Positions 1 to 64,000 of a stretch of DNA of 64,000 bases are shown here, one piece after another. Within the stretch, counting starts at the first letter, position 1, and every line of letters begins with the position of its first letter. The stretch lies in assembly GCA_934277945.1 (NCBI GenBank), contig CAKQWA010000005.1, positions 7,022 to 71,021 of the forward strand, written 5' to 3'. Both the position numbers and the translations under genes were made by a program. The stretch is from an uncultured Alphaproteobacteria bacterium. GTDB taxonomy: Bacteria > Pseudomonadota > Alphaproteobacteria > CAAGCB01 > CAG-977. The notes under the pieces were generated by a model, which was not told the origin of the DNA, did not search any database, and saw nothing but the letters and a program-made list of their open reading frames with translations.

Positions 1-1
1 G

Positions 2-238
2 ATTGATAAGGATTTGATGCTGGATTTGATTAACAAAGGCGTTGAAATCAACACTTTTGAAGAACACACGATTGTCGGCGGATTAGGCAGTGCCGTTGCC
101 GAAATCATCGCGGAAAGCGGCAAGGGCGTTAAATTCAAACGCTTCGGCATTCCCGACGTGTTTTCGCACTATGTCGGCAACCAGTATTACATCAAGGACA
201 AATTCGGTCTGAATTTTGACAAGCAGGAGAACAGCTGA
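2..238 (+). CDS. transketolase C-terminal subunit, 3' end only (5' end off window)
   Basis: Frame is open to the window edge. EEHTIVGGLGSAVAEIIAE...FGIPDVF resembles the C-terminal domain of split transketolases. Its stop overlaps the next start (TGATG). Confidence 0.6.
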   Translation: MDKDLMLDLINKGVEINTFEEHTIVGGLGSAVAEIIAESGKGVKFKRFGIPDVFSHYVGNQYYIKDKFGLNFDKQENS

Positions 239-1251
239 TGTTTTTGTACGATTTCTTAAAAGAGGAATACGATCGAATCAATCTTAAATCCGATTTGACG
301 GAATTAAGAGGGAAAACTTTTTTTATTACCGGTGCGAACGGCTTAATCGGCAGCAACGTCGTCAACGTCTTGTATCATCTGAACGAAAAGCATGGCTTGG
401 GACTGAAAGTCGTCGGGCATTCATTTTCAAAACCGGTCGCGTGGCTGCCCCAAAATGAAAATTTCACTTATCTGACATCGGATTTGGCAGAAACTCTGCC
501 GGATGTGAAATTTGATTATCTGATTCACACGGCAACGTACGGACAACCCAAAAAATTCATTCAAAACAAGCTGGGAACCGTTAAATTAAATACTGAAACG
601 TTGATTAAATTGTTGGAAATGAGCAAGCGGAACGCCGCAAAAGTATTGTTCATCAGTTCTTCGGAAATATACGGACAGGTTCCTTTAAACGTTATGCCCG
701 TCAAAGAAACATATTTCGGCAATGTCGATACACTGTCCGAACGAGCGATCTATGCGGAATCAAAACGCTTGGCGGAAACCGTTTGCAATGTTTTCGCGCA
801 AGACGGCTTATGGGTGAAAATCGTGCGTTTGGCAATCGGCTACGGTCCGGGGGTTAAATACTCCGACAGCCGTTTCATGAACGAATTTATCAAGCGTACG
901 CTGAAAGACGGTGAATTGACAATGATGGACGCCGGACGCGCAATTCGATGCTTCTGCTTCATTTCGGACATTGTCGAAATGATGCTCAACACGCTGTTGT
1001 CGTCGAAAGAAATGCTTTACAACCTTGCCGGCGTTGACAACAAAACAATCCGTCAAGTCGCCGAAATGATTACGCAAAATTTAAACGCACCGCTTCATCT
1101 GCCGAAAGAAGAAGAAAAAATCGGCGGCACTCCTCCCCAACTGGCGTTGGATAACGGCAAATACTGTACGGAATTCGGCAAAACCGACTTTGTCGATTTT
1201 GAAACGGGACTGAAAAAAACAATCGAGTGGCTGAAATTATTAAAGGAATAA
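238..1251 (+). CDS. NAD-dependent sugar epimerase/dehydratase (extended SDR)
   Basis: Rossmann motif FFITGANGLIGSNV and catalytic YAESK (YxxxK). 337 aa, translationally coupled to the upstream gene. Confidence 0.8.
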   Translation: MFLYDFLKEEYDRINLKSDLTELRGKTFFITGANGLIGSNVVNVLYHLNEKHGLGLKVVGHSFSKPVAWLPQNENFTYLTSDLAETLPDVKFDYLIHTATYGQPKKFIQNKLGTVKLNTETLIKLLEMSKRNAAKVLFISSSEIYGQVPLNVMPVKETYFGNVDTLSERAIYAESKRLAETVCNVFAQDGLWVKIVRLAIGYGPGVKYSDSRFMNEFIKRTLKDGELTMMDAGRAIRCFCFISDIVEMMLNTLLSSKEMLYNLAGVDNKTIRQVAEMITQNLNAPLHLPKEEEKIGGTPPQLALDNGKYCTEFGKTDFVDFETGLKKTIEWLKLLKE

Positions 1252-1255
1252 AAAA

Positions 1256-2302
1256 GTGGAAAATAAACTTCCTAAAATATCAATCATTTCACCTGTTTTT
1301 AACATCATTAAATCAGGGCGCGAACCTTTTTTTCGCCAAATGATAGAAAGCGTCCATAATCAAACATATACGAACATTGAGCATATTGTTCAGGATGGCG
1401 GTTCAACAGACGGAACGATTGAAATACTGAAAGAATACGCCGACAAAGGATGGATAACATTTTACAGTGAAAAAGATAAAAACGTTCACGATGCCATAAA
1501 CAAGGCTTTTGACAAAATAAGTGGCTCTTTTTTTGGAATTTTGGGAAGTGACGACTACTATAAATCACCCGATATGATAGAAGATGTTGTTCAAAACTTT
1601 ATTTTAAAAACAAATCCCGATTATGTCTATGGAGATCAGGAAAACATTTCTGCAACAGATGGCTCTCCTATTTTTCTTTGGAGGGGAGATGGTTACATAA
1701 ATGAGTTTTGGAGAGGCGTTTCATATAATACATTAAGTATGTTTTTTTCAAAGAAAATGTTCGAAGAAATAGGACGCTTTGATATCAATTATCCTGTTGT
1801 TGCCGATTTAAAACTACAAATGAAAATGAGATTTGATGATTACACAGGAGCTTATTGTAATCGAATAATAACCGTTTTCCGTGAAGGCATCGGATTATCC
1901 AGTCAGGAGGATACATTATTTTACCATAAAAACGAATATGCTGAAATTTGTTATGAAATTTGGAAAAAATTCGATGCTTCATTGGCAGTTGAAGACGGCG
2001 AATATATGATTAAATACAATTATTATCCAGAAAAATTTTTAATGCGATTGCGTCGTTATATAATCGGATTGAAATTAAAGAATCTGGATTACATTAAATT
2101 CAATCGTTATATTGAAGAAAAAATAAATTTCTTTGCATCTTCAAGTAATAAAAAAACAGAAGCTGCCAAAATAAAACAATACAACAAAGTTTATATTCGT
2201 CTTTTTACTTTGTTTCCGATTGTTAAAATAACAAGAAAAGGAAATGTTATTCACGTCTTCTTGTTTGGTTTTATTCCAGTTTTAAAAATCAAAAAATCGT
2301 AA
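1256..2302 (+). CDS. family 2 glycosyltransferase
   Basis: ISIISPVFN...HIVQDGGSTDGT...GSDDYY, typical GT-A/GT2 N-terminal motifs. Very AT-rich. Confidence 0.75.
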   Translation: MENKLPKISIISPVFNIIKSGREPFFRQMIESVHNQTYTNIEHIVQDGGSTDGTIEILKEYADKGWITFYSEKDKNVHDAINKAFDKISGSFFGILGSDDYYKSPDMIEDVVQNFILKTNPDYVYGDQENISATDGSPIFLWRGDGYINEFWRGVSYNTLSMFFSKKMFEEIGRFDINYPVVADLKLQMKMRFDDYTGAYCNRIITVFREGIGLSSQEDTLFYHKNEYAEICYEIWKKFDASLAVEDGEYMIKYNYYPEKFLMRLRRYIIGLKLKNLDYIKFNRYIEEKINFFASSSNKKTEAAKIKQYNKVYIRLFTLFPIVKITRKGNVIHVFLFGFIPVLKIKKS

Positions 2303-2326
2303 TTTTTATCACAAAAGGAGCTGAAT

Positions 2327-3490
2327 ATGAAATACGAATTGGCAAGTTCGTCTTGGGACGATAAGGAAATAGCGGCAATTCAAGATGTCATCCGCCGCGA
2401 TTGCTATACTATGGGCAAATCGGTTCGAGAATTTGAAGAAGATTTTGCACATTACACGAATCACAAATACTGCGTCATGGTCAATTCGGGATCTTCGGCG
2501 AATTTGCTGGCAATCGCCGCCATGTTCTATAAAAAGGACAATCCTTTGAAACGAGGCGACGAAGTCATCGTTCCCGCGGTTTCTTGGGCGACAACGTATT
2601 ATCCGCTGTACCAGTACGGGCTGCATTTGAAGTTTGTCGACGTGAACCTTGAAACACTGAATATGGATATGGACGCGTTAAGAGCGGCGGTAACGGATAA
2701 AACCCGTTTGATTTTCGCCGTAAATCTGCTGGGCAATCCAAATGAATTCGCTGCAATTCAAGAAATTATCAAAGGCCGTAACATCACTCTGTTGGAAGAC
2801 AACTGCGAATCTCTGGGCGGTGTGTACGACGGAAAACCGTTGGGGTCTATCGGATTGATGGGAACGTATTCGACGTTCTTTTCGCATCATATGGCGACCA
2901 TGGAAGGCGGCGTTGTCGGAACGGACGACGAAGAACTGTACGATATTCTGCTGTCGATCCGTTCGCACGGCTGGACGCGACATCTGCCGAAGGAAAACAA
3001 ACTGTGTGTGAAGTCTGACAACAATTTTGAAGAAAGCTGGCGTTTCATCTTGCCGGGATATAATGTCCGTCCTGTCGAAATGATGGGGGCGATTGGCGTC
3101 GAGCAGCTGAAAAAACTGCCCGAATTCATTCGTCATCGCCGTCAAAACGCCGAATATTTTAAAAAATTGTTCAGCGGCGACGATCGGTTCATCTTGCAGC
3201 GCGAAGTCGGTCAGTCAAGCTGGTTCGGCTTTTCGTTTCTGATAAACAAAGGCTTTGAAATCGACCGCAAGCACATCATTGATGTTTTAACGAAAGCCAA
3301 CATAGAAACGCGTCCGATTGTCGCGGGAAATTTCGCGCGTAAAGAAGTCGTTAAATGGTTCGATTACGAAATCTGCGGCGATCTGAAAAACGCTGATTAC
3401 ATCGACGCGCACGGTTTCTTCATCGGTAATCACCAGTTTGATATCAAAGACAAGCTGGATTACCTGAAAGAAACGCTGAAAACACTGTAA
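2327..3490 (+). CDS. DegT/DnrJ/EryC1-family PLP/PMP enzyme, ColD/E1(RfbH)-like sugar 3-dehydratase candidate
   Basis: 387 aa. SSWDDKEI...NSGSSANLLA fold signature. FFSHHMATMEGG has His where aminotransferases of this family carry the Schiff-base Lys. RBS AAAGGAG lies upstream. Confidence 0.75.
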   Translation: MKYELASSSWDDKEIAAIQDVIRRDCYTMGKSVREFEEDFAHYTNHKYCVMVNSGSSANLLAIAAMFYKKDNPLKRGDEVIVPAVSWATTYYPLYQYGLHLKFVDVNLETLNMDMDALRAAVTDKTRLIFAVNLLGNPNEFAAIQEIIKGRNITLLEDNCESLGGVYDGKPLGSIGLMGTYSTFFSHHMATMEGGVVGTDDEELYDILLSIRSHGWTRHLPKENKLCVKSDNNFEESWRFILPGYNVRPVEMMGAIGVEQLKKLPEFIRHRRQNAEYFKKLFSGDDRFILQREVGQSSWFGFSFLINKGFEIDRKHIIDVLTKANIETRPIVAGNFARKEVVKWFDYEICGDLKNADYIDAHGFFIGNHQFDIKDKLDYLKETLKTL

Positions 3491-3501
3491 GGAAGTAAAC
3501 A

Positions 3502-4518
3502 ATGCCGTCTTCGGAACGCAAAAAAATATCCGTCATCACAACGACCTTTAACCTGATTAAAGGCGGCAGAAAGGACGTTTTTATCGAAATGTTCAAAAGT
3601 GTTCACGGACAGACTTACCCGAATATCGAACACCTGATAATCGACGGCGGTTCCAAAGACGGCACGATTGAATTCATTAACGATGTCAATCGTCAATACG
3701 GCAAAAAACAGCTGGTTGTTTTTTCCGAACAAGACAAGGGCATTACGGACGCGACGAACAAAGGCGTCAGCCGTGCGACAGGTGATTATGTCATATTGAT
3801 GCCGTCAGACGATTATTATATGCGCAATGACGCCTTAGAATTGCTTGCCGCCAGCCTTGAACGAGAAAACGCCGACTTCGCGTGTGCTGACGGGTGGTGG
3901 CTATTCAAAGACGTATGGTTATGTGAATTGAATTCTTTCGTATATCGTCATCCGTTTTTAATCAGTACTATGCTGGGTAAAAAAAGCTTGTTTGAAAAAT
4001 ACGGTTTTTTTGATCCGGAACTTAAACTGGTGGCTGATTACGATCTGATGTTCCGGCTTTGCATGCAAACGAATGTTAAAGGTGTTGAAGTCCACAAAAC
4101 ATTGACTTGTCTGCGTCCGGGAGGAATTTCACAATCTTATAAAAAACAAAAATTATTCATAAAAGAAACATTGATATCATACCGCAAGTATTTGAACGGT
4201 CATTATCGCGACAAACAACTGAATGCACTGCATTTCGGGAATGTGTATCCAAAACTGATTTCTTTACTCGAAAGCAGAGAAATCAATTCAAATATTTTAA
4301 AATCCCTTGCGCTGTTAAAAACCTTACCGGCAAACAAGGTCAGAAAAATAAAACGAATCAAACACATGCTTGAAAACATTTTGTTTTTGCATTTTATCAC
4401 CCGTCCTGTCAAAAAAGCTCTCGGGTTAAAGAAACACTCTAACTCAGATTCTTATAAAGATAATATCCATCTTTGCGGCGGCAGAATAAAAAAAAGAAGA
4501 GGAAAAGCGGACGAATGA
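3502..4518 (+). CDS. family 2 glycosyltransferase (second copy)
   Basis: ISVITTTFN...HLIIDGGSKDGT...PSDDYY. Architecture is paralogous to 1256-2302. Confidence 0.75.
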   Translation: MPSSERKKISVITTTFNLIKGGRKDVFIEMFKSVHGQTYPNIEHLIIDGGSKDGTIEFINDVNRQYGKKQLVVFSEQDKGITDATNKGVSRATGDYVILMPSDDYYMRNDALELLAASLERENADFACADGWWLFKDVWLCELNSFVYRHPFLISTMLGKKSLFEKYGFFDPELKLVADYDLMFRLCMQTNVKGVEVHKTLTCLRPGGISQSYKKQKLFIKETLISYRKYLNGHYRDKQLNALHFGNVYPKLISLLESREINSNILKSLALLKTLPANKVRKIKRIKHMLENILFLHFITRPVKKALGLKKHSNSDSYKDNIHLCGGRIKKRRGKADE

Positions 4519-6339
4519 TGGCAAAAAATAACGATCTTTGTACCGGTTGTTCCGCCTGTGTTTCGATTTGTCCGGCGCAAGCCTTGGTTATGAAAACAGA
4601 TGAAAACGGTTTTTACAAACCGCAATTAAACGCCGATAAATGCATCTCTTGCGGACGGTGTGAAAAACTCTGTCCGCAACGGTATCGAGAGAAAAAAATA
4701 CCAGTACGCCGCCTCTTTATGTCTTCAACAACGATTCCGAAGCGGCGGTGAAATCGGCGACAGCCGGCGCGTTTCAAATTCTGGCAAAACATTTTATTGC
4801 GCGCGGCGGGCGGCAAGGTCGCGGGAGCGGCGTGGGGTGAAAATTGGCGTTGCGAACATATTTTGGTCGATAATGAAAACGATTTGAAACGTCTGTACAA
4901 AAGCAAATATGTACAGCCTTTTATGGAAGACGTGTTCAAACGCGTAAAAACGGAATTGGACGCGGGTATAAAAGTTCTGTTTTCGGCGCCGAAAAAGCGG
5001 ATAACAGATTCAGAGGGTTGAGGTTCCAATCCGTGTTGATAAATTCCGACAAGGGAAAAAAGCTGTTTGAAATCATCAAAGAAAACGTTTCGGAATATGC
5101 GCCCGTCCCGCTGCAAATTTTAATCAACATGCATCCGGTTCTGCAAACAAGATGGGCGGCGCACCCTTTACGCGACAGGATGTTCGATTTATTGCATCGT
5201 TTTCCTTTTCAAAAAGCATGCGATTACGTCCTTGAAAATAAGTTTGACGTCGGCATTGTCGGCGTTCCGACAAATCCGGATTTCGGCGGCGGATTAACAT
5301 ATCTGGCATTGAAATGGGTCGTCGAAGATATGGGAAAAACGTGTCTGATGATTTCCCCTCCAATAAATTTCAAAACAAATCCGTACAAAGATTACAAGCT
5401 TGCTTTTTATCCGTCAAAAGAAGCAATGCGCGAATTGAATTTCCGTTGCGGCATGTTTTCGGTCGGATCGGATCAGCTGTTTTCAACGCACTTTGTCAAT
5501 ACGGGAATTTTCGGAGAAATGCAGGAATTTTCAGCATTGGATTGGTCTTGGGACAGTAAAAAGAAATCCGCTTATTCCGCTTCGTTCGGCATGGACGATC
5601 TTGTTTGCCCGCAGGATATGAAAACAGAATGCGTTATTTCCTGCGTAAATTCGATTGCTTTTCGGTTCGAGAACGTTCCGCGGTCAATTTGTGCAAACGT
5701 GAATTCGGCATGGATGTTGATTTTGTGCTGAATCCCGTCTTTATGTGCAATAAAGACCATTGGACCGCGCTTATAAATCAAGGAAAGAAAGTGCGCGGCG
5801 TTACGGCGTACGTGCTGGACAGCAGTCCTGAAAAGAAACGCCTGATATCCGCCGTCGCAAATGAATTGTCCATGCCCGTCAATGAAATAGGCGATGCGGC
5901 GGTCGATATGGAAGATTGGCTGGCGGCTTTTGCTTCGGCTGATTTTATTGTAACGGATTCTTTCCACGGAACATGCTTTGCCATCATTTTCAACAAACCG
6001 TTCATCGTGGTTGCCAATGCACAACGCGGCGGAGCACGTTTCCGCCTGCTTGAAGAGTTCGGACTGCAAGACCGTCTGATAACTTCCTATGATAAAGCAC
6101 TGGCCGACATATCGGCGTTTATAAAACCGATAGCATGGAATGACATAAACGGGAAAATAGTGGCACTGAAACAGCAAAGCATGCTGCATTTATGCAAGGC
6201 TCTTGAACCGAAAGAAAAAGAAGTGTCCGATTACGACATTCTTTACGAAAAAATCAATACGGAAAAAGCGTTACTTTCCACCCGGATCAGCGAACTTGAA
6301 AGAATCGTCGCAAAAAAAATGTCGTTAAAAAACATCTGA
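4515..6339 (+). pseudogene. decayed fusion gene: 2x[4Fe-4S] ferredoxin / F420-dehydrogenase-beta-like domain plus polysaccharide pyruvyl transferase
   Basis: The reading frame is split over ORFs 4515-4751, about 4703-4812 (frame 2), 4797-5021, 5018-5731 and 5605-6339. Motifs include CTGCSACVSICP...CISCGRCEKLCP, SATAGAFQILAKHFIARGG, KSKYVQ and FIVTDSFHGTCFAIIFNKPFIVV. There are at least 4 frame changes, and about 150 aa appear to be missing after VLFS. Confidence 0.65.
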
Positions 6340-6437
6340 AAATACCGAAAGTCTTTACACTGCTGATTTGTTGTTTCATTCCGAAAAAGAAAAACAGGCG
6401 GCATTTTAGAAACAAATACATGAAAAAATGAACAAAA

Positions 6438-6461
6438 GGGGAGATGATATAACATCTCCCC
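6438..6461. terminator. bidirectional hairpin between the host locus and the tail-fibre chaperone gene
   Basis: GGGGAGATG-atataa-CATCTCCCC. The stronger T-tract is on the minus strand (TTTTGTTCATTTTTT). It lies 14 nt downstream of the minus-strand stop at 6475. Confidence 0.6.
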
Positions 6462-6474
6462 ACGTTTTTACAAA

Positions 6475-6798
6475 TTACGGCTTTTCCGGAAATATCACAT
6501 TATATGGGAAATCCTCCTGTTCCGGCAAATCGCGCAGTTTTTGCCGATATGTTTTAAAAGCGTCTTTTCGTTCCGGCGTTATCGGATAATCGCACAAAAC
6601 GTACTTGTCGCTTTCGCTTAAAAGTCTGTTACGTTCGACTCTGACCGCCTTTGCGACTTCACCGTCCGATGCCGGTATTGCGTTTCGGATAGCAAAAACA
6701 CTTCCGTCCCGAACGATTATCGCGTGATTATTGTTACACCAGACCGCCGCTTCGGGCGGATAGTCGTTTTCAAAAATTTGTCCGATATGATAAGTCAT
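6475..6798 (-). CDS. tail fibre assembly chaperone-like protein
   Basis: Start taken at MTYHIGQ, internal to ORF 6475-6855. C-terminus ERNRLLSESDKYVLCDYPIT...YRQKLRDLPEQEDFPYNVIFPEKP matches the phage tail assembly chaperone pattern. It sits immediately downstream of a fibre gene. Confidence 0.6.
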   Translation of the reverse strand: MTYHIGQIFENDYPPEAAVWCNNNHAIIVRDGSVFAIRNAIPASDGEVAKAVRVERNRLLSESDKYVLCDYPITPERKDAFKTYRQKLRDLPEQEDFPYNVIFPEKP

Positions 6799-6809
6799 TT
6801 TTCTTCTCC

Positions 6810-7670
6810 TTAATAGCCGCAAGCGGACCATGTAAAATACTGTGCGTTTCCGCAACTGTTTCCTAATCTGATATAAGAAACCGAAGCTTGAATGGCGTAA
6901 GATTCCGCTTGTCCGCTTGTTCCCAAAAGCGAATGGGAAAACGAGATCATATAATTTTTATCGGCAAACGGCTTTAACAGAGTAATGTCGGCGTACGTCG
7001 AAGCTTGTATCTGGATACGACCTCCCTGCTCAATCCAGCCGTCAGACCAAACCCGATACCACTCCGTGCCGCTGTGATACGTTTCCGTCACATACGGTTT
7101 GGTGCAATTCGACAGATCTTTATTCGCTTTCGTCCCCAGAATCGCCGCCGCGTGCGTTTCCGCCGATGCCGCATTTGTCGCCGATGTTTGCGCTTGCACC
7201 GCTTTCTCTCTTGCCGTATCCGCGTTTGCCCGCACTGAAACCGCCGCCGCCGCGCAATCCGACACGGCTTTGCGAATGCTCGGAATCAGGCTTGCCGCGT
7301 TCGTGTCGTCGAAGACGTCGACCGTCACCGCTCGCCCCGATTTTTCTTCCAACTGCTGCACCTGCATCGTCAACTTGTCAAAGCACCGTTCCAGCGTTTC
7401 CGCCGACAGAATTTCGTTTTCGCGGTAATCCGTTTCCTGCGTCAAGGGCACTTGCCGCATAATCACGATTTGCGCGTTGCTCGCGGGCGCCGTTTCAAAC
7501 GTCAGAGTCCCGCCCGACACCGTCCAGTCCGTGCGATCGCTCTGCACGCCGTTCAGCATCTGCCGCACGGTCAAATGCGATTTGTCCAGATACGGAAACG
7601 GAACGGTAAAATCTTTCGCCGCCCCGTTCCCCATGTAAGATATTTTATTTTGTTGACTGTTTACCGTCAT
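6810..7670 (-). CDS. tail fibre protein (T7 gp17-type N-terminal adaptor, WYRVWSDGWIEQGG-type C-terminal tip)
   Basis: Start taken at MTVNSQQ, with GAGGAAAAA upstream. YMGNGAAKDFTVPFPYL...IVIMRQVPLTQETDY resembles the podovirus fibre N-domain. It lies outside the 153-bp repeats. Confidence 0.7.
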   Translation of the reverse strand: MTVNSQQNKISYMGNGAAKDFTVPFPYLDKSHLTVRQMLNGVQSDRTDWTVSGGTLTFETAPASNAQIVIMRQVPLTQETDYRENEILSAETLERCFDKLTMQVQQLEEKSGRAVTVDVFDDTNAASLIPSIRKAVSDCAAAAVSVRANADTAREKAVQAQTSATNAASAETHAAAILGTKANKDLSNCTKPYVTETYHSGTEWYRVWSDGWIEQGGRIQIQASTYADITLLKPFADKNYMISFSHSLLGTSGQAESYAIQASVSYIRLGNSCGNAQYFTWSACGY

Positions 7671-7681
7671 TTTTTCCTCAT

Positions 7682-7704
7682 AAAAAAAGCGGGATTTCTC
7701 CCGC
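7682..7704 (-). terminator. intrinsic terminator immediately upstream of the fibre gene RBS
   Basis: Minus strand reads GCGGGA-GAAA-TCCCGC followed by T7. The T-tract ends about 3 nt before the GAGG RBS of 6810-7670. Confidence 0.55.
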
Positions 7705-7879
7705 CGTTCACAATCAACGCATTTTTCCAAATATATTACATTTTGTGATTATTTTTAAAAAAGTCAAGCAAAATCATCCGCCGCGCGCATTTCTCCCCTG
7801 CTTTGTTTACGCGTTCGACGGCAATGCAACAGAATAATACACAATGAAAGGTAGCATGCATACACCTCAAAACTGCGAA

Positions 7880-8032
7880 ACGGCAAAAGTCTGCGAACTG
7901 GCGGAAAATCAAGGGTTTGCGGGCAAAAAAGACGGTTTTTCAAGTGGTGCGGAAAATGGAGCGTTCGAACTCGAAAAACTCAATAAAAACAAAGGCTTGC
8001 AAGAAAATGCAAGCCTTTGTCCACGTTGGCTG
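7880..8032. repeat. left copy of the 153-bp direct repeat (attL-like)
   Basis: Hand alignment to 47771-47923 (offset 39891) gives 149/153 identity. The four mismatches are at 7942, 7944, 7945 and 7947. It contains a copy of the tRNA terminator hairpin (7991-8018). Confidence 0.9.
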
Positions 8033-8124
8033 CGCAAACTGGACAATCTTCGAAATCATCAGAATGAAATCAAAGCCTTGCAAAGTCGCGCCGAAACATT
8101 GCTTATTTTTATGCAATCAGCCGC

Positions 8125-8343
8125 TTAATCGCACATTTTATCGTACACAACATTATTCGCGTTCACCTGCCGGATCGTTTCGGGCGTGTCGCGCGCGTAA
8201 TCGGGGAAAACTGGTTTGTACACGTCACAAAAATCACCGCTTAAAACGGTCGTGCAGCCGTTCAACAACAGCAGGATCGTTAAGAGTGCCGCGAATACGG
8301 CAAATCTGATCCATCGTTTTTTTCTTTTTCTCAAAGTTTGCAT
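8125..8343 (-). CDS. o-spanin-like lipoprotein (Rz1-like)
   Basis: 72 aa. Basic N-terminus, hydrophobic stretch and a Cys (LLLLNGC). Partly overlaps the upstream TM-protein gene in another frame, at the end of the lysis cassette. Confidence 0.55.
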   Translation of the reverse strand: MQTLRKRKKRWIRFAVFAALLTILLLLNGCTTVLSGDFCDVYKPVFPDYARDTPETIRQVNANNVVYDKMCD

Positions 8344-8434
8344 TTCTTTCCGTCCTTTTTCCCAAAAAATAAGATAAAACCCCGATAGCCCCCATTAAAA
8401 GCGCGATCAGACCGAATAAGATTAAGTCGTTCAT
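8234..8434 (-). CDS. i-spanin-like N-terminally anchored protein (Rz-like, short)
   Basis: Start taken at MNDLILFGLIALLMGAIGVLSYF, with RBS AGAGGTGG. Single TM segment followed by a charged tail. Overlaps the o-spanin candidate by 110 nt. Confidence 0.45.
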   Translation of the reverse strand: MNDLILFGLIALLMGAIGVLSYFLGKRTERNANFEKKKKTMDQICRIRGTLNDPAVVERLHDRFKR

Positions 8435-8628
8435 TCTACCACCTCTTGCTTTTTGCTGACGTTGGTAAGATGTTTGACGGCTTTCTTTTCGGAAAAGCAC
8501 ACCCGTTCGGCGTATTCGGATTTTTTGCCGATGTTAAAGGCGGAAACGGGACGAAAATACCCCATCACGCGCGTCCAAACTTCGCAGGGTTGCCGTTCGA
8601 CGTCGGTTAGTTCAATTTCTTGTTCCAT
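8431..8628 (-). CDS. small protein resembling the NrdD C-terminal glycyl-radical segment
   Basis: 65 aa with RBS GGAGA. WTRVMGYFRPVSAFNIGKKSEYAERV resembles the R-x-x-G-Y...N-x-G-K...E...R-V end of class III RNR. This is from recalled consensus and was not searched. Confidence 0.4.
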   Translation of the reverse strand: MEQEIELTDVERQPCEVWTRVMGYFRPVSAFNIGKKSEYAERVCFSEKKAVKHLTNVSKKQEVVE

Positions 8629-8711
8629 TGCGTTTTCTCCAACGTGTAAGAATTACTTACAGGTTCGCGAAAAGCGGCGGGCGTTGAAACCCGCCGTTTT
8701 TCTTTCAATCG

Positions 8712-9035
8712 TCAAGTATCGCTTGACTGTTCATCTTTGCTCTTGTCCGCGCTCTTGAACTTGTCCAGCACGCCGGCGGCTTTGGGGTTGCGGCGTCGGA
8801 ACAAGGCGACGTAAGGCTTCCAGTCGATTGCCGTTCCCTCAACGATGTCGTACAGCCGCTTGACGAACGCGTCGTCCTTTTCGGTTTTTGTCAGTTTGAC
8901 CGCCCAGAACGCTGCGGGCTTGATGATCGTCAACACGGCGATAATCGTTCCCAGCATCGACAGTGCGACGGCGACCCAAGCGATGTCGGTGTGCGCCAAA
9001 GCGAACAGCAGAATTGAATTGATGATATTTTCCAT
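8712..9035 (-). CDS. holin-like membrane protein
   Basis: 107 aa with two hydrophobic segments (ILLFALAHTDIAWVAVALSMLGTIIAVLTII) and a charged C-terminus. Directly downstream of the endolysin gene, with RBS AAGGAG. Confidence 0.5.
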   Translation of the reverse strand: MENIINSILLFALAHTDIAWVAVALSMLGTIIAVLTIIKPAAFWAVKLTKTEKDDAFVKRLYDIVEGTAIDWKPYVALFRRRNPKAAGVLDKFKSADKSKDEQSSDT

Positions 9036-9038
9036 ATG

Positions 9039-9461
9039 CTACTCCTTTTGCATAAACAGTTTCATTTCTTCGATGCGGCGGCGGAGCAACCCCGCCGAGC
9101 CGCGCCCGTTCACAAAGCACCACCGGGGGAATTGACCGGCGGCGGCGACGTAATCGCCTTGAAAAAGCAATCGCCGCATTTGCGAATTTTCAAATTGCCC
9201 GCGCCCGATGTTGAAGACGAGCGAGCACAGCGCGTCATGCTGATTTTCCGTCAGAAGCAACCCTTTCAGGCTTTTTTCCGCTTCTTTCAAATCTGAAATC
9301 AGGAAGTTTTCCGCGGCTTCGGGCGTGATGACTCCCGTTTTTTTGCCCGCCGACAAAACGTGACCGTAGCCGACCGTGCATTTGCCTGCCGGACATACAT
9401 ACGGCACGCAGGACAACCCCTCAAAATTTTTGACGAATTCAAGCAATCCTTTGGAAATCAT
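9039..9461 (-). CDS. endolysin, GH24 lysozyme family
   Basis: FEGLSCVPYVCPAGKCTVGYGH...ALCSLVFNIG, the T4/lambda-type lysozyme signature. 140 aa. Confidence 0.85.
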   Translation of the reverse strand: MISKGLLEFVKNFEGLSCVPYVCPAGKCTVGYGHVLSAGKKTGVITPEAAENFLISDLKEAEKSLKGLLLTENQHDALCSLVFNIGRGQFENSQMRRLLFQGDYVAAAGQFPRWCFVNGRGSAGLLRRRIEEMKLFMQKE

Positions 9462-9463
9462 GC

Positions 9464-9685
9464 TTACCTCCGCCGCGGACGACCGAACTCGTCCAGTCTG
9501 TGAGTATTAGATTTGCTCCGTTGCTCAATTTCCGCGACGCGTTCCTGCAAGTGATTGTACTTTTCTTGACGTTCGCGCAGGTCATCAACCTTTGTTTCAA
9601 GCACCGACAAACGCTTGTCCAAACGCATCACGAAAAACACAAACCCGCCGAACCACGCCAGCGATTGCACGACAATGTCAGTCAT
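9464..9685 (-). CDS. membrane-anchored coiled-coil protein (possible holin or lysis regulator)
   Basis: Start taken at MTDIVVQSLAWFGGFVFFVM, overlapping the upstream stop as ATGA. One TM segment followed by a heptad-rich charged region. Confidence 0.4.
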   Translation of the reverse strand: MTDIVVQSLAWFGGFVFFVMRLDKRLSVLETKVDDLRERQEKYNHLQERVAEIEQRSKSNTHRLDEFGRPRRR

Positions 9686-10178
9686 CGCCGTCCCCCGCTG
9701 TTTCTTCGGGTGCTTCCTCCGGCGCGTCGGCGTCAGATTCCACGCTTTCCGCCGCAGATTCCGCGCTTTCTTCCGCAATGATATACGGCAGAGCCTCTCG
9801 GATTTCGTCCTTTTTTGCAAGCCAAGCGGCTTTGGCGGCGGCGGTGCGCTCGTCTTCGACGCCGTACCGTGCAAAAGCCTCGTCATAGTCCATTTTTAAG
9901 GTATCCGCTTCGGCGACGAAACGGGCTTCCCGCGCCGCGCGGACGGCTTCGTTTTTTTCAGCATCAGTTAACGCGACGGCGTATTGCTCGACGCGATCCA
10001 CGGCGTCGCGGTATTTCACGCGCGGCTTGTCGGCGGACGCTTCCTCGACCACGACAAGCGGCTTATAGCCGTCGGCGCTCATCAAAGCGGCGGACAGGTT
10101 GTAGTTAGACACCGCCCCCTTGTTTGTCGGCGCGACGTCAACGCGTTCGTCCGAAATGAATTTTACCCAAGTTTCCAT
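9678..10178 (-). CDS. hypothetical protein with acidic tail, possible fibre chaperone
   Basis: 166 aa, downstream of the fibre and glycine-rich genes. C-terminus is ESAESAAESVESDADAPEE. No catalytic motif recognised. Confidence 0.35.
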   Translation of the reverse strand: METWVKFISDERVDVAPTNKGAVSNYNLSAALMSADGYKPLVVVEEASADKPRVKYRDAVDRVEQYAVALTDAEKNEAVRAAREARFVAEADTLKMDYDEAFARYGVEDERTAAAKAAWLAKKDEIREALPYIIAEESAESAAESVESDADAPEEAPEETAGDGDD

Positions 10179-10191
10179 GATTTCCCCCTTG

Positions 10192-10830
10192 TTATACCTG
10201 TTTAATGAAAAACGATCCCGCGGCGGGAGCGATGACGGACGTGCCGCCCCGTGCAGTCAGAGTGACTTTGCCTGACCCACCGTGAACGTTGACATTGACG
10301 TCGATGAGTGTGCCGTCGGAAAAGACGTTCGGCTGTCCGTATTTCGTAACGCCGTCACAGTAGGATTGAACCGTGCCGGTCGTGCCGTTGATAAGGCTTC
10401 CGGCTGGGCAGTCCGAGCGGGTTGTCGACGCCGTTCCGCCTGCGCCTCCCGTCCCGCCGCCTTTCGCCCCGTAGCCGCCTTTGCCCCCCGTGAGCAATAT
10501 GTATGTCCCGTCCGCAAACGTGATTTTTGTGTCGCCGCCCGCCGCACCGGTCGGGTAGCCGCCGAAAAGATGCGTGCCGCCCGCGCCGACAACAACCGTC
10601 AGCGTGCCGCGCGGCATTACCAACTCGCCGCGAAAACCCGCCCCGCTGCCGCCCATGCCGATGCCGCTGTGTGAGTTCGTCGTCGATGGATGATGTCCGC
10701 ACCCGCCGCCGCCCGCCGATGCGGTGATATGCACGCGCATACGTTGCGGGATGTATACCGTATACGTTCCCGCGCTGATCGTTTGAAACGATGTCAGACG
10801 CAGGTTTGCAAGGAATTTTCTTGTTTGCAT
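10192..10830 (-). CDS. glycine-rich tail-associated protein
   Basis: Repeated GGxGG/GGTGGAGG tracts (SAGGGGCG, GGKGGYGAKGGGTGGAGG), typical of glycine-rich domains next to phage fibres. Confidence 0.55.
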   Translation of the reverse strand: MQTRKFLANLRLTSFQTISAGTYTVYIPQRMRVHITASAGGGGCGHHPSTTNSHSGIGMGGSGAGFRGELVMPRGTLTVVVGAGGTHLFGGYPTGAAGGDTKITFADGTYILLTGGKGGYGAKGGGTGGAGGTASTTRSDCPAGSLINGTTGTVQSYCDGVTKYGQPNVFSDGTLIDVNVNVHGGSGKVTLTARGGTSVIAPAAGSFFIKQV

Positions 10831-10834
10831 GGAA

Positions 10835-13087
10835 TTATCCCCCCAAATAAATGACGCCGACCCACCACCACGCGTTTCCCTGCTGCGTGTAGATCACCTC
10901 ATAACTGCCAGCCTTGGACACGTCCGGCGCGACGCCGTTGACGTAATGCGTCGTGCCCCAGTTAATAGTCTGCGCCGTTTCCATCGACAGCATTAGGCGG
11001 ATTTGATGGCACGTGTCGTTTGTCGTTACAGCCGGCAAGACATAAGTGACAGCACCCGTCACCATGTGCCTGTACACTTTGTCGGCAAGCAAATTCACCG
11101 TGCCGGAAGTCGCCGAATTCGTCAGGAAATTCGCTGACAAATCCTGCTTTTTGGCGATGTCGGCTTTCATGGACGTCGCTTCGGTCATCCACTCCGACCA
11201 ATCAAGTGCGGAACGCATTACCGATCCCGTGGACAGCACGACTAATTCATTCGAGCCGTCGGCGGCTGTCGGAACTTTGAATTGCGTATCCGACACACCG
11301 AATTTTTCACAAACGCCCGCCGCTTCGATTTCCGCCGCGTATTCGGCAAAAGTGCACGTTTGCAGGCGCGGGATCGTTACTTCGGCGACGCACGGATAAC
11401 TGACAACGCCGTTTGTCGTGATCGTCAAAGAAGCCAGATCAATCGTCACGCCGTTTGTCGTCGGTACGGTGCCGCCGATGACTGACGTGCCGCTGCGCGT
11501 ATAGATGCGTTTGACGTCACGGCTGATAGAATTAGGGTCGGTCACGACGGTTTCTTGTCCGCTTTTTTTGACGTGAAATTCGACGTCGGTATTATTCGCC
11601 GCCAGTTTGACCGCGATTTCATACGTTCCGTCGTACAGCGTCGGGCTGGGGAGAAATTCCGACAGCGCGACCGTTGCGGAAGCGTTTGCAAAAGAGGGTG
11701 TTTTGGACGGCGCGAAAGTCGCCAGATACGGATTGCCGTCGTCGTCTTTGACAAGCGCTAGGTACGGACCGCGCGACGACCAGTTTGAACGGCACGTGCC
11801 TGCAAAAAGAATGTACGGCATCGTACTGTCCGCCACGCCGCTGATCGTCACTTTGACGCCGACCGTCGCCGTCGTCAAACTGACGGCGGTTTTAAATTCT
11901 ATGACATCCGCTGTATTCCCCGCCGCGATTTCGCATATGCCCGTCATCGTATCAAGCGCCGACGGATAGTTGTTTAGGCATTCCGTCGTAAAGTGCGTCT
12001 GCCCCGACAAAACTTTCAGATAATTATCGTAAAAGTCCTTAAACACACCGTTTGCCGCATACACAGACCCGTCTTTTTTCACACATCCGGCGGGCAGATA
12101 ATAATTCGCTTCGACTGGGATGCGCACGGTTTCGCCGGGGCGGGCAAACGTTGATACGCTTTTGCTCCATTCTTTCGCCGACCGCACGCCGCCCAGCGCG
12201 GCGACTTCGGCATCCGTTCCCTCTGCATACACGCGCGCGGACTCCGCCCGCGCCGCCGCCAAAGCCGCTTGGTTCGGAGCATCTTTGATCGCGCCCATTT
12301 CCAGAGCCGCCAAAGTAACGTCGGCGACATTGTCGGCAACCGTCTGCACCGCCGTCAGTTTGGCATACACCGCCAAAAGTTCGCTCAACTTTGCGTGCAA
12401 AGTTACAAGGTCGGTTAATTTTTCGTGCAGCGCTAACAATTCTTCATCCATCCCTGCCACATCATTAATCGCCGTAATGTTCGCGGCATTCGTCTTCAAC
12501 GCCAGAATGTTGGTGTTCAATGTGTTCAGCACGCCCGTAATTGCTGCCAATGCGTCAATAGCTGTTTTGTCATTTGAAACGGCGTCGATATTGGCAATAT
12601 CGGCGGCAACCGTTTGCAATTCGCCGATGTGCAAATAAAGCACATTGATTTTTTCGATAACTACATTCGGGTCTGTCGTCGATTCGACGCCTTCTTTAAC
12701 ACAGCGGTCAACGATTTCGCGCAACTGAATTAACTCCAATGTCAAACGGTTCATGGCTTTTTCAATCAACTGGGCGGGCATTCGCGAAAAATCCGACAAA
12801 CTCGTTTCCTGCTCAAACGCCAAATCGTACACGATGACAATGCGCCGGTTTGCCGGCAAAGGTTGTGCCAGCGTCAAAGTTCCCGCCGGCTCGCCCTCAT
12901 TTGTCAGCGTGTAATCGGTCTCATACGTCAAAACCGTCGGATTTCCGCCGTCCAAATCCGATGTGGACACGCGCAATCCTGCCGTGCCGTCGCTGTTGTT
13001 GTAAAAAAGAAACGGGATTACAAATTCCTTTGTCGCCCCGTCGCCGTAGTATGCCGCTCTTCCTTGCGTGGTAGCCGGTACAGTCAT
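10835..13087 (-). CDS. tail fibre protein
   Basis: 750 aa. N-terminus YYGDGATKEFVIPFLF...IVIVYDLAFEQETS has the same adaptor type as 6810-7670. A long Ala/Leu coiled-coil region follows. Occupies the T7 gp17 position. Confidence 0.75.
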   Translation of the reverse strand: MTVPATTQGRAAYYGDGATKEFVIPFLFYNNSDGTAGLRVSTSDLDGGNPTVLTYETDYTLTNEGEPAGTLTLAQPLPANRRIVIVYDLAFEQETSLSDFSRMPAQLIEKAMNRLTLELIQLREIVDRCVKEGVESTTDPNVVIEKINVLYLHIGELQTVAADIANIDAVSNDKTAIDALAAITGVLNTLNTNILALKTNAANITAINDVAGMDEELLALHEKLTDLVTLHAKLSELLAVYAKLTAVQTVADNVADVTLAALEMGAIKDAPNQAALAAARAESARVYAEGTDAEVAALGGVRSAKEWSKSVSTFARPGETVRIPVEANYYLPAGCVKKDGSVYAANGVFKDFYDNYLKVLSGQTHFTTECLNNYPSALDTMTGICEIAAGNTADVIEFKTAVSLTTATVGVKVTISGVADSTMPYILFAGTCRSNWSSRGPYLALVKDDDGNPYLATFAPSKTPSFANASATVALSEFLPSPTLYDGTYEIAVKLAANNTDVEFHVKKSGQETVVTDPNSISRDVKRIYTRSGTSVIGGTVPTTNGVTIDLASLTITTNGVVSYPCVAEVTIPRLQTCTFAEYAAEIEAAGVCEKFGVSDTQFKVPTAADGSNELVVLSTGSVMRSALDWSEWMTEATSMKADIAKKQDLSANFLTNSATSGTVNLLADKVYRHMVTGAVTYVLPAVTTNDTCHQIRLMLSMETAQTINWGTTHYVNGVAPDVSKAGSYEVIYTQQGNAWWWVGVIYLGG

Positions 13088-13100
13088 GTTTCATTTCTCC

Positions 13101-16100
13101 TTACTGTTTAAATTCACGCCCTTTGTAAAGTCCGTAAAGAACTTCCAGCCAACTTTGACTTCCAATGTTGCCCATTCCTTTATCGACCAGATAGCCGATG
13201 CTGTCGCCGAATTGCCCTCCGACCGGCAAATGCGGAACGACGGACGAAAACGCTTTTAAGACGGCTTTCGTTCTTTTGCCCGCGTCTTTGTCGGAATCCA
13301 GCGCACCCGCAATGCCGTTTTTGACGTTATCCAACAGGCGCATAGTCGGCGACGCTCCTTTTGACGAATACCCGCTGAATAAATCACGAGCGACTGGGAC
13401 GGTTGACAACTGATAGCCCCAAATTCGCATTAAAAGCCAATGTAGCCAACTTTCGTCCTCATCGGGTAAATCGCAGCCGATTATGCTGTTCAAAACCGTT
13501 GAAATCGCGTACATCGTCAAAAAACGCGCCAAGACGTTCATAAGCAACGCTTTGTCCCGTGTTCTGACGGCGTCCGCCGCGTCGTGTGCGAAAGCGAAGG
13601 ACATTTGGTAAAGCCCTGAAAAAAACGAATAAAACGTCGTCAAAGCCTTGTATGCTTCTCCTTTGCGTTGAATGGGCGCGGCGTCCTTGTAATTCCCCGC
13701 GCCCTGTGAAGTCGTCATCACTTTGTCTGCGAAATAAACTGCGTCGTCGCCGGACATTTTCATATCCAACGCCTGATGATAAGCACCGATCCACAGCGCC
13801 GTCGCCGTCCAATAATCCAGCATTCCCATTGCCTTGTATCCGACGGCTTCGGCTTCCGCCAGCATACCGTTTTCGCCGCGCAATTCTTTCAGACGCATTC
13901 CGGTCGAAAAATCAATAGAGCCTTGACGCGCACGAAGTTCCGCGCTCATTGCGAAAGCGCGTTCGCGTTCCGTCTTGTCCAAAACTTTTTTCGCACCGAC
14001 TGCCGCCCAATAAGCGCCGGTTTTCGTCCCGTGCATTTTGATGTGTTCTTCCTGCATTTTGGCGACGCCGTTCAAAAAACCGACAGGCTGCGTCAAAATC
14101 GTAGAAATGCGGTAGCATAACCCGATCATCGTCGTTTGCTGACGGGTGAAGCGGAAAAGGCGTTCCCAGCCGTCAATGTCTTTCGCTTCCCGATACGCCT
14201 TGTTGCCCAATCCGCGCAACAATTCCAAAATCACGGCATGGTATTCTTCGCCCATATTGTCGGTGAAGGCTTCAATCATTCGCGGGTCGTTGAACGTCGC
14301 CCACAAATCGCGCAAGGTGCGGCGGTAGGCAACATCGTGGATTGTGGTCGCCAGATGATTGGCGATAACCGTAAAGTCGAATTTCAATCCCCCTTTTTTA
14401 TTGACGCTTTCCATGCGGGATTTCGTATAGCCTTTGTTGGTGAACGGTCGTGCCGCTCCCGCTTCCAGCAGCGCGTTGGTGACGCTTTCCTGTTTTTTGC
14501 TTTTGCTGACGGAATCGCTTGCATACGCCAGCGGGTAATAACCGCCCTTGTATTCCTTTCCGTGTGCCGTGAACGGTGCTGCGACGACTTTCTCAACGTC
14601 CAGTCCGCTCATGTTTTTGTGATGTTCAGCCAGCATCGGAAACATACCGTCCAACAAATCCCAAACGCTTTGAATGAAATCCCATTCTTCCGTCGTCAGC
14701 GTGTCCTTGACGTAGTCCAGCATTTCGTTTGTAAAATTGTTGCACGTTTGGCTTTTCAAACGGTCAAGATTTTCAACCGCGCCCATGTTCAGCCCGATGC
14801 AAATCAGTTCTTCGCGCGTAAAATCGTTCAGTCTGTTGAACACCGCGCCCGACCCGGCGACTTCTTTTCTGAACGCCTTGCGGCTTTCTTTCGGCAGTTT
14901 GTTTTTCACCAAATCGCCGAATTTCAGAATATAGCGTTCGCGCAGTTCGTTTTCGACGTGTTCCGCTTGGCTCAGCGGTCGGTTCAGATAGGTGTGAAAA
15001 GCGCCGTTAGTGTTGCCGTTGTCCAGACGGTCGCACAAACCGTTCATCGTCGTCAGGCTTCCGTCAAGGCTTCGCAACAGGCGTCCGGCTTCGTAGGACA
15101 GTTTTTTGTTTTGCGGATGCGGATTCTTTTTGATAAGACGCTGTTTTCCGACTTCCGCAACCATCTCGCCGATAGCGGCGTCGCGCTCAATCCGTTTGCC
15201 TTCGATTTCAAGGGCTTTGACTTCTCGCCCGTTGTGAACGATCGACTTCACCGTGTCCGCCAGTGTGAAAAAATCGCTGACCGACAAAGCGGAATATTTC
15301 GCGCCGTAGATGTTCAACAACAGACTTTCGGGCAGCGGAATTTCTTCCCCTCTCGCATTTGCGTCGCGTATCCAGTCGGCAAGTCCGATGTTGTGTTCGT
15401 CTTCGATAATCGCCGTCTCTCTTGCTTTGCCTGCAAGAAAGCGGATAACGCGCTCCTGTTCGGCTTTGCCGGAAGCCCGTGCCAAGCCGTAGCGGATCAG
15501 CAAAGCGCGCGCGGCGTCCTGATGGCTTTGTTCGACATCGTTGTTCGTCAGCTGATTGCCGATTTGCCGCAGACGCTTTTCCGTGCTTTCGTACCGCTTT
15601 TGCACGTCGCGGGCTTCTTTGTACAGGTAGAAGTTTTTGATTTGCTCGATTTTTGCTTTGACCGCTTCGTCGTTTTTGCCCATGGCGACGCGTCGCAGCA
15701 CCGCTTCGCCGGCGCGTTGCGCGTCCTTGAAAAAACTTTCTGGGTTCAGTCTGCCGACAATCATCTTGCCGATTTGTTCCGTCGCGTCGAAACGCAACAC
15801 TTCCGACAGGCTTGTTTCGTTGAATTTCGCCGCCAGTTTTCCGCGCAACTCCTCGATAGGCTTGCCTTCCGAATACTCTTTCATCAGCATCATCATATCG
15901 GCTTTCGTATCGCGCCCGCCGGTCGCTTTGTTCTGCAAAACGGACAGTTCCAACAGCAAAAATCCCAAAGTTTTGTCCGTCACCATCGCGTCGCGGGCTT
16001 CGTTTTCCAATTCGGCGACGCTTTTTTGCTTTCCGGCGGTGCGGTCAACTTCCGCCGACACCGTTTCTTCAAAGCGTTTGACAAATTCGGGGATATGCGC

Positions 16101-19100
16101 CACCGCGCTTTTTGCCGTTTGTTCGTCAATGCCGACGGCTTGGGCAAACTCGGACAGGGACAAACCGTCCGCCGTGAACAAAGGCGTTCCGTTTTTACGG
16201 CGGGGAGCGTTTGCTCCGTCTCCGAATATCTCTGCGCGTGCGTCGTTGTTCAGGGCGATTTGAATGTCGGCATCTCCGATTTTTCCGTACACCAATGCGG
16301 AAACGGCTAAAAAGCGTTTGTCGCTCTGCATTTGAATTAACAGTCTGCGTCGGACTTCACGTTCGCGCCGCGCCCGTTCCTTTTCGTTTTCTTCGTACAG
16401 CACGGCGGCTTTCGCTTTGGCGTAATCGTCGGAACTGTCCGCAAAAACGTCGCGGAACATATCCATCAGCGCGTTTTTGTCGCCTTCGCCGATTTCCGCG
16501 TAATCATCCAACGCGGACGTAAAGACGGATTCACGGGCGAATTGTTCAATCTCCGCATCGGTCGCAAACAGTCGGCTGAATACCGTCCGCACTTCGTCCG
16601 AAATATCGACGTTCAGTTCATCGGCGTTTTTATAAACGGATTTCAACCACCGCTTGAACGCTTGGAAAATGCGCCCCAAACGCGCAACGGGCGGTTTTTG
16701 CGCCGTCATGAAATACTTTTCCATCGCACGCGCGAAACATTCTTGCTTGGCGACTTCTTCGGCGTGCGCCGCCGTCGTCAATCCGTCTGCTTCAACCGTG
16801 CCGTTTTTCAAAACAAGGGCAATCGTGCCGTCGTTTTGATTGCGAATGTCGTACTGCTTGTGCGCCTGCGACGACAGCCACGCTTCAACCGTCGCCGCAT
16901 CGGACTTTAACGCCGCCGACGCGCTGTCCAATCCGGCGAAGTATCGCAGCATGGTCAGCCAATAATGACCGCTTTCGTGGATCAAAGTTGAAAAATCCGC
17001 TCCCGAAAACAGCGTAATGGCGTTTCGGGCGGGGTCGTACATACCGCGCGGAGCATATTGTTCGCCGACGGTTTGGAAATAATCTGCGGACGGATTGAAT
17101 TTTGCGATTTCTTTTGCTATAATCAGTTTTGAACTCGTTGGCGTGCCGTTAATAGCGGTCTTGAACACGTCGGCGAGTTTTTCGCTTAATCCGACTTCAT
17201 GCAGATAAAATCCCGTTCTGTTCTTGCTTTTTTGCAAAACGGCTTCGCAGACATATTTTTCCCCGTTGATTGTAACGGGGGCGGCGATAACTGTTCTGTC
17301 AAAACCGCTTTGCTCGAAATTCCGTTCTTCAAGAGCGACGACACCGTTTTTGATGACTTCGGGGACGGCGGCGAACGCGGCGGCTTTCAAACGTCCCATT
17401 CCATGCGCAACGCTGTCTTTGACGGCACGCTTGTCCATCAACACTTTGCCGATGCCGTCGCGATTTACGAAACCGCCATACTCTTTGGCAAAAAATTCAG
17501 TGACCTTGTCAGTTAAAGGAACGTCGTCCTTTTGGAATTCCGCTCCGGTCAATTCTTTTACGGGTTTTTCCGTAAAGACGAAATCAACGGCGTTTTTCAA
17601 ATTTTCGGGCAGGGCGGCGTAAATTTTGCTGTCATCTATTTCCTTGATGCCTGTTTGATAGAACTTTTGAATGACTTTCACGTCTTTGTCGTTGAAAATG
17701 ACAAAGCATCGTCCATCAGCCAATCCCTCGTAAGTAATTCCTTTAACGCCATATTTTGCCAACAGTTCGGACGCCGCTTTTTGCGTTCCGTCAAGGCTTG
17801 ACATAATATCGCTGTATAAAGCCGCTCCCGTCGGATTTCCGTTAACATAAGCGATTTTCATTTCTTCGGTTAAATCTTTGCCCATATCTCTGAACAATTT
17901 CCGCAACGCCTTTTTGACAAAAGCCGACTGCTTGCTGAACGGTTTTTGCTCGTCGAGTAAATACGGGTTTTCGGGAATATCGACCTCGTGGACTTGTCCA
18001 GCGGTATCGCGGGCATCTGTAATTCTTCCGCTTTTTATGATTTCAGCTGCTTCGACAAGTCGCGCCACAACGCGTTCAAAGTCGGCAACATCGTTTTTGT
18101 CTCCGTTCTTCTTTGCTTCAATCAGCCGTTTTACGTTTGTCTTTCGTAAAGAACCCAGATATTCGGCGGCTTCCTTGTCCGTTCTGAACCATTTGCTGTA
18201 AATAGCGATTCCTTCCGCGCTGTCGTTGTCAATCAGCTCGCCGTCAATATAAATCGACGACGCTTTTCTCTGAACGATTTTATCGTCGAAAGCGATTTGT
18301 CCCGTTACAAACGAACGCCTGTATTGTTCAGCCACGTCTTTGTTCAACGCGTAGTACAGTCCCCAGCCATGCGCTTGATTGCCTTCGCCGCTTCCGATGG
18401 CTTCAATGCTGGGTTGGTCGTAATCGACGCGCGAACCGGCGTAGGCGGACTGATAATAAATATTCTGCGTTTCTTTGCTAAAAGAACCGATATTTTCAAC
18501 GGATTTTATCTGTTCAGGCTCAAAGACAACATACGTTCCGCGTGTTCCAAAAATGCCGTCGCTTCCTTCTTTTAAGTCTAAGTCACTCCAAGACGGATTG
18601 CTTATTTTTAAATAAACGGGCATTATTTTTTTGCCGTAATTCTGCGCTGTATAGTAATCTTTTGTGAAATAAAAGCCTTTTCCATAGTAAAGTTTCTTAT
18701 GGTTCTTGCTTATTTTTTCTTCATCAAACGCGTCGAATGTTTTTTTTGTTCCGTGATAAACAATAAGCGGTCTTCCTTGCTCATCGACAACCTTACTGTC
18801 GCCGAACCATTCATAAAACGCCCGCAAGCCTTCTTCTGTTTTGGCGATACGTTGACCATCGCTGTTATGCGTTTTTCGCAATTCGCCGTTGATTTCTATC
18901 TCATCATCGGTAAATGTATTGACAAAATCAATCAGATCACCGATATTTATATCAGAACCGCCGGAAGTTTTGGATTCGTCCATTACGAAATTGCCTAAGG
19001 CATTTACGGCGGTCTTTTTTTTGCCTACGCTCAGAGCATAAGCCGCTAAATCTTTTCCCCCATTTTTCTCAATTTCAATATCTGTAAGCTCTTTTCGTCC

Positions 19101-22100
19101 TTGATTTAATTCTTTAACTGTTATTTTTACAATAAACGCCTCTGTATTCGATTTATCGTCTTTTTTAGATAAAATAACGTTCGCATATCTCCTTATTTTA
19201 TTTTTAGAGCCGTGCTTAGAATCATTGTGTGTTTTGATAAGAAAAGCACTATCAAATATATTTGCAATGTTTGCGATACATTCTTTACCTAAAATGCCTC
19301 CTATATTTCCGCCTTTTCTGCTTCTTGCTTTTTCAAACATCTCGCCGATATTTTTGTTTGATAAAGCCGCCGTTTCACCCGTCCGGCTATTTCTTAAAAC
19401 TCGTTTTTCGTTTTCATTCTTTCCGTCTTTTCTTTCATCAATGGCGTCAATAACGTCTTTCTTAGAAATATCTCCGCTTGATTCCTTTCCAGAAAATTTT
19501 CTATTGATTACAACCGGCTCAACAATCTCATTTTCCCTGCCGCTTAATTCTGGATTGATGTCTTTCCGTTCAAAAGCCAAGCGATCCGCATCAATTTTGC
19601 TGATCTTTGCGGAAAGTTCGCCGAAACTCTTTTGATAACCCGATTGATACAGTTTTTCGTCCCGCGCCAAAGCGTCTTGTCCGGCGATGGCGTCAAAGAT
19701 TTCAAACTTCGTCTTTTGGGGGGCGGCAAACAGGGAATCCTGCAACATATCACCTTCGGTGCGCGCCAGACGGATATAATCGTCTATTTTGTTTTTGAAC
19801 GCCAAAGCCGACGGCTGCGCCTCAAACAACAGGGACAGGTATTGTACCGCCGGCGCAATGGGTTCTTCCAGCATATCCAGTTGCTTGATGTAGACGGAAA
19901 TCGGCTTTTTGGCGGCGACGGCACGCTTTAAAACGTAAACCGCGCCGTTCAAATCTCCGATGACGGAGTACGCCGCGTCAATTCTTCCGGCGGAAATGTC
20001 GTTTTCAAATGATAGAACGGCGGGGGCTGATTTGCTGATGCCGCTTGCGATTTTTCGGTTTTGATTGTAGCCGCTCGCGTCCTGCGTCAACAGCGTGTCC
20101 AGCAGTTTTTTATCGGGAACGATCATTGCCGAAAGCGCGTTTTCAATACGCTCAATGCCGTCTTTGGTGATTTGTCCGTTTTGCATTAAAGCGTTGCGTT
20201 CCGAACCGGGAATGACCGTTTCAAAAAATCCTTTGACAAAGTTTCTATTCGCCGCATCGGACAATTCCGCCGTGCCGTCAAGAGCTTCCAGCAGATTTTT
20301 CGTGATTTTTGCGCAATCTTTCAAGGCGGTTTCGGAAACGGAATATGTCATCGTTCCCGTCGTGTTCGCGTCATCAACCAGCGCGCTCAACTGTTCGTCC
20401 GACAAATCGGAAGTCAAACGGCGGACAAGTACGGGTTCTTTAAAACCGCCGATGTCAAAGCCTTCGCGCGTCAAATAATCTTTATAAATTTGCGCTTTGC
20501 CGGCATTGCGGTAGACATTCCCGATTGTCATGGCACGCCCGTTGCCCGCCAAAACATACCCGTCGCGCGTCAAAACGGGCGCGCCCTCGGTCGCCGTCGG
20601 GGAACGTCCGACGCGTTCGGGTGTAAAATTCGCCGTCATGTTTTGAATTTGCTCGCGGCTCGCCACGTCGGAACGGTCGCGCGGTTGCAGATACGCGGGA
20701 AAATCGGCGTTGACCGCGCCGTCTGGCGAATTGCTCGCCTTGACATCGGACAGTTCCGCGATTTCATAGGAAACGCCGATGCGTCCGCCGCCGACTACGA
20801 TATAATCGCCGCCGTCTTGCTGAATATCCGCCAAAGCCTTTTCGTTTGCGCTTCGCCGCCCGTCGCTTTTCTGGGTGCGTTCCGCCGCTTTTGCGGGGAC
20901 GTTCGCCGTATTGTCGGCTTTCGCATCTCCCTCCGTCAGCACTTCAAGGAAATCTTCGGGCGTCGCTTTCTCCAAATTCAAGCGTTTGTTCGTGATGGCT
21001 TGCGCCGTTTTCGCCAACGCCTGCGGGTTGTCCGCCAACGATTTGATGTTTTCTTTCAGCACGCGCGCCAACGCGTTCACGTCTTTGTTCGCGTATTTTT
21101 GGATTTCCGAAATCAACCCGTCCGCCGCGTTCGCTCGGGCTTCTTCAACCACGCGCCGCGCCAAATCGCGCATTGTCGCATTTTCACCGACGGCACCCGT
21201 CCAGTCCGTCGATACAGTCAGGTTCATACGCCGTAAAACTTCGCTGACAGGCAGTTTTGTTTCCTGCGAAAACCGAACGGCGGACGCGGCGTACAGTTCC
21301 GCTTGATACCGTTTTTGTTCGGCGGGGACGTTCTGCGCGCCGGCGACGGCGTTTTCAAAAACACGCAAAGCCGTTTCAAAATCCGTATTTCGCTGTTCTT
21401 TCAGTTTTGCGGCGGTTTCGACGATTTCTTTGTTGCGGTTAATGATTGCCCGCGCTTCATTCGCGCTCATTGCGCCGTCGGACAACCTGATGCGCCCGTT
21501 GATTTCTTTGAACACGTCAATATAAGGAGCAATGCGGCTCAACAGTTTGTCTTCGGAAATGTTGACCGTTCCGCCCGTTTCTTTGGCTCGTTCTATTTTT
21601 TCCTTCAAATCGCCCAGCACGCCGTTTTGTTCCAGCGCGGCGCGGTTGTTTGCCACCGCTTCGGATTGCAGGAACGCTTCCGCGTCTTCTACCGTCAGGA
21701 CGTTCTGCTCCAATGCCGTTCCTTTTGTCGCCTGATACAAAAAACCGTCATATTTCGCGGGCTTTTCTTTTATGTCTGGCAGTCCTGCCGCTTTTTCGGC
21801 AACGACGGATCGGGCGTTTTCGGCATAAAGCGCGCCGACCATGTCGTCGCTTTTCGCCAGCCGCGCCAAAGCGTTGTTTCGGACGCGTTCGCGATTGCGG
21901 ACACCTGCGCCGACAGCCGCTCCGCCGACACCCAGCAATATCGCGCCTTTTGCGCCGCCCGCCGCGGCTTGCTTCACGTTGTCCCAAATCTCCGACGGCG
22001 TTTCAAGGTCGAAATACCCGACGCCTTTTTCTTCCGCCTTTCTTTTATATCGGTTTCCGATAAAACTTTGCGCCGCTTGTTGCAGGGCTTCTTCCGTTCC

Positions 22101-23255
22101 TTCGGACGCGATTTCGACCAGAAAATCGACTCCCAGTTCTTTCGCCAATGTTTTGACGGTTTTTTCTTTCAGCGCATTTGTGATTTTATTTTTCAAGAGG
22201 GCTTTTTTGGCGACGGTTGTCACACCCGTCAATTTCAGCATTGCCGTAGACGCCAGACTTTCAATGCCGGCGGAAACAAAACCGTACAAATAGGACGCGA
22301 AACGAATGTCGTCTTCGGGGATTTCGTTTCCTTTCGCATCTTTGACGGTTGCAAGTTCGACGAACATAGACCCAGTTTCGTTTTTGAACGAACGCCGGAA
22401 ACCTTCCAGCATACCCGCGCCGACGGCGACGGGGGCGACAGCCGCGCCCGTTCCGGCGGAAAAGTACGTCGCCGCGCTTCCGATTACCGCGCCCGCCGTT
22501 TGCGGCGCCATGACTTTCAGGGAATACCACGCACTTTCCAAACCTGTCGTCAAAATGCTTTCGGCAAAATTGTCGTCAGGCGGGATTATCGTGTCCGCCG
22601 CGGCTTTGAACATCGCCGCGCGTTTGCGTTTTTCTTCAAAGGGAATATCTCCGTTGCGCATTAAATCAAAAGCGGCTTCGTTCGTTTCATACGTTTCCCG
22701 TCCGCGTCTGAACGACGTCGCGGCTTTGTTCGCAATGCGCCCGATTGCGTTCGCGGGCATATCAGCCTGTCCGTAATAGTGCAAGTTGTAATTCAGATTA
22801 TACAAATCCTTTGCGCTCATTGACGGAACGGACTTGATCAGATTGTCGCGTTCGGTCGTGTCCATTTTCTGCAAGGCGGAATTGTTTTGAAAGAAATAGG
22901 CTTCCTGTTTTTTTTGTTCCGCGGCTTCATAAACGTCGTAATTCGCGTGAATTTGGTCAATGACGCGCCCGTCGGTAATTCCCATGCGGGACGCCAAAGC
23001 GACGGCGTCATCGCGTTTGGCGGGGTCAAGCCCCAGCGCACCGGATTTTCGGAAGGACAGACCGATGGCGTCTTTCGCCGCTTGCGTCCGTTCTGCGACA
23101 ACGGCGTTTGCGGCGCGTTCCGCCATGGCTTGCGTTTCGTCTTCCTGCGAAACGGCAAACGGGCGGGGCTGAGCCGCTTCTTTGGCGGCTTGCTCGATCA
23201 GGGTTTCGCGCCGCGCTTCTTCCGCATCACGAAAAATTGAAAAATTATCAGTCAT
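13101..23255 (-). CDS. giant internal virion / ejection protein with multiple effector-like domains (polyvalent protein, gp16 position)
   Basis: 3384 aa counted from MTDNFSIF (ATG 23255, overlapping the upstream stop). Contains HESGH (16965-16979); VYHGT, GFYFT and VVFEPE (18747-18761, 18664-18677, 18511-18530); LQPRDRS (20664-20690); and Gly/Ala-rich and hydrophobic segments at both ends. Confidence 0.8.
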   Translation of the reverse strand: MTDNFSIFRDAEEARRETLIEQAAKEAAQPRPFAVSQEDETQAMAERAANAVVAERTQAAKDAIGLSFRKSGALGLDPAKRDDAVALASRMGITDGRVIDQIHANYDVYEAAEQKKQEAYFFQNNSALQKMDTTERDNLIKSVPSMSAKDLYNLNYNLHYYGQADMPANAIGRIANKAATSFRRGRETYETNEAAFDLMRNGDIPFEEKRKRAAMFKAAADTIIPPDDNFAESILTTGLESAWYSLKVMAPQTAGAVIGSAATYFSAGTGAAVAPVAVGAGMLEGFRRSFKNETGSMFVELATVKDAKGNEIPEDDIRFASYLYGFVSAGIESLASTAMLKLTGVTTVAKKALLKNKITNALKEKTVKTLAKELGVDFLVEIASEGTEEALQQAAQSFIGNRYKRKAEEKGVGYFDLETPSEIWDNVKQAAAGGAKGAILLGVGGAAVGAGVRNRERVRNNALARLAKSDDMVGALYAENARSVVAEKAAGLPDIKEKPAKYDGFLYQATKGTALEQNVLTVEDAEAFLQSEAVANNRAALEQNGVLGDLKEKIERAKETGGTVNISEDKLLSRIAPYIDVFKEINGRIRLSDGAMSANEARAIINRNKEIVETAAKLKEQRNTDFETALRVFENAVAGAQNVPAEQKRYQAELYAASAVRFSQETKLPVSEVLRRMNLTVSTDWTGAVGENATMRDLARRVVEEARANAADGLISEIQKYANKDVNALARVLKENIKSLADNPQALAKTAQAITNKRLNLEKATPEDFLEVLTEGDAKADNTANVPAKAAERTQKSDGRRSANEKALADIQQDGGDYIVVGGGRIGVSYEIAELSDVKASNSPDGAVNADFPAYLQPRDRSDVASREQIQNMTANFTPERVGRSPTATEGAPVLTRDGYVLAGNGRAMTIGNVYRNAGKAQIYKDYLTREGFDIGGFKEPVLVRRLTSDLSDEQLSALVDDANTTGTMTYSVSETALKDCAKITKNLLEALDGTAELSDAANRNFVKGFFETVIPGSERNALMQNGQITKDGIERIENALSAMIVPDKKLLDTLLTQDASGYNQNRKIASGISKSAPAVLSFENDISAGRIDAAYSVIGDLNGAVYVLKRAVAAKKPISVYIKQLDMLEEPIAPAVQYLSLLFEAQPSALAFKNKIDDYIRLARTEGDMLQDSLFAAPQKTKFEIFDAIAGQDALARDEKLYQSGYQKSFGELSAKISKIDADRLAFERKDINPELSGRENEIVEPVVINRKFSGKESSGDISKKDVIDAIDERKDGKNENEKRVLRNSRTGETAALSNKNIGEMFEKARSRKGGNIGGILGKECIANIANIFDSAFLIKTHNDSKHGSKNKIRRYANVILSKKDDKSNTEAFIVKITVKELNQGRKELTDIEIEKNGGKDLAAYALSVGKKKTAVNALGNFVMDESKTSGGSDINIGDLIDFVNTFTDDEIEINGELRKTHNSDGQRIAKTEEGLRAFYEWFGDSKVVDEQGRPLIVYHGTKKTFDAFDEEKISKNHKKLYYGKGFYFTKDYYTAQNYGKKIMPVYLKISNPSWSDLDLKEGSDGIFGTRGTYVVFEPEQIKSVENIGSFSKETQNIYYQSAYAGSRVDYDQPSIEAIGSGEGNQAHGWGLYYALNKDVAEQYRRSFVTGQIAFDDKIVQRKASSIYIDGELIDNDSAEGIAIYSKWFRTDKEAAEYLGSLRKTNVKRLIEAKKNGDKNDVADFERVVARLVEAAEIIKSGRITDARDTAGQVHEVDIPENPYLLDEQKPFSKQSAFVKKALRKLFRDMGKDLTEEMKIAYVNGNPTGAALYSDIMSSLDGTQKAASELLAKYGVKGITYEGLADGRCFVIFNDKDVKVIQKFYQTGIKEIDDSKIYAALPENLKNAVDFVFTEKPVKELTGAEFQKDDVPLTDKVTEFFAKEYGGFVNRDGIGKVLMDKRAVKDSVAHGMGRLKAAAFAAVPEVIKNGVVALEERNFEQSGFDRTVIAAPVTINGEKYVCEAVLQKSKNRTGFYLHEVGLSEKLADVFKTAINGTPTSSKLIIAKEIAKFNPSADYFQTVGEQYAPRGMYDPARNAITLFSGADFSTLIHESGHYWLTMLRYFAGLDSASAALKSDAATVEAWLSSQAHKQYDIRNQNDGTIALVLKNGTVEADGLTTAAHAEEVAKQECFARAMEKYFMTAQKPPVARLGRIFQAFKRWLKSVYKNADELNVDISDEVRTVFSRLFATDAEIEQFARESVFTSALDDYAEIGEGDKNALMDMFRDVFADSSDDYAKAKAAVLYEENEKERARREREVRRRLLIQMQSDKRFLAVSALVYGKIGDADIQIALNNDARAEIFGDGANAPRRKNGTPLFTADGLSLSEFAQAVGIDEQTAKSAVAHIPEFVKRFEETVSAEVDRTAGKQKSVAELENEARDAMVTDKTLGFLLLELSVLQNKATGGRDTKADMMMLMKEYSEGKPIEELRGKLAAKFNETSLSEVLRFDATEQIGKMIVGRLNPESFFKDAQRAGEAVLRRVAMGKNDEAVKAKIEQIKNFYLYKEARDVQKRYESTEKRLRQIGNQLTNNDVEQSHQDAARALLIRYGLARASGKAEQERVIRFLAGKARETAIIEDEHNIGLADWIRDANARGEEIPLPESLLLNIYGAKYSALSVSDFFTLADTVKSIVHNGREVKALEIEGKRIERDAAIGEMVAEVGKQRLIKKNPHPQNKKLSYEAGRLLRSLDGSLTTMNGLCDRLDNGNTNGAFHTYLNRPLSQAEHVENELRERYILKFGDLVKNKLPKESRKAFRKEVAGSGAVFNRLNDFTREELICIGLNMGAVENLDRLKSQTCNNFTNEMLDYVKDTLTTEEWDFIQSVWDLLDGMFPMLAEHHKNMSGLDVEKVVAAPFTAHGKEYKGGYYPLAYASDSVSKSKKQESVTNALLEAGAARPFTNKGYTKSRMESVNKKGGLKFDFTVIANHLATTIHDVAYRRTLRDLWATFNDPRMIEAFTDNMGEEYHAVILELLRGLGNKAYREAKDIDGWERLFRFTRQQTTMIGLCYRISTILTQPVGFLNGVAKMQEEHIKMHGTKTGAYWAAVGAKKVLDKTERERAFAMSAELRARQGSIDFSTGMRLKELRGENGMLAEAEAVGYKAMGMLDYWTATALWIGAYHQALDMKMSGDDAVYFADKVMTTSQGAGNYKDAAPIQRKGEAYKALTTFYSFFSGLYQMSFAFAHDAADAVRTRDKALLMNVLARFLTMYAISTVLNSIIGCDLPDEDESWLHWLLMRIWGYQLSTVPVARDLFSGYSSKGASPTMRLLDNVKNGIAGALDSDKDAGKRTKAVLKAFSSVVPHLPVGGQFGDSIGYLVDKGMGNIGSQSWLEVLYGLYKGREFKQ

Positions 23256-25029
23256 AATATACTTCCTTTGTGCCGTCGTGGTGAACGATGATGTTTTTAC
23301 GTCTGAAATTCGTGTTTGCCGATCTGCTTTCTTCGTCCAGCCGCTTCTGATTGATTTCGTCCGCCATTTTTTTGAATAAATCGACCATGTCGTCTTTACT
23401 TTCCAGCAAGGCGACGCCCGCGTATCTTTCGACAAAGCGTTTGCGGTCTTTTGCGCTTAAACGTTTGAAGCCGCCGAACGTCATACTGTCCAGCATCGAC
23501 GAATAGCGTTCGCGTCTGTCGGCGGGAATCGTGTCGTAATCGACCTTGATGTCGTCGGTTTTTCCCTGCACGAACGCTGCTTGCGGGATAAACGTGTCGT
23601 CGCCGTACCAATGCGCCTCTTTGACGTGTTCGTCCGTGATTTTGTTTAAAATGTCCATGCGCTCGTCGTTGGTCAAAAACTGTTTTTTGGTTGTCATCAT
23701 GGTTTGCGTCGCCATTGATCGGAACAGCGTCAACGCTTTCAATTTCTGCCGCGCCTGTTCGTCGGGTTTGGCTTTTTTGTCGACCAGCGCCCCGTACAGA
23801 ACTTCTTTGTACTCGGCGGGAAGGTTGTACGCGCTGTCTTTGATTTCCCCCGTTCGTTGCGATTTGACGACGTAACGTCCGTCTTTTCCGATTTCGACGC
23901 TGTCTTTGTACGCGACTGCGATGCTGTCCTGCATGGCTTTCAGATATGCCAACTGTTCGTCGTCCAACTCTCCCAAATGTTCGTACAACTCAACGTTTAA
24001 AAACGCCGTCGGATCGGTGAAAGCCATATCGTTCAGTTCGACCGCGACTTGCGGATTTGTCGCAATCATCGTGCCGGCGTTCAAATGCTTGATACGCTCG
24101 GCGATGCCCGCCTGTATGCGTTCGTTGCCGACGGACGCGATAAACTCTTCGCTGGGGACGTTCCCGTTTGCGATATTGCCCAAAGCCGTTTCGACCAAGG
24201 CGTGCTGTGCGGCTTTTTCGTTTGCCGCCGCCCGTCTGTCGTAATTGATTTTTTCGCGGGCGAACAACGCCTTGTAGCCGTCCAATGCCGTCTGGTCGAT
24301 TTTTTCGCCTTCAAATTCTCCGGTTGCCAGAATTTGTCCCGCCGCGTCCAAATTCGTGTAAATCAAATGCTTTATGCCGTTGTCGCGACACGCCGCCTTG
24401 AATTTTTCGCGGTAAATCGCTGCGTCCTGCGCGGTGATGGCTTTGTCGTCAAGGGCTTTTTGTATCATTTCTTCGCTTTGCCGCGTGATTTCCTCGCGCA
24501 CCTTTCGGGCGGAAGAGGGAAAGGCGGACGCGTTGTTCGCCAATGTCCTTTCAATGCCTTTGCGCGTTTCGCCGCTTGTCCAGCGCGCTTTTGAAAGGTT
24601 GTATTCCAAAACGGCTTCGCGGTTGATTTGTTCGGCGCGCTTTGACAAACGCGCCTTGCGGTCGTCGTCCATGTTTTTGGCATACGCGTCCCACAGGTTC
24701 GCCGTTGTTTCCGTGAAATCCGATCCGTTTTTGACGCTGCGCCCGTCGCGGAGTTTGTAACTGCCTTTTTCGGCGTAGTCGTTTGACAGTTCACGGGCTT
24801 GCAAAGCCTCTCTGACTTCCAGTCTGTAATCGCTTTCCGCCGCTGCGTCGTCAACTTGCCGCTGTTTTTCCTGCGCACGCACCACAATGCCCGTGACGTC
24901 TTTGATGGCGGCAAGGGTTTGCTGCGCCAGATTGTTCAACGGATCGTCGAACCGCGCCGTCTGCACGCCGCCTTTCATCGCGGGATTTGCGCTTGTTCTG
25001 CCCGTATATGGCTTAAAACTTCCGGTCAT
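23248..25029 (-). CDS. internal virion protein (gp15 position)
   Basis: 593 aa, charged and helical, between the gp14-like and giant genes. Assigned by gene order only. Confidence 0.45.
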   Translation of the reverse strand: MTGSFKPYTGRTSANPAMKGGVQTARFDDPLNNLAQQTLAAIKDVTGIVVRAQEKQRQVDDAAAESDYRLEVREALQARELSNDYAEKGSYKLRDGRSVKNGSDFTETTANLWDAYAKNMDDDRKARLSKRAEQINREAVLEYNLSKARWTSGETRKGIERTLANNASAFPSSARKVREEITRQSEEMIQKALDDKAITAQDAAIYREKFKAACRDNGIKHLIYTNLDAAGQILATGEFEGEKIDQTALDGYKALFAREKINYDRRAAANEKAAQHALVETALGNIANGNVPSEEFIASVGNERIQAGIAERIKHLNAGTMIATNPQVAVELNDMAFTDPTAFLNVELYEHLGELDDEQLAYLKAMQDSIAVAYKDSVEIGKDGRYVVKSQRTGEIKDSAYNLPAEYKEVLYGALVDKKAKPDEQARQKLKALTLFRSMATQTMMTTKKQFLTNDERMDILNKITDEHVKEAHWYGDDTFIPQAAFVQGKTDDIKVDYDTIPADRRERYSSMLDSMTFGGFKRLSAKDRKRFVERYAGVALLESKDDMVDLFKKMADEINQKRLDEESRSANTNFRRKNIIVHHDGTKEVYYD

Positions 25030-25033
25030 TTTA

Positions 25034-25525
25034 CTACTCCATTTTTCCGCCGCTCATGTAATAGCCCTGCGTTCCGCCGCTCAAACCGCCGACCAAAGCG
25101 TTCGCCCAGCGGTATTTGCGCGTGTATTTTGCCATTTTGCCGTAGTAATCCGCCATTGCGACGGCGTTGTCCGCCTGCGCTTTCTTGGCAATGTACGACG
25201 TGTGTCCGTTCCAGCGTTCCAGCAAAATATCGGCTTCCATCTGGGTTTCGGTTTTTTCCTGCACTTCGTCCAGCGTGCCGCCTTCCAGCCCGCCTTGCTT
25301 TATTCCCGCTTTCATCAGCGACAGTTCCATTTTGCTTTGGCGGCGCAAAGTGTCCTCATTGATGCTGTTCGCCAGACTGATATTCGCCGCGTCTTCGTAC
25401 AGGTTCGCCGCGTCTTTGCGCGACATGGTCGCCTGATATTTGTAGTTTTTGATTTGGGACTTAGAGTTCATCAGCGAACTCGCCATGTTCGCCCCGCCCA
25501 TAATCAGCATTGCCGCTACTGCCAT
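25034..25525 (-). CDS. internal virion protein (gp14 position)
   Basis: 163 aa. Hydrophobic N-terminus MAVAAMLIMGGANMA and Gly-rich C-terminus. Assigned by gene order. Confidence 0.45.
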   Translation of the reverse strand: MAVAAMLIMGGANMASSLMNSKSQIKNYKYQATMSRKDAANLYEDAANISLANSINEDTLRRQSKMELSLMKAGIKQGGLEGGTLDEVQEKTETQMEADILLERWNGHTSYIAKKAQADNAVAMADYYGKMAKYTRKYRWANALVGGLSGGTQGYYMSGGKME

Positions 25526-25526
25526 T

Positions 25527-27815
25527 TTATCCTCCTGTCGAATAGTCGTAGATGATCGCTTGCAAACAGAACGGAAAAGGATACGGCTGCGTAATCACCA
25601 AATCGGCGTCGCGGTCGTACGTTCCGTCGAAAGCCTGTTCTTCAATCGTGCCGGAAAACAGCGGAACGGGATTGTCGATATTGTCCCCGCCGCCGCGTTC
25701 AACGATTTGCGCCTGCGTGCCGTTGCCGTCGGAAGCCAAACCGCCGACGGAATTGTGAACCATAAAGGAAATTCTTGTTATTCGCTTGATGTTGACGATG
25801 ACGTTTCCGCGTTCGTTCGATTCCGAAATGCCTGTCGGGATTAAAACCCCTTTGTACGGCAAACCGACAATCGCCGTCGTGCAGGACAGTTCCAAATCAA
25901 CACCCCAATCCCCGTCTGCGTCCTTTTGAACAGTTTTGGCGATTTCTTTGCCGCCGTCCGTTACGACGCAAACCTCGCGTCCCGCCAGATGTTCCAGCCC
26001 GCCGACACGGTTGAACGCCGCGTCCGACGATTTGATGACGGCGGAATCGGCGTAAATCATGCGTTTCTGATCGTCAAGGAACACTTGACGGCGGTAATCG
26101 TTGTATTCGCGCGCCGTTTCAAAATCCGCCAGAGTCTTGGAAAAATACCGCTGAAACGGGTTTTGCAGGACTTCAATGCAGCGGTTTTCGACAAACGCCC
26201 CGTCAATAACGGCGCGGCGGCGGACAATCGCGTAAACCGTGTTGCCTTCGGCGGCGATGCTTTCGACAAAACCGTCCGTTTTAAACTGCGCCCATGACAG
26301 CCCGTCTTGTTCGGGATTGAACAGAAGAAGGCTGATTTGCCCGTCCTCGCGCAAACAGTAAATCAAATCGAACGGCTCTTTCTGCCGTACCAGTTTGACG
26401 ACGCCGGACTGATTGATGTGCTGCGCGTATTCGCACAGCGTTATCGACTTGTATTTGTTAGTGTCGTAATTGTAGGTCAAACACCGCACGTCTTTTCCGC
26501 TTGCCGACACAAAGACGACCTGCTGTCCGATTTTGACGGGCGGAACGTTGCGGACGGCGACGACTTCGTGTTCTTCTGAACGGCTGTTGTAAATGGAAAA
26601 CGACTGCGATGTGTCCGCCTCTCCGACGGCGCACACATTTGACGTTGTGCCGACGACCAGATTTCCGGCGGACACAATCCATTGCACATTGCCCAATGTC
26701 GTGCCCGCCGCCACGTCGAACGCAAAACCGCATTCGTAGGTGATTGCCGCCTTGTCGTATTCCGAAAAATCCTCAAAATCTTTTTGCCACGAAAACCAGC
26801 CCCGCCGTTTTCTCATCAGCGTCAGCCGTTCGCGGTGAAAACAGCCGTCGGACGGATAACCGTATTCCGCACACCATGATCCGAACTTCCATTTCCAGCT
26901 CGATTTATCCTTGACGACGTGAACGGGCATTTTTACCAAAACATTCGCCGTCGCCGATTTCCCGTCTGCCGCGACTGCCGTGATTTTGCAAATGCCGTAG
27001 CCCGAATCTTCATACTGCCAATCCACTTTGCCGTCGGTTGATTTGCCTTCGGTGTGCGTAGGCTTTGACGCGCCCGTGATTAAATCCGAACCGGAGGATG
27101 CGCAAACATAGGTATTGTCCGCCGATATAATCCGCTGTCCCGCCGTTACCTTCGCGCCTTCGCTCCATGAGTAAATGCCGTCGGTGTTGGTGCGTCTGAT
27201 AAAAAACAGCGCGCCGATATGTCCCTGCTTGAAAATCGAAGCGGAAGCCGTCAGCGTGACAACGCCTTCCTGCGCAGAGCAGGACACGGTTTTCTTTTCG
27301 TCTTTGTTCAAATCTTCAAAACCGCCGAATTCCGCATAATCGACGGTTTTTAACGTGAACGTGTGGTTTGCCGCGTCCGTGCGTTCCAACACATGGGGCG
27401 GATATTTCGCGTTGAACAGATACATCACGTTGCCGCTTTGCGCTTTTCTCAATAAAAACACGCCGTTTTCGTCCGCCAAATCCGCTATGCCGTACGGCGT
27501 TTCCAGTTCATAAACCGCGCCATTTTTCATGACGGGTTCTCCGTTGCGGTAAAAACGGACGTATTTGTCGCCCCATTCCAGTATGTACGCGTCTTGTTCC
27601 GTATAGGTGAAATCGTCCAAATACGACTTCTTTGCACGGTCTTTTGTTTTCGCCAGATACTTGAAGCCGCCGCGAAAATACGCCGTTCCCTGAATGGTAA
27701 CGATGAAATTCATAATGGTTTTATAGCCGTTTGCCACTTTCGGCACGTCGAAACGCCCGTACAAATCGGGCGAAACTTCGCCGCCGTTGGCAACGGTCAA
27801 ACAACGTCTGTCCAT
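25527..27815 (-). CDS. tail tubular protein B-like (nozzle)
   Basis: 762 aa, directly after the gp11-like gene. Size and position match T7 gp12. No search was done. Confidence 0.6.
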   Translation of the reverse strand: MDRRCLTVANGGEVSPDLYGRFDVPKVANGYKTIMNFIVTIQGTAYFRGGFKYLAKTKDRAKKSYLDDFTYTEQDAYILEWGDKYVRFYRNGEPVMKNGAVYELETPYGIADLADENGVFLLRKAQSGNVMYLFNAKYPPHVLERTDAANHTFTLKTVDYAEFGGFEDLNKDEKKTVSCSAQEGVVTLTASASIFKQGHIGALFFIRRTNTDGIYSWSEGAKVTAGQRIISADNTYVCASSGSDLITGASKPTHTEGKSTDGKVDWQYEDSGYGICKITAVAADGKSATANVLVKMPVHVVKDKSSWKWKFGSWCAEYGYPSDGCFHRERLTLMRKRRGWFSWQKDFEDFSEYDKAAITYECGFAFDVAAGTTLGNVQWIVSAGNLVVGTTSNVCAVGEADTSQSFSIYNSRSEEHEVVAVRNVPPVKIGQQVVFVSASGKDVRCLTYNYDTNKYKSITLCEYAQHINQSGVVKLVRQKEPFDLIYCLREDGQISLLLFNPEQDGLSWAQFKTDGFVESIAAEGNTVYAIVRRRAVIDGAFVENRCIEVLQNPFQRYFSKTLADFETAREYNDYRRQVFLDDQKRMIYADSAVIKSSDAAFNRVGGLEHLAGREVCVVTDGGKEIAKTVQKDADGDWGVDLELSCTTAIVGLPYKGVLIPTGISESNERGNVIVNIKRITRISFMVHNSVGGLASDGNGTQAQIVERGGGDNIDNPVPLFSGTIEEQAFDGTYDRDADLVITQPYPFPFCLQAIIYDYSTGG

Positions 27816-28432
27816 AATTCACCTTCCTTTGCCGCTATCCAGTTTCCGTCCGCCATTGTCGTCGCCGGACGTTCCAGCGCGTTGGAGTGAAGCGCGTCCG
27901 CCATAATTTCACGCAAGCGGCGGCGCACCATATCTTCCAAACTGGCGGAATCGGTCAGCCGCTTGCACAAAGCCAGCGCCATTTCACACGCCAAAGCCTC
28001 GATAAACAGCGGATCGTATGTTTTGACGTCGCGGTTTCTGTACGCGTAGACCAGTTTCAGCGGCGCGGAAAAATTCGTGTAAAGTCGCGTGCCTCGCACG
28101 ACCCACGGATTAACGTAGCCGTATTGCCCGCTTGTGCCGCTGTACGCGATGTAATCGTCGCCGACGCGGATAACGCGCAAACAGTCAGCCGGTAGAGCGA
28201 ACTCGTTTTTGAGCCGCGCCGTTTCGTCAACGCCCGTCAGCGCGACCGTCGCTTCTTTTTGACAGCAGAGCCAATTTTTTGAACGGATAAGGCAATCGCG
28301 CACCAAATCGAACGTGCTGCTCATTTCTTTTGCGGCGTTGCTTCCGTCGTCCAGCGACACAATGCGTTTGTCGCCCAGAATTTGCAGGGCGCGGTTCACG
28401 ATTTCGACGTCGCTTTGCAGGGTGTACGGCAT
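27797..28432 (-). CDS. tail tubular protein A-like (adaptor)
   Basis: 211 aa. MPYTLQSDVEIVNRALQILG-type N-terminus. Occupies the T7 gp11 position. Confidence 0.55.
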   Translation of the reverse strand: MPYTLQSDVEIVNRALQILGDKRIVSLDDGSNAAKEMSSTFDLVRDCLIRSKNWLCCQKEATVALTGVDETARLKNEFALPADCLRVIRVGDDYIAYSGTSGQYGYVNPWVVRGTRLYTNFSAPLKLVYAYRNRDVKTYDPLFIEALACEMALALCKRLTDSASLEDMVRRRLREIMADALHSNALERPATTMADGNWIAAKEGELWTDVV

Positions 28433-28486
28433 TTTGTTTCGTCCTTGTTTTGTAAATGAAACAGGCGGGAAAATCCCGCCTGTCCG

Positions 28487-28885
28487 TCAGTTTTTCGCCG
28501 CTTCAATCGCCGCGGTCAGCGTTTCTTTTTTCATGTTGGCAAAGCCTTTGATTTTCAAAAGCCGCGCCTGTTCGCGCAACATGGCGATTTCGCTGTCTTC
28601 AACCACCGCTTTTTCTTCGGCGTCTTCCGCCGCGTCTTCTTGTGCCGCCTGTTCGGACTGTGCTGTTTCCGGCGGCTTGGCTTCTTCAATCGTGATTGCC
28701 TCTTCAACGGGATCGGGTTCGTCCTTCGCGGGCAGCGTGCCGCAGTTGCGGCGCAAATCCGTGTCGCATTCAAAACACGGATTTTCCCGCGCTTGTTCGT
28801 AGCCGACCTCTTCGCCGGCGCGGACAAACACGATTTGCCCGCCGACAAACAGCGTCGTGTTTGTTTTTGCTTTGAATACTGCCAT
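28487..28885 (-). CDS. hypothetical head-associated protein with acidic linker and C-terminal HeH/SAP-like helix pair
   Basis: 132 aa. Acidic PEEAITIEEAKPPETAQSEQAAQEDAAEDAEE, then LLKIKGFANMKKETLTAAIEAAKN. Confidence 0.35.
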   Translation of the reverse strand: MAVFKAKTNTTLFVGGQIVFVRAGEEVGYEQARENPCFECDTDLRRNCGTLPAKDEPDPVEEAITIEEAKPPETAQSEQAAQEDAAEDAEEKAVVEDSEIAMLREQARLLKIKGFANMKKETLTAAIEAAKN

Positions 28886-28894
28886 GTCAGCCTC

Positions 28895-29317
28895 TCACAG
28901 TTCGGGAACAACCAAAAACTTGCCCGCGTTTGCCGCCGCAGTCATGTCGGTCGTCGGCGTTACTTTCGCAAACGGTTTGACATCGCGGGGAAACGCCAGT
29001 TCAACAATGACGGCGCCCTCGGCAAACGATTCCGCCGCCGAACTGCCCGCCGTGTAACTGTTGGACACGCAGGATTCGAAAGTGCCGTCGACCGTGTCGG
29101 AAACCGTTGCGGTCAGCGTCACCTTTTTACCCGCTTCCAGCGTAAAGCCGCCTTTGCCGGCGACCATCTGGGAAACAACGCGCCCGTCGCAGCCGCCGAC
29201 CTTGACAACCTTGACGGCGTTTTCGGCTGAACCGGACGAACCGAAGCCACCTTCTTCAACGAAGTTTTCACCTTCAACGCCCTTTTTGACCAAGAAAGAG
29301 GAATTTGTTTTCGTCAT
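28895..29317 (-). CDS. hypothetical capsid-associated protein (possible decoration protein)
   Basis: Start taken at ATG 29317 (MTKTNSS) with AGGAG 8 nt upstream. Immediately downstream of the capsid gene terminator. Confidence 0.4.
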   Translation of the reverse strand: MTKTNSSFLVKKGVEGENFVEEGGFGSSGSAENAVKVVKVGGCDGRVVSQMVAGKGGFTLEAGKKVTLTATVSDTVDGTFESCVSNSYTAGSSAAESFAEGAVIVELAFPRDVKPFAKVTPTTDMTAAANAGKFLVVPEL

Positions 29318-29340
29318 GTTTTTCACTCCTGTTTGTTTTA

Positions 29341-29370
29341 AAATGAAAAGCGGCGGGATTTGCCCGCCGC
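29341..29370 (-). terminator. intrinsic terminator after the capsid gene
   Basis: Minus strand reads GCGGCGGG-caaat-CCCGCCGC followed by TTTTCATTT. It begins 7 nt after the capsid stop. Confidence 0.65.
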
Positions 29371-29376
29371 CGTTTG

Positions 29377-30372
29377 TCAGAAACCGCTGACGACGGCTTC
29401 CGTGCCGCCCGCCATCTGCTTCGTCGAGATGATGGGAATGTTCTCAATGCGGTCGAAACCGGTAATCAGGTTGCGGTCGCCTGTTCCCAGCTGAACTTTA
29501 TCCCATTTTTCGCCAAAGATTTTGGCTTTCAGAACGGGGTGCATGACAATCTGGGTGTCGCTCGCGTCGGCGTCGACGATTGCCAGCAGTTCCAGAATGT
29601 CGGACAGCTTCACCATTGCGCCGGTCGTTGACGGGTCGATGTTGAAAATCGCGCCGACCTGATCGGGACGCGCCACCTGATAGCCGATAATGCCGTCCCA
29701 CGTCGCCGCGTAGCCGATACGACCGTTCTTTTCGGGGTCGCTGGATACCAGTTTGTGCCGCTGACCGCCGTTTTCCCATTCCATATATAGCACTTCGTCG
29801 TTGTTTTTGCCCGAAGGACTGACTAGTCCGCAGTTTTCTTCCTTGTTCTGTTTCACGATCAGAATGGAATAATTCTGCCCGCTTGTCGTTCCGCCGGCGT
29901 TGCGGCACGTCTTTTCAACGCCTGTCTTGCCGGCGCTGTACGCGATGGCGCGCTGCTGCAAAACGTTGTAGATCAAATGACGTTCCAGCGATTCGCCCGC
30001 CGCTGCCAGAACGGTCGGCGTGATTTTAGAAAACCATTCTTCCGTCGCTTTTTTCGCGTCGTTCGTTTTGCCCGCCGCGTAATCCAGCGCGATGTCTTCG
30101 GTCAGCGACATTTCGCCGCCCAGTTTGCCCAGACGTTCCGTTTTCAGCTCGAAATGCCCGTCCATCTGCGCGTACAAACCGTTGTCGGCGCGGAAATCCG
30201 CTCCTTTAAATCCGGTCAGCTGGATATAATTGTTCTTTTTGCCGTGCGTGGACGTGATGAACGGCACGGTATCCAAGAACGGCGCTTTTTTAATCAGATT
30301 GTTGATCAGCAAGCCCTGCGTTTTTTCATAGCCCAACGCTTCCTGCTGCAACGTGTTTTTAAACCAACTCAT
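29377..30372 (-). CDS. major capsid protein
   Basis: 331 aa between the scaffold gene and a strong terminator. Position and size fit T7 gp10/HK97-fold capsids. Confidence 0.7.
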   Translation of the reverse strand: MSWFKNTLQQEALGYEKTQGLLINNLIKKAPFLDTVPFITSTHGKKNNYIQLTGFKGADFRADNGLYAQMDGHFELKTERLGKLGGEMSLTEDIALDYAAGKTNDAKKATEEWFSKITPTVLAAAGESLERHLIYNVLQQRAIAYSAGKTGVEKTCRNAGGTTSGQNYSILIVKQNKEENCGLVSPSGKNNDEVLYMEWENGGQRHKLVSSDPEKNGRIGYAATWDGIIGYQVARPDQVGAIFNIDPSTTGAMVKLSDILELLAIVDADASDTQIVMHPVLKAKIFGEKWDKVQLGTGDRNLITGFDRIENIPIISTKQMAGGTEAVVSGF

Positions 30373-30385
30373 TTTGTCACCTCAT

Positions 30386-30405
30386 GAAAAAGGGGCTTTC
30401 GCCCC
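30386..30405 (-). terminator. short GC hairpin plus T5 between the scaffold and capsid genes
   Basis: Minus strand reads GGGGC-GAAA-GCCCC-TTTTT, ending about 6 nt before the capsid RBS GAGGTG. Confidence 0.4.
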
Positions 30406-30421
30406 GTTAAAACAATTTCCG

Positions 30422-31126
30422 TCAACTCCGGCTTTGAATGTAACCCAGAATCGTCGGTTCGCCCGAACCGCCGCTGTTAGAGCCGATTCCCGGTGTTCCG
30501 GCGGTTCTTCCCGCGGTCATGAACAGCGATAAAGCCGCCTGCGTGCCGATGACGGACGCGACTTGTTCGACGGCGGTTTCGTTCAGTTTGCACAATTCGC
30601 ACCCGCGCCGGATAAGTTCCTCGTTTTTGCTTCTGTCTCCGCCCCATTTTTCCGCAAACGCTTCGCGTTCGGTTTTGAACGTCTCGGCTTCCTTTGCGTC
30701 TTCGGCGGCGACGGCTTTTGTGACGGTATCGACAAACAGTTTTGCCTGATACGGCGATGCTTTAAAAGCCTTTGCCGTTTCAATCAAACTTTTCGTCTGT
30801 TCGTCTTCCGCCTTGATTCCGTAATCCTGCGGTACGAATTTGTCGTGAAAAGCCGCCCATGCTTCGGGATTGTTGTCCTTCGGCGGATTGACGCTTGCGC
30901 CCAGCCTTTTTTCAAGTTCGCTGTACATATCAATCAGTTTGCCCGCGTCTTTCAATCCTTTGTCACGGATAACTTTTCTTTGCGCTTCGGAATAACTCGA
31001 CAGGCTCGCACCGCCGAATGTTTCTTCCGCATTGTCGCCTTTACTGTCCGTTGTGCCTTCCGGCGCGGTCGTTTGGGCGTTCACGTTGTCCGAAGTGTTT
31101 TCGGGCGTGGAATTTTCTTCATTCAT
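30422..31126 (-). CDS. scaffolding protein
   Basis: Start taken at MNEENSTPE. Acidic, helical, low-complexity N-terminus. Lies between the portal and capsid genes. Confidence 0.6.
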   Translation of the reverse strand: MNEENSTPENTSDNVNAQTTAPEGTTDSKGDNAEETFGGASLSSYSEAQRKVIRDKGLKDAGKLIDMYSELEKRLGASVNPPKDNNPEAWAAFHDKFVPQDYGIKAEDEQTKSLIETAKAFKASPYQAKLFVDTVTKAVAAEDAKEAETFKTEREAFAEKWGGDRSKNEELIRRGCELCKLNETAVEQVASVIGTQAALSLFMTAGRTAGTPGIGSNSGGSGEPTILGYIQSRS

Positions 31127-31385
31127 CGTTATTCTCCTTGATGTCTCGTTTTTTTGCGATGTAGGACGGGTTTTCAAATGCAAATTCCCGTATTCTCGCG
31201 GCGACTTGCTGACGACCGACCAAAACCGACTGTTTCAGCGGGTCGATTGCGCCGCTGATGTTCAGCGTGTTGCGGGTCAAAGTGCAAAAGGCTTCAATGT
31301 CTCTCAAAACGACGCGTCCGGACGGCGTTTTGAACACTTCCGCGTATGCGGCGCACAAATCGGCAATTTCGTCTTGCTGCGTCAT
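31119..31385 (-). CDS. hypothetical protein between portal and scaffold genes
   Basis: 88 aa, with its start abutting the portal stop and its stop overlapping the scaffold start. Confidence 0.4.
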   Translation of the reverse strand: MTQQDEIADLCAAYAEVFKTPSGRVVLRDIEAFCTLTRNTLNISGAIDPLKQSVLVGRQQVAARIREFAFENPSYIAKKRDIKENNDE

Positions 31386-33082
31386 TAAAACCGTCCCTGC
31401 ATCAATCTGTCGCTGGACGTCAGCGCGTCGTCGCCGACACCGGCTTGATAGCCGCTTTGCGCCCGCGCTTGTTCCAGTGCCGCTTCCTGTTCTTCTTCAA
31501 GGGCTGTTTTGAACTCTTCGTCCGTGCGGATAAAATCTTGACTGACGCCGTTTGCCGTCGCCACCTGTTGAATTGCGTCACGCCATTTGATGACGTTTTT
31601 TGCTTGCGGATAAAAAGCGGCAATCGTGTTGACGGCTTGCGCAGTTTCCATAATTCCCGCAGCTTTTTGTCGTTCCAAAGCCTTTTTAGCCCCGCCTTCG
31701 TACTGAATGGAAAAAAACAAGTCTCCGCGTTCAATCAATTCGGCGATTTCGTCGGGAATTGTTTCGGGGAATTTTCCTTGCCGGTACAAAATATCCAGTT
31801 CCCTTTCAACCATCGGATACAGCAGCTCATCTTCCATCGGGCAGGAATAAATCGACATCAGCATATTGCGTTCCGTTGATAACTGTTCGACTTCCGTCGC
31901 CGTCATGTCGTTTTTTTGGTAGTACATCATAAAAACGGGCTTCAAATAGTATTCTTCGATTTCCGCCTGTATCTTGTCTTCCAATTCAAAGCCGACGTTG
32001 ATGTTGCCGACGACGTCCAAAGCTTGAATAGCCGCTTTGCCGTCGGACGTAACGCCGCCGCTGATAATCGCGCCTGCGCGGGGCATTGAGCTGTCCAAAT
32101 CCCCGTCGTCCATTGCCAGCAAGGGCGGGTCGCTCGCTTTTTCCGCGCCGCTGATGCCGCTTTTGCGCATACGGTTCAACAAATTCAAATCCGTCAAGGC
32201 GTCAATCGTCGGCGATGTCGTGTCGTCGCTGTCTTCCTGTTCCTGATAACGCGGACAAACATACGGACAGGACGACAAACCGTTTTGCAAAATGATTTTA
32301 AACGGGTCGGTTCCTTCCGCGTCTCTGATGACGTACATCTGCCAAAAACGGTATTTCAGCGCGACGCGTCCGTCCGCCGTGACAACGGAACAGGCGCGGC
32401 TTTCGTCTTCGGACAACTTGAAAACAACGTGGGTCAGTTCAACGGCAACGGCGGGATTCCTCTTTCCGTTTTCGCATACGGCTTTGGGCAGAACGTCCGA
32501 CGGCACGCCGTTTGAACGCAGAAAGTCCGCCAATTCGTCAAACGGCATTTTGATTATCCGCCACGCCTTGGAAACGCGGCGGCGGCGGTCAAGGCGATAC
32601 AGAAACGATTTCGGAGAAACGGCTTCGTATCGCAATCCGTGCCCGATGTAATCGTCCACCATCACCGGACCAAGACCGACAATTCCGAAATTCTTGTAAA
32701 TGCGGAACATAGCCTTGTTGAAACCCGCGTCCATTTTATACCGTTCCTCGAACAGCGTCGCCGTCAATTTATCGTAAAACAGGCGGACTTCGGGCTTTTT
32801 GTTCATCTCTTCCGTCGGCGCGCCCAGCGTGTGCCATTTCTGCGTCTGCGGCGTGATTGTCCAGTGCAGCGCGGAAACGAATTTTGGTAAACAACGTTTT
32901 GCCGCTGTTGAATACAACTTCGCTTTTACGAGTTCTTTCGGGTTGTAGTCCTTTGTGATAAAAGCGTTTGCGGGGTCTGCGAACTCGTAGGCTTTCTGCC
33001 AAACGTCCTTTAAAGCCGTCCTTTGCGCGCTCAACGTTCCGAACTCGCGCATTAACGCTTTCAGTTTGTCATCTCCGATCAT
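31385..33082 (-). CDS. portal (head-tail connector) protein
   Basis: 565 aa downstream of terL. Gene order and size match podovirus portals. Confidence 0.75.
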   Translation of the reverse strand: MIGDDKLKALMREFGTLSAQRTALKDVWQKAYEFADPANAFITKDYNPKELVKAKLYSTAAKRCLPKFVSALHWTITPQTQKWHTLGAPTEEMNKKPEVRLFYDKLTATLFEERYKMDAGFNKAMFRIYKNFGIVGLGPVMVDDYIGHGLRYEAVSPKSFLYRLDRRRRVSKAWRIIKMPFDELADFLRSNGVPSDVLPKAVCENGKRNPAVAVELTHVVFKLSEDESRACSVVTADGRVALKYRFWQMYVIRDAEGTDPFKIILQNGLSSCPYVCPRYQEQEDSDDTTSPTIDALTDLNLLNRMRKSGISGAEKASDPPLLAMDDGDLDSSMPRAGAIISGGVTSDGKAAIQALDVVGNINVGFELEDKIQAEIEEYYLKPVFMMYYQKNDMTATEVEQLSTERNMLMSIYSCPMEDELLYPMVERELDILYRQGKFPETIPDEIAELIERGDLFFSIQYEGGAKKALERQKAAGIMETAQAVNTIAAFYPQAKNVIKWRDAIQQVATANGVSQDFIRTDEEFKTALEEEQEAALEQARAQSGYQAGVGDDALTSSDRLMQGRF

Positions 33083-33085
33083 GCG

Positions 33086-33487
33086 TCAAGCCCCCATTTT
33101 CCCGCCGTTCCCCAGCGTGTTCGTTCTGTCTTCCCCGTCCGCCGCCGCGAATGTGGACGCTTTGGAACGCCGCTTCTTGCGCAGCGCCAAATTCGCCGCA
33201 TACGCTTCCAGTCCTGCAATTTGGTCGGAAACGGACGGCGGGGCGGGTTCTTTTTCCGGCGCGGATGCCGTAGTTACGCGGGCGGCGCCGTCTCTCATCA
33301 TTTCCACCGTTCCCGTCAACGGATTTTTGCCGCGAACGGCATCTGTCGCCGCTTTTGTCGCCAATACTCCCGTTGACAATTCCGCCGCGCCTTTAATGAC
33401 GTTGTACGCTTTATTGCCCAAAACTTTTTTTGTACCACTTGATACCGCTTTTTCGACCTTTTTGAATGTTTTCTTTATCCTGCCCAT
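33086..33487 (-). CDS. hypothetical basic protein between terL and portal genes
   Basis: 133 aa, Lys/Ala/Gly-rich. No motif recognised. Confidence 0.35.
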   Translation of the reverse strand: MGRIKKTFKKVEKAVSSGTKKVLGNKAYNVIKGAAELSTGVLATKAATDAVRGKNPLTGTVEMMRDGAARVTTASAPEKEPAPPSVSDQIAGLEAYAANLALRKKRRSKASTFAAADGEDRTNTLGNGGKMGA

Positions 33488-33490
33488 TTT

Positions 33491-34972
33491 TTAATCCTCG
33501 TTGTAAAACCGTGTTGTCGGCGCTTTTCTTTTCGGGAAATGACACCGTTCGTCTATGCATCGCGCCATGCAGTCCAGCATATCGTCGTGCGCCGTCGCGG
33601 GATATTGCTTGAACTCTTCGTTGACGAACTGCCTTATCAAATCCGCCCGTTTGCCGTCGCTCAACGTCTTGTAAAGCGTTTTTGGCAATATCAGGCGGTG
33701 TTCTTCAAAGGGGCTTTGAAGTTTTTGAATACGGTTTTTCTTCGGCTCGCTTCCGCCGACTTCGGTAATCCGAAAACGGTAGGCAAGCCGCTCTTGTTCC
33801 AGTTTGATATGCTCGACGTCCGCTTGAAGCCCGTAGCGTTCATAGAATACGTTTTGCGGGGCGTATTGCTGCACAAAATCAAACAGTCTGCGTGTTCGTT
33901 CGGCAAGGCTCAAACGGTCGCGAACGCCGTCCAACACATAAATGCACCCGTCGCGGCAAAATCCGATGACCCAGATAACCGTGTAATCGCTTTTTTTGCC
34001 TTTCGATCCGGCGGGGTCTACAAAAATGTAGCGGTTCATCTGCCGCCAATCCGTCTCATCATAGAACGACAGCCAGTCCGTCGTGAACATCTGCCCGCTT
34101 TGCACGGACGGATCAAGCATCATCTGCGTTGAAAACACGTCGCGTCCCAAGTCTCTGTATATGTCTTGAAGCCGCTGCGCCGTCATCATCACGCCGGTTG
34201 AAAAATCCCCGATAACTTTCATTGCGCGGTGTATGCGCGGAACGACCAGCCCGTCGCCGATTAAACGCGTGTAAGGGTCGTTTGCCGCGTAAAACGTCCC
34301 CGCCATGCTTTTCAACGTTCTTTCATTGCCCAAGTTCAAACTCATGCGGTAGCCGTAATCGCATTTTTCAATCTGTTCCGGCGTGTTCACGCTTTCCAGC
34401 GTCACAAGGTCGTCGTATTTTAAGCGGTCGAAATGCTTTGACGTCGGCTGTCCGTCTACCACGCCCCACGCTTCAATCGACGCTTCTTTCGGATTTCCCT
34501 TTCGCTTGACGACAATGCCTTCGTCCTTGCTCCACAGGCGGCTTTCGCGTTCGGGGTCGTCAAAAAATGCTTCGGGAAACAGTCCGCACAGTTTTTTGTT
34601 CGTTTCAAGTTCCGTTTTTATCTGCCGAAGAAACGAACGGGCGATTGTCTTTGTGTGAGAAAAAATGCAAACCGTCAATTCGGGATTGCGCGCCAATTCC
34701 TGCAACGTGTAAGCAAACGTGATAATGGTTGACTTATAGTGAAAACGCGCCCACAAATCCAAATATCCGTATGGATTTTGCTCGTACTCCCGACATCTGT
34801 CCAAAACAAACTGCCTGTTTGCGTCCTTTCTGTTTAGCACATACACGAGAAAAAAGAACAAATCGGTCGCCGCCAAATCGCGGATCGCGTCATACTGTTT
34901 CGTCTTGTTTGAAATCTCCTTCAAAAAGACCAACAGTTGCTGATATTCGGCTATCGTCCTTAATCCCGACAT
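33491..34972 (-). CDS. terL: terminase large subunit
   Basis: 493 aa. WARFHYKST P-loop-like motif and the nuclease-half motif YIFVDPAGSKGKKSDYTVIWVIG. Confidence 0.85.
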   Translation of the reverse strand: MSGLRTIAEYQQLLVFLKEISNKTKQYDAIRDLAATDLFFFLVYVLNRKDANRQFVLDRCREYEQNPYGYLDLWARFHYKSTIITFAYTLQELARNPELTVCIFSHTKTIARSFLRQIKTELETNKKLCGLFPEAFFDDPERESRLWSKDEGIVVKRKGNPKEASIEAWGVVDGQPTSKHFDRLKYDDLVTLESVNTPEQIEKCDYGYRMSLNLGNERTLKSMAGTFYAANDPYTRLIGDGLVVPRIHRAMKVIGDFSTGVMMTAQRLQDIYRDLGRDVFSTQMMLDPSVQSGQMFTTDWLSFYDETDWRQMNRYIFVDPAGSKGKKSDYTVIWVIGFCRDGCIYVLDGVRDRLSLAERTRRLFDFVQQYAPQNVFYERYGLQADVEHIKLEQERLAYRFRITEVGGSEPKKNRIQKLQSPFEEHRLILPKTLYKTLSDGKRADLIRQFVNEEFKQYPATAHDDMLDCMARCIDERCHFPKRKAPTTRFYNED

Positions 34973-35348
34973 TGACCTGTTCCCCGTAATGTTTCGGGTT
35001 CATCTTACCCAAAAGCCACTTGCGATTGTCGCATTTCAAACGCGAACGGGCGACGGCGGCGGCATTGCTTTTCCCGTCGGGCAGAACATCGTTGAAATCG
35101 TTGTCGCCCTCTTCGATAATCTGGTCTTCAAGCACCAATGCCCGAATTTTTTGCGCTTCTTCGTATTCGTCCCGATATTCTTTGCGTATCCATTTGATAA
35201 CGGTCGGCGGGTTCAAATCTTCGGCGCGGCACGCGGCGCAAAACGACTGTCCGTTTTCCATCGCGTTTAAAATTCTGTCTTTCAGTTCAACCGTTCGCCA
35301 ATCCGTCTTTCTCGCGCGCGCCCGCGTAGTCTTTCCGTCTTTCCCCAT
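34890..35348 (-). CDS. terS: terminase small subunit candidate
   Basis: 152 aa. N-terminal HTH-like region (GQSFCAACRAEDLNPPTVIKWIRK) and KCDNRKWLLGKMNPKHYG. Directly upstream of terL with an 83-nt overlap. Confidence 0.6.
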   Translation of the reverse strand: MGKDGKTTRARARKTDWRTVELKDRILNAMENGQSFCAACRAEDLNPPTVIKWIRKEYRDEYEEAQKIRALVLEDQIIEEGDNDFNDVLPDGKSNAAAVARSRLKCDNRKWLLGKMNPKHYGEQVNVGIKDDSRISATVGLFEGDFKQDETV

Positions 35349-35362
35349 AGTGTCGTTCCCGT

Positions 35363-35393
35363 AAAAGAAAAGGCGGTCTTTTTATCGACCGCC
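35363..35393 (-). terminator. intrinsic terminator just upstream of terS
   Basis: Minus strand reads GGCGGTC-gataaaaa-GACCGCC followed by TTTTCTTTT. It ends about 15 nt before the terS ATG at 35348. Confidence 0.6.
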
Positions 35394-35482
35394 CGTCACC
35401 AAATTCAAAGGATACGATGTCATTTGCCGCTGCACACACAAAACACATCATACAAAAAATATACCTCTAAAATCGGAAAAAT

Positions 35483-35545
35483 GCACAATGCTATTTTGCA
35501 CAATTAAGCACTTTTTTGCACAAATAAGCACAATTAAGCACAATT
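35483..35545 (-). repeat. array of six (T)TGTGC repeats, five of them in 10-bp register
   Basis: On the plus strand GCACAA/GCAC starts at 35483, 35498, 35508, 35518, 35528 and 35538. Minus-strand units read ttaaTTGTGC. The array spans the 3' end of 35534-35965 and the intergenic region. Confidence 0.85.
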
Positions 35546-35965
35546 TAAGCGGCAAACGTATTCAAAAATCGCTTTCATCGCCGTGTTCCATCTGTTTTTT
35601 GCCGTGTTTCTGTGAATGTGAAATTCCGCCGCAACGCTCTTCCACGACCGGACGCCCGACCAATACCCCGCCGTTCCGGCGGGCGCACCGCAACGAAAAC
35701 AGATCAGCGTCTTGTCCTCGATGTCAACGGGCATATCGTGCCACCATTCCACACCCACTTCTTCCGCCAAAGCGATGTCGCGCCCTATAAAGCGTTCGCA
35801 TTCCTGTGTATCGTCTTCGTCCGTTTTGATAAAACGCCCCAGATAACAGGCGTAATCCTTCGGCGCGTCAAACGGCAGACGGCGATAAACACGGAAGGAA
35901 TGATAGACGCGCTCTTCCACGTCCTCAATCTTGCAGATGTCCTTTGTGTCCTTGACCTCTCTCAT
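35534..35965 (-). CDS. putative late-gene regulator (C-terminal HTH)
   Basis: Start taken at MREVKDT, overlapping the loader gene stop. C-terminal WKSVAAEFHIHRNTAKNRWNTAMKAIFEYV is HTH-like. It is the last early gene before the late operon. Confidence 0.4.
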   Translation of the reverse strand: MREVKDTKDICKIEDVEERVYHSFRVYRRLPFDAPKDYACYLGRFIKTDEDDTQECERFIGRDIALAEEVGVEWWHDMPVDIEDKTLICFRCGAPAGTAGYWSGVRSWKSVAAEFHIHRNTAKNRWNTAMKAIFEYVCRLNCA

Positions 35966-36519
35966 GCGTTCCCCCTTTGCCGGTAACTCGTCCCCGATAA
36001 CTCGAAGAACTCCGCTCCGCCGGATATGCGGTCGTAAATTCTTTGCCCCAGCACGTTTTGAAGTTCGGCGGGCGTGTTGTTGGAAATGCAAATCATCGGC
36101 TTGCAGCGTTCGTATCTGGCGTTGACCAGTTCGTACAGTTCCGTGCGTTCATTGGCGGATAACCCCACTTCGTCCAAAATCAGCAACCCGACTTGCGTCA
36201 AGGCGTTGACGGGATTTTCGCAGTCCTTTTCTTTCCAAGACAGATGGATGTCGTCAATCAGCGTCTTTGCCGTTGTATAGGAGCAGCGGTCTTCGGAATA
36301 AAATTTCCTGCCTCGAAACAGGGATATTTCCGACAGGGCGTTTTTGACGGCAAATGCAAGGTGCGTTTTACCCGTGCCGACGCTTCCCAAAATGACGACG
36401 TTTCGCTTAAACCCGCAGGTAATTCCGCGACGCAACACGGCGACAAGGCGGCGTTGTTCGTCGGTTGTGCATTCGTAGTTGTCCAGCGACGCGTTTTCAA
36501 ATCTCGGTAAAACAATCAT
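35962..36519 (-). CDS. DnaC/IstB-like AAA+ helicase loader
   Basis: Walker A ILGSVGTGKTHLA and Walker B LLILDEVG. Start taken at MIVLPRF, overlapping the initiator stop. Confidence 0.8.
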   Translation of the reverse strand: MIVLPRFENASLDNYECTTDEQRRLVAVLRRGITCGFKRNVVILGSVGTGKTHLAFAVKNALSEISLFRGRKFYSEDRCSYTTAKTLIDDIHLSWKEKDCENPVNALTQVGLLILDEVGLSANERTELYELVNARYERCKPMICISNNTPAELQNVLGQRIYDRISGGAEFFELSGTSYRQRGNA

Positions 36520-37475
36520 AGCGGCGTACTCCCCGAATACGACCCGCTTTTCACTCCGAACGACACGACCGTTCCGGCACGCACGGCGTTCTGTTTGTCG
36601 CGTTCCCATGTCCGCACAGCCGCTTTCCAGTCTTTCATCGGGTTTTTTCCGACAAACCAGCCTTTCGCCGTGTAAAAGTCCACGAACCGCTCCGCATCGA
36701 CCGAATAGCCTTGTTCGGCTATGTAGGCTTGCGCTTCCTCAACGGTCGGAGGAACAAAAACGCCGTTTTTGGCTTTGGGGGTACAAACACTTGTGTTTGT
36801 GGGGGTATATGTATTTTTATTTTTTTCTTCTTCTGGGGGTGCAGGGGGTATCTTTTCTTTTTTTCTTTTTGTGAACGTGTTCGCATCGCTTCGCATACAT
36901 TCGCATTTCGTTTTGTGCGTTTGCATATTTTCGCATTCGTCCGTATCCGTTCGCATTTCGTTTTGTGCGTTCGCATCTTTTGGCATACGGTCGCATTTTT
37001 CGATATGCGTTTCTATGCGTTCGCATACGTTCGCATCGTCTTTTATGCAATCGCATTCGTCCGTATCCGTTCGCATTTCGTTTTGTGCGTTCGCATCTTT
37101 TGGCATACGGTCGCATTTTTCGATATGCGTTTCTATGCGTTCGCATACGTTCGCATCGTCTTTTATGCAATCGCATTGAAGCGCATCGCTTCGCATTTCG
37201 TTTTGTGCGGGCGCGTCCGCGTTTTTGCTTTCGCATCGCTCCGCATTCGACCAGCGGGCAGCCGCCGATCCGCGCGCTTTTTCCGTGCGTTCGCAAAATG
37301 CCGAATACTCTTTTTCCAGTTGCGAACTGAAAAAATCCCACATCGGAACGTTTTTGACTTCGTAATCGGGGTATCCGGCAATCCCTTTTAAAACTTCCGC
37401 CGCCTGTTCACTGGTAAGCGTCGCAAAAAGCGGCAGCCAATCCCGATAGACGCGCGGTGCAAACTGTTTAGCCAT
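36516..37475 (-). CDS. replication initiator / replisome organiser containing the origin iterons
   Basis: Start taken at MAKQFAP (ATG 37475, RBS AAAGGA). The central part encodes repeated NAQNEMRTDTDECDCIKDDANVCERIETHIEKCDRMPKDA. C-terminus is PPTVEEAQAYIAEQGYSVDAERFVDFYTAKGWFVGKNPMKDWKAAVRTW. Confidence 0.6.
   Translation of the reverse strand: MAKQFAPRVYRDWLPLFATLTSEQAAEVLKGIAGYPDYEVKNVPMWDFFSSQLEKEYSAFCERTEKARGSAAARWSNAERCESKNADAPAQNEMRSDALQCDCIKDDANVCERIETHIEKCDRMPKDANAQNEMRTDTDECDCIKDDANVCERIETHIEKCDRMPKDANAQNEMRTDTDECENMQTHKTKCECMRSDANTFTKRKKEKIPPAPPEEEKNKNTYTPTNTSVCTPKAKNGVFVPPTVEEAQAYIAEQGYSVDAERFVDFYTAKGWFVGKNPMKDWKAAVRTWERDKQNAVRAGTVVSFGVKSGSYSGSTPL
36881..37236. repeat. origin-like iteron field: 18 exact TCGCAT in 10-bp register, including a perfect 2 x 120-bp tandem repeat (36931-37050 and 37051-37170)
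   Basis: TCGCAT starts at 36881, 36891, 36901, 36931, 36951, 36971, 36991, 37021, 37031, 37051, 37071, 37091, 37111, 37141, 37151, 37171, 37191 and 37231, all congruent modulo 10. Confidence 0.85.
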
Positions 37476-37479
37476 TTTA

Positions 37480-37851
37480 TCAAATCCTTTGCTGTTTGAT
37501 GAAATCGACGCAATCGTCAACCGACCGCCAGACCAGATAAATCTGTCCGGCGGTTTCGAGTTGTTTCTGAAATTCTTTTTGTTCGGGCGATTGCTTGCCC
37601 GTTGCCGTCTTCATTTCGACAAAATAAACACGGTTTTTGAAAACGAAGATAAGATCGGGCTGTCCTTTTGTGTATCCCATTTCTTTGTGATGGTTGATAA
37701 AGGCGTAACGCCGCCTGTCCGCGTCCGTGAAAAACTTCAAACCGTCCATCACGTCCGAACCGATTATCGTACAGCCGGCAATCCGCAAAAGGCGAACAAT
37801 CGCCTTTTGCGTGTCATGCTCTTTGATTGTAAAGCCCGTTATCTTCGCCAT
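37480..37851 (-). CDS. VRR-NUC domain nuclease
   Basis: PD-(D/E)xK core GQPDLIFVF...VYFVEMK. 123 aa. Confidence 0.8.
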   Translation of the reverse strand: MAKITGFTIKEHDTQKAIVRLLRIAGCTIIGSDVMDGLKFFTDADRRRYAFINHHKEMGYTKGQPDLIFVFKNRVYFVEMKTATGKQSPEQKEFQKQLETAGQIYLVWRSVDDCVDFIKQQRI

Positions 37852-37853
37852 GC

Positions 37854-38729
37854 TTACGATCTGTCGGCTTGATTACCCAAAAACACGGGCAATTCCGTTT
37901 CGTACTTGATGTCTTCAATCATGCCTTTGACGGCGGCTTCGGTGCTTTCTTCCAGGCGGTGCAGTTCATATTGCCAATACACCGCCCCGTCTTTAAGGCG
38001 AAAACGGATTTGCGCGGGCAGGCTGTAATAGGATTTCCCGTTCTTGTACATCGGGATTGCAATCATGAACAGCGACGGAACGTCAATGTTCTCATCGTCC
38101 TCCTCATACTTGATTGTCCGCGCTCCCGTGCTTCTGTTATATTTAACCGTCGCTTTTTGCCCGCGCGAAACGTCAATGCCCCGTCCCAGTTCAAGCATTT
38201 GCGTCGGCGTGGCAAAACGTCCGCCCAATAATGTGCGCAGTTTTTTTGTTTCTTCCGCCAGGTTGCTTTCGTCCGCTTCCATAAAATCCAAACAACGCTT
38301 TTCCAGCAAAGCGGCAAACTCCGTCTGATCCAGCCATTCTTCGTTATGTTCCGCCCAAAATTCCAGCTCATCGCTGGTCTTGGCACGATAAGTCGCACCA
38401 TGCTTGCGCCAACGCGGCGATTTTTCCGCACCGCCTTTGTCAAAATCGAACACGGCGACAAAGCGGTTGTCCGTTTCGTCAAAGAAGATTGCGCTGTCCG
38501 CATCTTTAAAGCGGTTGACGTATGCACAAAAACTTTCTTGCGAATGCAGTTCCGCGTACCCTTTTAGTTCGCGCGGCGCTGGTTGCAGGCGTTCCGTAAT
38601 CTCGGAAATATCCAAGGAGGAAAGTTCTCGCGGGTAAAAGACAATTTTTCGCCCGTCAACTTCGACCGTTTTCGGTTCGTGCAGTTCGGCGATGATGGAG
38701 TTCAATGCTTCAATGTTAATATCGTTCAT
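37854..38729 (-). CDS. DUF2303 (YfdQ-like) prophage protein
   Basis: 291 aa. Recalled resemblance to Rac YfdQ-type proteins (FCAYVNRFKD...FVAVFD...WRKH). Not searched. Confidence 0.5.
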   Translation of the reverse strand: MNDINIEALNSIIAELHEPKTVEVDGRKIVFYPRELSSLDISEITERLQPAPRELKGYAELHSQESFCAYVNRFKDADSAIFFDETDNRFVAVFDFDKGGAEKSPRWRKHGATYRAKTSDELEFWAEHNEEWLDQTEFAALLEKRCLDFMEADESNLAEETKKLRTLLGGRFATPTQMLELGRGIDVSRGQKATVKYNRSTGARTIKYEEDDENIDVPSLFMIAIPMYKNGKSYYSLPAQIRFRLKDGAVYWQYELHRLEESTEAAVKGMIEDIKYETELPVFLGNQADRS

Positions 38730-38743
38730 AATGTTTATTCCTT

Positions 38744-39091
38744 TTATGCTTGGGTAATGACGCGCGGCATTTCTTTGACTTCCGCCAGCGGCAGTTTCAT
38801 TTGGTTCGGGTTTTCGGTAATCAGATTGTCTTCGTCGTTCTTGTAGTAAATCGACTTGCGGCGTGGCTGAACGGGCAAAGTCGATTTTGTCTTTGCCAGA
38901 ACATAAAAAACGCCCTGTTCGTTCACAATGTCCAACGTGATGGATAATGTACCGCGCGCCGTCTTGGACGTACCGTCCTCAACTTGCTTGCCGACGGCTT
39001 TGACAATTTTTTGCAGTTCGTCGGTTAAATCGACCTCTAACTGCCCGTTTTCCAGATTTTCCAGTAAATCCGTGATACTTTTGACTTCCAT
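38744..39091 (-). CDS. hypothetical early protein
   Basis: 115 aa, second gene of the leftward early operon. Confidence 0.4.
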   Translation of the reverse strand: MEVKSITDLLENLENGQLEVDLTDELQKIVKAVGKQVEDGTSKTARGTLSITLDIVNEQGVFYVLAKTKSTLPVQPRRKSIYYKNDEDNLITENPNQMKLPLAEVKEMPRVITQA

Positions 39092-39094
39092 GGT

Positions 39095-39274
39095 CTAATC
39101 CTCCTGTTTGGTTTTTGTTTCTGCGTAATCCGATATGGTCTGAATGCGCCAGTTCGGTATTTTTCCCTTTCGTCGCCACGCATAGACTGTCTGTTCGGGA
39201 GTTCCAGTTTGCTTGGCAAACGCCCGTACAAAGCCGTCCGACGACAACAATTTCAAGGCTTCCTCGTTTGTCAT
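39095..39274 (-). CDS. Cro/Ner-like small HTH regulator (not in the ORF track, 59 aa)
   Basis: Translates as MTNEEALKLLSSDGFVRAFAKQTGTPEQTVYAWRRKGKIPNWRIQTISDYAETKTKQED. RBS is AAAGGAGG. Divergent from the CI-like gene. Confidence 0.6.
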   Translation of the reverse strand: MTNEEALKLLSSDGFVRAFAKQTGTPEQTVYAWRRKGKIPNWRIQTISDYAETKTKQED

Positions 39275-39293
39275 AACGCCTCCTTTCAGAAAC

Positions 39294-39385
39294 TTATGTT
39301 AATCATAATTAAATTAATTGTAAAGTTTTTAAATTATGATTTTCAAAATATATTTTTAACCAAAAGCCGTTTATGATATTCATAA
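39294..39385. promoter_or_regulatory. immunity-region operators (TTATG-N5-CATAA) and leftward early promoter
   Basis: Sites at 39294-39308 (TTATGttaatCATAA), 39334-39348 (TTATGattttCAAAA) and 39371-39385 (TTATGatattCATAA). A minus-strand promoter TTTACA-N17-TAACAT (39324-39296) overlaps the first site. Confidence 0.6.
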
Positions 39386-39396
39386 CGAGGTGAAAC

Positions 39397-40086
39397 ATGA
39401 GCAAATACGCATTTATCAAAGAGTTACTTAAAAAGCAGGGGAAAACACAGCGGGAGTTAGCCGCTTACTTAGGGATTGAACCTGAAAAGTTAAACTTATC
39501 CTTGACGGCGGGAAAAAGAGAGTTTCAGCAAAATGAAATTTTTCCGACTGCCGATTTTCTCGGAATTGATCGCGAGGCTTTTATGTTGTATGTCGCTGGT
39601 GGAACGGATAAAATCCCGCCGCAAAAAAGTTCTGTAAAATCCAAAGAAAGCGCTCAATTAAAACGAAAAGACGTTATAGAAATCGAAATTTTTAGCGCGA
39701 CAGCCTGCTGCGGCAACGGGATTGACAATGACGAAGACAATGTCGTCGGCTTGTGGCAAATTCCGACAGATGAATTTCGTGAAATCACTCATGCAAACCC
39801 GCAACAGATTAAAATGCTCCGAGTTTCTGGTGATTCCATGGAGAGAACCTTATATAACGGCGATTGGGTGCTGGTTGATATTTCGAGGAATTACCTTGAC
39901 AGCGACGGATTGTACCTTATCAAAAAGACAACCGCCCTTGCTGTCAAGCGTCTTCAAACGACTGTCAGCGGTGATGTGTTAATCAAATCTGATAATGAAA
40001 AATATGATACGGAAAAAGAACCTGTTCAGAATATCACCATTATCGGAAAAGTTATTTACACATTAAAAGCGGAAAAGGTAGGCTAA
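39397..40086 (+). CDS. CI-like repressor, HTH plus S24 (LexA-type) autopeptidase
   Basis: N-terminal HTH QGKTQRELAAYLGI. C-terminal GDSMERT...AVKRL Ser/Lys dyad. 229 aa. Confidence 0.85.
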   Translation: MSKYAFIKELLKKQGKTQRELAAYLGIEPEKLNLSLTAGKREFQQNEIFPTADFLGIDREAFMLYVAGGTDKIPPQKSSVKSKESAQLKRKDVIEIEIFSATACCGNGIDNDEDNVVGLWQIPTDEFREITHANPQQIKMLRVSGDSMERTLYNGDWVLVDISRNYLDSDGLYLIKKTTALAVKRLQTTVSGDVLIKSDNEKYDTEKEPVQNITIIGKVIYTLKAEKVG

Positions 40087-40087
40087 A

Positions 40088-40420
40088 ATGAAAAAAATTA
40101 TAGCCTTGCTTTCTCTTTTTTTGTCATCTTGCTCAACGGTTGCTGTATATGATTATGGGTATTCGCCAAAAAAAGCGGATGAAGTGCAAGTATATTCATC
40201 AACGCGCCCTGATTGCACCTATAAGGAAATAGCAAAAATATACGATGATGGATGTTGGCTTGGCATTAACAGAGCCATACTTTGGGGAAAGAAAAAGGCG
40301 GCTGAAATAGGGGGAGATTTTATAGTGATCAGAGATCATTGCGGACAACGATTTGATGCAACTGTTTTTGTATGCCAGGAAAAAGGAAAGAAATCTGAAA
40401 AAATTTTTATTGAAAAATGA
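40088..40420 (+). CDS. prophage-encoded lipoprotein (candidate superinfection exclusion or moron)
   Basis: Signal peptide plus lipobox MKKIIALLSLFLSSC. Starts 1 nt after the cI stop. AT-rich. Confidence 0.7.
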   Translation: MKKIIALLSLFLSSCSTVAVYDYGYSPKKADEVQVYSSTRPDCTYKEIAKIYDDGCWLGINRAILWGKKKAAEIGGDFIVIRDHCGQRFDATVFVCQEKGKKSEKIFIEK

Positions 40421-40579
40421 CGTTTTTGATTAACTGTATGTTGTGTCTGCGCCTATTTTTTTCTTAAAAAAGTTGCTTTAATGTTATTTAATTTGATGTA
40501 CAAATTTTAGGGTAATTTTTCTGTTTTTGACAATGACTGTTGCGTCCAATATGTCGGGACGCTTAGGCAGAATCATCGT

Positions 40580-40603
40580 CCCCGCTGTTTGCGGGGATTT
40601 TTT
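40580..40603 (+). terminator. intrinsic terminator downstream of the cI-lipoprotein operon
   Basis: CCCCGC-tgttt-GCGGGG followed by ATTTTTTG. Confidence 0.7.
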
Positions 40604-40620
40604 GTTGCCATAATCTTAAA

Positions 40621-40672
40621 TTATGATTTTTATAATTTTTGTATTGACATTAAATTATGATTATCATAATAT
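40621..40672 (+). promoter_or_regulatory. rightward early promoter with two operator copies
   Basis: TTGACA (40644-40649), 17-nt spacer, TAATAT (40667-40672). Operators are TTATGattttTATAA (40621-40635) and the perfect palindrome TTATGattatCATAA (40655-40669). Confidence 0.6.
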
Positions 40673-40711
40673 CCTTGTCAGTTCACCAAAACAGATAAGG
40701 AACAAATACCA

Positions 40712-41590
40712 ATGAACGATATGATTATCATTGAGGACAAAACCGACTTTTCGATGAAGGTTGATTTTGCCAAAGCGGAAGAATGGGCGCGCGGACTTTG
40801 CGCCAAATATCAAGGCTTGGTCATCAGCGAAAACGACGTTGTTTCCATCAAAAAGGAAATGGCGGAACTGAACAAATATGCCAAAGACGTTGACGAAAGC
40901 CGCAAAGCGATTGAAAAAAAGTACAAGGAATTGATTGCGCCTTACGTCGATAAAATCAAAGGCGTCAAACAGATTTTCGACGATACCTACAAATCGTTAA
41001 GCGATCAGGTCAAAGCCTTTGAAGCCGCCGAACTGAAAAAACGCCGCGACGAATTGAAAAAACTAATTGATACGGTCATCGCCGAAAACGATATGGAAGC
41101 ATACCGCGCCGACTTCGCCGTTCGTGAAAAGTGGCTGAAAAAATCGACTTCGGACAAAAGCGTCATCGCCGATTTGAGCGAAATTGTCGAACGCGTCAAA
41201 GAACGCATTGCCGGGGAAGCCGAACGCCAACGCTTAAAGCAGGAACGTATCGAAGCGATTATGCAGGAAGCAAAGCGGCTGAAAGAAGAATACCCCGAAA
41301 GTAAAGCCGACAGCGAACAAAAAATTTCTTGGGCAATAACCTCCAACTTGCCATTGAAAGAAGTTTTGTACCGTATGCGCGCATTAACGGAAGACACGGA
41401 AAAAGCGGTTCGCATGGGACTTGTATATCGCGCGCCGGTTGACAAAGCCGTGCCTCAACCGACGGCGGACACAACGCAATATCTTTTCAAAATCAAAACG
41501 CTTGTCATCGGTCGTGAAAACGCGCTGCGGGTCAAAGACCTGTTCACGCAAATCAAGGCGATTGCGCAGACTTTTGAAAACATTGACTGA
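40712..41590 (+). CDS. coiled-coil protein, first gene of the recombination module (DUF1351-like?)
   Basis: 292 aa, Lys/Glu-rich and helical. Precedes the exonuclease and RecT genes. Confidence 0.4.
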   Translation: MNDMIIIEDKTDFSMKVDFAKAEEWARGLCAKYQGLVISENDVVSIKKEMAELNKYAKDVDESRKAIEKKYKELIAPYVDKIKGVKQIFDDTYKSLSDQVKAFEAAELKKRRDELKKLIDTVIAENDMEAYRADFAVREKWLKKSTSDKSVIADLSEIVERVKERIAGEAERQRLKQERIEAIMQEAKRLKEEYPESKADSEQKISWAITSNLPLKEVLYRMRALTEDTEKAVRMGLVYRAPVDKAVPQPTADTTQYLFKIKTLVIGRENALRVKDLFTQIKAIAQTFENID

Positions 41591-41604
41591 CAAAGGAAAA
41601 CATT

Positions 41605-42453
41605 ATGGACAACATTCAACTTTTGAATAACGACGACGCGTATTTCGCCTACAAAGCCTTATCCGCGTCCCAAATCAAACAATACGACCACGGGGCTTAT
41701 AATTTCTGGAAAACGTCCTGTTTCAATCCAGACAAGCCGGAAGAAAAGGAAACAGACGCGCTTGTATTCGGGAAACTGACGCATTGCCTTTTGCTTGAAC
41801 CGGACGAAGCGGACAGCCGCTTTGTCGTGCAGGATTTCGGCAAGTCGCGCAAAAACAAGGAATACGACAAGGTAAAATCTCTTTTCCCGAACAAATGCGT
41901 CGTGTCGCCCGCGGAAATGGAAAGGGCGCGGAAAATGATTGCCAAAATCCGCGAACACAAGTTGGCGAATTTGATTTTCGACGGCGGCAAGTGCGAAGTG
42001 CCGTTTGTTTGGACTGATGAGGAAACGGGACTGGAATGCAAGATGAAAGCCGACGCCATCAAGCGCATTTCCGGCGGTCGTCTGCTGATTGTGGATTACA
42101 AAACGTCGTCCGATATTTCGTCCGTGCTTCGCTGGCCCGAAAAACTCGGCTATCCGTTGCAAGAAGCATTTTACCGCATGGGCATTGCCAAAAAGTTCGA
42201 TATGCCGCCGGAACTGGTGGACTTTGTTTTCGTACTTCAATCCAACATTGAAGGCGAGGAAGACGTGATTTGCGTCGCGGGCTGCGATTATGAAACGCAA
42301 AACACGGCGGCGGACATCGTGCGTCAGCACATCAACGCCATCGCCGAACGACTGAACGCGTGGAACGACAGCCGCGATCCGGACATCTTCGCCGCGTATC
42401 CCGCGAAAGAAACAATGAGATATTCCAACTGGTATTTGCAAAGAGGAGAATAA
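41605..42453 (+). CDS. PD-(D/E)xK exonuclease (RecE/DUF3799-like)
   Basis: LVFGKLTHCLLLEP...CKMKADAI...LLIVDYKTSSD motifs. Immediately upstream of recT. Confidence 0.7.
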   Translation: MDNIQLLNNDDAYFAYKALSASQIKQYDHGAYNFWKTSCFNPDKPEEKETDALVFGKLTHCLLLEPDEADSRFVVQDFGKSRKNKEYDKVKSLFPNKCVVSPAEMERARKMIAKIREHKLANLIFDGGKCEVPFVWTDEETGLECKMKADAIKRISGGRLLIVDYKTSSDISSVLRWPEKLGYPLQEAFYRMGIAKKFDMPPELVDFVFVLQSNIEGEEDVICVAGCDYETQNTAADIVRQHINAIAERLNAWNDSRDPDIFAAYPAKETMRYSNWYLQRGE

Positions 42454-42456
42454 ACC

Positions 42457-43350
42457 ATGACACAAGAAATCACGCAAAAGAAATCCGACACCGTCGCCGA
42501 TTTTATCGGGACGCTTTCCGGCGGCTGGGCAAAAGTGCTGCCGAACGTCTGCACGCCGAAACGTTTTGCCCGCGTCGCCATTACCTGCATGAAAAAAAAT
42601 CCCAAACTTTTGGAAGCCATGAAAACAGGCGAGGGCAAGCAGTCGTTGGCGGAAGCGTTCATGCGCTGCGCCGAACTCGGCATCGAACCGGACGGCAGAC
42701 GCGCTTATCTGATTCCGTACAAAGACAACAAAACACAAGAATATACGATTAATCTGATTTTCGACTACAAGGGCATTGTCGAACTGGCAATGCGTTCGGG
42801 TATGATTTCGTCAATCCACGCGGACAAAGTCTGCGAAAACGACGAATTTGAATACAACATCGGCGAAATCGTCAAACACAAAATCGACTTCCGCAATGAG
42901 CGCGGCGAAGCATACGCCTATTACACCGTCGTTACGTTCAAAGACGGCACGAAAAAGACGGAAGTCATGTCGAAATTCGAGGTTGAACAAATCAAAGAAC
43001 GTTCCAGCGCGTGGGTGTCTTTTAAAAAATACGGAAAAATCTGCCCGTGGAATACGGACTATGACGAAATGGCGAAAAAAACCGTTTTCAAGCGCGCGTC
43101 GAAATGGCTGCCTCTGTCGGCGGAAGCAAAACAGGCAATCGACATTGACAACGACAATGAAACGGATTTTCCGACCTATACCGTTGACAACAGAACGCCT
43201 GAACAGATGTACGCCCCCGTTGAGGACGACGGCATCATCGACGCGCAATGCGCCGTTGTCGAAGAAGAACCCGAAACGGTCAAGACTTTGCCGACCACCG
43301 CGGATACCGCGCAGACACGGCAGGAACAGCCCGAAAGAATGGTCGTTTGA
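42457..43350 (+). CDS. recT: RecT-family single-strand annealing protein
   Basis: KRFARVAITCMKKNPKLLE...GIEPDGRRAYLIPY...FDYKGIVELA...KKTVFKRASKWLPLS. Confidence 0.85.
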   Translation: MTQEITQKKSDTVADFIGTLSGGWAKVLPNVCTPKRFARVAITCMKKNPKLLEAMKTGEGKQSLAEAFMRCAELGIEPDGRRAYLIPYKDNKTQEYTINLIFDYKGIVELAMRSGMISSIHADKVCENDEFEYNIGEIVKHKIDFRNERGEAYAYYTVVTFKDGTKKTEVMSKFEVEQIKERSSAWVSFKKYGKICPWNTDYDEMAKKTVFKRASKWLPLSAEAKQAIDIDNDNETDFPTYTVDNRTPEQMYAPVEDDGIIDAQCAVVEEEPETVKTLPTTADTAQTRQEQPERMVV

Positions 43351-43407
43351 CAGGGATAACGCGGGCGTTTCCTTTCGGAACGCCCGCCGACAAAACAGGA
43401 TTTGCAC

Positions 43408-43575
43408 ATGGAACAGGAACTTATCACCGCGCTGAAAAAAGCGATTACATACCTGAAAACGGGCTTTTGCGACGAACAGGCGATTGCCGAACTCGCCGAA
43501 ATGGTCAAACAGGCGGAAGAACACGCACATACTCCCGCCGTTGTTGAAATTGAACACATGGGAACAATCGAATGA
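43408..43575 (+). CDS. small hypothetical protein (55 aa, not in the track)
   Basis: Translates as MEQELITALKKAITYLKTGF.... Its stop overlaps the next ATG (ATGA). Confidence 0.3.
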   Translation: MEQELITALKKAITYLKTGFCDEQAIAELAEMVKQAEEHAHTPAVVEIEHMGTIE

Positions 43576-43757
43576 AACAACAAGAAATTAACGCGGTTAT
43601 CGCCGCCGTCCGATATGAAGACGTTATGGCGCACATCAAAGCCGCTGTCAAAACAATGGAAGAAAATCAAAGCGCGCTTGAAGTCGCCAAAGCCGCCCGC
43701 GAACTCCGCGCTTTCGCGACCGTTATGCTCCATAAAATCGAAAGGAACGAACAATGA
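43572..43757 (+). CDS. small hypothetical protein
   Basis: 61 aa, translationally coupled on both sides. Confidence 0.35.
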   Translation: MKQQEINAVIAAVRYEDVMAHIKAAVKTMEENQSALEVAKAARELRAFATVMLHKIERNEQ

Positions 43758-44110
43758 ACGACAGATTTAAGTTTCGAGCTTACGACCCCGTAAAGAAGAC
43801 GTATTACTATGACGACTTTTATATTATGTGCGACGGCACGGGCGCGATTTATACGCCGCTTGAAGAGGGCGAAGACGAAGACCGCCTGATCATTGAGCAA
43901 TGCACCGGCTTAAAGGACAAAAACGGGCGGATGATTTTCGAGGGAGATATTGTCAAAGTCTATTCGATAACAGGCGTTATTGTTCGTGATGAATACGGTT
44001 TTCTTTTTAAAATGGGGGACGTTCGCGAGCCATTGCGTCATTTTGACAATGCCAAAAAAACGTTTGAAGTCGTCGGCGACGTACACACATGGGGAAAGAG
44101 GGGGAGATGA
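43754..44110 (+). CDS. YopX-family protein
   Basis: KFRAYD...QCTGLKDKNGRMIFEGDIVK...FEVVGDVH pattern. Confidence 0.7.
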   Translation: MNDRFKFRAYDPVKKTYYYDDFYIMCDGTGAIYTPLEEGEDEDRLIIEQCTGLKDKNGRMIFEGDIVKVYSITGVIVRDEYGFLFKMGDVREPLRHFDNAKKTFEVVGDVHTWGKRGR

Positions 44111-44223
44111 AAAACCTTAAATATATAGGCTATGCAATCCCCGTTATTTGCGCCTATCACGGTGACATTTTCAGTTCGTTGGTTGCGTTTTTTATCGTTT
44201 CTTTAATGATAGAGGATAGGTGA
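44107..44223 (+). CDS. 38-aa hydrophobic peptide (not in the track)
   Basis: Translates as MKNLKYIGYAIPVICAYHGDIFSSLVAFFIVSLMIEDR. ATGA-coupled to the yopX-like gene, with a GGGGAG RBS. Confidence 0.3.
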   Translation: MKNLKYIGYAIPVICAYHGDIFSSLVAFFIVSLMIEDR

Positions 44224-44227
44224 AAAA

Positions 44228-44494
44228 ATGGCAGTTATTGATTTTACTGTCGTCAAGAAAAAGTATTGCCGCCATGAGCGCATAGAAGTCGACGAGTATC
44301 AAGAAACGGTCGAGTGCGCAGACTGCGGCGCGATTTTATCCCCTTTTCACGTTCTTTTGAGAATTGCAAAGGGGCAAGATCGCAAACGTTATCTTGACGA
44401 AGATGGGCGGCGTATAAAAGCGGAAATCGCCGGTGCGAAAAGAGAACTTGAACGCTTAAAACAACAAATCAGATATTGCGAGAATAAAGGATAG
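44228..44494 (+). CDS. hypothetical zinc-ribbon/coiled-coil protein
   Basis: CRHE...CADCG, then a charged helix. 88 aa. Confidence 0.4.
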   Translation: MAVIDFTVVKKKYCRHERIEVDEYQETVECADCGAILSPFHVLLRIAKGQDRKRYLDEDGRRIKAEIAGAKRELERLKQQIRYCENKG

Positions 44495-44499
44495 TATAA

Positions 44500-45870
44500 A
44501 TGTTGAGCCGTCAATTTTATTTCAATCTGAACAACGACTTGATTGTCGATTTGTTTGCCGGCGGCGGCGGAGCATCAACGGGCATTGAACTGGCAACCGG
44601 TCGATACGTCGATATTGCCGTCAATCACGATCCGCAAGCCGTCGCAATGCACGAAACAAATCATCCGCAGACGCGGCATTTTTGCGAAGACGTTTTCGAG
44701 GTTGACCCCGTCGCCGTGACGAAAGGGAAACCCGTCGGCTTGCTTTGGGCATCGCCGGACTGCAAGCATTTTTCAAAAGCCAAAGGCGGAAAACCTGTCA
44801 GTAAAAAAATCCGGTCATTGGCGTGGGTCGTCGTGAAATGGGCGCGTTTGGTGCGTCCGCGCGTTATCTGTCTTGAAAACGTCGAGGAATTTCAAACTTG
44901 GGGACCTCTGGCGGACGGTTTGCCCGATCCCGCGCGCAAAGGCGAAACTTTTCGCCGCTGGATCGCAGAGTTGAAAAAACTCGGCTATGACGTTCGGTAT
45001 AAAGAACTGCGCGCGTGTGATTACGGCGCACCGACAATCCGCAAACGTCTTTTCCTCGTCGCGCGTTGCGACGGACTGCCGATTGTTTTCCCACAACCGA
45101 CACACGGTAAAGGCTTGAAACCGTATAGAACCGCCGCCGAAATTATTGACTGGTCGATTCCGTGTCCGTCGATTTTCGGACGCGCGAAACCTCTGTCGGA
45201 CAATACGTTGCGGCGCATCGCGAACGGTGTCGTCAAATTCGTGATTAACGCTCAAAATCCGTTTGTCGTCAAAGATTGCGCGAAACTGCTTATTCAGATG
45301 GGGTACGGAGACAACGAAGGTCGGCGCGTTCTCGACTTAAACAAGCCGTTGGGAACGGTTACATCGGGCGGCAATAAATTTGCGCTTGTTTCTGCTTTTT
45401 TGGCAAAGCATTACAGCGGGGTCGTAGGAACTTGCGTCAGTAATCCCGTCGGCACGATTACAACGGTTGACCATCACAGTTTAGTCATGATCGGTATGTC
45501 CGATGCGCCGTCAGACAGAACGGAAGAAGTCCGTGCTTTTCTGATCAATTACTACGGTACGGGAATGTCTTCGGCGGTCAACGAACCGCTGAACACTTGC
45601 ACGAGCCACGTTCATTCCGGTCTTGTCGCCGTCCGCATCAACGGGAAAGAATATGCCATCGCCGACATCGGACTGCGTATGCTTCAACCGCACGAATTAT
45701 ATGCCGCACAAGGCTTCCCGGCGGGATATGTCTTCGACAGGCGCGGCAACGGCGCGCCGTTGAGCAAAGAAGCGCAAATCAGAATGTGCGGCAACTCTGT
45801 TTGTCCGCCCGTGGCTGCCGCCTTGGTCAAAGCGAATTACGGCGCGACGGCGGAACTCAAAACAGCATAG
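44500..45870 (+). CDS. DNA (cytosine-5)-methyltransferase
   Basis: Motif I DLFAGGGG, motif IV ASPDCKHFS, motif VI ENV, QGFP, and motif X GNSVCPPV. Confidence 0.9.
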   Translation: MLSRQFYFNLNNDLIVDLFAGGGGASTGIELATGRYVDIAVNHDPQAVAMHETNHPQTRHFCEDVFEVDPVAVTKGKPVGLLWASPDCKHFSKAKGGKPVSKKIRSLAWVVVKWARLVRPRVICLENVEEFQTWGPLADGLPDPARKGETFRRWIAELKKLGYDVRYKELRACDYGAPTIRKRLFLVARCDGLPIVFPQPTHGKGLKPYRTAAEIIDWSIPCPSIFGRAKPLSDNTLRRIANGVVKFVINAQNPFVVKDCAKLLIQMGYGDNEGRRVLDLNKPLGTVTSGGNKFALVSAFLAKHYSGVVGTCVSNPVGTITTVDHHSLVMIGMSDAPSDRTEEVRAFLINYYGTGMSSAVNEPLNTCTSHVHSGLVAVRINGKEYAIADIGLRMLQPHELYAAQGFPAGYVFDRRGNGAPLSKEAQIRMCGNSVCPPVAAALVKANYGATAELKTA

Positions 45871-45881
45871 GGGATTAAAAA

Positions 45882-46184
45882 ATGAAGACATTGACGCTTG
45901 TTTTGACAGACCATTGGTTTGAAGAAATCAAATCTGGAAGAAAGACGCACGAATATCGCGTCTGTTCCGAACATTGGCATAAACGCTTGGGCGAATACGA
46001 ACAGCACCTCGAACGCGCGGCGGAATTGACGGTGCGCTTTCAGAAAGCTTACCGCAAAAATCCCGAACGCATGACTTTTTCAGTCAAGAGCGTGACGATT
46101 TGCGACGGTCGGAATACCGATTTGCACATAGACGGCAACGTTTTCGATATTGAATTGGGCGCAAAATTATCGCCGCTGTTTTAA
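45882..46184 (+). CDS. ASCH domain protein
   Basis: LTDHWFEEIKSGRKTHEYRV, the N-terminal ASCH signature. 100 aa. Confidence 0.65.
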   Translation: MKTLTLVLTDHWFEEIKSGRKTHEYRVCSEHWHKRLGEYEQHLERAAELTVRFQKAYRKNPERMTFSVKSVTICDGRNTDLHIDGNVFDIELGAKLSPLF

Positions 46185-46211
46185 AAACTTTTTCTTTGGA
46201 CTTTTTTCTGC

Positions 46212-46428
46212 TATGAATCTAATCGCACACATAAACACAGAAGGACTTCCGCCGCAAATAGCGGACGAAGATACTTTCCGTCTTGTGTGCGATTATCTGG
46301 ACGTTTTGTGCGAACTGTACGAGGAAGTCATTGAAGAAGGCTGTTATCCTGACCCGTGTGTCAACGAAAGAGCAGGAAGAGGGACACTCTCTCGCCGCCC
46401 AAAATACACGCCTTATCGAATACTGTAA
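46212..46428 (+). CDS. small acidic ORF overlapping the integrase start (possible recombination directionality factor; uncertain)
   Basis: 71 aa. Overlaps the preferred int start (TTG 46331) by about 98 nt in another frame. Confidence 0.25.
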
Positions 46429-47950
46429 GCGCAAAAACCTTGATGTCGTTAAATCCTTTGAGATTATCGAATCGTCCACGCGCGGCGGACGCAAAAAATT
46501 CCGCGAAGTCATCGACTTTTGCCTTTCTCAAAATGAAACCGTCGCGCTGATAGCCGACGCCGTGGATCGCGTCCAGCGTTCTTTCAAAGATTCCGTTTTG
46601 CTGGACGAACTCGTCCGCAAAGAAAAAATCGAACTTCATTTTTACCGCGAAAACATGGTCATCGGCGCGGGCGCGAGCGCGTCGGACATTATGCGCTGGG
46701 ATTTTTCCGTTATGGGTGCAAAATCCTACGTCCTGCAACTTTCCGAAAACGTCAAACGCTCCCTCGACTACAAACTGCGGAACGGCGAACGTGCGGGGGT
46801 TGCTCCGGTCGGATATGTCAATTTCCGAAACGACGACGGCAAAAACTCCATTCGCCCCGACGAAGTGGACGCCCCGAAAGTTCAGCGCATTTTCAATCTG
46901 TATGCATTGGGCGGCACTTCCGCCCGCGAATTGACGCGCGTTGCCGACAAAATCGGCTTGCGGTCGCGCATGGGACGCAAACTGCAAGTGTCCGGCATTC
47001 TGTCAATCTTGCGCAATCCGTTCTATTACGGAGAAATGCTGTCCAAGGGAAAACTACACGCGCACGTTTACCAGCCCCTTATCAGCAAAGACACATTCGA
47101 CGCTTGCCAATGCGTTCTCGAACATTCCAAATGCAAACCGTTCAAGCACGGGGAAAAGCCTTTTGCATACCGTGGCTTAATTCATTGCGCAAACACGGAT
47201 AAAATCTGCCCGATAGAAATCAAAAAACAGCAGTTTTATTATGTCGTCTGTTTTGCCGCCGATAAACAGCGGCGCGTTTATATTCCGCTTGAAGACATCG
47301 ACGATCAGATTTGCTACATCTTGAACTCAATCGAAATTCCCACCGAACTCATTGAACAAATCCGCACCTATATGGCATCATCCAAAAAGCAGGAAATCGC
47401 GTACAGAAACGCGGAAACGGGGCGGCTGAAACAGGAATTGACCCGCGTTGAAAATCGTATCGACGCGCTGTTTAACCTACGCCTTGACGGTGAAATTGAC
47501 CAAGAAACGTACAACGATAAAAACAGCCGTCTGCAACTGGAACGCCACCGCCTTGAAGAGCGTATCCAAGCACACAGGAAAGCGGACAATTCGTTTAACA
47601 GAACCGTCTTAAATCTTATGGAAATCGCAAAATCCGCCGCAACAATTTTTAAAACGAGCCGCAACGCCGAAAAGAAACGGCTTTTGCTGTCGTTCCTGTT
47701 TGACCGTTTGGAGTTGGACGAGGGCAGGATCGGTTATAAATTGCGCTATCCGTTCAATGAATTTCAGAATACGGCAAAAGTCTGCGAACTGGCGGAAAAT
47801 CAAGGGTTTGCGGGCAAAAAAGACGGTTTTTCGACGGATGCGGAAAATGGAGCGTTCGAACTCGAAAAACTCAATAAAAACAAAGGCTTGCAAGAAAATG
47901 CAAGCCTTTGTCCACGTTGGCTGGGGAACCTGGATTCGAACCAAGACTAA
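46331..47950 (+). CDS. int: large serine recombinase (integrase)
   Basis: KKAVILTRVSTKEQ catalytic-Ser motif, a recombinase domain (RNPFYYGEM), Cys-rich region and coiled coil. Start set at TTG 46331 after GAGGAAG; the track ORF begins at 46283. The ORF runs through the repeat and stops inside tRNA-Gln. Confidence 0.85.
   Translation: MKKAVILTRVSTKEQEEGHSLAAQNTRLIEYCKRKNLDVVKSFEIIESSTRGGRKKFREVIDFCLSQNETVALIADAVDRVQRSFKDSVLLDELVRKEKIELHFYRENMVIGAGASASDIMRWDFSVMGAKSYVLQLSENVKRSLDYKLRNGERAGVAPVGYVNFRNDDGKNSIRPDEVDAPKVQRIFNLYALGGTSARELTRVADKIGLRSRMGRKLQVSGILSILRNPFYYGEMLSKGKLHAHVYQPLISKDTFDACQCVLEHSKCKPFKHGEKPFAYRGLIHCANTDKICPIEIKKQQFYYVVCFAADKQRRVYIPLEDIDDQICYILNSIEIPTELIEQIRTYMASSKKQEIAYRNAETGRLKQELTRVENRIDALFNLRLDGEIDQETYNDKNSRLQLERHRLEERIQAHRKADNSFNRTVLNLMEIAKSAATIFKTSRNAEKKRLLLSFLFDRLELDEGRIGYKLRYPFNEFQNTAKVCELAENQGFAGKKDGFSTDAENGAFELEKLNKNKGLQENASLCPRWLGNLDSNQD
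47771..47923. repeat. right copy of the 153-bp direct repeat (attR-like)
   Basis: See 7880-8032. The last 6 nt (TGGCTG) are the complement of the tRNA-Gln 3' end CAGCCA. Confidence 0.9.
47875..47909 (-). terminator. intrinsic terminator of tRNA-Gln
   Basis: Minus strand reads AAAGGCTTGCA-ttttct-TGCAAGCCTTT-G-TTTTT. It begins 8 nt after the tRNA 3' end. Confidence 0.7.
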
Positions 47951-47991
47951 CGGAGTCAGAGTCCGCTGTTCTACCATTAAACTATTCCCCA
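47918..47991 (-). tRNA. tRNA-Gln: tRNA-Gln (anticodon CUG), 74 nt with encoded CCA
   Basis: Hand-folded. Acceptor TGGGGAA/TTCCCCA, D-arm GTTT/GAAC, anticodon arm GCGGA-CTCTGAC-TCCGT, T-arm CTTGG-TTCGAAT-CCAGG, discriminator G, then CCA. Confidence 0.92.
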
Positions 47992-48008
47992 ACGGTTGAA
48001 CGAGAACT

Positions 48009-48037
48009 TATATACGCCCGCTTTTTATGAAATGCAA
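48009..48037 (-). promoter_or_regulatory. candidate sigma70 promoter of tRNA-Gln
   Basis: Minus strand reads TTGCAT-N17-TATATA, about 17 nt upstream of the tRNA 5' end. Confidence 0.45.
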
Positions 48038-48183
48038 GAACTTTTTTCAACAATTTATCAAAAATATATACTTTTTGCTTGAAAACGCGCTTTTTTTGAT
48101 TAAAAATCAAGCGTCTTTACGAAAAGTTAAAACTATGCAGTCATACTTTCCTTAAGGAGCGTTTCTTATCGCGGCGGGGCGTC

Positions 48184-48453
48184 ATGTTTTTAGGCAGATT
48201 GACAGGTTGGTTTTGTTTGGTGATGGCTGTTTTGGCGGCGTCCGCAGAAGCCGTCGTCGCTCTGGGAACGGGCGAACACGCCAGCATCGCGACTTCCGAC
48301 ATCATCACAATCATCACGGGCGTTTTGCCCGAAACGGCGAATCCGCTGGCGGAAGAAATTTTGATGTGGCCCGCGTGGGTCATCGTCGGCTCGATCGGCT
48401 TGTGTCTGGTTCTGCTGTGCCGCAAGAAAAAGGTCAGAACATCCTTTTCATAA
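48184..48453 (+). CDS. small two-TM membrane protein (hypothetical)
   Basis: 89 aa with hydrophobic N- and C-terminal segments. The RBS is weak. Confidence 0.35.
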   Translation: MFLGRLTGWFCLVMAVLAASAEAVVALGTGEHASIATSDIITIITGVLPETANPLAEEILMWPAWVIVGSIGLCLVLLCRKKKVRTSFS

Positions 48454-48994
48454 CCCGTCAAAGCACTTTTTTTCGATTTTCCAAAGTGCGCTTTGTCCGC
48501 GCTTTTTTTATGCGGGAATTGCGTGCCGGAACTGACCGCCGCCTTGAAATATCGTAAAAAAGGACGCGCAAATGCGGTGCGATACCGCAAAATCCCGTCG
48601 CCGAACGAGCGAACTGCATCAAGTCGAAAGTTTGCCCCGCCGCCCCGATTTATCTCCGTTTGAGCGTGATGACAACATAGAACGGCGCGGGATTGCGCCC
48701 GTCGCCGCACGCCCGCGCCACATCATCCGAACGTCACGACAACAGGATGACGCAGGGTGCCCCGCAAAAAACTTATGTAAAACAGCCTTACCGCGAGCCG
48801 CACCGTCGTCGTCAACAGGCAATTTGCCGGCAAACAAATGCAAATCGAGCCCCTCTGCCTCGCGCTTTTTCTGCACCGCCTTTGCGTTTTCGCCAAGTTT
48901 GCGCAAGTGCCTTGCGCCTGTTCTTTCGGGCTTTTCGCCGTTTTTAAACCGCCCTGCCCTCTGATACGGTTTTCGACCACACCCTGCTCCGATG

Positions 48995-49035
48995 ATAAAA
49001 ATCACCCCTGCGGAGCGGCGGCTCTTGCAGGGGTG
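48995..49035 (-). terminator. intrinsic terminator downstream of trpS
   Basis: Minus strand reads CACCCCTGC...GCAGGGGTG followed by ATTTTTAT. Confidence 0.6.
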
Positions 49036-49099
49036 CGTTTAAAGCGTGCGCTTAAAGAATGTGCTTACGGAGCGCGTTTGACAGCCGCGCCGGACGATT

Positions 49100-50158
49100 T
49101 TACTTTTTCAGCGCGTTTTTGCCGAAATAGTCAATGCCCATCGCCGCTTTGACTTCGGACAGCGTTTGCGCCGCGATTTCGCGCGCTTTTTCGCTTCCCG
49201 CTTTCAACATATCAAACACCGACCCGACGTCGTTCGCCAAAGCCTCGCGGCGTTCGCGGATCGGCTTCAATTCGTTTTGCAAAATTTCGTTCAGGAACTT
49301 TTTGACCGTGCCGTCGCCCAGCCCGCCGCGACGGTAGTGTGCCTTCATTTCTTCCAGATTTTTGTACGCCGGCAGGAACGCCGCGAAATGTTCGTCCGTC
49401 GAAAACGCGTCCAGATAAATGAACACGGGATTGTTTTCCGTATGCCCCGGATCTTCCACGCGCAAATGCGTCGGGTCGGTGAACATACTTTGGACTTTCT
49501 GTTTGATTTCCTTGGAAGAATCGGACAGATAAATGCAGTTGCCGAGCGATTTGCTCATCTTCGCCGCGCCGTCCAACCCCGGCAGACGCGAACACAGGCT
49601 GTTGTCGGGCAAAACCGCTTCGGGTTCGACCAAAACGGGCGCGTACGTCATATTGAACGAGCGCACGATTTCGCGCGTTTGCTCAATCATCGGCAGTTGA
49701 TCTTCGCCGACGGGCACCAAATTCGCCTTGAACGCCGTGATGTCCGACGCTTGCGAAATCGGATAGGTGAAAAATCCGACGGGGATGCTCTGCTTGAACC
49801 CGCGCATCTGGATTTCGTTTTTCACGGTCGGATTGCGCTGCAAGCGCGACACGGTGACCAAGTTCATGTAGTAAAAGGTCAACTCCGTCAGTTCGGGGAT
49901 TTGCGATTGAATGAAAATCGTCGATTTTGCGGGATCAAGTCCGCACGCCAGATAATCCAAAGCGACGTTGGAGATGTTGTTTCTGACTTTGTTGATGTCG
50001 TCGGCGTTGTCGGTCAAAGCCTGCGCGTCGGCGATCATAATGAAAATCTTGTGGTACAAGCCGCTGTTTTGCATTTCGACGCGGCGTTTCAGCGAGCCGA
50101 CGTAGTGTCCCAAATGCAGTTTGCCCGTCGGTCTGTCGCCCGTTAAGATAATGTCCAT
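49100..50158 (-). CDS. trpS: tryptophan--tRNA ligase
   Basis: Start taken at [21 protein letters not shown] (HIGH motif). KMSKSLGN is present. 352 aa. Confidence 0.9.
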
Positions 50159-50306
50159 GGTCAGAATCTCCTGTTTCTTTATGTGATAGGAAAAATATCC
50201 CCGAAAATGTGAAAAAGTCAATACGAAAGCGGGCAAAAACGGCGTCGGGCATAAAAAAAGCCTTCACCGTTTCGGGCAAAGGCTTTTTTGTAAAAATCAG
50301 ATGAAT

Positions 50307-51308
50307 TTACTTGTTCATCGCCTGCGAAATCGCCACGGCGACAGCGACGGTCGCGCCGACCATGGGGTTGTTGCCCATGCCGATCAAGCCCATCATTTCG
50401 ACGTGCGCGGGAACCGACGAAGATCCGGCGAACTGCGCGTCGCCGTGCATACGCCCCATCGTGTCGGTCATGCCGTAGGAAGCGGGACCCGCGGCGACGT
50501 TGTCGGGGTGCAGAGTGCGGCCCGTACCGCCGCCCGAAGCCACGGAGAAGTATTTCTTGCCGTGTTCGATCGCCCACTTTTTGTAAGTGCCGGCGACGGG
50601 GTGCTGGAAGCGCGTCGGGTTGGTCGAGTTGCCCGTAATGGACACGTCAACGCCTTCTTTAATCATGATGGCGACGCCTTCGGACACGTCGTCCGCGCCG
50701 TAGCATTTGACTTTCGCGCGGTCGCCGTTGGAGAACGCTTTTTCGGAAACGATCTTCAATTCGCCCGTTTTGTAGTCGTAATCCGTTTCAACCGACGTAA
50801 AGCCGTTGATGCGGGAAATGATGTAGGCGGCGTCTTTGCCCAAGCCGTTCAAAATGACGCGCAACGGTTCTTTGCGGACTTTGTTGGCTTTCAAAGCGAT
50901 GCCGATCGCGCCTTCCGCGGCGGCGAAAGATTCGTGACCCGCCAAGAAGCAGAAGCACTTCGTGTTTTCGCTCAACAGCATTGCGCCCAGATTGCCGTGA
51001 CCCAAGCCGACTTCGCGCTGATCCGCGACGGAACCGGGGATGCAAAAAGCCTGCAAGCCGACGCCCAACTTTTCAGCGACTTCGGCGGCGTTTTTCGTGT
51101 CGGTTTTAATGGCGATAGCCGCGCCCAACGTGTACGCCCAGCAAGCGTTTTCAAAGCAGATCGGCTGAATGCCTTTTACGATTTCGGCGACGTCGACGCC
51201 TTTGTCTTTGCAGATTTTGTCCGCTTCTTCGATATTGGCGATGCCGTATTTTTTGCAGCATTCGTTAATTTTGTCGATGCGGCGTTCATACCCTTCAAAA
51301 AGACTCAT
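50307..51308 (-). CDS. GGGtGRT-family protein (function unknown)
   Basis: Contains the eponymous SGGGTGRT motif. 333 aa. Confidence 0.8.
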   Translation of the reverse strand: MSLFEGYERRIDKINECCKKYGIANIEEADKICKDKGVDVAEIVKGIQPICFENACWAYTLGAAIAIKTDTKNAAEVAEKLGVGLQAFCIPGSVADQREVGLGHGNLGAMLLSENTKCFCFLAGHESFAAAEGAIGIALKANKVRKEPLRVILNGLGKDAAYIISRINGFTSVETDYDYKTGELKIVSEKAFSNGDRAKVKCYGADDVSEGVAIMIKEGVDVSITGNSTNPTRFQHPVAGTYKKWAIEHGKKYFSVASGGGTGRTLHPDNVAAGPASYGMTDTMGRMHGDAQFAGSSSVPAHVEMMGLIGMGNNPMVGATVAVAVAISQAMNK

Positions 51309-51319
51309 CTTTTCTCTCC

Positions 51320-52024
51320 TTATTCTTTGCGCGGGTCGATGACTTTGACGGCTTCGTCAAAGCGGCCTTTGGTGCTGACGTTCTTTTCGAAAGCGGTTTT
51401 CGGATCGGTACCGTTGCGAATGGCTTCCATCATTTTGCCCAAATTGACGGTTTTGTAACCGATGACTTCATTGTTGGCGTCCAAGCCTTCCGCCAAGACA
51501 TAGCCTTCCGCCATTTCCAAATAGCGAACGCCTTTGGGTTCGGTGGAGTACATTGTGCCGACCTGCGAGCGCAGACCTTTGCCCAAATCTTCCAAACCCG
51601 CGCCGACGGGCAGACCGTCGTCGGAGAAAGCGGACTGCGTGCGTCCGTAGACGATTTGCAGGAACAGTTCGCGCATGGCGACGTTGATGGCGTCGCAGAC
51701 CAAGTCGGTGTTCAGGGCTTCCAGAATGGTTTTGCCGGGGAGCACTTCGGCGGCCATGGCGGCGGAATGGGTCATGCCCGAGCAGCCGATGGTTTCGACC
51801 AAGGCTTCGCGAATGACGCCTTCTTTGACGTTCAGGGTCAATTTGCAGGTGCCCTGCTGGGGCGCGCAAGCGCCGACGCCGTGCGTCAAGCCGGAAATAT
51901 CTTTGATTTCTTTGGATTTAACCCATTTACCTTCTTCGGGAATGGGAGCGGGGTCGTGTCTTGCCCCTTTGGTGACGGAGCACATTTCCTGTACTTCGCG
52001 GGAACACTGGTATGAACAACTCAT
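51320..52024 (-). CDS. NifU-N-like iron-sulfur scaffold domain protein
   Basis: Start taken at MSCSYQC. ACAPQQGTCKLTL...ETIGCSGMTHSAAMA Cys pattern. It lies 11 nt upstream of the GGGtGRT gene. Confidence 0.65.
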   Translation of the reverse strand: MSCSYQCSREVQEMCSVTKGARHDPAPIPEEGKWVKSKEIKDISGLTHGVGACAPQQGTCKLTLNVKEGVIREALVETIGCSGMTHSAAMAAEVLPGKTILEALNTDLVCDAINVAMRELFLQIVYGRTQSAFSDDGLPVGAGLEDLGKGLRSQVGTMYSTEPKGVRYLEMAEGYVLAEGLDANNEVIGYKTVNLGKMMEAIRNGTDPKTAFEKNVSTKGRFDEAVKVIDPRKE

Positions 52025-52307
52025 ATTAAAGTCACTCCGGTTAAGAAAAAAATACAAACAGATTCTTTATATCCTTTTGTTGCCGTTTTCGCACCTGTTT
52101 TTTTCATTGCGGGGCGATTTTTTTGCACGCGTTCCTATTTTCCTTGAATTTTTTGCAAAAAAGAGTAGAGTCCTTTAATGAGGTTTAATGCTTGTCCAAG
52201 CGTTGTTGACGATCGGATTTAATCTGGAATGACTTTTGAAAAGCACTTAAAACTCCTTCGCCGCAGTGCCGGCGGGGTGATTAAATTATGACAAGGAGTC
52301 CATGATT

Positions 52308-52514
52308 ATGGCAAAAGGTACAGTCAAATGGTTCAATAAAATCAAAGGTTACGGATTCATCCAGCCCGACGAAGGCGACAAGGATGTGTTCGTTCACATC
52401 AGCGCGGTTCACGCCGCCGGTCTGTCCATTTTGAAAGAAGGACAGGTTGTTACATACGAATTGACGACCAATAAAGACCGCACCTGTGCAGATCAGTTAA
52501 AGATTGTCGAGTGA
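52308..52514 (+). CDS. cold-shock domain protein (CspA family)
   Basis: MAKGTVKWFNKIKGYGFIQPD...DVFVH (RNP1 and RNP2). AGGAG lies 9 nt upstream of ATG 52308. Confidence 0.85.
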   Translation: MAKGTVKWFNKIKGYGFIQPDEGDKDVFVHISAVHAAGLSILKEGQVVTYELTTNKDRTCADQLKIVE

Positions 52515-52537
52515 CGCTTCGACGAAATGCAAAAGAA

Positions 52538-52567
52538 AAGACCCTCGGCATCGGGGGTCTTTTTTTG
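52538..52567 (+). terminator. intrinsic terminator of the csp gene
   Basis: GACCC...GGGTC hairpin followed by T7. Confidence 0.7.
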
Positions 52568-52663
52568 TGCGGGATGACAAATCGCTGAAAAGCGGCGAGG
52601 TCGTCAACGCGGCATCGGAATTGCGCGGGATGTTTCCGACCGCCCCGCTCATTTCTGAACAAC

Positions 52664-52688
52664 GAAAAAGCCCCTGAAAACAGGGGCT
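52664..52688 (-). terminator. hairpin terminator downstream of the pilin-like gene
   Basis: AGCCCCTG-aaaa-CAGGGGCT, with TTTTTCG on the minus strand. Confidence 0.5.
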
Positions 52689-52710
52689 TTCGCGCGATAA
52701 ACGGGCAAGA

Positions 52711-53112
52711 TTACTTGTACGTCCATACGATTTTGCTTGATGTCAGACTGCTTTTGCAATCTTCCGCCACTTCCGTCAGCGTGGGCGGCAGGGCTCTGGA
52801 CGCCGTGCCTCCGGTTTGCCATGTATATGCCGTTTTACCGTTAATCTGTATGGAAACCAAGCCCGAACCGGCGTCGCCGCCCCAGTCGCTTGTTCCCGGT
52901 TTCACGCAAGCGTCTTTGGGAATACCAGTATATTCAATCGTAAAAATACGTCCCGACGCGTTGTCCGTTTTTGAGGCGATATTGATTTTTCCGCCATACG
53001 AGTTGTAACCGTTCGTTCCGTCGTATGTTTCATCCGACAAAACGCCGATAATCGCCGGAATGCCGAGCATTTCAATCATGGAACGCCCTGTTTCCCGTGA
53101 AAGATTTTTCAT
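52711..53112 (-). CDS. type IV pilin/pseudopilin-like protein
   Basis: Prepilin-type leader MKNLSRETG|RSMIEMLGIPAIIGVLS, with Glu at +5 after the predicted cleavage site. Confidence 0.6.
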   Translation of the reverse strand: MKNLSRETGRSMIEMLGIPAIIGVLSDETYDGTNGYNSYGGKINIASKTDNASGRIFTIEYTGIPKDACVKPGTSDWGGDAGSGLVSIQINGKTAYTWQTGGTASRALPPTLTEVAEDCKSSLTSSKIVWTYK

Positions 53113-53370
53113 TGTTAAACTCCTTGTATCAGCTGATAAAAAGAAACGTTTTCTTCACCCCGTCACTCCTTTTCGTAACCCATTAAAACAAAGAGTTTTT
53201 TAAAACAAGCCGCGTGAACGGCAAAAACCGCCAAAAGTATTGAAATTTCACGAAAAAAGGGTATATTAAATGAGGGAACGAAGAAAACGTTCCTTTTTTT
53301 ATTCCTCGATTTTTTCGCCTTTTTTCCTTTAAAATCCGCCGCTTGCAACAATATCCGAATAAGAGCGGAC

Positions 53371-53402
53371 AAACAAAAACGGGGAAAGTTCCCTCTCCCC
53401 GT
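53371..53402 (-). terminator. intrinsic terminator of the antiporter gene
   Basis: Minus strand reads ACGGGGA...TCCCCGT followed by TTTTTGTTTG. Confidence 0.55.
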
Positions 53403-53423
53403 TTCTTTGGATTTTCGCGCTTT

Positions 53424-54614
53424 TTACGCCGCTTTCGGTTCGTCCTGCGTCAAAAAGCGTTTTTCCGTCGCGTCGATGCCGATCGCCCCCAGCGGCGCGG
53501 TAATCAGAATCGCAAGCACGGCAATCGTCAAAATCTGCATCCCCGCCGGCAGTCCCGCCGCCAAAGGCATTGCGCCCAAAACCGCCTGCACCGTCGCTTT
53601 CGGCGTGTACGCAATCATGCAGAACGCGGTTTCTTTCAGGTTCAGTTTGGTTTTAATCATGCACACGCCGACGCCTGCCATGCGGAACACCAAAGCCCCG
53701 ACAATCAGCACCGCCGCCGCGACGCCCGCGTGCATGGCGTAGCGCACGTCAACCATCGCGCCGATCAGCACGAACAGGAAAACCTCCGCGCCGACCCACA
53801 ATTTGCTGAATTTGGACGACAGACGCAATGCCAGACTTTCCTTGCGCTTATAAATGGTCGAGCCGAGCGCCATAATCGCCAGCAGTCCGGACATCGACAC
53901 ATACGGCTTCAAGTCTTCTTCCAATTCCAAGAACAGAAACGAAAAGCCCAGCAAAATCAGCACTTTTGTCGTGTCGCGCATATGCACGCGCTTGAAAAAC
54001 GCCGCCAGCACACAGCCGACAAGAACGCCCAAAACAAGCCCCAGCGCTATCGCTTCGGGAATTTTCAAAAATTCCATGCCGGACACCTGCCCGCCCCGCG
54101 CCAGCGTCAGCAATGACGTGAAAATGACAATCACGAACACGTCGTCGGCGGAAGAACCGACCAGAATCATCTGCGGAATCCCCTTTGCCGTGCCTCTGTG
54201 TTCGTCCATCAACTTGACCATGCGCGGCACGACGACGGCGGGCGACACCGCGCCCAAAATCGCGCCGACAATGGCGGAATCAAGCAGGGAAAGACCGATC
54301 ATGCGTCCGAAAACAATCGCGCCCGCAATTTCAAACAGCGCGGGAACGCAACACATCATGACGGCGGGACGCCCCACCTGTTTCAGCGAAGACAAATCCA
54401 GCGACAGCCCCGCGCGCATCAGGATAATGACCAAAGCCAGTTCGCGCAAATCGTTCGAAATGCTTAAAATTTTCGGGTCAAGCAAATTCAGGGCGTGCGG
54501 TCCCAGAACAATCCCCGTCAGAAGCATTCCCAAAAGCGCGGGCATTTTCAATTTGTTGAACAGCGCGCCCAGCGTCAGCCCGAACAGAAAAATAATCGCC
54601 AAACTTGTCAGCAT
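53424..54614 (-). CDS. monovalent cation:proton antiporter (Na+/H+ exchanger family)
   Basis: 396 aa and polytopic. MLTSLAIIFLFGLTLGALFNKLKMPALLGMLLTGIVLGP is a typical CPA N-terminus. Confidence 0.85.
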   Translation of the reverse strand: MLTSLAIIFLFGLTLGALFNKLKMPALLGMLLTGIVLGPHALNLLDPKILSISNDLRELALVIILMRAGLSLDLSSLKQVGRPAVMMCCVPALFEIAGAIVFGRMIGLSLLDSAIVGAILGAVSPAVVVPRMVKLMDEHRGTAKGIPQMILVGSSADDVFVIVIFTSLLTLARGGQVSGMEFLKIPEAIALGLVLGVLVGCVLAAFFKRVHMRDTTKVLILLGFSFLFLELEEDLKPYVSMSGLLAIMALGSTIYKRKESLALRLSSKFSKLWVGAEVFLFVLIGAMVDVRYAMHAGVAAAVLIVGALVFRMAGVGVCMIKTKLNLKETAFCMIAYTPKATVQAVLGAMPLAAGLPAGMQILTIAVLAILITAPLGAIGIDATEKRFLTQDEPKAA

Positions 54615-54680
54615 GACAAGACCTCCATTAAAAAAATCAGCGTCTGATATAGGCTTTTTTCAGGGAAAAGACAAGGCTTT

Positions 54681-55421
54681 TTATTGCGGCGTTTTGCGCG
54701 CCGTCAGCAGATATTCGACATTGCCCTGCGCGCCTTTGATGGGGCTTTCAAACACGCCCGACGCACGCCATCCCTTTTGCCCGTTAATCCACAATTTCAT
54801 GTCTTCGCAAATCCGCGCGCGCAAAGCCTCGTCGCGCACGATGCCGCCCTCGCCCACAAGATGCTTCGGCGCTTCAAACTGTGGCTTGATCAGCGCGACC
54901 AGAAAAGCCGTTTCCTTGGCGAAAGTCAGCGGTTTTTCAAGCACGGTCTGCAAATGGATGAAACTCGCGTCGCACACGATGAAATCGACGGGTTCGGGAA
55001 TTTCGCTTTCCGTCAGATTGCGCGCGTTCGTGCGTTCCAAAACGACGACGCGGGAATCCGTGCGCAATTTTTCCGCCAACTGCCCGTATCCGACGTCGAC
55101 GGCGTACACTTTCTTCGCCCCGCGCAACAGCAAAACTTCGGTAAAGCCGCCCGTTGAGCATCCGACGTCCATGCACACGCATCCCGCCGGATCGAATCCC
55201 GCTTCGTCCAAGCCTTTGACCAGTTTCAGCGCGCCGCGCGACACATACGGGTGTTCTTTCGTTTTGACGCTTAATTGCGCGTCGGGTTTGAGCATTTCGC
55301 CCGCCTTGTCGACGCGTCGCGTGCCGGACAGCACCGCGCCCGCCATAATCAAGGCTTGCGCCTCTTTGACGGACTCGACAAGCCCTTTGTCCACAAGCAG
55401 TTGATCGGCGCGTTTTTTCAT
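54681..55421 (-). CDS. tlyA: TlyA-family rRNA 2'-O-methyltransferase
   Basis: Start taken at MKKRADQLLVDKGL (S4 domain), overlapping the dxs stop as ATGA. SAM motif is VCMDVGCSTGGFTEVLL. Confidence 0.85.
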   Translation of the reverse strand: MKKRADQLLVDKGLVESVKEAQALIMAGAVLSGTRRVDKAGEMLKPDAQLSVKTKEHPYVSRGALKLVKGLDEAGFDPAGCVCMDVGCSTGGFTEVLLLRGAKKVYAVDVGYGQLAEKLRTDSRVVVLERTNARNLTESEIPEPVDFIVCDASFIHLQTVLEKPLTFAKETAFLVALIKPQFEAPKHLVGEGGIVRDEALRARICEDMKLWINGQKGWRASGVFESPIKGAQGNVEYLLTARKTPQ

Positions 55422-57355
55422 TTCGATTTGACCGTTTCGGCGACCGTGCGCGCAATGGACGCGGCGTCCAGCCCCGCTTTGACGTATTGCCGCTCGACGC
55501 TCGCCTGTTCGATAAAGCAGTCGGGCATCCCCAAAAAGCGCACTTTCGTTTTTTCCAGCAAGCCGTGATTGGCAAGCCAAATCATCACTTGCGTGCCGAA
55601 TCCGCCGCGCACGCCGTCTTCGACGACAATCAGCGCCTGATGCCCCAAAGCCAGTTCTTTCAGCAGTTCGGTGTCGAACGGCTTGGCGAAGCGGGCGTCG
55701 GCGACGGTGGCGGAAATTCCCTCCAAAGCAAGCAAATCCGCCGCATCCAAGCAATGTTTCAGCATCGGACCAAGCGCAAGCATCGCCACGGTGTTGCCCT
55801 CTTTGACAATGCGCCCCCTGCCGATTTCAAGCGGCGTCAAATCGTCCGGCACGTCGAACAATTCCCCCGCCCCGCGCGGATAGCGCACCGCGCTCGGCGC
55901 TTCGTCGAACGCCTGCATCGTCGCAAGCATCCGGCGCAGTTCCGACTGGTCGGACGGCGCCATGACGACCATGTTCGGAATCGGGCAAAGGAATGACAAA
56001 TCGAACATTCCGTGATGCGTCGCCCCGTCTTCTCCGACAAAACCCGCGCGGTCGATTGCAAAGCGCACCGGCAGATTCTGCAACGCGACGTCATGCACGA
56101 TCTGGTCGTACGCGCGCTGTAAAAAACTGGAATAAATGGCGACGAACGGCTTTAAATTCTCGCAAGCCATGCCCGCCGCGAACGTCACCGCGTGCTGTTC
56201 CGCAATGCCGACGTCGAAAAAACGGTCGGGATAGCGTTCCGCGAATCCCTGCAAGCCGACGCCCGTGGGCATCGCCGCCGTCACCGCCGTGATTTTTTCG
56301 TCCCGCGCCGCCAAATCGACAATCGTGTCGGAGAAAACTTCGGTGTACGTCGGGCGCGACGTTTTTTTCAACTCGAATTCGCCCGTTTTCACGTCGAATC
56401 CGGATACGCCGTGATATTGCGACGGCGCGTCCTCGGCGGGTTTGTAGCCCTTGCCCTTGCGCGTGATGACGTGAATCAGAATCGGGCAGTTTTCCTTTGT
56501 GTCCCGCACGTTGCGCAAGACGGGAAGCAGACTGTCGAAATTGTGTCCGTCCACCAGACCGATGTAGTACCAGCCCAATTCTTCAAACAGCGTGCTTTCG
56601 TTCATGACGACGCCTTTGGCGTGCCGTTCGACGTTCAAAGCCGTCGTTTTGACGAAATCGGGAAAGCGCGACGCCATGTCCAAAGCCAGTTGGCGCAGGG
56701 ACATATAAGGCTTGGAGGACGCCAACTGCGACAGATAGTGACTGACGCTGCCGACGGGCGACGCGATCGACATATCGTTATCGTTCAAAATGACGATTTG
56801 GCGGGTGCGCAAATCGCCGCCGTGATTCAGCCCCTCGAAAGCCATGCCCGCGCTCATCGACCCGTCGCCGATGACGCTGATGACGGCGTTTTTGCGCTTG
56901 TTCAAATCGCGTCCGACGGCAAGACCGACGCCGGCGGAAACCGATGTCGAACTGTGCCCCGCGCCGAACGGGTCGCAATCGCTTTCCGTGCGCTTTGTAA
57001 AGCCGGAAAGCCCGCCCTCCTGCCGCAAAGTCGCGAAACGCTCGAACCGCCCCGTCAGCATTTTGTGGGCGTAGCATTGATGTCCGACGTCCCAAATGAT
57101 TTTGTCGTCGGGCGTATTGAAAACGTAATGCAAAGCGATCGCCAGTTCGACGACGCCCAAAGACGCGCCCAGATGCCCGCCCGTTTTGGACACGACGCTG
57201 ATGATTTCCTGCCGGATTTGCCGCGCCAGTTCGGGCAAATCGGATTCTTTGAGCGCGCGCACGTCCGCCGGACTTTTGATGTTTTTCAGCAAAGAACGGT
57301 CGCCGGACGGCATTGTGACGTAATCGTCCGCCCGCGCTTTCTTTAATTTTTTCAT
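55418..57355 (-). CDS. dxs: 1-deoxy-D-xylulose-5-phosphate synthase
   Basis: GGHLGASLGVVEL, IWDVGHQCYAHKMLTGR and GDGSMSAGMAFEGLN (ThDP motif). 645 aa. Confidence 0.95.
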   Translation of the reverse strand: MKKLKKARADDYVTMPSGDRSLLKNIKSPADVRALKESDLPELARQIRQEIISVVSKTGGHLGASLGVVELAIALHYVFNTPDDKIIWDVGHQCYAHKMLTGRFERFATLRQEGGLSGFTKRTESDCDPFGAGHSSTSVSAGVGLAVGRDLNKRKNAVISVIGDGSMSAGMAFEGLNHGGDLRTRQIVILNDNDMSIASPVGSVSHYLSQLASSKPYMSLRQLALDMASRFPDFVKTTALNVERHAKGVVMNESTLFEELGWYYIGLVDGHNFDSLLPVLRNVRDTKENCPILIHVITRKGKGYKPAEDAPSQYHGVSGFDVKTGEFELKKTSRPTYTEVFSDTIVDLAARDEKITAVTAAMPTGVGLQGFAERYPDRFFDVGIAEQHAVTFAAGMACENLKPFVAIYSSFLQRAYDQIVHDVALQNLPVRFAIDRAGFVGEDGATHHGMFDLSFLCPIPNMVVMAPSDQSELRRMLATMQAFDEAPSAVRYPRGAGELFDVPDDLTPLEIGRGRIVKEGNTVAMLALGPMLKHCLDAADLLALEGISATVADARFAKPFDTELLKELALGHQALIVVEDGVRGGFGTQVMIWLANHGLLEKTKVRFLGMPDCFIEQASVERQYVKAGLDAASIARTVAETVKSK

Positions 57356-58251
57356 GAACGTCTTTCTACGATGTAGCGCGCCAGCGTGCGCAGATAATCG
57401 GCTTTTTCGTCAAAACATTCCAAAGACGCGATCGCCTGATACGACAGCATATCCGCCTGTTTTTTCGCTTCGTCCAAGCCCAAGACGGAAATGAACGTCG
57501 CCTTGTGCGCGTCCAAATCCTTGCGCACCGCCTTGCCCATTTCCTCCTGCGTGCCTTCCGCGTCCAAAATGTCGTCGGCAATTTGAAACGCCAAGCCGAT
57601 GTCGCGGGCGTAGGATTTCATCACTTGCCGGTCTTCGTAGGACGCTTTGCCCATAATCGCGCCGGATTCGCACGCGAACGAGAACAACCGCCCCGTTTTC
57701 ATCTGCTGCAAGCGGATGATTTCGGGCATATCGGAGTCTTCTTCCTGCGTTTCCGCCAGAATGTCCAGCATCTGCCCGCCGATCATGCCCGCCGCGCCCG
57801 CCGCCATGGCGAGTTCGGCGCACAACTGGCAGCGGATAGCCGGTTCAAACAGCGTGTGTTCGCCCGCAATCACGCCGAAAGCGCGGGTCAGCAAAGCGTC
57901 GCCCGCCAAAATGGCGGTCGCTTCGTCGAATTGCTTATGGCACGTCGGTTTGCCGCGCCGCATATCGTCGTTGTCCATTGCGGGCAAATCGTCGTGAATC
58001 AGCGAATATGTGTGGAGCATTTCCAACGCGGCGGCGACGCGCAAAGCCTTTTGCTTTTCCACGCCGAACAACTGCGCCGACTGAAAAACCAAGAACGGAC
58101 GCAAGCGTTTGCCGCCCGCCAATGCGGAATAGCGCATGGCTTCGACGACGCGTTTTTCCGCCGTGTTCGGCACGGGCAGAAGCCTGTCGATTTCGGCATG
58201 AATTTCGGCGGCGGTTTCTTTAATGGCGTTCAGCAGGTTATTCATGAGCAT
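57352..58251 (-). CDS. ispA: farnesyl/geranyl diphosphate synthase
   Basis: LIHDDLPAMDNDDMRRG and FQIADDILD, the two Asp-rich motifs. Confidence 0.9.
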   Translation of the reverse strand: MLMNNLLNAIKETAAEIHAEIDRLLPVPNTAEKRVVEAMRYSALAGGKRLRPFLVFQSAQLFGVEKQKALRVAAALEMLHTYSLIHDDLPAMDNDDMRRGKPTCHKQFDEATAILAGDALLTRAFGVIAGEHTLFEPAIRCQLCAELAMAAGAAGMIGGQMLDILAETQEEDSDMPEIIRLQQMKTGRLFSFACESGAIMGKASYEDRQVMKSYARDIGLAFQIADDILDAEGTQEEMGKAVRKDLDAHKATFISVLGLDEAKKQADMLSYQAIASLECFDEKADYLRTLARYIVERRS

Positions 58252-58504
58252 TCTCCACAGCGACAGGTGACAATCCGGCGGCTTCCCCGTTCGGCGAAAC
58301 CGTAATGGCGTCGATTTTCAATCGGGCGGCGGCGAGTTTTTCCTCGCAATGACGGCGCAGGGCGGTGCCGCGCGCGTAAGCCGAAACGGCGTCGTCCAGT
58401 TTGACTTTTCCCGTTTCCAGCCCGCGCACGATGGTTTCCAGTTCGGACAAAGCGTCCTCAAAACTCATTTCGCGAATATCTTTGTTTTCCGCCGCGTCCG
58501 TCAT
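58238..58504 (-). CDS. xseB: exodeoxyribonuclease VII small subunit
   Basis: SFEDALSELETIVRGLETGKVKLDDAV. It is in the conserved xseB-ispA-dxs gene order. Confidence 0.85.
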   Translation of the reverse strand: MTDAAENKDIREMSFEDALSELETIVRGLETGKVKLDDAVSAYARGTALRRHCEEKLAAARLKIDAITVSPNGEAAGLSPVAVENAHE

Positions 58505-58569
58505 TAAAACCGCCTTTCTTCCATCTATGCTTTCAGTTAAGCACGATTACAACCGCAAGGTCAAATTTT

Positions 58570-60174
58570 TTAATCCGCCTTTTGCGCTTTTCCGGACAAT
58601 TTGCCGCTCAAAGCGTCGTCAATCAGCGCGATTGTTTCGTTCACGCCGAACAGCGCAATGAACGAGCCCATGCGGGGACCCGTCTTCTGTCCCAAAAGCG
58701 TTTCGTACATGGTCGAAAACCACGCTTTCAAATCCGCGTAGTCGTGACGTTTGCCGACTTCGTACACCGCCGTTTGAATTTCCTCGCCCGTCGCGGTCGC
58801 GTCGAACGTTTTGAGCGTGTCTTTCAAATCTTCCAAAGCCTCTTTTTCCTGCTTCGTCGGTTCGCGGTATTCCATGTGCGGCAGGACGAAATCGTAATAA
58901 TAGGCAATGGCGTAAGGCACCATTTTCGCCAGATTCGGACACGTTTCGGGAGTCGCGCCCTCGACGTAGCGTCCGATATAGCGCCACAAAACCGCCGCGT
59001 CGTCGGAATGGCATACGCTGACCAGATTCAGCAAAATGCTGAACGACAGCGCGGATTCCGCTTTCGGCGGCTTACCGTCATGGATGTGGAACACGGGGTT
59101 CGACAGTTTGTCCGCGTCCGACTGGCGCACGTACGCCGTCAGGAAATTCAAATAATCGTCAACCGTGCGGGGAATCACGTCGAAATACAGGCGTTTCGCG
59201 GTTTTCGGCTTTTGATACATGAACAGCGCGAGGGATTCCTGCGGCGCGTATTTCAGCCATTCCTCGACCGCCAAGCCGTTGCCTTTGGATTTGGAGATTT
59301 TTTCGCCCTTGTCGTCCAAAAACAGTTCGTAAATGAACGTGTGCGGGGCTTTGCCGCCCAGAATCGCGCAGATTTTGCTTGCCAGTTTAATGGAATCGGT
59401 CAAATCCTTGCCCGCCATTTCGTAATCAACGCCCAGAGCGTACCAGCGCATCGCCCAGTCCGCTTTCCATTGCAGTTTGCATTGTCCGCCCGTGACGGAA
59501 ATTTCCGTGCGCGTGCCGTCTTCGTCGTCGAACGTCACCGTGCCGTGTTCCGCGTCGGTCGAAATCAAAGGCACCTGCAAAACGCGTCCGGTTTTCGGGC
59601 TGATCGGCAGAATCGGCGAATATGTGGCGCGACGTTCTTCGCGCAGAGTCGGCAGCATCACGTCCAGAATTTCGTCGTAATGCGCCAAAACGTTCAAAAT
59701 CGCCTTGTCGAACAGACCGTTTTTGTAATAATCGGTCGCCGATTTGAATTCGTAATCGAATCCGAACGAATCCAAGAACGAGCGCAACAAATTATTATTG
59801 TGCGAACCGAAACTGAAATGGCATCCGAACGGGTCGGGAATCGACGTCAGGGATTTGTACAGATGCTGCGCGACCATTTCCTTTTCGGGAATGTTGTCGG
59901 GAATTTTGCGCAGTCCGTCCATATCGTCGGAAAAGCAGAACAGTTTTGTCGGAATGTCGGGATAAAGCAATTCAAACGCGCGGCGCACCATGGTCGTGCG
60001 CACGACTTCGCCGAACGTGCCGATGTGAGGCAGTCCCGACGGTCCGTACCCCGTTTCAAACAGGACGTATCCCTTTTCGGGGATTTTGCCGCCCAGTTTT
60101 TCGTTAAACAGGGCGCGCGCCTCTTGAAAGGGCCAAGCGTTCGAGGTCAGCGCGATTTCTCTTAAATCCGACAT
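58570..60174 (-). CDS. lysK: lysine--tRNA ligase, class I
   Basis: GYGPSGLPHIGTFGEV (HIGH-like) and KISKSKGNG (KMSKS). 534 aa. Confidence 0.9.
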   Translation of the reverse strand: MSDLREIALTSNAWPFQEARALFNEKLGGKIPEKGYVLFETGYGPSGLPHIGTFGEVVRTTMVRRAFELLYPDIPTKLFCFSDDMDGLRKIPDNIPEKEMVAQHLYKSLTSIPDPFGCHFSFGSHNNNLLRSFLDSFGFDYEFKSATDYYKNGLFDKAILNVLAHYDEILDVMLPTLREERRATYSPILPISPKTGRVLQVPLISTDAEHGTVTFDDEDGTRTEISVTGGQCKLQWKADWAMRWYALGVDYEMAGKDLTDSIKLASKICAILGGKAPHTFIYELFLDDKGEKISKSKGNGLAVEEWLKYAPQESLALFMYQKPKTAKRLYFDVIPRTVDDYLNFLTAYVRQSDADKLSNPVFHIHDGKPPKAESALSFSILLNLVSVCHSDDAAVLWRYIGRYVEGATPETCPNLAKMVPYAIAYYYDFVLPHMEYREPTKQEKEALEDLKDTLKTFDATATGEEIQTAVYEVGKRHDYADLKAWFSTMYETLLGQKTGPRMGSFIALFGVNETIALIDDALSGKLSGKAQKAD

Positions 60175-60281
60175 TTTTCAACTCCGTTGTCAAATCGGTC
60201 TTTGCTTGCAATCCGAAGACCGTGTATGTAAATTACGACTGTTATAAACAAAAATTCCGTTAAAGAAAAGAAGGATTTCAC

Positions 60282-63035
60282 TTGCCGTTTTCAAAACCTT
60301 GCTCTTTGGCAGCCGGATTAAAGTCTTTCGTGCTGATGACGCGCGACGGCGAAGTGTTTGATTCGGCGGATTCCAAACAGATTGCGGCGCAGGCGGGGTC
60401 GTCGCCCGTGCTGATTTGCAACCGCGCCTTGACGGAATCGAAAACCGGCGGAATCCTGCCCGCGCGCGCGTCGGACATCTTGGAATTGTTCGCTTTCGCC
60501 TGCCCCGCGGTCAAATGCACGCCGACGGCGAAAGACATCGCGGCATTTTTAAAATTGCCCGTCCCCGTCAATATGTACGAGGAAGCGCGCGTCTTATTTG
60601 ACATTGTAAAGAAACTGTTTCAGATTCTGGCGCAATTCGACGGAGAGGAACGCGCGGACGCGGCTTCTCTGGCGGCGACGATGCTCCGGTCGGGCAACTG
60701 GGGCTGGGGGGCGGACGTTCTGGCGGCTTTGGGACAGGACGTCAACCGTATGCGCCTGACCGGATTGTCGGGATTCGCCGTGTGGAACAAATTGTCCGAA
60801 TGGACGGATTCGCCGCCCGCCGAACCTGCGGGCACGCTTCCCGTCCTGCCCGACGAAGCGGAGGACAGATTAAAGGAAACGCTAAACCGCTCGATTGAAA
60901 ACGTGCGCAAAATCGTCCCCGAAGCCCGCCCCGAACAAGTCGAATACGCGCGCTTCGCCGCCGCCGCTTTCGACCCGAAAAACGAGCGCGGCAAACCCGT
61001 GTGCGTGTTAAGCGAAGCGGGAACGGGCGTCGGCAAAACGCTGGGATACCTGTCAAGCGTCGGCGTGTGGAGCGAAAAAAACGCGGGCGCGGTGTGGATC
61101 AGCACTTACACGCGCAACCTGCAACGCCAAATGGACGAAGAATTGTCCCGCCTGTTCGCGAACGAATCGCTGAAACGGCGGCGCACGGTCATCCGCAAGG
61201 GACGCGAAAACTACCTGTGCCTTTTAAATTACGCCGAAGCCGTCGGACGCATCCAGACGCGCCCCGCCTCCGCAATCGCTTTGGGGCTGATCGCCAGATG
61301 GATAACAAAGACGAAAGACGGCGACGTGAACGGCGGCGATTTTCCGTCGTGGCTGTCGCATATGCTGGGCGAACGCTCGGTTTCGGAATTGGCGGACAAG
61401 CGCGGCGAATGTATCTACGCGCAATGCCCGCATTTCAGAAAATGCTTCATTGAAAAAATCGCCAGACGCACCCGCACGGCGAAAATCGTCATCGCGAACC
61501 ACGCTTTCGTCATGACGCAACTGGCGGGCGCGGGCGACGAACAGACTTTGCCGAGCAGATTCGTTTTCGACGAAGCGCATCAGATTTTCAACGCGGCGGA
61601 CGGCATTTTCTGCGAACAGATCAGCGGCTTGTCGGGCGTGGAAATGCGCCGCCGCCTGCTTGGAACGAACGACACGAACAGCCGCATGAAAGGCTTGAAA
61701 CGCCGGCTGGAAGACATCGCGCTGGTATCGCCGGACGTAGCGTCGGCTTTGGAAGAAGTCCTGCAAGCCGCCGCATTTCTGCCCCGTTTCAGCGCGCAGA
61801 ACCGCCTGAAAAACGAAACACCGGAAAATTCCTTTGAAACGTTCCTGTGCGCCGTGCGCCGCCAAGTGTACGCCCGCAACGACGAACGCGAAAAATTGCA
61901 CTCGCTCGAATGTCCGCCCGCCCCCGCCCTGCCCGAAGTCGAACAAAGCGCCGCCGCGCTGAAAAAAGACGTGGATTCGCTGACAAAGGCTTTGATTTCC
62001 CTGCGTTTCGCGCTTGAAAAATACATGAACGATTTTGCGAAAGACATGAACGCGTACGAAAAACAGCGCGCGGACAACATCTTGCGCTCGATTGAAAAAA
62101 CGGCTCTGGACGTCATGGAAGTCTGGGGCGTGATGCTGAACCAGATTGTCAAAGGCGCGCCGTCCGATTTCGTCGATTGGTTTGAAGTCGGCAGAAACGA
62201 GGGAACGGAAATCGACACGGGCTATTATCGCCATTGGGTCGACCCGACATTTCCGTTCGCGCAAATGCTGGGCGGATGCGCGCAGGGCGTGCTGATGACT
62301 TCCGCGACGCTGACGGACAAAACGCCCGACGGCAACGATTGGGATTCCGCCATGAAGCGCACGGGCGCGGCTCTGCTCAACCCCGACGGGACGAAAACCG
62401 CCAGCATCAAATCCCCGTTCGATTACGAATCCAACGCGCGCGTTTTCATTTTGACGGACGTGAACAAAAACGACAACAAGCAGGTCGCCGCCGCCGCCAG
62501 AGAATTGTTTTTAGCGTCGAACGGCGGGGCTTTGGGCATTTTCACGGCGATTTCGCGCCTGAAAGCCGTCTACAAGGAAATTAAAAAGCCGCTCAACGAC
62601 GCGGGATTGCTTTTGCTGGCGCAGCACGTCGATTCGATGGATTTGACCACCCTGCTCGACATTTTCAAATCGGAGGAGGAATCGTGTCTTTTGGGCACGG
62701 ACGCGGTGCGCGACGGCATCGACGTCCCCGGAAAATCGTTGAGATTGCTTTTGTTCGACCGTATGCCGTGGGAACGCCCGACAATCGCGCACAAACGCCG
62801 CCGCGTTCAATTCGAGGAAAACGGCGGACGCGATTACAACATGATGCTCGCGCGCATGAAACTGGCGCAGGGCTTCGGACGGCTGATTCGCAAAAAAGAC
62901 GACCGCGGCGTGTTCGTCATGCTCGACAAAGCCGTCCCGTCGGAAGCGTTGAGCGCGTTTCCGCAGGGCACGCCCGTCGAAAAGGTCGGATTGCGGGAAG
63001 CGGTCGCGCAAATCAGGTCTTTTTTAAATCCTTAA
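60282..63035 (+). CDS. DinG/Rad3-family ATP-dependent DNA helicase
   Basis: Walker A SEAGTGVGKTLGYL and DEAH box FVFDEAHQ. 917 aa from TTG 60282. The start is uncertain; ATG 60336 is an alternative. Confidence 0.8.
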   Translation: MPFSKPCSLAAGLKSFVLMTRDGEVFDSADSKQIAAQAGSSPVLICNRALTESKTGGILPARASDILELFAFACPAVKCTPTAKDIAAFLKLPVPVNMYEEARVLFDIVKKLFQILAQFDGEERADAASLAATMLRSGNWGWGADVLAALGQDVNRMRLTGLSGFAVWNKLSEWTDSPPAEPAGTLPVLPDEAEDRLKETLNRSIENVRKIVPEARPEQVEYARFAAAAFDPKNERGKPVCVLSEAGTGVGKTLGYLSSVGVWSEKNAGAVWISTYTRNLQRQMDEELSRLFANESLKRRRTVIRKGRENYLCLLNYAEAVGRIQTRPASAIALGLIARWITKTKDGDVNGGDFPSWLSHMLGERSVSELADKRGECIYAQCPHFRKCFIEKIARRTRTAKIVIANHAFVMTQLAGAGDEQTLPSRFVFDEAHQIFNAADGIFCEQISGLSGVEMRRRLLGTNDTNSRMKGLKRRLEDIALVSPDVASALEEVLQAAAFLPRFSAQNRLKNETPENSFETFLCAVRRQVYARNDEREKLHSLECPPAPALPEVEQSAAALKKDVDSLTKALISLRFALEKYMNDFAKDMNAYEKQRADNILRSIEKTALDVMEVWGVMLNQIVKGAPSDFVDWFEVGRNEGTEIDTGYYRHWVDPTFPFAQMLGGCAQGVLMTSATLTDKTPDGNDWDSAMKRTGAALLNPDGTKTASIKSPFDYESNARVFILTDVNKNDNKQVAAAARELFLASNGGALGIFTAISRLKAVYKEIKKPLNDAGLLLLAQHVDSMDLTTLLDIFKSEEESCLLGTDAVRDGIDVPGKSLRLLLFDRMPWERPTIAHKRRRVQFEENGGRDYNMMLARMKLAQGFGRLIRKKDDRGVFVMLDKAVPSEALSAFPQGTPVEKVGLREAVAQIRSFLNP

Positions 63036-63110
63036 CAAAACATTTCTTTCATCTTGCGGCAAAAGCGTATATCCTTGATGCGTGACGAATTTTGACACAA
63101 GGAGTTTTGT

Positions 63111-64000
63111 ATGCGTTTTGTTTTGCCTTTCCTTGCCGCCTGCTTCATTCCTTATGCCGCTTGCGCCCAAAACGCGCCGGCTCAACCGCAAACGCCCGTT
63201 CAAAAGGAATCCGTGCGCCGCACCGTCAAGCCCGTTTCAACGGGCGCGTCGACCGAAAAGCAGATTCTGTTTGAAACATGGTGGAAACGCTACACGGACG
63301 TCGTCGTGCAGGAACTTCAAAACGAAGCGTCGCCCATCAAACAGTTCGCGGGCGTGCGCTCCAAACCGGAACGGCAGGCTTTTCTGGAAGGCAAAACCGA
63401 CAAGGAAAAAAACAATCTTCTTTTGTACGCCGTGCTGTACACGCCTTTTGACGTCGTGACGACCGTCCTGCCTTACGTCAAAGACCGCTCCGTTTTGGAT
63501 CAGGCGTTTTTAATCAGCCTGTCGCGCTACGATTTCAACACCGCGAACGTCGTCAAAGCCTTCACTCAGGCGGGCGTGAACGTCAACACGAAAGATTATT
63601 ATTCCAAAGTCACGCCGCTGATGCTCGCCGTCGTTTTCGGCAACACGGAAGCGGACGTCGAAGCCGTTTTGGACGCGACAAGCGATCTTGACGCGGCGGA
63701 CGACATGGGAATGTCCGCGCTGACCTACGCCGCCAGATACGCCGTTTCGCCGGCTTTCGTCGATATGCTTCTGGACGACGGCGCGAATATGCAAATCACC
63801 GACAGGCGCGGCATGACGGTCTTGCAACACCTGCGTCAAAACAATTTCATGCCGCAAAACGAGGCTTATCAGGCTTTGCGCGAACGGCTGGGCGAAAAGA
63901 AGTTCGTCGAGAAAAAGCCGAAAACGCGGGAATTCATGGAAAGCCTGCTGAACGGACGCTACGACGAAGCGACGAAATATCTGCAAACGGGCGTGGACAT
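63111..64000 (+). CDS. secreted ankyrin-repeat protein (3' end off window; not in the ORF track)
   Basis: Hand translation from ATG 63111 is open to the window end. Signal peptide is MRFVLPFLAACFIPYAACAQ. ANK-like repeats include TPLMLAVVFGNTEADVEAVLDATSDLDAAD and MSALTYAARY...MLLDDGANMQ. Confidence 0.7.
   Translation, partial: MRFVLPFLAACFIPYAACAQNAPAQPQTPVQKESVRRTVKPVSTGASTEKQILFETWWKRYTDVVVQELQNEASPIKQFAGVRSKPERQAFLEGKTDKEKNNLLLYAVLYTPFDVVTTVLPYVKDRSVLDQAFLISLSRYDFNTANVVKAFTQAGVNVNTKDYYSKVTPLMLAVVFGNTEADVEAVLDATSDLDAADDMGMSALTYAARYAVSPAFVDMLLDDGANMQITDRRGMTVLQHLRQNNFMPQNEAYQALRERLGEKKFVEKKPKTREFMESLLNGRYDEATKYLQTGVD

Follow-up and report, generated by a model that had tools for sequence, protein, structure and literature searches.

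A large serine recombinase whose reading frame spans its own attachment core at a tRNA-Gln 3' end and appears to exchange its C-terminus on integration

The window (the whole stretch of DNA analysed, 64,000 nucleotides from an uncultured Alphaproteobacteria bacterium) contains a prophage whose integrase gene, int, runs into a host tRNA-Gln gene at the right-hand junction. The frame contains the attachment (att) core and has no stop upstream of the tRNA gene. The features of this junction are as follows.

46331-47950, plus strand: int in its prophage (attR) form, 539 aa (Pfam Resolvase and Recombinase; AF2/Foldseek)
46331-47764, plus strand: conserved body of a large serine recombinase (LSR), aa 1-478, with catalytic (R9/S11), recombinase and zinc-ribbon with coiled-coil regions (alignment, PHROG 95, AF2)
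47771-47917, plus strand: P arm, which is the variable Int linker (~50 aa, predicted disordered) and the right copy of a 153-nt repeat
47873-47913, minus strand: predicted intrinsic-terminator hairpin with U-run, antisense inside the int linker (fold -28.8 kcal/mol, z -6.0)
47918-47923, no strand: crossover core TGGCTG, Int codons Trp-Leu, antisense of the tRNA 3' end CAGCCA
47918-47991, minus strand: tRNA-Gln(CTG), its acceptor/T arm being the B' half-site (ARAGORN)
47924-47950, plus strand: B'-encoded read-through tail GNLDSNQD and stop, antisense of the tRNA acceptor/T arm

The integrase is a large serine recombinase with the zinc-ribbon/coiled-coil LSR fold. It contains a resolvase catalytic domain (Pfam PF00239, aa 4-152, E 7.5e-13), in which the R9/S11 motif reads LTRVST, and a recombinase domain (Pfam PF07508, aa 180-263, E 4.9e-11). 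An AF2 model of a 96%-identical homologue (mean pLDDT 78.5; long helices at 338-442) finds its best Foldseek matches in full-length serine integrases (9dxh, 9iu2 (Bxb1), 9rah (PhiC31) and 4kis; E 1e-18 to 1e-10). A preliminary description of this DNA expected LSR conservation to end near KLRYPFNEF, at about aa 478, and this agrees with the last invariant columns of the homologue alignment (P474/F475) and with the PHROG 95 integrase match, which spans aa 1-468. The linker sequence that follows is not conserved across homologues and has a pLDDT of 24-42 (residues 485-524 of the homologue AF2 model). The same description read the frame as open from TTG 46331 across the 153-bp repeat to a stop within tRNA-Gln, giving a 539-aa prophage form with the tail GNLDSNQD. 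The open reading frame, read directly, and the tRNA call bear this out: the start codon occupies the same position as in homologues (MKKAVILTRVS), the protein ends ...CPRWL-GNLDSNQD, and the stop is TAA 47948-47950 within the minus-strand tRNA-Gln(CTG). Among relatives, the B'-encoded tail differs according to the target tRNA.

At attR of the window the tRNA-Gln gene remains whole, and loci L006, L012-L014 and L021-L023 are arranged likewise; the att core is the last 6 nt of the tRNA. A gap of 4 nt separates the tRNA 3' end from the terminator hairpin downstream of it, and equivalent hairpins with differing stem sequences occur in L001, L006 and L014 (four lineages in all). The Int linker doubles, antisense, as a predicted replacement terminator for the displaced terminator of the tRNA. 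Because the phage replaces the downstream terminator and not the tRNA 3' segment, the far end of the element is not flagged by a displaced tRNA fragment.

Comparison with relatives places the crossover. TGGCTG is the only invariant block across eight attP, attL and attR sites, and it is all that attL and attR have in common in a related prophage with both ends known (L001 attR, L027 attL) and in a second prophage of another lineage (L014 attR, L195 attL). In these pairs P' encodes, in frame, ...LLLFIKSAA or ...YVREKLAA followed by a stop. These att sites put the crossover in TGGCTG within the integrase's own reading frame, and the free or excised phage therefore encodes a 562-aa Int. Serine integrases generally have short cores (PMC8092301). 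The preliminary description had taken the 153-bp repeat for the att repeat. The repeat is real, but the core within it is only TGGCTG: L027 and L195 have canonical attL sites, which rules out a core of 153 nt, and the L001/L027 pair does not fit a GT crossover upstream of TGGCTG. The exact pattern of a hypothesised empty attB (hairpin 6438-6461, CCACGT, then TGGCTG-tRNA) was found in neither genome nor metagenome contigs, and 80 loci near the neighbouring TyrRS in related gut Alphaproteobacteria showed no tRNA-Gln and no synteny past TyrRS.

At the left junction, the window departs from its relatives, whose canonical attL has a host terminator where the window has a second P arm. The features at this end are listed below.

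6438-6466, no strand: hairpin and CCACGT resembling a native tRNA-Gln 3' flank, conjecturally the original B arm
6475-7670, minus strand: tail fibre (6810-7670) and fibre assembly chaperone (6475-6798) (Pfam, PHROG)
7880-8026, plus strand: left copy of the phage P arm, a linker-coding 'SSG' variant, in place of the expected host B arm
8027-8032, no strand: core TGGCTG at the left junction
8033-8128, plus strand: P' arm encoding the phage-form tail RKLDNLRNHQNEIKALQSRAETLLIFMQSAA and stop (fused to int in P0131/P0146/P0148; tail HMM matches)
8125-8343, minus strand: Rz-like spanin gene, convergent with the tail ORF (PHROG 1275)
8431-8628, minus strand: 65-aa NrdD-C-terminal-like ORF, the synteny marker after int in attP-form contigs (Pfam PF13597)

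The direct repeat (7880-8043 and 47771-47934; spacing 39,891 nt) is 96% identical, and its first 153 nt (7880-8032 and 47771-47923) are identical save for four clustered mismatches at 7942, 7944, 7945 and 7947. The diagnostic repeat pattern gives two matches in the window versus none in 100 shuffles, so the repeat did not arise by chance. As the preliminary description stated and the ORF list confirms, the Int frame continues through the left copy in ORF 7844-8128; this ORF ends ...CPRWL-RKLDNLRNHQNEIKALQSRAETLLIFMQSAA, its last residues being ...FMQSAA, and stops at TAA 8126-8128. The further observation that this stop shares a TTAA with the stop of the convergent spanin gene also holds (TTAA 8125-8128; the spanin-like ORF matches PHROG 1275). 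With the shared core ending at 8032, the first position of the P' arm is 8033 and not 8034.

The left P arm of the window has one mismatch to the P arm of a P0001-type phage and four to the resident copy. On sequence comparison, the 153-nt repeat is a lineage-specific feature, produced by a copy of a phage P arm at the left junction; this copy was most likely left behind by an earlier related prophage or by a tandem lysogen. Since the left copy is a phage P arm, the junction is attP-like and not a canonical attL. LSR excision requires a separate recombination directionality factor (RDF), and LSR RDFs are very diverse, which hampers their recognition by sequence. The attP-like junction means that Int/RDF excision of this prophage may be impaired; RecA recombination across the 153-nt repeat would yield the same int-AA fusion as site-specific excision. 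The fibre and chaperone module does not fall within the prophage as defined by Int: it is flanked by host polysaccharide genes on one side and by the left P-arm copy on the other. It is arranged in the same way in five other samples, and the stray fibre is only 31% identical to the prophage's own fibre. The lysogen is present in ENA samples ERZ27286927, ERZ15268831, ERZ4561840, ERZ27286937 and ERZ28614901. Excision would be diagnosed by an attP junction of the R-copy variant (TTTTTCGACGGATG ... TGGCTG-CGCAAACTGGAC) and by a remaining site of the L-copy variant (TTTTTCAAGTGGTG ... TGGCTG-GGGAACCTGG) with the fibre module upstream; the diagnostic pattern separating the attP, attL, attR and attB combinations of this exact phage had no match in JGI metagenomes or IMG/VR.

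The phage form of the integrase is found in close relatives. According to the preliminary description, joining the right end of int to the left junction would give a 562-aa Int ending Ala-Ala, and real 562-aa relatives on contigs without a tRNA have this form. These proteins share 90% clusters with 539-aa prophage forms and end in ...CPRWLCKLDNLRNHQNEIKSLKSRAETLLIFMQSAA (P0131) or ...LLLFIKSAA (P0146 and P0148). They are carried by metagenome assemblies of close relatives, with Int 87-96% identical. In the attP-form contigs, there is no tRNA and int is followed by a convergent spanin-like gene, an NrdD-like gene and lysis genes; the NrdD-like synteny was seen by tblastn in L002, L003 and L008-L010 and in the gene tables of L189-L192. 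One 36-kb attP-form contig contains early genes, int, and lysis and structural genes in the synteny of the window from 8033 onwards, and its int is flanked on both sides by 10 kb or more of phage genes. The attP-form contigs belong to relatives and not to this exact phage (nucleotide identity 94.5% on the int side, 86.6% on the P' side), and their junctions could stem from tandem lysogens instead of free phage. Among phage genomes in GenBank/INPHARED, no close genome was found (the best Int match is only 34% identical), nor any DNA match to 6400-9500.

The conservation of the tail was surveyed among the 120 best of roughly 1,900 relatives at E < 1e-30, and also among 130 full-length representatives of 50% clusters. 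The preliminary description had raised the prospect of a conserved stop before the repeat in related phages; instead, 119 of the 120 best homologues have a frame that stays open across the non-conserved linker and at least to the att core. Integrases ending in AA account for 26 of these 120 (LAA 15, FAA 6, IAA 3, VAA 2), four more end in LVA or LVV, and most of the others read antisense into a tRNA. All 30 homologues ending in AA, LVA or LVV contain the motif RxEIxxLKxQL. The core is read in three frames by different lineages (WL; xAx; GC/GW), and P' still encodes the helix and the AA; stop position, helix motif and AA terminus are kept among lineages that are ~50% identical. Among the 35 close phage-form tails, 26 end in AA, and the RxEIxxLKxQL helix is present in all 35, also in five with an ending other than AA, VA or VV. 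Among the 50%-cluster representatives, AA ends 6 of 14 distant phage-type tails versus none of 88 prophage-type tails. Most close phage-form tails thus carry what resembles, by sequence, an ssrA-like hydrophobic-Ala-Ala terminus, while roughly one in four close phage-form tails and more than half of the distant ones end otherwise, and the lineage of the window ends in SAA, not LAA. The pN/pS of the tail is 0.58 in the real frame versus 1.1-1.35 in the other two frames (small numbers).

The account considered best, and held as probable, combines this architecture, an isoform swap at a tRNA 3' end, with regulation by an ssrA-like degron. The 562-aa phage form consists of the LSR body, the ~50-aa disordered linker (P arm), Trp-Leu (core) and a 31-aa P' tail, predicted helical, with Ala-Ala at its C-terminus. 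On integration, the tRNA takes the place of the P' arm, leaving a 539-aa Int whose last eight residues are GNLDSNQD; recombination between both junctions restores the 562-aa form. The -AA tail is likely a degradation tag, a role proposed by analogy and from the conservation of two residues, and the ssrA-like reading gains support from the pattern of conservation, AA being kept in most phage-form tails and never in prophage-form tails. Such a C-terminus would be a target of ClpXP-type proteases. Phage-form Int would then be short-lived, the integration frequency would be set by host protease capacity, and Int made after excision would be unable to drive re-integration. Prophage-form Int, because it lacks the tag, would presumably be stable and available for RDF-dependent excision. 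The state of the DNA would in this way set the stability of the enzyme that alters that state.

A different role for the same two isoforms is rather unlikely, namely that the P' helix is a regulatory module of recombination and not a degron, the terminal AA being secondary. By binding to the RDF or to the coiled-coil/zinc-ribbon region, the helix could favour integration, and its loss could permit excision. In close relatives RxEIxxLKxQL is conserved at least as well as AA, persisting in the five tails without AA, VA or VV, and the helix may therefore be the main functional element. The tail is predicted to be helical (pLDDT ~80, AF2, homologue model) and sits behind a long flexible linker able to reach the coiled coil, and when Mx8 integrates, the changed C-terminus of its tyrosine integrase affects both activity and specificity (PMC6070905). 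However, the helix cannot be aligned at deeper divergence, whereas AA recurs there in the 6 of 14 phage-type tails, and a crude test did not bear out an amphipathic character of the helix, its hydrophobic moment being not above that of shuffles.

It is very improbable that read-through is incidental, with Int function ending near aa 478 and neither tail of consequence. Such a view could draw on the unconserved, predicted disordered linker, on prophage tails that are arbitrary tRNA antisense (total Int lengths of 487 to 666 aa), and on a tail pN/pS only mildly below 1. It is opposed by the 119 of 120 homologues that keep the frame open from the linker through the core into P', with three core frames, by the stop, helix motif and AA conserved among ~50%-identical lineages, and by the confinement of AA to phage-type tails (6/14 versus 0/88). 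The least probable reading holds that the whole 153-nt repeat is the common core, or that the true left end lies near 6460 with the fibre module phage-owned, in which case this phage would never join 8033-8128 to int. In favour of this reading are the fibre and chaperone genes of phage type left of the repeat, a metagenome record whose name and length suggest a provirus cut of ~42 kb including the fibre module, and the CCACGT that 6461-6466 shares with the P arm, but it is contradicted by the att sites of relatives, with only TGGCTG shared between attL and attR of two prophages and short cores usual for serine integrases (PMC8092301), by attP contigs that run from int through P' to the spanin-like and NrdD-like genes with no fibre module, and by the absence of GGCTG at 6466/6467, because of which this point is not a product of the same crossover and was ruled out as an Int-made junction.

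The isoform swap with degron control, still the favoured explanation, has partial parallels in known systems. Bxb1, PhiC31, A118/LI, TP901-1 and SPbeta SprA share with the window enzyme the same domains and fold and an int at the prophage end, and canonical LSRs likewise have very short attP/attB identity (6 bp in the window). To our knowledge, the attP of canonical LSRs lies outside the int ORF. The window differs in that attB is a tRNA 3' end and attP is inside int, whereas the attB sites of canonical LSRs are described as mostly in protein-coding genes, and tRNA targeting is stated not to have been known for serine integrases (PMC4383910, PMC8092301). Islands of the Islander class, with tyrosine integrases, resemble the window in targeting a tRNA and in supplying element sequence that keeps the tRNA gene functional; in the window, by contrast, the recombinase is a serine enzyme and the core overlaps only the last 6 nt of the tRNA. 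The closest arrangement of int is that of Mx8 IntP/IntX, in which attP lies within the int coding sequence and integration gives int a new 3' end (PMC6070905, PMC4383910). The window shows the same 'attP within int' arrangement, its int ORF crossing attP and its C-terminus changing, with a different recombinase class (Mx8 Int is a tyrosine recombinase, the window enzyme an LSR with a 6-bp core at a tRNA 3' end). The phage-form tail encoded in the window ends in AA, whereas PMC6070905 and PMC4383910 are not known to report a degron-like tail for Mx8.

Integration-dependent immunity is known from BPs, Brujita and clusters G/N/P and also from M. abscessus and Bifidobacterium prophages (PMC9262239, PMC8092301, PMC6109161); there, lysogeny is controlled through ssrA-like -LAA tags carried by the integrases and repressors of the phages (PMC9262239, PMC8092301). 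As in the window, attP is inside a gene, attB is a tRNA, and a C-terminal -LAA/-AA is lost on integration; the prophage-encoded mycobacteriophage repressor is stable because integration removes its ssrA-like tag. These systems switch the repressor and use a tyrosine integrase, while the window switches the serine integrase itself, and its att site is not in a repressor gene (an S24-type repressor candidate lies ~6 kb upstream in relatives). Mycobacteriophage integrases are also -AA tagged, which sets lysogeny frequency, but that tag is not removed by integration. In the window, the exchange at the sequence level is the loss of ...QSAA, a predicted degron, and the gain of ...SNQD. The preliminary description knew of no such arrangement for an LSR, and literature searches likewise found no published description of an integration-switched Int tail in this class.

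The value of serine integrases lies in an integration step that cannot be reversed unless an RDF is present, and it is understood only in part how phages set the Int dose at infection and stop Int from acting again once the phage has been excised. An enzyme rewritten in stability or activity by its own reaction would, if true, be a new and very compact solution to directionality, and a degron removable by recombination would be a ready-made part for state-dependent genetic circuits. LSRs mined from lysogens may be the wrong isoform for genome engineering, since prophage sequences carry junk C-termini and lack the native tail. Among the best 150 matches, the signature recurs in some 100 clusters (50% identity) or more, and an unrecognised LSR clade with a crossover at the tRNA CCA end and a recombination-switched C-terminus is tentatively proposed. 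A clade that crosses over at this end, with a terminator in its own coding sequence, would revise the statement that serine integrases do not target tRNA genes (PMC4383910). For these phages the proposal would mean that the free-phage allele encodes a self-limiting Int, degron-tagged or helix-regulated, and the integrated allele a stable, differently regulated one. The state of the DNA would feed back on the enzyme and help to enforce directionality, a state-dependent protein switch built into an att site.

The window contains a direct repeat (7880-8043 and 47771-47934, with a spacing of 39,891 nt) whose first 153 nt are the same in both copies apart from four clustered mismatches at 7942-7947. 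The right copy lies within the 3' part of the gene for the prophage's large serine recombinase (LSR), Int, whose reading frame starts at TTG 46331, remains open across the repeat, and stops at TAA 47948-47950, inside the following gene:

47918-47991, minus strand, tRNA-Gln(CTG)

The encoded protein has 539 aa and the C-terminus CPRWL-GNLDSNQD. ORF 7844-8128 translates the left copy in the same frame as int and ends CPRWL-RKLDNLRNHQNEIKALQSRAETLLIFMQSAA; its stop codon and that of a convergent Rz-like spanin gene share one TTAA. The preliminary description had reported the repeat, the open int frame, the left ORF, and the spanin stop correctly, and its coordinates needed adjustment only for the shared hexamer TGGCTG (8027-8032 and 47918-47923).

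The 90% clusters of the closest 539-aa homologues include members (P0131, P0146, and P0148) of exactly 562 aa, the length that had been predicted for the phage form of Int. The C-terminus of P0131 is ...CPRWLCKLDNLRNHQNEIKSLKSRAETLLIFMQSAA, and those of P0146 and P0148 are ...LLLFIKSAA. On the 36 kb contig encoding P0146 (ERZ27298383 k141_953985), early genes (S24 repressor, RecT, SSB) run into int, beyond which lie, in convergent orientation, a 66-aa gene, an NrdD-like gene, an endolysin, and very large structural genes; the P0131 contigs (3-3.7 kb, from three samples) have the same gene order. All of these contigs lack a tRNA, and their nucleotide identity to the window is 94.5% on the int side and 86.6% on the 7880-9048 side. 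More distant viral contigs in attP form (L002, L003, L008-L010) share this synteny, with an int that ends HLAA, AIAA, or KVAA and overlaps at its 3' end the end of the homologue of window ORF 8431-8628. Because attP-form contigs carry the fusion of int to the tail encoded by the P' arm (the DNA after the core, 8033-8128), this fusion is DNA actually observed in relatives rather than a reconstruction. Another attP-form relative (L007, 7600-7788) keeps the helix motif and then diverges (…QLEFVLIAHDARPYF…) without an AA stop, and this copy may be rearranged or decaying.

Both prophage ends were obtained for two relatives. In IMGVR_UViG_3300045988_171639, which carries an Int 86% identical to that of the window, attR (L001) reads ...TTCAGGT TGGCTG GGGAACCTGGAC..., and attL (L027) has a host terminator hairpin ahead of ...CTCAAGG TGGCTG TGCAAACTGGACAATC.... 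In another lineage (contig ..._139708), attR (L014) reads ...TTCAGTG TGGCTG GGGTGGCAGG... and attL (L195) reads ...CTTGATTC TGGCTG CCCTCGCTGCAC.... In both pairs, attL and attR are identical over exactly TGGCTG, with mismatches on either side, and no other block is invariant when eight attP, attL, and attR sites are aligned. Read on the opposite strand, this hexamer is CAGCCA, the 3'-terminal six nucleotides of tRNA-Gln, and a core of 6 bp is in keeping with a serine integrase. The window's 153-nt repeat is ruled out as the att core, since the attL and attR of the relatives have only TGGCTG in common. Int has Resolvase and Recombinase domains (Pfam), its residues 1-468 are covered by the PHROG 95 integrase, and a 96%-identical homologue, as modelled by AlphaFold, matches full-length serine integrases in the PDB. 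Its domains, its fold, and the length of its core all mark the enzyme as a bona fide LSR. AlphaFold predicts a disordered linker (485-524) and a helical tail (528-561; pLDDT about 80).

Across the 120 best homologues, conservation ends at P474/F475, and all but one truncated protein (119/120) read through to the core, with two kinds of C-terminal end. Prophage forms end in tRNA antisense (WLxxxDSNxD; GWGGWIRTNE...; ...FEPTN...) and, according to where the stop falls within it, total 487 to 666 aa. Two proteins of the same Int lineage, P0121 (666 aa) and P0145 (555 aa), are at a different tRNA-Gln gene and have a much longer read-through (...WLGRLDSNQRMTESKSVALPLGYAPT...), so the prophage-form tail is set entirely by the target. 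The phage-form tails (35 among the 120) are P'-encoded and contain the motif RxEIxxLKxQL; 26 end in AA (LAA 15, FAA 6, IAA 3, VAA 2) and four in LVA or LVV. A profile search over 1.84 billion representatives yielded 1,925 relatives (E < 1e-30), and 130 full-length proteins out of the best 150 were sorted with simple regular expressions. In these approximate classes, about 88 are prophage-type, with TGG (Trp; CCA on the other strand) and then either tRNA antisense or an early stop, and 14 are clearly phage-type; AA termini occur in 6/14 of the latter versus 0/88 of the former. Amongst close relatives, tail pN/pS is 0.58 in the real frame versus 1.1-1.35 in the other frames, based on small numbers and non-independent pairs. 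Int exists as two isoforms set by the state of the DNA; the phage-form tail is under selection, and the prophage-form tail is arbitrary.

The P arm (the linker-coding DNA before the core) folds, on the tRNA strand and 4 nt past the tRNA 3' end, into a strong hairpin with a U-run after it (-28.8 kcal/mol, z -6.0). Three relatives (L001, L006, and L014) have equivalent hairpins whose stems differ in sequence, and the displaced host terminator is present at the canonical attL of L027. The evidence for a linker terminator is the fold, because a simple terminator scan of the window did not list this hairpin. We infer that the phage provides a predicted substitute tRNA terminator, antisense inside the int linker, a role that would account for a linker present in every long form although its protein sequence is not conserved. 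Short forms (494 aa, e.g., L012) have neither the linker nor an obvious hairpin.

At the left junction, a phage P arm (7880-8026) occupies the place of the expected host arm. Differences number 1 nt to the P arm of the P0001-type phage (L021, L022) and 4 nt to that of the resident int, and the junction is structurally an attP minus the int body. Leftward are an AT-rich promoter-like stretch and then these features:

6810-7670, minus strand, T7-type tail fibre, no more than a distant relative of the fibre of the prophage itself
6475-6798, minus strand, fibre-assembly chaperone, likewise no more than distantly related to that fibre
6438-6466, hairpin plus CCACGT, resembling a native tRNA 3' flank

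The host polysaccharide genes lie beyond this hairpin, so that the tail fibre and chaperone fall between them and the attP-like junction, outside the Int-defined prophage. The arrangement recurs in five other metagenome samples, and searches for an unoccupied attB found no empty site. On the most economical reading, the junction would be what a deletion left of an earlier related prophage or of a tandem lysogen; or else this phage may have integrated into such a relic through RecA. Given the attP-like left junction, Int plus the recombination directionality factor (RDF) may act abnormally on attP-like x attR, although both the 562-aa int and a perfect attP would be restored by homologous recombination between the two copies of the 153-nt repeat.

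The TyrRS encoded nearby shares 93-95% identity with its counterpart in uncultured gut Alphaproteobacteria MAGs, and related prophages in other genomes lie at tRNA-Gln(CTG) adjoining MarC and LepA. In the related lysogen L001 (7588-9000), a second element with a tyrosine integrase interrupts the anticodon region of the tRNA-Gln beside int, placing two integrase types in tandem at one tRNA gene. Adjoining attP throughout the window's phage family is a gene of the type of the 65-aa ORF at 8431-8628 (minus strand), which matches solely the NrdD C-terminal glycyl-radical segment (Pfam PF13597, positions 531-562), has relatives on at least 80 other IMG/VR contigs, and may encode a phage-borne 'spare part' glycyl-radical protein. 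For the 3,444-aa ORF at 13101-23435 (minus strand), Pfam matches of its homologue in L185 to ddrB-ParB, ART-PolyVal, and LPD3 point to a phage 'polyvalent' protein. In the replication-gene region (36879-37209), short CGTTCGCAT-type motifs recur with periodicity of 40 and 120 nt, an array reminiscent of iterons or an origin. Two overlapping ORFs divide the polysaccharide pyruvyl transferase region at 5018-6339 (plus strand), and the Pfam match is confined to the C-terminal part (profile positions 111-278) in ORF 5605-6339; the split may reflect a frameshift or two separate genes.

In integration-dependent immunity, integration strips an -LAA tag from phage repressors, and the tyrosine integrases of those systems also carry -AA tags, linking lysogeny frequency to host proteolysis (PMC9262239, PMC8092301). 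By analogy, the -AA terminus of phage-form Int would be an ssrA-like degron. Such a tag would make the Int of an infecting or excised phage short-lived, limiting integration and preventing re-integration, and the prophage form would be stable and harmless without the RDF. The main rival explanation, which is compatible with a degron, is that the conserved tail helix governs recombination itself, as a C-terminal change does for Mx8 IntP (PMC6070905). Incidental read-through of int into the att region is very unlikely, as the core is read in all three frames, lineage by lineage (TGG CTG = WL; xTG GCT Gxx = xAx; GGC TGx = GC/GW), and the helix plus AA is still P'-encoded in each.

The window phage resembles Mx8 in having attP inside int, and integration-dependent immunity in losing a putative tag by integration at a tRNA; however, it belongs to neither type, since the recombinase is a serine enzyme and integration switches int, not a repressor. 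Serine integrases were not known to target tRNA genes according to the Islander paper (PMC4383910), and the large LSR survey of Durrant et al. leaves tRNA unmentioned in its main text. A literature search of incomplete coverage, in which absence of evidence is all that a null result conveys, found no account of attP within an LSR gene or of tRNA 3' ends as LSR targets, in line with the initial suggestion that such a tail switch is undescribed for LSRs. The int-tail arrangement is clade-wide and directly testable.
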